Position numbers and translations under genes: made by a program. A stretch of 35,273 nucleotides of DNA from NCBI GenBank assembly GCA_009918425.1, contig RGEC01000003.1:1-35273 (forward strand), read 5' to 3'. Positions 1 to 35,273 of the stretch are shown in pieces (positions within the stretch are counted from its first letter, which is position 1; each line of letters begins with the position of its first letter). The notes beneath the pieces are model-generated. The model ran no database searches, was not told where the DNA came from, and was given only the letters and a program-made list of their open reading frames with translations. The DNA comes from Bacteroidota bacterium. GTDB taxonomy: Bacteria > Bacteroidota > Bacteroidia > NS11-12g > UBA955.

Positions 1-1992
<1,992 letters not shown>

Positions 1993-2061
1993 TTCAAGGG
2001 TTCAAATTTCGCCTATTTTTTCTAGTAAGTTAGATAATGTGGGTAAAATGTGACCAGAATG

Positions 2062-3078
2062 CTAATCCAAAGACTTTTTGGGGAAAAGGAATGAGGAAAT
2101 ATAGGTCAACACCAAAATACAGCCCAAAACAAGCAAAGCATGAACCTCATTGAATCCCAGGTTTTGAAGTTGTTTTTGAAAAATCATCTTTACACCAATA
2201 AAAACAAGTATGAGAGACAGTCCATACTGAAGAGTACTGAGGTTTTTAATACCATGCCCGAGCAGAAAAAACAGGCTCCTCAATCCCATAATGGCAAAGA
2301 TATTTGAAAAGAAAACCAGGTAAGGATCGAGGGTTATCCCAAAAATAGCAGGCACACTATCAACGGCAAATAAAACATCTGTAAATTCTACCAGCACGAG
2401 CACAACAAATAAAATCGTTGCATAACGTTTGCCATCCTTTACCATAAAAAATTTACCATTGGGGTTCTTTTCTTCGCTGATTCTAAAAAATCGGGAAACC
2501 CATTTAAAAACACGATGATTTTCTGTGTCAATGGTATCATTATTATCTTGCGAAAAGAGCATTTTGAGACCGGTAACTATTAGAAAACCACCAAATAAAT
2601 AGATCATCCAGTGAAACTGCTGTATCATAAGTCCGCCCAAAAAAATGAAAAGAAATCTCATCAGAACGGCTCCAATAACACCCCATACCAGAATTCTCTT
2701 TTGATCAGAAAGACTGATACCGAATGAACTGAAAATAAGCAGCATAACAAATAGATTATCTACACTGAGCGAATACTCAACAAAATAGCCGGTTATATAG
2801 CTCACCAGTGCTTCTTTTGAAAAGGATTCCCGGCATTTACTTACATCATCAAATACAATAAAATTACTTTTGTATGTATCCTTGAAATTTCGGTAATCTG
2901 CTACAGAATGAAGGTTATGTAAATTGTGATGAAAGAAATAAATCACTATGGAAAACAATAGTCCTGCCGTTATCCACCCGACTGTGCGCCAAAGCGCCTG
3001 TTTGGATGTTAGTGCTTTTTGTTCTTTGCATACACCCAACCTAAAGTTTACTTTTGCATCAATTATTAAAATCAACAT
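2062..3078 (-). CDS. TerC/Alx family metal homeostasis membrane protein (start uncertain: 3144, 3078 or 3039)
   Basis: GYFVEYSLSVDNLFV, WGVIGAVLMR, EFTDVLFAVDSVPAIFGIT, SNIFAIMGLRSLFF signatures and multiple hydrophobic helices. Confidence 0.9.
   Translation of the reverse strand: MLILIIDAKVNFRLGVCKEQKALTSKQALWRTVGWITAGLLFSIVIYFFHHNLHNLHSVADYRNFKDTYKSNFIVFDDVSKCRESFSKEALVSYITGYFVEYSLSVDNLFVMLLIFSSFGISLSDQKRILVWGVIGAVLMRFLFIFLGGLMIQQFHWMIYLFGGFLIVTGLKMLFSQDNNDTIDTENHRVFKWVSRFFRISEEKNPNGKFFMVKDGKRYATILFVVLVLVEFTDVLFAVDSVPAIFGITLDPYLVFFSNIFAIMGLRSLFFLLGHGIKNLSTLQYGLSLILVFIGVKMIFQKQLQNLGFNEVHALLVLGCILVLTYISSFLFPKKSLD
3025..3056 (+). promoter_or_regulatory. Bacteroidota primary-sigma promoter (-33/-7) for the S46 peptidase gene
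   Basis: TTTG (3025-3028), 20 nt spacer, TACTTTTG (3049-3056); 20 nt upstream of ATG 3077. Confidence 0.7.
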
Positions 3079-5191
3079 GAGAAATATTACTGTAGTTGTG
3101 CTTTCCCTGCTCTGCGTAGGTTTGGTTTCTATTTCCGCCACCAAAGATGAGGGAATGTTTCCACTTAATTATCTTGATGAAAAAGCATTGCAGAATGCCG
3201 GATTGAAATTGTCAACAAAGGATTTATTCTCACCCGGTGAAGTTTCCCTGGCCAATGCATTGGTGAAAGTTGGTGGATGTTCAGGTTCCTTTATTTCTTC
3301 GGAAGGTTTAATTATCACTAATCATCACTGTGTATATGGTGGAGTCGCAGATTTAAGCACTGCAGACAATAATTATCTTGAAAATGGGTTTGTAGCCGCA
3401 GATAAAACCAAGGAATTGCCTATACAAATGCCCTGTAGGATAACCCAGTCCTTCGAAGATGTTTCTGCATTGGTTTTACAAGGTGTAACTAAAGATTTAA
3501 ATCCATCGGCCAGGGCAAAGGCAATATCAGGTAACATCAAAAAGATTCTTGAAGAAGAGAAAGTGAAAAACCCTGACCTGACAATGGAAGTTTCAGAAAT
3601 GTTTGTAGGAAAAAGCTACATGCTGTTTCGTTATCTTTTGATACCGGATGTAAGGCTGGTATTTGCGCCACCTGTCACCATAGGACAATTTGGAGGTGAT
3701 CTTGATAACTGGGAATGGCCAAGACACAATGGTGATTTTGGTATGGTGCGAGCCTATGTAGGCCCTGACGGAAAACCTGCTCCCTACAGCGAGAATAATG
3801 TTCCATTCAAACCCAAACGACACCTTAAAATAAATGCCAATGGCACCAAAGAGGGCGACTTCGTCTTTATCATGGGTTATCCGGGGCGCACCTACCGTCA
3901 CGAAAGTGCTCCATACCTGAAATTCCAGCAGGAAGTTCAGCTGCCTACCATTCAAAAATGGTATAGCTGGTATATACGGCAAATGAAAACATTGAGTGAA
4001 GGAAACGAGTCCAAGTTTCTGGCATTTGCAAAAGAGATTCAGGGGCTGGAAAATGTAGAGAAGAATTATCGGGGGAAAATGCAGGGATTGATGAGAACGG
4101 GTTTGGTTGATCAAAAAATAAACGATGAGGCTATGATGATGAAATTATCAGAAACGAAAAATGATGAGGCCATCAAACTTGCCATTCCAAAATTACAAAC
4201 CCTCTGGGCAAGAAAAACTGAACTGGCAGCTCAGCGTTACCATTACCAGTTCCTGTATAACCAATCAGGTCCATTCTATGCAGCCCAGTCAATAAGACAA
4301 TTTAAGAGCACATTTAACAAAGGCAATGCAGAGCAAAAAAAGAAAACCATTACAGCGTTTGCTGCCGCAATGCGGCAGAATTATACTGTTATTGATAAAA
4401 CCTTGGAAATTTCTGTTCTTAAGGAGCTGCTTCCAAAAATCAATGATAATCGAAAAGTTAAATTAAAAGTAAACGGGAAACTGCCCATAGCACAATGGAT
4501 TGATCAGAATTCAAAAAAAGATAAATTATTTGATACCGCCTTTGTATTTGGATTATTGCGAAACAATCCTGAAAAACTATTGAATTATCAAAGTGGCTTA
4601 ACCAAACTTTTTGATGAAGTTGAAGAAGAATCCATGCGTATAGAATATGAATGGAGCTTAATCGATCAGGAAATAAAAGCCATAATGCCTGTATACCTGG
4701 ATTTGAAGCAGGAATATAAAAATGGTCAATTTATTCCGGATGCTAACAGCACATTGCGTTTAACCTACGGATATATTAAACGATATAAGCCCAATGACGC
4801 AGAAATTCACATGCCTTACACCACACTCAAAGGGGTATTTGAAAAGGCCAATACCGCACCTGATTACCGATTGCCTTCCATTGTTGCTGATAAACTGCGA
4901 ATAAAGGATATACCCACAGTTTTTAAAGATAAAGAAACAGGAGAAGTGGCTGTGGCATTTCTATACAATCTTGATACAACGGGTGGTAACAGCGGAAGTG
5001 CCGTATTGGATGCAGATGGCAATCTGATTGGAATCAATTTTGACAGAAGCTTTACAGCCACCATCAATGATTATGCCTGGAACGATCAATACAGCCGAAG
5101 CATTGGATGCGACATACGTTACGTATTGTTTGTAGTCAAATATGTAGGCAAAGCGGATCATCTGCTGAATGAGATGGGCCTTTCTATCTGA
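3077..5191 (+). CDS. S46 family dipeptidyl peptidase, DPP11-like (Asp/Glu-specific type)
   Basis: Signal peptide MRNITVVVLSLLCVGLVSISA then DEGMF; TNHHC, WPRHNGDF, GYPGRT, PDANSTLRLTYG, TGGNSGS; NFDR at the S1 position. Start moved from 2948 to 3077 because of the signal peptide and promoter. Confidence 0.92.
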   Translation: MRNITVVVLSLLCVGLVSISATKDEGMFPLNYLDEKALQNAGLKLSTKDLFSPGEVSLANALVKVGGCSGSFISSEGLIITNHHCVYGGVADLSTADNNYLENGFVAADKTKELPIQMPCRITQSFEDVSALVLQGVTKDLNPSARAKAISGNIKKILEEEKVKNPDLTMEVSEMFVGKSYMLFRYLLIPDVRLVFAPPVTIGQFGGDLDNWEWPRHNGDFGMVRAYVGPDGKPAPYSENNVPFKPKRHLKINANGTKEGDFVFIMGYPGRTYRHESAPYLKFQQEVQLPTIQKWYSWYIRQMKTLSEGNESKFLAFAKEIQGLENVEKNYRGKMQGLMRTGLVDQKINDEAMMMKLSETKNDEAIKLAIPKLQTLWARKTELAAQRYHYQFLYNQSGPFYAAQSIRQFKSTFNKGNAEQKKKTITAFAAAMRQNYTVIDKTLEISVLKELLPKINDNRKVKLKVNGKLPIAQWIDQNSKKDKLFDTAFVFGLLRNNPEKLLNYQSGLTKLFDEVEEESMRIEYEWSLIDQEIKAIMPVYLDLKQEYKNGQFIPDANSTLRLTYGYIKRYKPNDAEIHMPYTTLKGVFEKANTAPDYRLPSIVADKLRIKDIPTVFKDKETGEVAVAFLYNLDTTGGNSGSAVLDADGNLIGINFDRSFTATINDYAWNDQYSRSIGCDIRYVLFVVKYVGKADHLLNEMGLSI

Positions 5192-5204
5192 TTCGAATTT
5201 ATTC

Positions 5205-5220
5205 TGTAACTCAGGTCACA
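5205..5220. promoter_or_regulatory. Crp/Fnr-like palindromic operator candidate
   Basis: TGTAA-CTCAGG-TCACA, one mismatch from TGTGA-N6-TCACA, in the intergenic region before the rhodanese gene. Confidence 0.45.
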
Positions 5221-5261
5221 AAGTTTTTAGTTTCTACATTTTTAATTTGCATAAAACAATT

Positions 5262-5570
5262 ATGGGATTAATATCAGCTTTATTTGGGAAGAAGGAGCCC
5301 CTTGATTTCAAAAAACTAATCAATGAAGGTGCTATCATACTGGATGTCCGTACCGTTGCAGAATTCAAAGGTGGACATATTAAAAACGCCAAAAACATTG
5401 CAGTACAAGATTTACAGTCACAGTTGAATATTTTAGATAAAAACAAAATCATCATCACATGTTGTGCATCGGGAATGCGCAGTGCTTCGGCCGCATCTAT
5501 TTTAAATAAGGCTGGATTTAGCGCCTACAATGGTGGTGGCTGGCAATCACTTCAACGCAAATTGTCATGA
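5262..5570 (+). CDS. Single-domain rhodanese-like sulfurtransferase
   Basis: ILDVRTVAEFKGGHIKNAKNI, active loop CCASGMRS, YNGGGW; likely start MGLISALFG at 5262. Confidence 0.9.
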   Translation: MGLISALFGKKEPLDFKKLINEGAIILDVRTVAEFKGGHIKNAKNIAVQDLQSQLNILDKNKIIITCCASGMRSASAASILNKAGFSAYNGGGWQSLQRKLS

Positions 5571-5872
5571 GCCTCAATTCATCATTTGATGCTCTGATTA
5601 GTGGAGATTTACCGGTCTTGATTGATTTTCATGCCACCTGGTGTGGACCTTGCAAAACACTGGCTCCCATTTTGGAACAAGTCAAATTGTCATTGGGAGA
5701 CGCTGTCAAAATTATTAAAATAGACATAGACAAAAACCCTTCCCTTGCCGGCAAGTTAAATATCAGTGGGGTACCTACGCTTATGCTGTATCATTCCGGC
5801 CAACTGATTTCACGAAAATCAGGTGTTTTGCCTGCTCATGAAATCATTAAAATGATACAAACCGGTAAATAA
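5567..5872 (+). CDS. trxA: Thioredoxin
   Basis: DFHATWCGPCK and GVPTL cis-Pro motif; ATGA overlap with the rhodanese stop. Confidence 0.9.
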   Translation: MSLNSSFDALISGDLPVLIDFHATWCGPCKTLAPILEQVKLSLGDAVKIIKIDIDKNPSLAGKLNISGVPTLMLYHSGQLISRKSGVLPAHEIIKMIQTGK

Positions 5873-5899
5873 AAAAAGCATCCTGTAGGATGCTTTTTT
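5872..5899. terminator. Bidirectional intrinsic terminator between trxA and rplQ
   Basis: AAAAAAGCATCC-TGTA-GGATGCTTTTTT perfect inverted repeat with A/T tracts on both sides, between convergent genes. Confidence 0.9.
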
Positions 5900-5917
5900 A
5901 TGTTTAAATCTGCTGAA

Positions 5918-6610
5918 TTATTCAGGTTTGTTTTCTTCTTCGCCTTCCTGGTTTTCAGGAGTGTTTTCTTGTGAGGCTTCGGTAGTTTCAGTTTCCGAAG
6001 TGGTTTCTTCAGCCGATGCAGATACTTCAGGCTGCGTTTCTTCTGATGTTTCAACTACAGTCGTTTCTTCTGTAACCACATTCTCAACAGGAGCTGCAGT
6101 TTCTTCAATCACTTCTGCTTCTACTTCTTCGGCAACAACGGGTGTAGCCTCTACAGGTACGGTAGTTTTAGCGGTGTTTGATGAAGCCTTACTGCGACCA
6201 CGACGGGTTTTCTTCGCTTCTTTCTTATCAGTTCCAAAACCCTGGAAGTATTCATTAAAATCAACCAATTCAATGAATGCCATCTCAGCATTATCACCCA
6301 TACGATTACCCACTTTTAGAATACGTGTGTAACCTCCTGGTCTGTTAGCTACTTTGGCACCTACAACGGTAAACAGCTCTTTTACTGCTTCCTTGTCTTT
6401 CAGGTAAGCAAAAACAGTTCTTTGGTTGTGTGTAGTTGCGTCTTTACCCTTGGTAATCAGGGGTTCAACATATGTCCTCAAAGCCTTGGCCTTGGCCAAA
6501 GTTGTAGTTATACGCTTATGAATTATCAGCGACGATGCCATATTTGCCATCAGCGCTTTGCGGTGAGGCGCAGTGCGTCCTAAATGGTTTACTTTTTTCC
6601 CGTGTCTCAT
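5918..6610 (-). CDS. rplQ: 50S ribosomal protein L17 with long acidic C-terminal extension
   Basis: [36 protein letters not shown]. Confidence 0.97.
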
Positions 6611-6615
6611 TACAC

Positions 6616-7608
6616 TTAATCTTCGTTTAAGTTATACTTGGCGATTTCCATTCCGAAGTGAAGACCTTTGTCACGAACAAACTCTTCAAGTTCAGACAGG
6701 GATTTCTTACCAAAATTGCGGAATTTCAGAAGGTCATCAATGTGGTATTGTACCAATTCACCGAGAGTCTTTATTTCGGCCGCCTTCAAACAATTGTAGG
6801 CACGAACGGAAAGGTCTAGGTCGGCAAGCGGTGTTTTTAGAATTTTGCGCATTTGCAGGAACCCTTCGTCCACTTCTTCTACGGCTTTGCTAACCTTAGA
6901 TTCCGGCATAATATTCTCGTCGCTGAACAACACAAAATGCTGAATCAGGATTTTTGCAGCTTCTTTCAAGGCTTCTTCCGGGTGAATACTGCCGTCGGTT
7001 GTTACTTCCATGACCAATTTTTCATAGTCTGTGCGCTGTTCTACACGGAAGTCTTCTACGCTGTATTTAACATTTCTAATAGGCGTGAAGATACTATCGG
7101 TGGCAATTAAACCTAAAGGAGCATCCTTTACTTTGTTTTCCTCAGCAGGAACATAACCACGACCTTTACCAATGGTAAGTTCAAGCTCCAGGTTTACAGT
7201 CGGTTCAAGGTTACATAAAACAAGCTCAGGGTTAAGAATATTAAATGAGTTGGTATATCGGCCAATATCACCGGCAAGAAACTGGTCCTTGCCTTTGAGG
7301 CTGATAAAAATCTTCTCATTGTCATCGGTAGAAGAATTTGCCTTGAAACGAACCTGTTTAAGGTTAAGGATAATTTCGAGAACGTCTTCAACCACACCTT
7401 TGATCGTAGAAAACTCATGGTCAACACCCTGAATTTTTACAGATGTAATTGCATAGCCTTCAAGTGAAGAAAGCAGGATGCGGCGCATGGCATTTCCAAT
7501 AGTAACACCATAGCCTTTTTCAAGGGGTGAAAATTCAAACACACCGTGAAAATCGGTGGCTTTGTTCATTACCACCTTATTTGGTTTTTGAAAAGGAATA
7601 ACTCCCAT
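6616..7608 (-). CDS. rpoA: RNA polymerase alpha subunit
   Basis: [49 protein letters not shown]. Confidence 0.98.
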
Positions 7609-7631
7609 TTTTTGATTTGTTTTAAAAGGTT

Positions 7632-8156
7632 TTATTTAGAGTACAATTCCACAATCAGCTGTTCTTTTATATTTTCTGGAATCTCGGAACGCTCCGGGTA
7701 GCTGATAAATTTACCGGAAAGTTCACCACCATCCCACTCAAGCCAGTTAAAGCGCTTGCGAACACTACCTGCTGCGTCAGCAATTATCTCAAGCGATTTG
7801 CTGCGCTCGCGCACTGAAACAACATCACCGCGACGTGTGGGAGCGATACCCAAACGAAATACGGTATTGTCGAGACGTGCCTCAAGGAACTTCAACAAGT
7901 TTTCACCGGTAATTCCCTTTTTGGCTGCGGCTTTTTTGAATAAGTTTCTGAACTGCTTCTCCAAAAGACCATAAGTATACTTAGCCTTCTGTTTTTCAGC
8001 CAACTGCACTGCGTATTCAGATAATTTGGGCCTTCTGCGGCTGTTGCCGTGCTGACCCGGACCATAGTTTTTCTTTTCCAACGCCTTATCGCGACCGAAA
8101 ATGGGCTCGCGGAAACGACGGGCTATTTTTGATTTTGGACCTCTGTATCTTGCCAT
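7632..8156 (-). CDS. rpsD: 30S ribosomal protein S4, with apparent internal in-frame deletion
   Basis: [42 protein letters not shown]; only 174 aa and lacks the ARQLVxHxHIxVNG segment. Confidence 0.93.
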
Positions 8157-8181
8157 TGAATGTTATTCTTAAAAATTAAAA

Positions 8182-8565
8182 TTAAACCCTGCGACGCTTA
8201 GGTGGACGACAACCGTTGTGCGGCATAGGAGTGATATCTGTTATGGACAGAACCTCTAAACCTACAGTCTGTAAATTACGAATGGCGCTATCACGTCCGC
8301 CTCCCGGGCCTTTAACAAACACATCAACTTTACGAAGGCCTGAGTCGAACGCAGTCTTTGCACAATCCAATGATGCCATTTGGGCCGCGTAGGGGGTATT
8401 CTTTTTGGATCCTCTGAAACCCATTTTACCGGCAGAGGACCATGAAATCACCTGTCCTTCTGTATTGGTAACGGATACAATAATGTTATTGAAGGTAGCA
8501 TGAATGTGCACCTGCCCGTGGGGATCAACTTTTACTTTCTTTTTGGTTACTTTTTTGGTTGCCAT
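8182..8565 (-). CDS. rpsK: 30S ribosomal protein S11
   Basis: [35 protein letters not shown]. Confidence 0.98.
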
Positions 8566-8579
8566 TTCCCTGTCATCTA

Positions 8580-8957
8580 TTATTTAGTGGCCTTTTTCTT
8601 GCCTGCTACGGTTTTACGTTTACCCTTTCTGGTACGGGCATTGGTGCTGGTGCGCTGTCCACGAACCGGCAATCCTTTACGGTGTCTGAGACCGCGGTAA
8701 CAACCAATGTCCATGAGACGCTTAATATTGAGCTGGGTTTCACTTCTCAACTCACCTTCAGTTTTGAGGTTGTTGGTGATAAATCCACGAATCTTCGATA
8801 AATCATCGTCATCCCAGTCATTAACTTTTTTGTCGCGGCTGATTCCGGAATTATCCAGAATTCTGGCTGCAGTGCTAGGACCAATACCATAAATGTAGGT
8901 CAATCCTATAACACCTCTTTTGTTTTTGGGTAAATCTATACCTGCTATCCTGGCCAT
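8580..8957 (-). CDS. rpsM: 30S ribosomal protein S13
   Basis: [27 protein letters not shown]. Confidence 0.98.
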
Positions 8958-8963
8958 TGTCTG

Positions 8964-9080
8964 TTAACCTTGTCTTTGTTTATACTTAGGGTTCTTTTTG
9001 TTAATTACGTACACCTTACCATTGCGGCGCACAATCTTGCAGTCTACACTGCGCTTTTTTACTGAAGTTCTAACTTTCAT
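8964..9080 (-). CDS. rpmJ: 50S ribosomal protein L36 (zinc-independent type)
   Basis: Missed by ORF track. Manual translation: [38 protein letters not shown] (38 aa). Confidence 0.97.
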
Positions 9081-9084
9081 ATCT

Positions 9085-9303
9085 TTACTTGTATCTGTAA
9101 GAGATCCTTCCTCTTGTTAAATCGTACGGAGACATTTCCACCTGAACCTTATCACCGGGTAGGATTCTGATATAGTGCATTCTCATTTTACCTGAAATGG
9201 TAGCAATAATTTCATGCCCATTCTGGAGCTGTACACGAAACATTGCGTTAGACAATGCTTCTGTTATAACTCCGTCTTGTTTTATGGCATCTTGCTTTGG
9301 CAT
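9085..9303 (-). CDS. infA: Translation initiation factor IF-1
   Basis: [28 protein letters not shown]. Confidence 0.98.
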
Positions 9304-9316
9304 TTCAAAAGGGCTG

Positions 9317-9347
9317 CAAAAATAGTGAATTTTTTGTTAATAATCAA
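9317..9347 (-). promoter_or_regulatory. Internal promoter for infA-rpmJ-rpsM-rpsK-rpsD-rpoA-rplQ
   Basis: Minus strand TTG (9347-9345), 20 nt spacer, TATTTTTG (9324-9317), 13 nt before the infA ATG. Confidence 0.7.
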
Positions 9348-10707
9348 CTTGAGGTGTATTGCCTGTAAAACGGCCTTTGAGACGGCCACTGCTCATCAAT
9401 CCATCGTACTTCCTCATGAGGAGATAACTGTCGATTTGTTGCAATGTATCCAGGACCACACCAACCAAAATGAGCAAACTGGTACCCCCAAAGAACTGAC
9501 TGAATTCCTGATTTACGCCAAGATTTCCGGACAATACAGGTAATACTGCAATTAGGGAAATAAAGATTGCACCGGGCAGTGTAATGCGGCTAATGATATC
9601 ATCTATAAAGTTGGCCGTCTGCTTACCCGGCTTAATACCCGGTATGAAACCGTTGTTTCTCTTCATGTCATCAGCCATCTGAACAGGGTTAAAAATTATA
9701 GCAGTATAGAAATAGGTAAATACTACAATTAAAAACACCATCAGTGCATTGTGACCGAAGCTGTTTGGATTGGTAAGGCTCATGAGCCAGCCTGGCACAC
9801 TGCTCTGATCATAAAATCCTGCAATGGTTGCGGGCAAGAATAGAATAGCCTGTGCAAAAATAATGGGCATAACACCGGCTGCCAGTATTTTGATGGGAAG
9901 ATACTGTCTTACACCACCATACTGACGATTGCCGACAACCCTTTTTGCATAATTAATGGTTATCTTTCTGGTTCCCTGAGTAAGCAATATCACTCCAAGA
10001 ATAACCAAGGCCCATACTACCAATTCAATGAGAAAGAGTATAAAACTTGCGCGTCTTCCCGCAAAAGCCAATTCAGAGAACAGTGCATTCGGAAGTCGGG
10101 CAATGATACCTACCATAATAAGCAAGGATATACCGTTACCTAGACCGCGATCGGTTATACGCTCTCCCATCCACATGGTGAACATTGTACCTGCGGTAAG
10201 AAAAATTACGTTAGTAAAGAAAAACCAGCCTTGTGTAAGGTTAGCATTTTCGCGCAAGAAGAGTAAAGCTCCCTGATATTCAGGATTTCCGGTAAGCTGA
10301 TTGAGATATCCGAAAGCCTGAACACCCGTAAATGCGATGGTAAGGATTCGGGTATACTGATTGATCTTTCTCCTTCCCTCTTCACCTTCTTTCTGCATAC
10401 GCTGAAAGGCAGGAATAGCAATTGAAACCAATTGCATGAAAATACTTGCCGATATATACGGCATTATTCCCAGTGCAAAAATCGCTCCTCTGTTCCAGGC
10501 ACCACCTGCGAAGGTGTTAATCAAGTCAAGGATATTGTTCTTATTCTGGCTGTTCATGTTAGTTTCCAGAATTGAACTGTCGATACCGGGAAGTATTACG
10601 AAGGAACCCAGACGGTATACGGCTAGCAGCAGAAAAGTATAAAGTATTCTTCTCCGAAGCTCCTCTATCGACCAGATATGTTTTAGGGTTTCAATCAGCT
10701 TTTTCAT
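9337..10707 (-). CDS. secY: Preprotein translocase subunit SecY
   Basis: IFALGIMPYISASI, GLGNGISLLI, AGVMPIIFA, GFIPGIKPG, FGGTSLLILVGV. Confidence 0.98.
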   Translation of the reverse strand: MKKLIETLKHIWSIEELRRRILYTFLLLAVYRLGSFVILPGIDSSILETNMNSQNKNNILDLINTFAGGAWNRGAIFALGIMPYISASIFMQLVSIAIPAFQRMQKEGEEGRRKINQYTRILTIAFTGVQAFGYLNQLTGNPEYQGALLFLRENANLTQGWFFFTNVIFLTAGTMFTMWMGERITDRGLGNGISLLIMVGIIARLPNALFSELAFAGRRASFILFLIELVVWALVILGVILLTQGTRKITINYAKRVVGNRQYGGVRQYLPIKILAAGVMPIIFAQAILFLPATIAGFYDQSSVPGWLMSLTNPNSFGHNALMVFLIVVFTYFYTAIIFNPVQMADDMKRNNGFIPGIKPGKQTANFIDDIISRITLPGAIFISLIAVLPVLSGNLGVNQEFSQFFGGTSLLILVGVVLDTLQQIDSYLLMRKYDGLMSSGRLKGRFTGNTPQVDY

Positions 10708-10711
10708 GGAA

Positions 10712-11161
10712 TCAACCTATAACGTGAACAGAGCCACCGGCCTTTTCAATGGCAGTCTTAGCGGTTTCACTAAATTTGTGTGCGTGAACCTCCACACCGG
10801 CTTTGATTTCACCGCGACCCAGAATTTTAACCATCTCGGACTTGCCAACTAGGTGCTTTTTAACAAGAAGCTCGTGATCTATTTTATTTACTTTGAGTGA
10901 ATCAGCAAGCCCCTGCAACACATCCAAGTTGATTGCAGCATATTCAACACGGTTGATATTTTTGAAACCGCCTTTTGGAATACGGCGCTGTAAGGGCATC
11001 TGACCACCTTCAAAACCAATCTTCCTGGAGTATCCTGTACGTGATTGCGCACCTTTATGACCTTTTGTTGATGTTCCGCCTCTTCCAGAGCCTTCACCAC
11101 GGCCAATTCGCTTTCTGTTTTTGGTAGAACCTGCAGCAGGTTTTAAATTACTTAAATTCAT
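10712..11161 (-). CDS. rplO: 50S ribosomal protein L15
   Basis: RIGRGEGSG, GHKGAQSR, GFEGGQMPLQRRIPK. Confidence 0.97.
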   Translation of the reverse strand: MNLSNLKPAAGSTKNRKRIGRGEGSGRGGTSTKGHKGAQSRTGYSRKIGFEGGQMPLQRRIPKGGFKNINRVEYAAINLDVLQGLADSLKVNKIDHELLVKKHLVGKSEMVKILGRGEIKAGVEVHAHKFSETAKTAIEKAGGSVHVIG

Positions 11162-11162
11162 G

Positions 11163-11345
11163 TTACTTGGTGTTTTCTACTTTAATAAGATGATTAACGG
11201 TGTTGATCATACCCTGAATCTGATTATTCAGTTCTATTTCAGCACTCGCATTGATTTTGCGGAGACCTAAGGCACGAAGCGTAGCTTTCTGGTTCTTGGG
11301 ATATCCGATACCGCTTTTTACCAGTGTAATTTTAACTTTTCCCAT
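11163..11345 (-). CDS. rpmD: 50S ribosomal protein L30
   Basis: KITLVKSGIG..TLRALGLRK; position between rpsE and rplO. Confidence 0.95.
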   Translation of the reverse strand: MGKVKITLVKSGIGYPKNQKATLRALGLRKINASAEIELNNQIQGMINTVNHLIKVENTK

Positions 11346-11349
11346 GACC

Positions 11350-11868
11350 TTATCCGTTGAATACTTTTTTAAGATTAATATTTCTCATTTTGGCCACTGC
11401 ATAAGGGTCTCTCATGGTAGTTAGGGCATCGAATGTAGCCTTAACAACGTTGTGGGGGTTTGAGGAACCTTTGGATTTGGCCAATACGTCGGTTACACCC
11501 GCACTTTCCAGCACGGCACGCATAGCACCACCGGCAATAACACCGGTACCATGTGCTGCGGGCTTAAGGAATACGCGACCTCCGCCGAATTTACCGGTCT
11601 GTTCGTGAGGAACCGTACCGTTTATTACAGGAACTTTGATGAGGTTTTTCTTTGCATCTTCAATTCCTTTGTTTACGGCGTCCATTACTTCGTTGGAGCG
11701 ACCCAAACCATGACCTACCACACCATTTCCGTCACCCACAACTACGAGGGCACTGAAACTGAAAGTACGGCCACCTTTGGTTACTTTGGCAACACGATTG
11801 ATGGAAACCACTTTTTCGGTAAGTGTCAACTCACCGGGTCTCACACGCTTATTGATATTTTCAGACAT
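11350..11868 (-). CDS. rpsE: 30S ribosomal protein S5
   Basis: [30 protein letters not shown]. Confidence 0.98.
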
Positions 11869-11889
11869 TTGAATGACTTCTTTAATAAA

Positions 11890-12246
11890 TTAAAATTCCA
11901 ATCCTCCTTCGCGGGCTGCGTCTGCAAGGCTTTTTACACGTCCATGGTACAGATAACCGCCACGATCGAAAACTACAGACTTAATACCGGCTGCCATGGC
12001 TTTTTCGGCCAGTTTTTTACCTACCAAAGCAGATTTAGCTACCTTATTATCTTTTACATCCTTGATACCATCTTCAGAAGATGATGCAGAACAAAGGGTA
12101 ACTCCTTTGCTGTCATCTATGATCTGGGCGTAGATATCTTTATTGCTGCGGTATACACTGAGGCGGGGCCTTACAGTTGTTCCGCTTATACGACCGCGAA
12201 TACGGCTGCGAATTTTGCTTCTTCTTTGTGCTACTGATTTTGACAT
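11890..12246 (-). CDS. rplR: 50S ribosomal protein L18
   Basis: [36 protein letters not shown]. Confidence 0.98.
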
Positions 12247-12258
12247 AACTAATTAAAA

Positions 12259-12810
12259 TTATTTGGCTGCTGATTTACCTGCCTTCTTTCTCAATACTTC
12301 ACCGGCAAACTTGATACCTTTACCCTTGTAAGGCTCAGGCTTACGGAATGAACGGATTTTAGCAGCTATCTGGCCTAAAAGCTGTTTGTCTGCACATTCC
12401 ATGGTGATGGAAGGGTTCTGACCTTTCAGCGTTTCAGTGGTAACTTTAATTTCCTTTGGGATCTCCAGCATGATGCGGTGAGAGTAACCCAGGGTAAAGT
12501 CTACCAGATTGCCCTGGTTGGATACTTTGTAACCAACACCGACCAATTCCTGTTTAACTGTGTGGCCCTGACTAACACCAACAACCATATTCTGAATCAA
12601 AGCACGGTAAAGGCCGTGCAATGCTTTATGTTGCTTGCTGTCGCTCGGGCGATTTACTGTCAGCACTCCATCGGTGATTTCAATTGTGATTTCTGTTCCG
12701 ATGTATTGCGACACTTCTCCTTTTGGACCCTTGGCAGTGATGTTTCCATTATCATTGGTAATGGTAACGCCGGCCGGGATACTGATGGGTGCTTTTCCTA
12801 CGCGTGACAT
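12259..12810 (-). CDS. rplF: 50S ribosomal protein L6
   Basis: MSRVGKAPI, RKPEPYKGKGI. Confidence 0.98.
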   Translation of the reverse strand: MSRVGKAPISIPAGVTITNDNGNITAKGPKGEVSQYIGTEITIEITDGVLTVNRPSDSKQHKALHGLYRALIQNMVVGVSQGHTVKQELVGVGYKVSNQGNLVDFTLGYSHRIMLEIPKEIKVTTETLKGQNPSITMECADKQLLGQIAAKIRSFRKPEPYKGKGIKFAGEVLRKKAGKSAAK

Positions 12811-12833
12811 TTTGTTTTATTGATTTATTATTA

Positions 12834-13232
12834 TTAAGATACGTAACACAATACTTCACCGCCAACATTCTGTGTGCGCGCTTCTTTGTCTGTCATTACA
12901 CCTTTTGAGGTGGTAAGAATCGCTACACCAAGACCATTCAATACACGGGGCATTGTGTCTACATTGGCATATCTGCGCAGACCCGGCGTGCTGACTCTGG
13001 ACAAACTGCGAATTGCGCTTGCCTTGGTAACGGGATCGTATTTAAGGGCTATTTTAATTACGCCCTGTTTGTTTTCTGAATCTTCGAATTTGTATTTAAG
13101 GATATATCCTTTTTCATACAAAACACGGGTGATTTCCTTTTTCAGGTTGCTGGCAGGAATTTCAACAATTCTGTGCTTCGCCTTCATGGCATTGCGCAAC
13201 CGGGTGAGAAAATCTGATATTGGATCGGTCAT
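12834..13232 (-). CDS. rpsH: 30S ribosomal protein S8
   Basis: MTDPISDFLTRLRNA, STPGLRRY, GGEVLCYV. Confidence 0.98.
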   Translation of the reverse strand: MTDPISDFLTRLRNAMKAKHRIVEIPASNLKKEITRVLYEKGYILKYKFEDSENKQGVIKIALKYDPVTKASAIRSLSRVSTPGLRRYANVDTMPRVLNGLGVAILTTSKGVMTDKEARTQNVGGEVLCYVS

Positions 13233-13250
13233 TTTATTCTTTTATTAATA

Positions 13251-13520
13251 TTACCAACTTGATTTAGTTACACCTGGAATCTTTCCGTCGCTCGCCAGTA
13301 ATCTGAACTGGTTACGGCAAATGCCGAAAGTACGGATGTAACCCCTTGGACGGCCTGTGAGTTTGCAACGATTGCGCAAACGAACGGGTGATGCATTTCT
13401 GGGAATACGCTGCAAAGCATCGTAATTTCCTTCAGCCTTAAGCGCGGCGCGTTTTTCAGCATAACGGGCCACCAGTGCCTCGCGCTTACGCTGTCTTGCC
13501 TTTATGGATTCTTTTGCCAT
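13251..13520 (-). CDS. rpsN: 30S ribosomal protein S14 (89-aa type lacking the full zinc motif)
   Basis: [21 protein letters not shown]. Confidence 0.97.
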
Positions 13521-13525
13521 GTATA

Positions 13526-14077
13526 TTATTTACTTTTAAAGGGGAAACCCATCAGTTTCAGCAGTTCCAGACATTCCTCGTCTGTTTTGGCTGTGGTAAC
13601 GATGGTAATATCCATACCAGTGATTCTGTTAACTTTATCAATGTCAATTTCAGGGAAAATGATCTGTTCAGTAATGCCCATGTTAAAATTACCACGGCCA
13701 TCAAAACCTTTCACATTCAGGCCCTGAAAATCGCGTACGCGTGGCAATGCGATGCTGATGAGGCGATGTATAAAGTCATACATAGCTTCCTTGCGCAGGG
13801 TAACCCTTGCACCGATAGGCATATTCTCCCTTAATTTAAAGTTTGAAATAGCCTTGCGAGAGAATGTTGCCTGGGCTTTCTGACCGGATATTTTGGTCAT
13901 TTCCTCTACAGCGGCATCTACCAGTTTTTTATCATTTACTGCAGCACCCACACCTTGGTTGAGGCTAACCTTTACCAAACGGGGCATTTCCATTACATTT
14001 TTGTAACCGAATTTCTCCTTAAGAGCCGGCACTACGACTTCCTCGTAGCGGGTTTGCAGAAGTGGTTTATAGCTCAT
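13526..14077 (-). CDS. rplE: 50S ribosomal protein L5
   Basis: [39 protein letters not shown]. Confidence 0.98.
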
Positions 14078-14088
14078 TTTTCTAATTC

Positions 14089-14415
14089 TTATTTAATAAA
14101 TTCTCCGGTTTTGCGGGCAACTCTTTGCAGTTTGCCATCATCATTCAGCTTTCTACCGATTCGGGTTGGCTTGCCACCTACTACTACCATAAGGTTTGAA
14201 ATATGGATGGGAGCCTCAACCTTATCAATTTTACCGCTGGTATTCTGGGCAGTAGGTTTGCGGTGTTTGGTAACGATGTTCAAACCTTCTACCAAAGCGC
14301 GGTTGTCAGCTACCATAACCTTCAGGACCTTACCGGTTTTTCCTTTGTCATCCCCGGAAATCACCTTTACGGTATCTCCTTTTTTAATATGCAATTTAAC
14401 TTTTGACACTTTCAA
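14089..14415 (-). CDS. rplX: 50S ribosomal protein L24 (non-ATG start: TTG 14415 or GTG 14409)
   Basis: KOW motif [27 protein letters not shown]. Confidence 0.95.
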
Positions 14416-14421
14416 TATTGA

Positions 14422-14790
14422 TTAAAGCACTTCTGGTGCAAGTGATACAATTTTCATGAACTGCTTGTCACGGAGTTCCCTTGCTACAGGCCCGAAAATA
14501 CGAGTACCTCTGGGTTCATCCGAAGCATTTAACAGTACACAGCTGTTCTCATCAAAACGGATATAGGATCCGTCGGGACGGCGAACTTCTTTTTTAACAC
14601 GCACAACCACCGCTTTGGATACGGCTCCTTTTTTCATACCGCCGCCAGGCATAGCGTCTTTTACGCTTACCACGATTTTGTCTCCAACTGAGGCATAACG
14701 ACGGCCTGATCCACCGAGTACGCGGATGCAGAGCACTTCGCGTGCACCGCTGTTGTCAGCTACTTTTAGTCTTGATTCCTGTTGTACCAT
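14422..14790 (-). CDS. rplN: 50S ribosomal protein L14
   Basis: [27 protein letters not shown]. Confidence 0.98.
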
Positions 14791-14791
14791 C

Positions 14792-15052
14792 TTATTTAGC
14801 TTTTTCTACTACTTCGACCAATCTCCAACGTTTGGTTTTGCTCAAAGGACGTGTTTCCATGATGCGAACGATATCGTTTTCACCACATTGGTTGGTTTCG
14901 TCATGAGCTGTGTATTTCTTGGTCTTTTTGAAATACTTACCATATTTGGGGTGTTTCACGTTACGAACAACCGATACCACAATGGTTTTATCCATCTTGG
15001 TACTGGTTACCGTGCCGGTAATTTCTTTCCGTGAATTCCTTACTGTTTCCAT
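14792..15052 (-). CDS. rpsQ: 30S ribosomal protein S17
   Basis: [27 protein letters not shown]. Confidence 0.98.
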
Positions 15053-15288
15053 TAGTTATTCTCTCCGTTATTCTTTTTCATATAAGCAGCCAACTCAGCC
15101 TGAATGCGGCGATTGTTCAATTCAGTAAGCATTCTTGCAATGTTCTTACGGGTAATTGACAACTTGTGCGGCTGTTCAATCTGAGAAACTGTATTCTGGA
15201 ACTTCATCTTCTGGTAGCGCGTACGTTCTTCTCTGTAAGCGGTCACAAGTTCCTTATTAGACATTCCTTTTACTTCTTCGTTTTTCAT
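15052..15288 (-). CDS. rpmC: 50S ribosomal protein L29
   Basis: Position between rplP and rpsQ; [11 protein letters not shown] motif. Confidence 0.92.
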
Positions 15289-15290
15289 AA

Positions 15291-15716
15291 TTATGCCTCC
15301 TCGGCGAAATCAGGACGTACAACAAATTTGGTGGTTACCGGCAGTTTCTGGGCAGCCAGACGCATTCCTTCTTTGGCAGTTTCCAGGGGTACACCACCCA
15401 CCTCGAACATAATGGTTCCGGGTTTTACGGTAGCAACCCAATATTCGGGAGCACCCTTACCCTTACCCATACGCACTTCAGCAGGCTTTTTGGTTACGGG
15501 TTTGTCCGGGAAAATACGGATCCAAACCTGTCCTTCACGCTTAAGATAGCGGGTAAGAGCAATACGGGCAGCTTCAATCTGACGGGCTGTGATCCAGTGA
15601 GGTTCAAGGCTTTTGAGACCGAAACTTCCGAAATCAACGCGGTGACCACGGGTTGCAACACCTTTCACACGGCCTTTCTGCTGTTTCCTATATTTGGTTC
15701 TTTTTGGGCTAAGCAT
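15291..15716 (-). CDS. rplP: 50S ribosomal protein L16
   Basis: [26 protein letters not shown]. Confidence 0.98.
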
Positions 15717-15738
15717 CGTTTCTTTCTTTTAATCTTGA

Positions 15739-16488
15739 TTATTTACGCTTGCGGCGATCACCACCAGGACGAGGACCTCTGTCGCGGTCTCTGCCTCTGT
15801 CGTCTCTTCCTCTTGCACCGTCGCGCTTTCTTTCTGTATCCAACTGAGGTGCCAGGTCAACCTTGCCATAGATTTCACCACGGCACAGCCATACCTTGAT
15901 ACCAATTTTACCATACACGGTCTGAGCTTCTACAATAGCGTAGTCGATATTACTTCTGAGCGTGTGCAGAGGAGTACGTCCGTCTTTATACATCTCAGAA
16001 CGAGCAATTTCACCACCGTTCAAACGACCGCTGATTCTTACCTTAATTCCTTCTGCGCCCATTTTCATGCTGCTTTGAATAGCATTCTTCACGGCACGCT
16101 TGTAAGAAAAACGATTCTCGATCTGCTGGGCGATGTTCTCACCAACTAACTGCGCATCGAGCTCAGGTCTTTTGATTTCGTTGATATTGATCTGAACATC
16201 CTTACCGGTAATCTTGCGGATTTCCTCACGGATTGTATCTACTTCCTGGCCACCACGACCAATAACAATACCAGGGCGTGATGTATGAATGGTAATGGTG
16301 ATGCGCTTCAGAGTGCGCTCGATTACCACTTTGGCAATACCCCCTTTGGGTATGCGAACACGCAGATATTTGCGGATTTTTTCGTCTTCAACCAGTTTAT
16401 CACCGTAGTCTTTTCCACCATACCAGTTGGAGTCCCAACCACGAATGATTCCCAGACGCAATCCTATTGGGTTAACCTTTTGTCCCAT
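15739..16488 (-). CDS. rpsC: 30S ribosomal protein S3
   Basis: [38 protein letters not shown]. Confidence 0.98.
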
Positions 16489-16489
16489 A

Positions 16490-16855
16490 TTAGTTATTTA
16501 CCTCACTTTTTGTTACAGTATCAATGACAATCGTTACGTGGTTGCTGCGCTTGCGCTGACGGTAACCGCGACCCTGAGGGGCAGTGCGTAGACGCTTCAT
16601 GGTTACACCACCATCCACCAGTATTGACTTTACATACAGATCGCTGTCTTCAATTCGCTCACCGGAATTGATCTGACTCCAGTTGGCTACACCGCTGCGA
16701 ATCAACTTGCTCAGAAACAAGGCATAACCTGGCTTCTGGTTCCACTGAAGGATGTTGAGAGCACGTTCTACTTTCTGACCACGTACCAAATCTGCCACCA
16801 TACGCATTTTGCGGGGTGAAAGAGGGCAGTTTCTCAAAATTGCTTTAGCTTCCAT
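16490..16855 (-). CDS. rplV: 50S ribosomal protein L22
   Basis: [29 protein letters not shown]. Confidence 0.97.
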
Positions 16856-16873
16856 TTTGTTTCTTCTCCCTTT

Positions 16874-17131
16874 TTATTTGCTGTGACCTTTGAAAGTGCG
16901 GGTTGGAGCGAATTCGCCCAACTTATGACCTACCATGTTCTCGGTTACATAAACCGGAATGAATTTATTTCCGTTGTGCACAGCGAATGTGTGTCCCACG
17001 AAATCGGGGAGAATCATGCTGCGGCGCGACCAGGTTTTAACAACCGATTTTTTGTTACCCTCGTTAAGAACGGTAACCTTGCGCATCAACTTATAGTCTA
17101 CGAATGGGCCTTTTTTTACTGACCTTGCCAT
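16874..17131 (-). CDS. rpsS: 30S ribosomal protein S19
   Basis: [28 protein letters not shown]. Confidence 0.98.
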
Positions 17132-17143
17132 TTTTTTTAGTTA

Positions 17144-17983
17144 TTAATTGCTGTTCCTCTTACTTTTTCTACGTTCGATAATCAGGCGGCTTGTGGCTTT
17201 CTTGGGCGCACGCGTCTTCTGACCTTGTGAATAAATCAGGTTTCTTGAACGAGCCTGACCACCTTTGTTGCGGCCTTCGCCACCACCCATCGGGTGATCA
17301 ACAGGGTTCATGGCTGTACTTCTGGTGCGGGGACGAATACCCAACCAACGGCTACGTCCGGCTTTGCCTTTGCGCAGTAAATTGTGTTCGCTGTTGCTAA
17401 CAGAACCTATTGTAGCAAGACATGCAGACAACACTTTTCTCAATTCACCTGAAGGCAATTTGATGGTTGCATATTTGTCTTCGCGACCCAGCAACTGAGC
17501 ATAAGAACCGGCACTTCTGCAGATTTTAGCTCCTTGACCGGGCGACATTTCAATGTTGTGAATCAAAGAACCCAGGGGAATTTCCGACATAGGAAGTGCG
17601 TTTCCGATTTCGGGGGGAACGCCTGGACCCTGTTCGATTTTCTGGCCTACCTTAATGCCGTTGGGGGCAATGATGTAGCGCTTTTCACCATCGGTATACT
17701 GAATCAGTGAAATGAATGCGCTGCGGTTTGGATCGTATTCTACGCTGAGAACTTCACCGGCCACACCATGATTGGCTCTTTTGAAGTCAATCATACGATA
17801 ACGGCGCTTGTGTCCGCCACCGATAAAACGCATGGTCATGCGACCCTGGTTATTTCTTCCGCCTGATTTCTTGATAGGAACAATCAGGGATTTTTCCGGC
17901 TTGTCTGTGGTGATTTCTGCAAACGAGTTTGCAATGTGAAACCGTTGACCGGGCGTTGTTGGATTTAAACGTTTAACTGCCAT
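17144..17983 (-). CDS. rplB: 50S ribosomal protein L2
   Basis: [29 protein letters not shown]. Confidence 0.98.
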
Positions 17984-17985
17984 GA

Positions 17986-18270
17986 TCAGATGTTTTCGTA
18001 AAAGTCAATGTTGAAACCTTCTTTTAACGTCACGATGGCCTTTTTATACCCGTTGGTATAACCGGAGATCTGGCCTGTGCGTCTGTTGCGACGCATTTTC
18101 CCCCTTGCAATCATTGTGTTTACTGATGCCACTTCCACTCCATAGAAATCTTCGATGGCCTTTTTGATTTCGTCTTTGGTAGATTTTTTATCTACTACGA
18201 AACCATATTGACCACGCTTATCCATGATAGCGGTCATTTTCTCAGTAATCAACGGCTTCTTGAGTATCAT
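17986..18270 (-). CDS. rplW: 50S ribosomal protein L23
   Basis: [21 protein letters not shown]. Confidence 0.96.
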
Positions 18271-18893
18271 TGTTTATTTGATTCTTCTAATTTGGTTAAT
18301 GCTCCTTCTGTGAGGATAAGCTTTCCGGCTTTCAAAACCTGGTAGGTATTGATATCAGCAGCCTTCATCACAGTGTTACCTTCAATATTCCTTCCGCTGA
18401 GGTATATGTTTTTGTTGGTTTCTGCAGTTACGAACAATGTGCGGGCATTGATGTTCAGTGCATTCAGGAAACCTTTGAATTCGGCAGTTTTGGGTGTTGC
18501 CATTTCAAAATCCTCAACAACAAGAATGTTATTTTCCTTAGCCTTGTAAGAAAGCGCGCTCAAACGAGCCAACTTTTTCAGTTTCTTGTTTAACTTGAAC
18601 GAGTAGTCGCGGGGACGGGGACCATGAATACGGCCACCACCCACGTAGATACCTGACTTTAAGCTACCATGACGGGCTCCGCCTGTTCCTTTTTGGCGAA
18701 ACAGCTTGCGTGTACTACGAGAAATCTCAGAACGGTCCTTGGTTTTGTGTGTACCCTGACGCTGATTTGCCTGAAACTGTTTAACATCCAGCCAGATAGC
18801 GTGATCATTGGGTTCTATTCCAAAGATATCTTTGGATAATGTAACCGTTCTTCCGGTTTCAGCACCCTGTTTGTTTAATACATTGATTTTCAT
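18267..18893 (-). CDS. rplD: 50S ribosomal protein L4
   Basis: [31 protein letters not shown]. Confidence 0.98.
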
Positions 18894-18895
18894 GG

Positions 18896-19522
18896 TTAAC
18901 GCTCAACTATTACGGTGGAACCATTATGGCCGGGAACGGATCCCTTAACCAACAATAAATTTTGTTCAGGAACGATACGAAGCACCTGCATGTTTACGGC
19001 TTTCACGCGGCGATTGCCGGTTTGTCCTGCCATACGGATACCTTTGAAAACACGGGCAGGAAATGAACAGGCACCGATAGAACCGGGGGCACGCAGGCGG
19101 TTGTGCTGACCGTGGGTAGCTTCACCCACACCAGCAAATCCATGGCGCTTTACAACACCTTGAAATCCCTTACCCTTTGAAGTTCCGATCACATCCACAA
19201 ACTGGCCTTCTTCGAAGATGGAAACATCAAATACGTCTCCCAGTTTAGCAGCAGCTTCAGCTTCATCAGGGTTACGAAATTCTACGAAAGATTTTTTCGC
19301 ATCTGTATTGGCTTTTGCGCAGTGGCCTTTTAAGGCAGCCCCTGCATTCTTTTCTTTTTTCTCACCCCAGGCCATCTGGATCGCGCTGTATCCATCTTTT
19401 TCCTGGGTTTTAACCTGCGTTATTACACAGGGACCGGCCTCAATAACGGTGCAAGCCACCTTGCGGCCATCAGCATCAAAAATGCTGGTCATTCCGAGTT
19501 TTTTTCCAATCAATCCTTCCAT
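18896..19522 (-). CDS. rplC: 50S ribosomal protein L3
   Basis: [29 protein letters not shown]. Confidence 0.98.
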
Positions 19523-19530
19523 GGTTCAAA

Positions 19531-19839
19531 TCACAATTTGATTTCAACTTCTACCCCGCTGGGCAGTTCTATTTTCATGAGGGCGTCTACGGTTTTGGTA
19601 GAGCCGTTATAAATGTCAATCAGTCTCTGATACGTGCAGTACTGAAACTGTTCACGTGCTTTCTTGTTTACGTGTGGTGAACGCAATACGGTGAATATCT
19701 TCTTGCGGGTAGGAAGAGGAACCGGTCCACTTACAACTACGTCTGTAGTGCGCACGGCCTTCACAATTTTCTCAGCGCTTTTATCCAGCAGGCTGTGATC
19801 GAAAGACTTTAATTTTATGCGAATCTTCTGGCTTAACAT
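19531..19839 (-). CDS. rpsJ: 30S ribosomal protein S10
   Basis: [30 protein letters not shown]. Confidence 0.98.
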
Positions 19840-19847
19840 TTTCTTAA

Positions 19848-21983
19848 TTATTTACTGGCTGCACCATTAACTTTCTTCAAAACCTCGTCTGCAATGTTGC
19901 GGGGAGTTTCTGAATAGTGACTGAATTCCATACTTGAAGTAGCGCGACCTGATGTGATGGTACGAAGGGTTGTTACGTATCCAAACATTTCACTCAGCGG
20001 AACTTTAGCTTTTACCACCTGAGAACCTGCGCGCTCATCAATACCCTCGAGTTGTCCACGGCGGCGGTTAAGGTCACCCATAACATCACCGGTATTTTCA
20101 GCAGGTGTTACCACCTCCAGCTTCATGATAGGTTCCAGCAAAACCGGACCGCAATTGCGGGCAGCTTCACGGAAACCGCCTCTGGCTGCAACTTCGAATG
20201 ACAATGAGTCGGAGTCAACAGGGTGGAAAGATCCATCAAACAGACGAACTTTTATTGAGCTGATAGGATAGCCTGCCAATACACCATTTTGCATAGCAGC
20301 CTTAAATCCTTTTTCAACCGAAGGTATAAATTCACGGGGAATGGATCCACCTACAATTTCATTCACAAACTGAAGACCTTCGCCTTTGAAATCAGCATCA
20401 GCAGGGCCCAGTTCGAATTGAATATCGGCAAACTTACCACGACCACCGGTTTGCTTTTTATAAACTTCGCGGTGGGTAAAGTTGCGGGTAATGGCTTCTT
20501 TGTAAGCAACCTGAGGAGCACCCTGATTACATTCCACTTTGAACTCGCGCTTCAGTCGGTCAACGATAATTTCAAGGTGCAATTCACCCATACCGGATAC
20601 AACTGTCTGGCCTGTATCCTGATCTGTCTGAACGCGGAAAGTAGGATCTTCTTCAGCAAGTTTGGCCAGCGCAGTACTGAGCTTATCGCTGTCGGCCTGC
20701 GTTTTGGGCTCGATAGCAAGACCAATTACCGGATCAGGGAAAACCATAGATTCAAGCACGATTGGGTGCTTTTCGTCACAAAGGGTATCACCGGTTTTGA
20801 TATCTTTGAAACCTACTGCAGCACCGATATCACCGGCACCCAGAGATTCAATAGCATTTTGTTTGTTGGCATGCATCTGGAAAATACGGCTGATACGTTC
20901 TTTGTTACCACTGCGGGTATTAAGCACGTAAGAACCGGCATCCAGTTTGCCACTGTAGGCACGCATAAATGCAAGGCGACCAACATAAGGATCGGTAGCA
21001 ATTTTGAAAGCCAGCGCACTGAAAGGATCATCGTAGGAAGGCTTACGGGTAATTTCAGCCTCAGTATCGGGGTTTGTACCTTTGATGCTTTCCTTGTCAA
21101 GTGGGCTGGGCATCAATTCCATAACCAGATCCAGCATGGTTTGTACACCTTTATTTTTGAAAGACGAACCACAAACCATCGGAACAATTTTCATTTCCAG
21201 TGTAGCCTGACGGAGTGCATTGAGGATTTCTCTTTCGGTAATGCTGTTGGGATCTTCGAAGAATTTCTCCATCAAAGTTACGTCGTATTCAGAAACAGCC
21301 TCGAGCAGCTTTTCGCGCCACTCATTGGCTTCTGCTTCCATTTCGGCAGGAATGGGAACTACCTGATAGGTCATGCCTTTATCAGCCTCATTCCAGATCA
21401 TTCCGCGGTTGTTAATCAAATCAACCACACCTTTAAAATTGTCTTCAGCACCAATGGGAAGCTGCAGGGGCACTGCATTACTACCTAACATATCACGTAC
21501 CTGATTTACTACATTCAGAAAATCGGCGCCTGCGCGGTCCATTTTATTTACAAAACCGATACGGGCAACATTGTAGTTATTGGCCAGGCGCCAGTTGGTT
21601 TCTGACTGTGGTTCAACACCGTCAACTGCGCTGAACAGGAAAACCAGACCATCGAGTACGCGGAGTGAGCGGTTTACTTCTACTGTGAAGTCTACGTGAC
21701 CGGGAGTATCAATGATATTGATGTGATATTCTTTTGTATCGGCATTGGGACGTCCGTCGGTAGTAGGATAGTTCCACTTAACCGTGGTTGCTGCTGAAGT
21801 AATGGTAATACCTCTCTCCTGCTCCTGAACCATCCAGTCCATGGTGGCAGCACCATCGTGCACTTCACCAATCTTGTGGTTCACGCCCGCATAATAAAGA
21901 ATGCGTTCTGTAGTAGTGGTTTTACCGGCATCAATGTGAGCGGCAATACCGATGTTTCTTGTGTATCTAAGGTCGCGTGACAT
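19848..21983 (-). CDS. fusA: Elongation factor G
   Basis: [46 protein letters not shown]. Confidence 0.99.
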
Positions 21984-22007
21984 GAATCTTCTTCTCTTCT
22001 AATTATT

Positions 22008-22478
22008 TTAAACCCTAAAATGCGAGAAAGCCTTGTTGGCTTCAGCCATTTTGTGAGTATCTTCTTTTTTCTTTACTGCGGCACCTTCACCCCTGGAAGC
22101 GGCAAGAATTTCACCGGCCAGTTTTTCTGCCATTGATTTTTCGTTGCGCTTACGGGCATAACCTATCATCCACTTCATACCCACTGCAGTGCGGCGGCGG
22201 GGAGAAACTTCGGTAGGGATCTGGAAAGTAGCACCACCAACACGGCGGGCTTTAACTTCCACGGTAGGCATTACATTATTTAAAGCCTTGCGCCAGGTTT
22301 CAAGTCCGGGCTCATCGGGAGCTTTTTTCTCAACTATTTCCAGAGCATCATAGAACAGGCTGTATGCAAGAGACTTTTTGCCATCATACATCAGGCCGTT
22401 AACGAAACGCGTTACAACGGTGTCGTTGAACTTTGGATCGGGCAGAAGAATGCGTTTTTTAGCGCGGGTTTTTCTCAT
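22008..22478 (-). CDS. rpsG: 30S ribosomal protein S7
   Basis: [32 protein letters not shown]. Confidence 0.98.
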
Positions 22479-22512
22479 GGTCTGTCAGGTATACCTATAT
22501 ATAGTGTTGAAC

Positions 22513-22890
22513 TTATTTTTTCTTGGGACGTTTGGTGCCATACTTGGAACGGCGCTGATTGCGGCCTTCCACACCGGCTGTATCGAGCGCACCGCGTACG
22601 ATGTGGTAACGAACACCGGGAAGATCTTTTACCCTACCGCCACGAACCAGCACGATGCTGTGTTCCTGAAGGTTGTGACCTTCACCGGGGATGTAGGCAT
22701 TCACTTCCTTGCCATTGCTCAAACGAACACGGGCAACTTTGCGAAGTGCAGAGTTAGGTTTCTTAGGCGTGGTGGTGTATACACGGGTGCAAACACCACG
22801 GCGCTGGGGGCATGAATCAAGGGCGGGCGACTTGCTCTTCCAGAGCGTCTCCTGGCGACCTTTGCGTATTAACTGTTGAATAGTAGGCAT
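22513..22890 (-). CDS. rpsL: 30S ribosomal protein S12
   Basis: [29 protein letters not shown]. Confidence 0.99.
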
Positions 22891-22912
22891 ACTATCTCCT
22901 CAAAAAGGGCAG

Positions 22913-22943
22913 CAAAAATACAGCTATTTTTTCGCAAAACCAA
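22913..22943 (-). promoter_or_regulatory. Promoter of the rpsL-secY supercluster
   Basis: Minus strand TTG (22943-22941), 20 nt spacer, TATTTTTG (22920-22913), 22 nt before the rpsL ATG. Confidence 0.7.
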
Positions 22944-22982
22944 CACTGTAAGTAAAATTTTCTTAATCCCCCGAAATAATAT

Positions 22983-22990
22983 TAAGTTTG
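22983..22990 (+). promoter_or_regulatory. Candidate -7 element for the sulfatase gene
   Basis: TAAGTTTG matches TAnnTTTG and is divergent from the rpsL promoter; no clear -33 element. Confidence 0.4.
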
Positions 22991-23022
22991 TGTTACCAAA
23001 ACCCCAGAATTTCGCATCAGAA

Positions 23023-24930
23023 TTGAGATTGAGAAGCTTCATACAAAAAATTTTCACGTTCACTATTTTACGTCAGGCAGTTTTTGCCTTGTTGATAATG
23101 ACGCTTTCAAGGGTCTTTTGGGGGATTTTTAATCATGAAATTTTTGCAGATGCCGAAAAATCTGAAATTGTCACCGCAGTGCTTTGGGGAATATTTTTCG
23201 ACCTTCCCCTCCTCGCCTATTTCTTCCTGCCTTTGTGGATTTGGATGATTTTCCTACCCTCTCAAGCCGCAGAACGGCCCTACATATCCAGGGTTTTGAT
23301 GCTGCTGGGAACAAGTCCGATTTTGATACTTAATGGTATCGACACTGCCTACAGCCGTATTTCAGGCCGCAGAAGTGGCGTCGAGCTTTTTGACATTCTC
23401 TCCGATCCTGGCAATTCCACTGCGGGGTATATTGCAGATTACTGGCCAGCGGCTCTCCTGCTTTCATTTTTATTATTTCTCATTTATAAATATACGCCTC
23501 AGGGTGGCCTTCCTGTCTATGATGATATAAGGTCACAATGGAGAAGAGCTTTGATGGTGTTTCTTGCGTTTGTATCCATATGGATTTTCAGTGCAAGAGG
23601 CGGATTTCACCTTAAGCCGTTGTGTACACTTCACGCCGGACTTTATGTGCGGCCTGAGCTGACCTCACTAACCGTAAGCACACCTCTAAATATAATATCA
23701 ATGCCAGGCGGCGAAGAAGTGCCGGAAATCAGGTTTATGGATTTAAAGGTTGCTGAGGAAATCGTAAAACCTGTCTATTACAATAAAAACTTCACCAAAG
23801 ATGGGCGCAAACAGAATATCATTCTGATTATTGTAGAAAGCCTGGGACGTGATTACACAGGTTTTCTGAACGGAAAGGCCTACACCCCATTTCTGGATAC
23901 CTTCAGCCGACATTGTATCAATTTCAGGTATTGTTATGCCAATGGAACGCGAAGTATTGAAATGGTTCCCAGTATTTTTTGCGGTATGCCCGGTATGATC
24001 GAAACGCACTATTTAAATAGCGGATATGCCGGCAACAACATTGAAAATGCCTTTGGCGTTTTTAACAAGGCTGGTTACAGTACTGCTTTTTTTCACGGAG
24101 CGGCTAATGGTACCATGTTTTTTCAGGGATTTTTACAGCAAACCGGCAAAGTGCAGTACTTTGGGCGCGATGAGTATCCACCAAAAGACTACGAACGCGA
24201 TTATGACGGTAACTGGGGAATATTTGATGAACCATATCTGCATTATTTTCTGAAATGCTGCGACACCATGAAAAAACCATTTTTCAACGCGGTATTTACA
24301 TTATCATCGCATCATCCCTACAAGGTTCCTGCTCATCTGGACAATAAGTTTCCAAAAGGCAAGCTTCCGATTCACAAAAGCATAAGGTATACAGACTATG
24401 CTTTACAATCCTTCTTTGAAAAAGCCAGACGGTATCCCTGGTTCAACAATACTTTGTTTGTGATTACCGGAGACCATACCAGTTATGGTGAAGAAGACTA
24501 TTTCTATAGTCCCAGCGGTCATTTTGAAATCCCTTTGTTAATTTATGGGAATCAGATTAAACCTACAGTGATAGACAAAACGGTTTCGCAATGTGATATA
24601 GTGCCCGCAGTTATGCATCTTACCGGTGTCAAGGCCCAATTTTATGGATTTGGCAAAAATCCTTTCGATTCCACATACAAAGGATATAGCTTCCACAAAG
24701 AGAAAAACCTGTACTATATTATCAGATATCCCTATGCGCTTGGGATAGATGCAGACGGTACCGTTAAAGATTTTCATCTTCAATACAGAAACCGGAAAAA
24801 ACCCGTAATTCTGAAAAGAGAGGGCGCACTTTACGACTCACTGATGCTAACCTTGAAAGCTCATGTGCAGCTTTTCACACACAATGTGCGGAAAAACAAG
24901 TGGTTCATCAAACAACCCGCCGAACATTAA
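23023..24930 (+). CDS. LTA synthase-like membrane sulfatase/phosphoglycerol transferase (alkaline phosphatase superfamily); start uncertain
   Basis: N-terminal TM helices then NIILIIVESLG, YTPFLD, ANGTRSIE, TLSSHHPY, TGDHT. The ORF-track start 22876 overlaps rpsL and its promoter, so TTG 23023 (or 23029, or ATG 23098) is more plausible. Confidence 0.85.
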   Translation: MRLRSFIQKIFTFTILRQAVFALLIMTLSRVFWGIFNHEIFADAEKSEIVTAVLWGIFFDLPLLAYFFLPLWIWMIFLPSQAAERPYISRVLMLLGTSPILILNGIDTAYSRISGRRSGVELFDILSDPGNSTAGYIADYWPAALLLSFLLFLIYKYTPQGGLPVYDDIRSQWRRALMVFLAFVSIWIFSARGGFHLKPLCTLHAGLYVRPELTSLTVSTPLNIISMPGGEEVPEIRFMDLKVAEEIVKPVYYNKNFTKDGRKQNIILIIVESLGRDYTGFLNGKAYTPFLDTFSRHCINFRYCYANGTRSIEMVPSIFCGMPGMIETHYLNSGYAGNNIENAFGVFNKAGYSTAFFHGAANGTMFFQGFLQQTGKVQYFGRDEYPPKDYERDYDGNWGIFDEPYLHYFLKCCDTMKKPFFNAVFTLSSHHPYKVPAHLDNKFPKGKLPIHKSIRYTDYALQSFFEKARRYPWFNNTLFVITGDHTSYGEEDYFYSPSGHFEIPLLIYGNQIKPTVIDKTVSQCDIVPAVMHLTGVKAQFYGFGKNPFDSTYKGYSFHKEKNLYYIIRYPYALGIDADGTVKDFHLQYRNRKKPVILKREGALYDSLMLTLKAHVQLFTHNVRKNKWFIKQPAEH

Positions 24931-24969
24931 AAGCGTCTTAGTGGAACACTTTTTGATTATAAAAGCTAG

Positions 24970-26100
24970 ATGATAAAACGGATTTACACTTTTGGGATTA
25001 TTGCGATGCTTACATGCAGATTGGTCGGACAAATGACACCCAAAACCGATGGTCCTAAAATTGAATTTGCTGAAAAGCAGCATAATTTCGGAGACATTAG
25101 GGAAGATATAAAATATGCAACCCACCGATTTACATTTAAGAACCTAGGAAATAAGGACTTGTTTATCAGCACGGTGCAAACCAGCTGTGGATGTACTACA
25201 CCTGACTGGACAAGAGACACTATCAAACCCGGGCAAAGCGGTTTTGTAGATGCCAAATATGAAACAATAGGAAGAATAGGCAGTTTTCAAAAAACCATTA
25301 CTGTGTACAGCAATGCCGTAAATTTTCCGTTCGTACACCTTGATATTTCGGGAAATGTTCTGAAAGAGATAATCAAGAAAGAGCCTGAATACACTTCCCC
25401 GGGGCAAATTACCTTTACCCCACCCACCGTTAGTTTCAAGCCTCTATTCGACCACAAGGCCGATACACAAACCCTGCGCATAACCAATGGCACTTTGTAC
25501 AGCACTCAATTTAACGCATTGGAAAACCTGCCTGCATTTTGTCAGGTGATTGGCATGCCGCAAACTCTTGAGCCCAATGAAAGTGCCAAAGTGAAAATTG
25601 TGCTGGACGGCAGAAAAATCAATACTTATGGTTTTGGTGCGTTTGAAGTAGCTGTTCCTTCCGATAATGTTCTTTTCCCTTATAACGGTTTTTACGTAGC
25701 CTACGAGCGCAAGCAGTATTTCCCAAAGATGAGTGCAAAAGAACTTGCCAAAGCAGCAAAGCTATCCACAGATAAAACGGTAATTGACTTAGGAAGTGCT
25801 GAGAGCGGCGAGATTTTCAATACCCAATTTACATTTACCAATTTGGGCAAGTCAGATTTAAAACTTCATGAAATTACACCACAGTGCCCATGCGTGAAGG
25901 TTGAATATAGCAAAAATGTGTTAAAACCGGGCGAGAGCATGGCAGTAAAAATGCGGTTTGATACCGGAATCAAGCATGGGAAAAGCACACAAACCATTAA
26001 TATTATCAGCAACGACCCTACACAACCTGAAAGAAGCCTCTACCTGGTGGCGCATCTACCCGAAAGAGATAAGCCGAAATGTGCTACCTGCCCTCGGTAA
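24970..26100 (+). CDS. Exported DUF1573-type multi-Ig-like domain protein
   Basis: Signal-like N-terminus; HNFGDI..FTFKNLG..TSCGCTTP..IKPGQSG; third repeat FTFTNLG..PQCPC..LKPGES..SNDP. Confidence 0.8.
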   Translation: MIKRIYTFGIIAMLTCRLVGQMTPKTDGPKIEFAEKQHNFGDIREDIKYATHRFTFKNLGNKDLFISTVQTSCGCTTPDWTRDTIKPGQSGFVDAKYETIGRIGSFQKTITVYSNAVNFPFVHLDISGNVLKEIIKKEPEYTSPGQITFTPPTVSFKPLFDHKADTQTLRITNGTLYSTQFNALENLPAFCQVIGMPQTLEPNESAKVKIVLDGRKINTYGFGAFEVAVPSDNVLFPYNGFYVAYERKQYFPKMSAKELAKAAKLSTDKTVIDLGSAESGEIFNTQFTFTNLGKSDLKLHEITPQCPCVKVEYSKNVLKPGESMAVKMRFDTGIKHGKSTQTINIISNDPTQPERSLYLVAHLPERDKPKCATCPR

Positions 26101-26105
26101 TTGTT

Positions 26106-26822
26106 TTAGCGCAGGTTGTGATAAACATTCTGAACATCATCATCTGATTCCAGGCGTTCTATAAGTTCCAATACTTCATTTGCCTGAGATTCTTCAAGAT
26201 CCACAAAAGAATTGGGAATATATTGCAATTCTGCACTGGCCGCCTCTATACCTAGTTCTTCCAATCCCTTCTGCATATTGCCAAAATCTGTGAAGCTGGT
26301 ATATACATAAACATCATCCTCATCTATGGCCAAATCTTCACAGCCAAAGTCTATAATTTCCAGTTCAAATTCATCGAGATCCTTGCCTTTAAGGGCTGAT
26401 TTGGATATTTTAAAGACACCTTTGCGCGTAAATACAAAATCGAGAGAACCTGTTTTGCCCAGAGCACCATCGCACTTATTGAAATGGGAACGAACATTGG
26501 CAACAGTTCGGGTATTGTTATCGGTTGCGGATTCAACCAGAATGGCTACGCCATGCGGCCCGTAGCCTTCGTATTTAATTTCCTCGTAGCCGGCGGTATC
26601 TTTATCGCTGGCACGCTTGATGGCTGCTTCCACCCTGTCTTTAGGCATATTCACGCTTTTGGCATTTTGAATAGCCATGCGCAGACGTGGATTGTAATCA
26701 GGATTTACACCGCCCTGCCTTACAGCTATGGCAATTTCTTTTCCTATGCGGGTAAATTGCTTCGCCATGCGATCAAAGCGGGCAAACATTTTGTGTTTTC
26801 GTTTTTCGAATATGCGTCCCAT
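26106..26822 (-). CDS. yebC: YebC/PmpR family protein
   Basis: NPRLRMAI, NMPKDRVEAAIKRA, YEGYGPHGVA, TDNNTRT, DDDVQNVYHN. Confidence 0.95.
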   Translation of the reverse strand: MGRIFEKRKHKMFARFDRMAKQFTRIGKEIAIAVRQGGVNPDYNPRLRMAIQNAKSVNMPKDRVEAAIKRASDKDTAGYEEIKYEGYGPHGVAILVESATDNNTRTVANVRSHFNKCDGALGKTGSLDFVFTRKGVFKISKSALKGKDLDEFELEIIDFGCEDLAIDEDDVYVYTSFTDFGNMQKGLEELGIEAASAELQYIPNSFVDLEESQANEVLELIERLESDDDVQNVYHNLR

Positions 26823-26830
26823 TTATTCGG

Positions 26831-26838
26831 CAAAATTA
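26831..26838 (-). promoter_or_regulatory. -7 promoter element of yebC
   Basis: TAATTTTG on the minus strand, 8 nt before ATG and downstream of the upstream gene's terminator. Confidence 0.55.
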
Positions 26839-26860
26839 ATACAAGGATGTGTAAGGTAGA

Positions 26861-26896
26861 GAAAAAGAAAAGGGGAAACCCGTGTTTCCCCTTTTC
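26861..26896 (-). terminator. Intrinsic terminator of the TonB-dependent receptor gene
   Basis: 13-bp perfect stem GAAAAGGGGAAAC-CCGT-GTTTCCCCTTTTC (plus strand), followed on the minus strand by a T tract; 18 nt after the stop. Confidence 0.88.
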
Positions 26897-26914
26897 AAAG
26901 CGATTAACCCACAG

Positions 26915-29143
26915 TTAAAATGAGAGCCTTACTGATGCTACCAGATTTCTTCCGGGGGCTGAAATTCCGCTTGAAAAAACACGATAATTTAAATCAAGTA
27001 CATTCTCAACGGCAAAAGATGCTGCCAGATTTTTATTCACCTGCCAGCTAGCACGCAAATTGTATGTTTGCCAAGCCGGTGTTTCTCCACCTGGTGCATA
27101 CTGGGCATTATCTTCTCCGCTGGGGCTGTATTCTCGCCTGATTTTTCGGCCGTTGAACAACATAAATGCTTCCCACTGCCATTCCTCGCTTGACCAACGC
27201 AAACCCAGTCTGCCATGATCTGGCGCAATATGATCTATGGGTGTCCATAAAGCTTTCTCAGCTGACTTATAACGCCCAAAAGTACTGTTGTAATTTACAT
27301 CTGCAAATAACCCTTCTATGAGATGAATTTTTGCGGCAAAATAACCTCCTGTTACATATCCAAGAGCTGAATTACCCATTTGAAAAACAGGGGTACGCTG
27401 ACCTTCAAAATCAAAGGAATCATCACCATTATAAATACCGGGGCCATCAATCAGCAACTGGGTTATGCGGGTGTAATAACCTCCCATTTCCAGATGTATT
27501 TTCTTTCGGTCTAGGCGAAATCCAAGATCCAGGGTGCGGGTGCGCTCAGGTTTCAGGTCTTTGTTAGGAATGACCAGTTTTCTGCCGGGCACACTCTCAA
27601 ACAGTTTGGTCATATCATCCACATTTGGATTTCTGAAACCTGCAGCAAGACTGGCTTTGAAAAACAATCCGTCCCAATCCATTTTTTTGGAAAGTCCGAG
27701 GTTATAAACCGGGGCAAGACTGCTTATTTCAGCCAATTGGTAGGGTAACTTTAAAAAATTATCAGAACTAAAACTGGCATTAAGCTGATAATAAGTTAAG
27801 CGAAATCCTCCCTCGAGGATGAAATCATGGGGTTTAATGGCGTAAATGGCATTGGCGAATAAGGCAGAAGACATTGTATTAGCTCCGCCATCAGCATACC
27901 GGGTATTCTTACTGGCAGCAATCTCACCTGTTTTTACATTTTTGGTTGAGGCAGTAGACTGAACTTTATTTACAACCCATTCTGCCCCGCCCTGTATTTG
28001 AAAATCTGGCTTCACATTCACTACGAAATCGTAGTTAACGGCTGTCATTCCGACTTTATCCAGCTGTGTAAGTTCGGATTCATTCCCAAACCGCCTGGTG
28101 ACCCTTCCTACACTTGTGGTTTGGTGAGATAAAATCAGTCTGTGATTCCAGCCATCCTTTTTAGGAATCAACAAAGTGTAAGAAAAAAAATCTCTGTTTT
28201 GAGGAACGTAATTCCATGTGGCAAAGCGGAATTTTCCGGCAGAAATATCTGTAAGCCTGTCATATCTTGGCACAGCATCTGCCCTAGACAGCTGCATATT
28301 CAGCGTATGGATAAGATTTCCCGATTTTACCGAAAGCTTAGAAAACACATCATTCTGTGTGTAGGCACTTCCCAGTTGCACGTAGGGATTGTCATTCAAC
28401 AACATGGTATCTCTATTGTATATTCTGGCGCTGTAATAGCTGCGCAAGCCAAAAGTATCCCAATGTGAAAAATGTCTTTGCTGGCCCATACGAAGATTAC
28501 TGAAATCGCTGCTCGTAGTACTAAAAACCCATGCTACATTCTTTCCGCTCAATTCCATATTAACATTGGAAATTGCGGCACTGGCCGCTGACATATACCT
28601 AAAATTGGCGTTGGCACCGGCAAATCCAAAATTAGCATTCCGGAATTTAGGATCACGGGTTTTCATATATACTACCCCACCAAGGGCATCGCTGCCAAAC
28701 TGGGTAGAACCTGAACCAAAGAAAACTTCAGTTCTGTCAAGCATAAATTGATCGACAGTAATTATATCCTGTAAATGTCCTGCTCGGTATGTGGCGTTGT
28801 TCATGCGAACCCCGTCAACAACGAGTAAAACCCTACTAGATTCAAAACCACGGAGAACCGGGCTGCCACCACCCAACTGGCTTTTCTGCACAAAAACCTG
28901 TCCGGTCTGAGATAACATATCTGCCATCGTACCTTGTTGCGCAAGCTGCATCTGTCTGGCAGAAATAACTTCAATCTGACGGGTCGTATTGGCTCTGCTT
29001 GAGCCAAATCGCTGCGCTGAAACCAAAATTTCGTCCATGGTCTCCAGCTCGGCTGTGTCTTTGATTTTATTTAGTTGCTCATTCTGAGCCCTGACTGCCA
29101 TGATTAATACAAGCATGACAATCAATAATGATTGTTTTTTCAT
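26915..29143 (-). CDS. TonB-dependent outer membrane receptor (substrate unknown; resembles heme/iron-type receptors)
   Basis: Signal peptide; DEILVSA TonB-box-like; plug motif GGGSPVLRGF..VLLVVDGVRMNN; GSDALGGVV; GFRNPN; ENVLD..Y..PGRN; C-terminal Phe. Confidence 0.92.
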   Translation of the reverse strand: MKKQSLLIVMLVLIMAVRAQNEQLNKIKDTAELETMDEILVSAQRFGSSRANTTRQIEVISARQMQLAQQGTMADMLSQTGQVFVQKSQLGGGSPVLRGFESSRVLLVVDGVRMNNATYRAGHLQDIITVDQFMLDRTEVFFGSGSTQFGSDALGGVVYMKTRDPKFRNANFGFAGANANFRYMSAASAAISNVNMELSGKNVAWVFSTTSSDFSNLRMGQQRHFSHWDTFGLRSYYSARIYNRDTMLLNDNPYVQLGSAYTQNDVFSKLSVKSGNLIHTLNMQLSRADAVPRYDRLTDISAGKFRFATWNYVPQNRDFFSYTLLIPKKDGWNHRLILSHQTTSVGRVTRRFGNESELTQLDKVGMTAVNYDFVVNVKPDFQIQGGAEWVVNKVQSTASTKNVKTGEIAASKNTRYADGGANTMSSALFANAIYAIKPHDFILEGGFRLTYYQLNASFSSDNFLKLPYQLAEISSLAPVYNLGLSKKMDWDGLFFKASLAAGFRNPNVDDMTKLFESVPGRKLVIPNKDLKPERTRTLDLGFRLDRKKIHLEMGGYYTRITQLLIDGPGIYNGDDSFDFEGQRTPVFQMGNSALGYVTGGYFAAKIHLIEGLFADVNYNSTFGRYKSAEKALWTPIDHIAPDHGRLGLRWSSEEWQWEAFMLFNGRKIRREYSPSGEDNAQYAPGGETPAWQTYNLRASWQVNKNLAASFAVENVLDLNYRVFSSGISAPGRNLVASVRLSF

Positions 29144-29212
29144 TTTTATTTTTTTGAAAGTGAATAGAAAAGAGGAACATCAGTTAATCAGATTTTGTCG
29201 AAATCTACAACT

Positions 29213-29698
29213 TTACACTTCCGGTGGTGGAGAAAAAACGGGCACAAATGGATTTACGGTAATGTAGCAATTATAACTATTAGCAACTATGGCGTATGTC
29301 GTGGGTATTTTCAATTCAAATACATTTTCAGTAGCAATTGTTTTAATCCAGTAGGCTGTTTTGCCAGATTGGCCATGGTTTTTTTCATCTTGTTCTTCCA
29401 GCCATTTTTCTTTGGTATCATCAATTACAGTAATCAGCCAGTAAGACCCCTTGTCCGCCACGGAGATTACATCATAACGATGCCCCTTAAAATCAAACTC
29501 TACACATTTATCGGCATTGGGATAATCTTTTTTCTCAAGCCTTACTATTTCACCACTAAGTTCTTCCCATTGCCTCTCAATTTTGGAGTGAATATCGGCA
29601 CGGTGGAATGCAATAGAAATACCGTTGATAAGTGGGAAAACCGCCAGAAGGACAGCAAGCGCAAACAAATGAAATTTAAAACCTTTTGGCGATAGCAC
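29213..29698 (-). CDS. Small membrane-anchored hypothetical protein ending in FSPPPEV, upstream of the TonB receptor
   Basis: In-frame GTG at 29698 directly after a -33/-7 promoter; hydrophobic N-terminal segment; EFDFKGHRYDVI..DDTKE core. Confidence 0.7.
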   Translation of the reverse strand: MLSPKGFKFHLFALAVLLAVFPLINGISIAFHRADIHSKIERQWEELSGEIVRLEKKDYPNADKCVEFDFKGHRYDVISVADKGSYWLITVIDDTKEKWLEEQDEKNHGQSGKTAYWIKTIATENVFELKIPTTYAIVANSYNCYITVNPFVPVFSPPPEV

Positions 29699-29704
29699 AG
29701 GTAG

Positions 29705-29735
29705 CAAAAATAATTTATTACATAACAAACACAAA
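29705..29735 (-). promoter_or_regulatory. Promoter for the small ORF and TonB receptor
   Basis: Minus strand TTTG (29735-29732), 19 nt spacer, TATTTTTG (29712-29705). Confidence 0.65.
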
Positions 29736-29769
29736 CAGTCTTGTGTAAAAAGTGACCGCAATTATTGGG

Positions 29770-29777
29770 TAACTTTG
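29770..29777 (+). promoter_or_regulatory. -7 promoter element of the thiolase-truA unit
   Basis: TAACTTTG followed by CA, 7 nt before ATG 29785. Confidence 0.6.
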
Positions 29778-29784
29778 CACCAAC

Positions 29785-30984
29785 ATGCAGGAAGTTTATG
29801 TAATTGATGCTCTACGCACACCGGTGGGTAAATTTGGCGGAAGCCTTTCAGGAATTAGACCTGACGATCTGGCCGCCCATGTTATTCGTGAAATTATATC
29901 CCGAAACACAGCCATTGATTTTTCAAATACGGATGAGGTCATTTTTGGAGCAGCCAATCAGGCAGGAGAAGACAACCGCAACGTGGCACGAATGGCCTTA
30001 CTTTTGGCCGGAATGCCGGTAACTGTGCCGGGATACACGGTAAACCGTTTGTGTGCCAGTGGCTTACAAAGTATTATGAACGGCTATATGGCAATTAAAT
30101 CCGGGACTGCTGAACTAATTATCGCAGGTGGTACTGAAAGTATGACGCGTGCACCGTTTGTTATGGCCAAAGCTGAAACTGCATTTCAAAGGAGCACAGA
30201 AATTTACGACACCACCATAGGCTGGCGATTCACCAACAAAAAACTGGCAGATGCCTATTATCCCTACAGCATGGGCGAAACCGCCGAAAATGTAGCCGAG
30301 AAATACGAAATCAGCCGTGAGGATCAGGATATTTTTGCCTGCGAGTCTCAAACCAAATGGCAACAAGCACATGAGGCCGGAAAGTTCAAAGATGAAATCA
30401 GTCCGATTCCGGTGCCCGGGAAAAAGGGAGAAATTCATTATTTCGATACCGATGAGCACCCCAGACTTAGTTCTGTAGATGTGCTGGCAACATTAAAACC
30501 CGCTTTTAAGAAAGATGGAACTGTTACTGCAGGAAACAGCAGCGGAATTAATGACGGTGCGGCATGCTTGATTCTGGCTTCGGGTGATGCAATAAAAAAA
30601 TACAACCTTACTCCACTGGCACGAATCGCCGGTATTGGAGCCGCAGGGGTAGATCCTGCCATTATGGGTATTGGCCCGGTTCCGGCAACGCAGAAAGCAC
30701 TAAAACATGCCGGAATTGGTGTAAATGATTTATCGGTTGCCGAACTAAACGAAGCCTTTGCCAGTCAGGCAGTAGCCAGTATGCGCGAACTCAATATTAA
30801 TCCGGCAATTGTGAACCCAAATGGCGGCAGCATTGCGATTGGGCATCCATTGGGTGCAAGTGGAGCCCGCATCAGCACTACCCTTCTGCATGAAATGAAA
30901 AGGAATGCCACTGCCCGATATGGACTGGCAACCATGTGCATTGGTGTGGGTCAGGGCTGTGCCATTGTTTTTGAAAAAGTATAA
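29785..30984 (+). CDS. Acetyl-CoA C-acyltransferase (thiolase), PcaF/PaaJ-like
   Basis: ANQAGEDNRNVARM, NRLCASG (catalytic Cys), DTTIGWRF, NEAFA, GHPLGASG, MCIGVGQG. Confidence 0.93.
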   Translation: MQEVYVIDALRTPVGKFGGSLSGIRPDDLAAHVIREIISRNTAIDFSNTDEVIFGAANQAGEDNRNVARMALLLAGMPVTVPGYTVNRLCASGLQSIMNGYMAIKSGTAELIIAGGTESMTRAPFVMAKAETAFQRSTEIYDTTIGWRFTNKKLADAYYPYSMGETAENVAEKYEISREDQDIFACESQTKWQQAHEAGKFKDEISPIPVPGKKGEIHYFDTDEHPRLSSVDVLATLKPAFKKDGTVTAGNSSGINDGAACLILASGDAIKKYNLTPLARIAGIGAAGVDPAIMGIGPVPATQKALKHAGIGVNDLSVAELNEAFASQAVASMRELNINPAIVNPNGGSIAIGHPLGASGARISTTLLHEMKRNATARYGLATMCIGVGQGCAIVFEKV

Positions 30985-31751
30985 TGCGTTATTTTCTGGA
31001 ACTGGCTTACAACGGAACTGATTTTGGCGGCTGGCAAAAACAGGACGAGGTGGTTAGTATCCAGGCTGTTTTGGAAAGTAAATTATCTCTTATTCTCAGA
31101 CAGCCTGCTGAAGTATACGGTTGTGGCCGCACCGACACCGGTGTTCACGCCACCTACTTCACAGCCCATTTTGATACAGATGCTGAGGTACCCGCAAATC
31201 TGGTTTACCGCCTCAATGGAATGTTGCCAAAAACCATATCCGTATTTCAATGCCGTCAGGTGACAGACGAACTGCACGCCAGGTTTTCAGCTATTGCCAG
31301 AACCTACCGCTATTATATCACACATGCACGCAATCCTTTCACGCATCAAACTTCCTTTTATTCACCTTTCAAACCCAACATTGAACTGATGAACAAGGCC
31401 GCTGAAATGCTTTTATCTCACACAGAGTACCGATGCTTTTGCAAAGGCAAAGCACCCGGCGGCAGCTACAAATGTGTTGTATCAGAAGCAGAGTGGTGCG
31501 AGACCGAAGATGGACTTGTTTTTAAGGTAACCGCCAACCGGTTTTTACGCAGTATGGTGCGTAGTATGGTAGGGACTATGCTGAAACTGGGATTAGGCAA
31601 AATGACCCTGGACCAATTTTGTGAGTTGTTACAATCCGGGAACCGCAATATGGCAGGAAAATCAGCACCCCCGCAAGGTTTATACCTTGTTGATGTAGTT
31701 TATCCCAATTTCGAAAAAGCAACGAGCCTTATTCAGCCCCCAGTCGCTTGA
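30984..31751 (+). CDS. truA: tRNA pseudouridine(38-40) synthase
   Basis: AYNGTDFGGWQ, GRTDTGVHA (catalytic Asp), HARFSA..RTYRY, NRFLRSMVR, APPQGLYL. Confidence 0.96.
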   Translation: MRYFLELAYNGTDFGGWQKQDEVVSIQAVLESKLSLILRQPAEVYGCGRTDTGVHATYFTAHFDTDAEVPANLVYRLNGMLPKTISVFQCRQVTDELHARFSAIARTYRYYITHARNPFTHQTSFYSPFKPNIELMNKAAEMLLSHTEYRCFCKGKAPGGSYKCVVSEAEWCETEDGLVFKVTANRFLRSMVRSMVGTMLKLGLGKMTLDQFCELLQSGNRNMAGKSAPPQGLYLVDVVYPNFEKATSLIQPPVA

Positions 31752-34700
31752 GGAAACGTTCTACCTGCTTTGGTGTAGCCTGTTTAACGTAGAAGTCTTC
31801 TACCTTAAGTTTATCGGCTGTATTTAAAAGTATTTCATTGAGCTTCATGTCACTGCTTAGGATATTGGCAACGGTCTTGGTAAGGTTGATATAGATCCAT
31901 TCATTGCCACCGAAATCAAAATAGATATACATATTTTCCCCGCCTCTCTTATGTTCCAGTAGCATGGTGGTTTTAATATCCTTATTGATAGGGGTACCTG
32001 CAAACGAAGCCACACTTACGTTATCGTTGCAATACATACCACGGTATTTGCTATCCCACCTGAAGGTAGCATCACTTAAAACCAGGGTGTATTCAGCTTC
32101 ATCCTTGCCACTTAGTTCACCATTCTTTTCTATATTTTTTATAATGTTTTTGGCAGTTTTGTCCTCTGCCACCATTTCACCCAGTGCATTTTTAAAGAAC
32201 TCGGTATTGATGTTAACAGAAGCACCACTGCTGGTCTGAAAGAGTTCTTTCAATCTGGCGACATAATCTTTATGCAAAGGAAAATCCAGCATCATGGCAA
32301 GATTGAAAACAAAACTGCTGTCGCCTTCCTTCAGATCCGCAGTTCCTGCATTTTTAAATTTAATATTAGTGCTCTCCAAACCAAAATCGAGCGGTCCCTC
32401 GGCATGTACAGTATGGTTTTTCTCATTTAGCTGAATAAAGCTTCCTTTAAGTCCATCATTCAGCAATTTATCCTTGCTACCTGCGAAAAAGCTCTGTTTT
32501 TCATGATCATAATAGAAAATGCCGGTATCGTTGGTTACATCTGGATCGCTGTAGCGACGTTTCCAGCTGAAAAACAAAGGATAAACATGGCTGCTGTCAT
32601 TGGCCACAAAAAGGCCCACATACTGTTTTTTATTGTCCTTGTCGCGAGGATCCTGCACATTGATAATTACATTTTTTGGATCTACCCTATCACTATAGCG
32701 AAGCCAGGCCGAAGGCAGAATATTTTTAAAGGTATGCAAAGGTTTAACATACCCTGTAAATTGCAGGTTTTGCTCCGTACTTAAAATCTGTGCGAAACCT
32801 TTATATCCGATTTTCGTATCGAGTGTAAAGTTCTGGGATTCGTCAATTTTGCCCCAGCCTTCAATATTTCTGCTGCGGTTTACCACAACACTATCCAGGA
32901 AAAACTCCTGTCGTTTGCCCAATTTGTTGACGTACTGATAATAACCTGATCCACGCATTTTGTTTTTACCGTATATCTTCAATCTGCTTCGGTAAATTTC
33001 GTGATACTTGTCAATTCGATTGGCGATCAACCTTGCACTGTCCACAATATCCATATCTCCATTTTCACGAATGGTAACTTTTCCATCTTTCAATATAACC
33101 CTGCTGTCTGCTACATCAATGAACGGAATTTGCTGAACGTTTAAAGTGTAATCTTTCAGGTTATAAATCCCCCGAACACCGGAAAATCTGAGGCTATCCT
33201 GAGTAGGATTTGTGCTTTGCCACAGAGGTTGTTTTCCTGCCATTGCCGCACCCATTTTTGCCTCAATGGTTTTACCATTCATATCCCAGCGGTAGTCATT
33301 CAGGTTTGTTACATAACTGTTATAAGGGAAACGCGTTTCTGAACCGGCTTTGTTGGTAGTAAATGCACCCACGCGTGTGTTAAAATCCATGGTACCCTTA
33401 ATGTCTTTGGTCTCGAAAGCCACTTTCGTACTGTCAGCACCGTAAATAGACAGGTTGGCCTTATCTGCACTGGTTTTATTGGGTGCAAAGGTCATTTCTT
33501 CACTGCTGAATTTGGCTTCGGGCCAAGAAAGGGTTCCGTTGCCGGTTAACTTAGATGGCTTTTGTGTTATGGTCCCAATAAAGTCATATTCAGATTTAAA
33601 CACCTTGATAGGTGTGGGACCATTGGTAATATTGAACTTATCGTGGTAGGGTGTCCATTCCAGATTTGCGTTGGCCGCATACACCTGAGGATAAAGAGTC
33701 GATTGGGGCAAATCATATGATTCAACAGTTCCTTTTGCTGACTTCGGCAGGAGTAAAATCCGTTGAAATTTGGTGGTAGATCCATTAAAGGCAATATTTC
33801 CCTGTTCTCCGTATAGCCCCCGCTCACTCAGATTCATAATCATTTCACCCTGTCCTTTGCCTCTGTACATGCTGTAGCCGCCCGGAGGTGTAGGCTTTAC
33901 AAATCCAAGTGAATAATCAGGCTGTATATACACATAATGGCGAAATTCAGGAAATATCCCATCGCTTTTAAATAGGCCATCGAAACGCAAACCAGCTATG
34001 GTAAAATTATCCAGACTATCTATTGTAAAAGGATCAATAACAAATTTAAATGTTTCGGCTTTGTACTGACCTCCGTGAATTGAAGGTTTATCATACAAAA
34101 CTTCAGATCCCTTTAGGGCTTTGAAAATCGGATATTCTGGGTAATTAACCAGACCTGATTTATTATTCGGCTTATCGATAAAGATAGTTCCGTTTATATT
34201 TCTGAGAACACTTTTAATAGGTATTAGGGATCGCCCGGTACTATCAGGAAAATATAGCCTCAGACTATCAATTATATCCGATTGCACCAAAAAATTACCG
34301 TAATCAAATTCAAATTTTTTACCAAAGAAATCAAACCGTCCTGCACGAACCATACCACCAAAACGCAGCCTGCGATTTTTCAGCAGCGTAACTTGCTGTT
34401 CATAGGGAACCACAACTACATTCTGAGAATCAGAGAAGAAAAATTTTTGTACCCCTTCAATATTCATTTCATTGCTCAACAGATTAAGGGTCATGTTGCT
34501 GCGTTTACCAATCAGTGATGAAAGCCTTATCACATCATAGTCGCGGTTTTTTTCATGACTCTGCACCCAACGAAACAGTTTAGTGCGAAACATGGCTGAA
34601 TCCTGTTCGGGGTAATATGTTAAAAAACCTGCATCGTGCAACTCTATAAAAGGTGATCGCAGATGTTCGGGCTGCATTTTACAGAAGTCGGCATAATCCG

Positions 34701-35273
34701 AAAGTGAAAACTTCATCCTTTTATCGGCACTATAGTAGGAACGCATTTCTTTTTTACGCGCCTGCAATGCCTTTATTTTTTGATCGATAAGAGGCTTATC
34801 TTCAGGCTTATTTTTCCCAATCAGCACTTTAAGCTCTTTTTCCATTGCCTGTGCAACCGGGTCTTCGGGCATGCGGTTATAAAATGCATATAAATTGTTC
34901 AGGGGATTGGAACTTAATGATCCCTGAATTCGGGCATAAAGCATTTCCTTATAAAAATCAGCGCTAGACAGTTTGGCATCCTGATCATTATTGACGTTAT
35001 CAAAATCAATGAACGGTTCATCCAGTTTCCACCGAATCTGTTGGGCATCAATATCTACTTTATGGTAATCATCATAAAAAGGCGCCCTCATCAATCCGTC
35101 TGTACCGCGGTTAATCACGAGTTTATTCTCTTCAAACTGAAAATTAACTTCAACTGAGGGATGCGTTATAAATGAGCTATCCACGTAAATTGTCATTGAT
35201 GCATTCTTGCTGGCTGCTGCACCATTGGCTATTTTAAAAGTTTTGCTCTTTAGGGTAACACGTTTTTGGTTTT
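31729..35273 (-). CDS. Large hypothetical protein (>1180 aa), 5' end outside window
   Basis: Frame checked by hand: no stop codon between 35196 and the window end, so the ORF-track start is internal. Beta-strand-like aromatic/Gly patterning; no motif recognised. Confidence 0.8.
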   Translation of the reverse strand, partial: NQKRVTLKSKTFKIANGAAASKNASMTIYVDSSFITHPSVEVNFQFEENKLVINRGTDGLMRAPFYDDYHKVDIDAQQIRWKLDEPFIDFDNVNNDQDAKLSSADFYKEMLYARIQGSLSSNPLNNLYAFYNRMPEDPVAQAMEKELKVLIGKNKPEDKPLIDQKIKALQARKKEMRSYYSADKRMKFSLSDYADFCKMQPEHLRSPFIELHDAGFLTYYPEQDSAMFRTKLFRWVQSHEKNRDYDVIRLSSLIGKRSNMTLNLLSNEMNIEGVQKFFFSDSQNVVVVPYEQQVTLLKNRRLRFGGMVRAGRFDFFGKKFEFDYGNFLVQSDIIDSLRLYFPDSTGRSLIPIKSVLRNINGTIFIDKPNNKSGLVNYPEYPIFKALKGSEVLYDKPSIHGGQYKAETFKFVIDPFTIDSLDNFTIAGLRFDGLFKSDGIFPEFRHYVYIQPDYSLGFVKPTPPGGYSMYRGKGQGEMIMNLSERGLYGEQGNIAFNGSTTKFQRILLLPKSAKGTVESYDLPQSTLYPQVYAANANLEWTPYHDKFNITNGPTPIKVFKSEYDFIGTITQKPSKLTGNGTLSWPEAKFSSEEMTFAPNKTSADKANLSIYGADSTKVAFETKDIKGTMDFNTRVGAFTTNKAGSETRFPYNSYVTNLNDYRWDMNGKTIEAKMGAAMAGKQPLWQSTNPTQDSLRFSGVRGIYNLKDYTLNVQQIPFIDVADSRVILKDGKVTIRENGDMDIVDSARLIANRIDKYHEIYRSRLKIYGKNKMRGSGYYQYVNKLGKRQEFFLDSVVVNRSRNIEGWGKIDESQNFTLDTKIGYKGFAQILSTEQNLQFTGYVKPLHTFKNILPSAWLRYSDRVDPKNVIINVQDPRDKDNKKQYVGLFVANDSSHVYPLFFSWKRRYSDPDVTNDTGIFYYDHEKQSFFAGSKDKLLNDGLKGSFIQLNEKNHTVHAEGPLDFGLESTNIKFKNAGTADLKEGDSSFVFNLAMMLDFPLHKDYVARLKELFQTSSGASVNINTEFFKNALGEMVAEDKTAKNIIKNIEKNGELSGKDEAEYTLVLSDATFRWDSKYRGMYCNDNVSVASFAGTPINKDIKTTMLLEHKRGGENMYIYFDFGGNEWIYINLTKTVANILSSDMKLNEILLNTADKLKVEDFYVKQATPKQVERFLKRLGAE

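Follow-up and report, generated by a model that had tools for sequence, protein, structure and literature searches.

An in-frame gap of 81 nucleotides in the rpsD gene of a Bacteroidota metagenome-assembled genome, very probably an assembly error

uS4 in described systems and in the assembled contig

The closest described counterparts of the gene studied here are the uS4 proteins of solved Bacteroidota ribosomes, both of which are 201 amino acids (aa) long (PDB 9i5v chain l and 7jil chain i). An in-frame S4 loss that leaves the rest of the protein intact is known from the ram allele rpsD(delta K201-L203) of S. pneumoniae, where, in the portion of the study drawn on here, it is confined to three residues at the extreme C-terminus (PMC3175624). 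Draft genomes recovered from metagenomes have been described as prone to local assembly errors that lack the support of reads; according to the sections of the account cited here, such errors are recognised by the lack of perfect read support and lead to incorrect protein-coding sequences in public databases (Chen, Anantharaman, Shaiber, Eren and Banfield 2020, PMC7111523).

The window analysed here, 35,273 nucleotides (nt) in length, is the whole of one contig (C113) of a draft metagenome bin that comprises 2.38 Mb in 422 contigs, with estimated values of 4.6% contamination and 96.9% completeness. The ORF list, Pfam matches and alignment place on its minus strand an rpsD open reading frame (ORF; 7632–8156) that encodes a 174-aa uS4 from which 27 residues of the S4 domain are absent. 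The alpha operon has the gene order rpsM-rpsK-rpsD-rpoA-rplQ, and the ORF occupies the corresponding position among the genes for S13, S11, RpoA and L17, which likewise lie on the minus strand; infA and secY are also nearby on that strand. Because of this gene neighbourhood, running from rpsK to rpoA entirely on the minus strand, the locus is the canonical rpsD of the organism.

The loss is restricted to one of the two uS4 domains. The N-terminal domain (Ribosomal_S4, PF00163) is complete, with residues 3–92 covering profile positions 1–95 of 95 at a score of 102.2 bits, relative to a Pfam cut-off of 23. The S4 RNA-binding domain (PF01479) is matched at profile positions 2–17 of 48 only, and its score of 13.5 bits falls below the cut-off of 22.8; 28 of the 48 profile positions are missing. 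The translation across the junction reads ...[17 protein letters not shown]..., and the absent segment corresponds to residues 110–136 of the 201-aa form, the core of the S4 domain. The window ORF agrees with the solved Bacteroidota proteins in its N-terminal domain, in its C-terminal part and in operon position, and differs from them in being without residues 110–136. Like the S. pneumoniae ram allele, it combines an in-frame loss with an otherwise intact S4, but the residues lost are 27 in number and internal to the S4 domain. In the sole copy of the gene, such an internal loss would be a far larger lesion than the three-residue ram deletion.

Extent of the gap and the full-length gene in relatives and same-population assemblies

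We collected rpsD loci from 19 relatives (L002–L020) and left out one (L003) in which the ORF is cut by the contig end. The 18 complete ORFs that remained encode 201 aa in 17 cases and 200 aa in one, and alignment with them revealed a single 27-column gap in the window protein, ...APTRR // GDVV.... At the DNA level, alignment with ten complete same-genus genes, which are 77.7–87.8% identical to the window gene when the gap is excluded, demonstrated that exactly 81 nt are absent. The original prediction of a 174-aa S4 that had lost about 27 residues (about 81 bp) in frame is thereby made exact at 27 aa and 81 nt. Comparison with a near-identical metagenome contig allows three equivalent placements of the deletion, with the last kept base at 7828, 7829 or 7830, in agreement with the junction near 7829/7830 that had been proposed. 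The junction feature (7828–7831, without strand) accordingly carries 81 missing nt and a 2-nt ambiguity, CG, as supported by the DNA alignments and by split contig pieces in four of four sequencing runs. These 2 nt are the entire exact microhomology at the deletion ends. Read on the coding strand, one end is CGCTG and the other CGGTG, alike at four of five nt; the guess that a CGGTG repeat flanks both ends is borne out as a near-match, but not as an exact repeat.

Full-length rpsD was found in 40 of 40 related genomes, of which 11 belong to the same genus, a further 13 to the same family and another 16 to the same order, and thus in every one of the 11 genus members. In these relatives the gene is one open frame of 200–209 aa, to which the window query matches as two pieces flanking the absent segment; the window ORF is not collinear over the full length with its orthologues of about 200 aa. 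Alignment with Bacteroidota S4 proteins and close relatives, which had been suggested as a check, hence confirms the gap, and the gap is not a property of the lineage.

Protein collections gave a corresponding picture. A homologue search covered about 5.8 billion cluster representatives, from which 8000 candidates were scored. Among the best 120 of these 8000, all 119 other homologues are 200–201 aa long and carry both PF00163 and PF01479; the sole entry of 174 aa with PF00163 only is the window's own protein. This protein forms a one-member cluster among about 15 billion proteins and has been seen on one contig, the present one. A near-identical full-length protein was not found in the clustered collection, in which the best representatives are 86–90% identical outside the gap.

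We scanned JGI metagenome contigs with a 24-base stretch located beside the junction, and two contigs, L026 and L027, matched. Both possess 81 extra nt exactly at the junction. With the indel excluded, L026 differs from the window at one base in 1341 aligned; L027 shares this one substitution and additionally lacks one base. The S4 encoded by L026 is 201 aa long, and comprises all 174 aa of the window protein, each identical, together with [27 protein letters not shown]. It matches PF01479 at 62.8 bits over profile positions 2–48. Because this contig of the same population passes the profile, the PF01479 failure would belong to the assembly and not to the organism. The L026 protein is also collinear with the uS4 of the solved ribosomes, aligning over residues 1–201 with 9i5v chain l and 7jil chain i without large gaps (E values of 2.9e-91 and 8.1e-86, respectively).

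Public sequencing runs provided a further set of assemblies. The stretch or part of it is contained in 20 runs from 12 studies, all of them freshwater or lake metagenomes. Four runs from four studies (X1, X2, X4 and X7) were aligned on positions 7300–8500, using Logan contigs and not raw reads. In each of the four, exactly one contig crosses the junction, as two pieces that meet at 7829/7830; the aligner splits the record in two around the 81-letter insertion and does not report it as inserted letters. The excess is 81 letters throughout: 713 record letters relative to a window span of 632 in X1 (record 1), 317 relative to 236 in X2 (record 9), 740 relative to 659 in X4 (record 15) and 772 relative to 691 in X7 (record 24). 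The depth over 7792–7873 is, in each run, that of the single full-length contig, and the deleted junction is supported by no contig in any of the four runs, in contigs that drop rare variants. The full-length form is present and dominant in these runs; contigs cannot show that the deleted form is absent from them. X1 is the best holder of the stretch, with 0.93 of the sampled words. Apart from the insertion, its contigs show no differences over 632 window bases and none over a 369-base piece (8132–8500) that overlaps by 23 bases, and X1 may be the source sample of the genome.

Two other joints were considered as junction evidence and rejected. These connect 7661 with 8201 and 7661 with 8204, and their short sides measure 30 and 22 letters. 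The longer record has several mismatches in its short pieces, and both joints are interpreted as contigs from other organisms that match at conserved ends of genes.

Minor variation was seen among the same-population contigs. The base lacking from L027 is the equivalent of window position 8113, in the 5' part of rpsD, and leaves a longest ORF of 176 aa with an internal start, probably through a further minor error of sequencing or assembly in a public contig from this population. At window position 7507, an A>G substitution is common to both JGI contigs and to runs X4 and X7, and is absent from X1. As the only substitution in about 1.3 kb, it points to a uniform freshwater population across studies.

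Competing explanations for the junction

Taken together, the 81-nt in-frame gap is very probably a local assembly error, or a non-representative consensus, of this one contig and not a feature of the organism. Independent assemblies from the same population, in four of four runs and in two of two JGI contigs, disagree with the window consensus, and they include a full-length gene whose flanks are about 99.9% identical. In the sequence of events that we propose, the gap would have arisen as a local assembly or consensus error while the 422-contig metagenome-assembled genome (MAG) was being built. We infer an error of the assembler or of post-processing as the cause; the absence of the gap from all other assemblies of the same population is a direct observation. 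The real gene of the organism is predicted to encode a uS4 of the normal 201 aa, its S4 domain intact. Three readings of the gap had originally been offered. Assembly collapse or microhomology-mediated deletion is now favoured, because the 81 nt are present in every same-organism assembly examined and in 40 of 40 relatives, which are the observations named at the outset as counting against a biological reading. A paralog-backed decaying copy and a genuinely reduced S4 are not supported.

The locus resembles the MAG errors described previously in being a short stretch of draft consensus at odds with other assemblies of its population. It differs from them in being judged by contigs and not by read support, and the cited sections of that account do not specifically describe an in-frame loss of 81 nt (PMC7111523).

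The origin of the junction is the weak point of the assembly-error argument. Sequence that spans a junction normally has to originate in some read. Two routes by which the segment might have been skipped were evaluated: i) a long flanking direct repeat that collapses the k-mer graph was rejected, as the exact repeat is only 2 nt and a microhomology of this length is too short for k-mer collapse; and ii) a hairpin or secondary-structure skip was rejected, as the full-length region folded as single-stranded DNA has a z value of -0.33, with 70 of 200 shuffles folding at least as well, and the minimum-energy fold has a single stem, which does not enclose the segment that was deleted. With a 2-nt microhomology and an ordinary fold, neither k-mer collapse nor a hairpin skip explains the junction. 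The junction came either from a step of assembly or post-processing, or from a rare molecule in the library, real or chimeric.

We therefore weighed the possibility that the assembler followed a rare real deletion allele, generated when 81 nt were lost at the 2-nt microhomology in some cells or molecules. Such an allele would supply the origin that the junction sequence needs, and illegitimate recombination or replication slippage fits a 2-nt microhomology better than k-mer collapse does. Outside the gap the gene does not differ from the full-length form, so that the deletion would have to be very recent. The loss is also in frame; an in-frame loss is expected in one of three random deletions, and a tolerated real allele would look alike. 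E. coli ram mutants with longer C-terminal S4 truncations exist, on account of which viability of the deleted allele is possible in principle. We nonetheless regard this explanation as unlikely. None of the contigs in the four runs carries the junction, the protein is a singleton in the collections, and a cell with this sole copy would be deprived of more than half of the S4-domain profile. S4 is described as essential for 30S biogenesis (PMC2665224, in the part cited here); in S. pneumoniae, disruption of rpsD is stated to be lethal, and the cited part of that study reports only the three-residue C-terminal deletion as a viable ram allele (PMC3175624).

Were the loss real and viable, it would be surprising for an essential primary rRNA binder, and the alpha-L core of the S4 domain would be dispensable in vivo for binding to the 16S five-way junction; the evidence is strongly against this. 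We accordingly find it very improbable that a real freshwater sub-population exists in which an S4 lacking the 27 residues is encoded by the only rpsD and still assembles into a working 30S.

Fixation of a reduced but functional S4 in the lineage is hardly credible. In its favour are an intact, in-frame ORF, normal flanks and a normal operon context; against it, the same-population contigs are full length (one difference over the 1341 bases of L026, none in X1), as are all same-genus genomes, and the 174 positions shared with L026 hold no substitutions that hint at adaptation to the loss. The suggestion of a genuinely reduced S4 is thus not supported for the species. That this rpsD is decaying while an intact paralog at another site in the genome backs it up has a next to negligible probability: at the estimated completeness a second copy could sit on missing sequence, but when the protein was searched against all six frames of the entire genome, no rpsD other than this locus was found, the missing 81 nt were found nowhere else in the genome, the four other PF01479 matches lie on other contigs in frames of 538, 340, 438 and 120 aa that the rpsD query does not match, the gene sits in the canonical operon position, and each of the 40 relatives has one locus, matched as two pieces, and no second. 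Even jointly, the fixed reduced S4 and the paralog-backed pseudogene account for very little of the probability.

Consequences and the remainder of the contig

Under the assembly-error explanation the biology is unaffected, and the organism would have an ordinary uS4. The consequence is one of data quality: the 174-aa protein stands in public databases (NCBI, NCBI nr) as the representative S4 of the species. uS4 is among the ribosomal marker proteins commonly used in phylogenomics and in completeness estimates, and the record therefore places a 27-residue hole in a marker protein. In practice, the present analysis serves to flag a species-representative genome as containing a faulty marker protein.

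The remainder of the contig looks sound when its genes are aligned with those of two genus relatives, G006 and G008. On the minus strand, the upstream neighbour rpsK (uS11; 8182–8565, 127 aa, PF00411) is intact with no gaps relative to either relative, as are rpsM (uS13; 8580–8957, 125 aa, PF00416) and the downstream neighbour rpoA (RNA polymerase alpha; 6616–7608, 330 aa, PF01000, PF01193 and PF03118). Across the conserved genes from 8182 to 22890, internal gaps do not exceed one residue relative to these genomes, in keeping with the earlier statement that the adjoining ribosomal protein genes are of normal length.

A few further features of the contig were observed. The rplQ gene (bL17; 5918–6610, minus strand, 230 aa) matches PF01196 at residues 20–116 and ends in an acidic, low-complexity C-terminal tail rich in E and T. 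This tail alone varies in length among the genus relatives, by 11–23 gap positions; the whole of bL17 measures 229 aa in G006 but 211 aa in G008. Towards the contig end at 35273, a minus-strand ORF (31729–35196) encodes at least 1155 aa with no Pfam family at E ≤ 1e-5. Its orthologues in G006 and G008 are 1512–1516 aa long and 92–94% identical; the window ORF, which the contig end probably truncates, is without about 360 of their N-terminal residues. Lastly, a 182-aa ORF (29213–29761, minus strand) with no Pfam match adjoins a TonB-dependent receptor gene (26915–29143), and is 51–59% identical to its genus orthologues, far more diverged than its neighbours.
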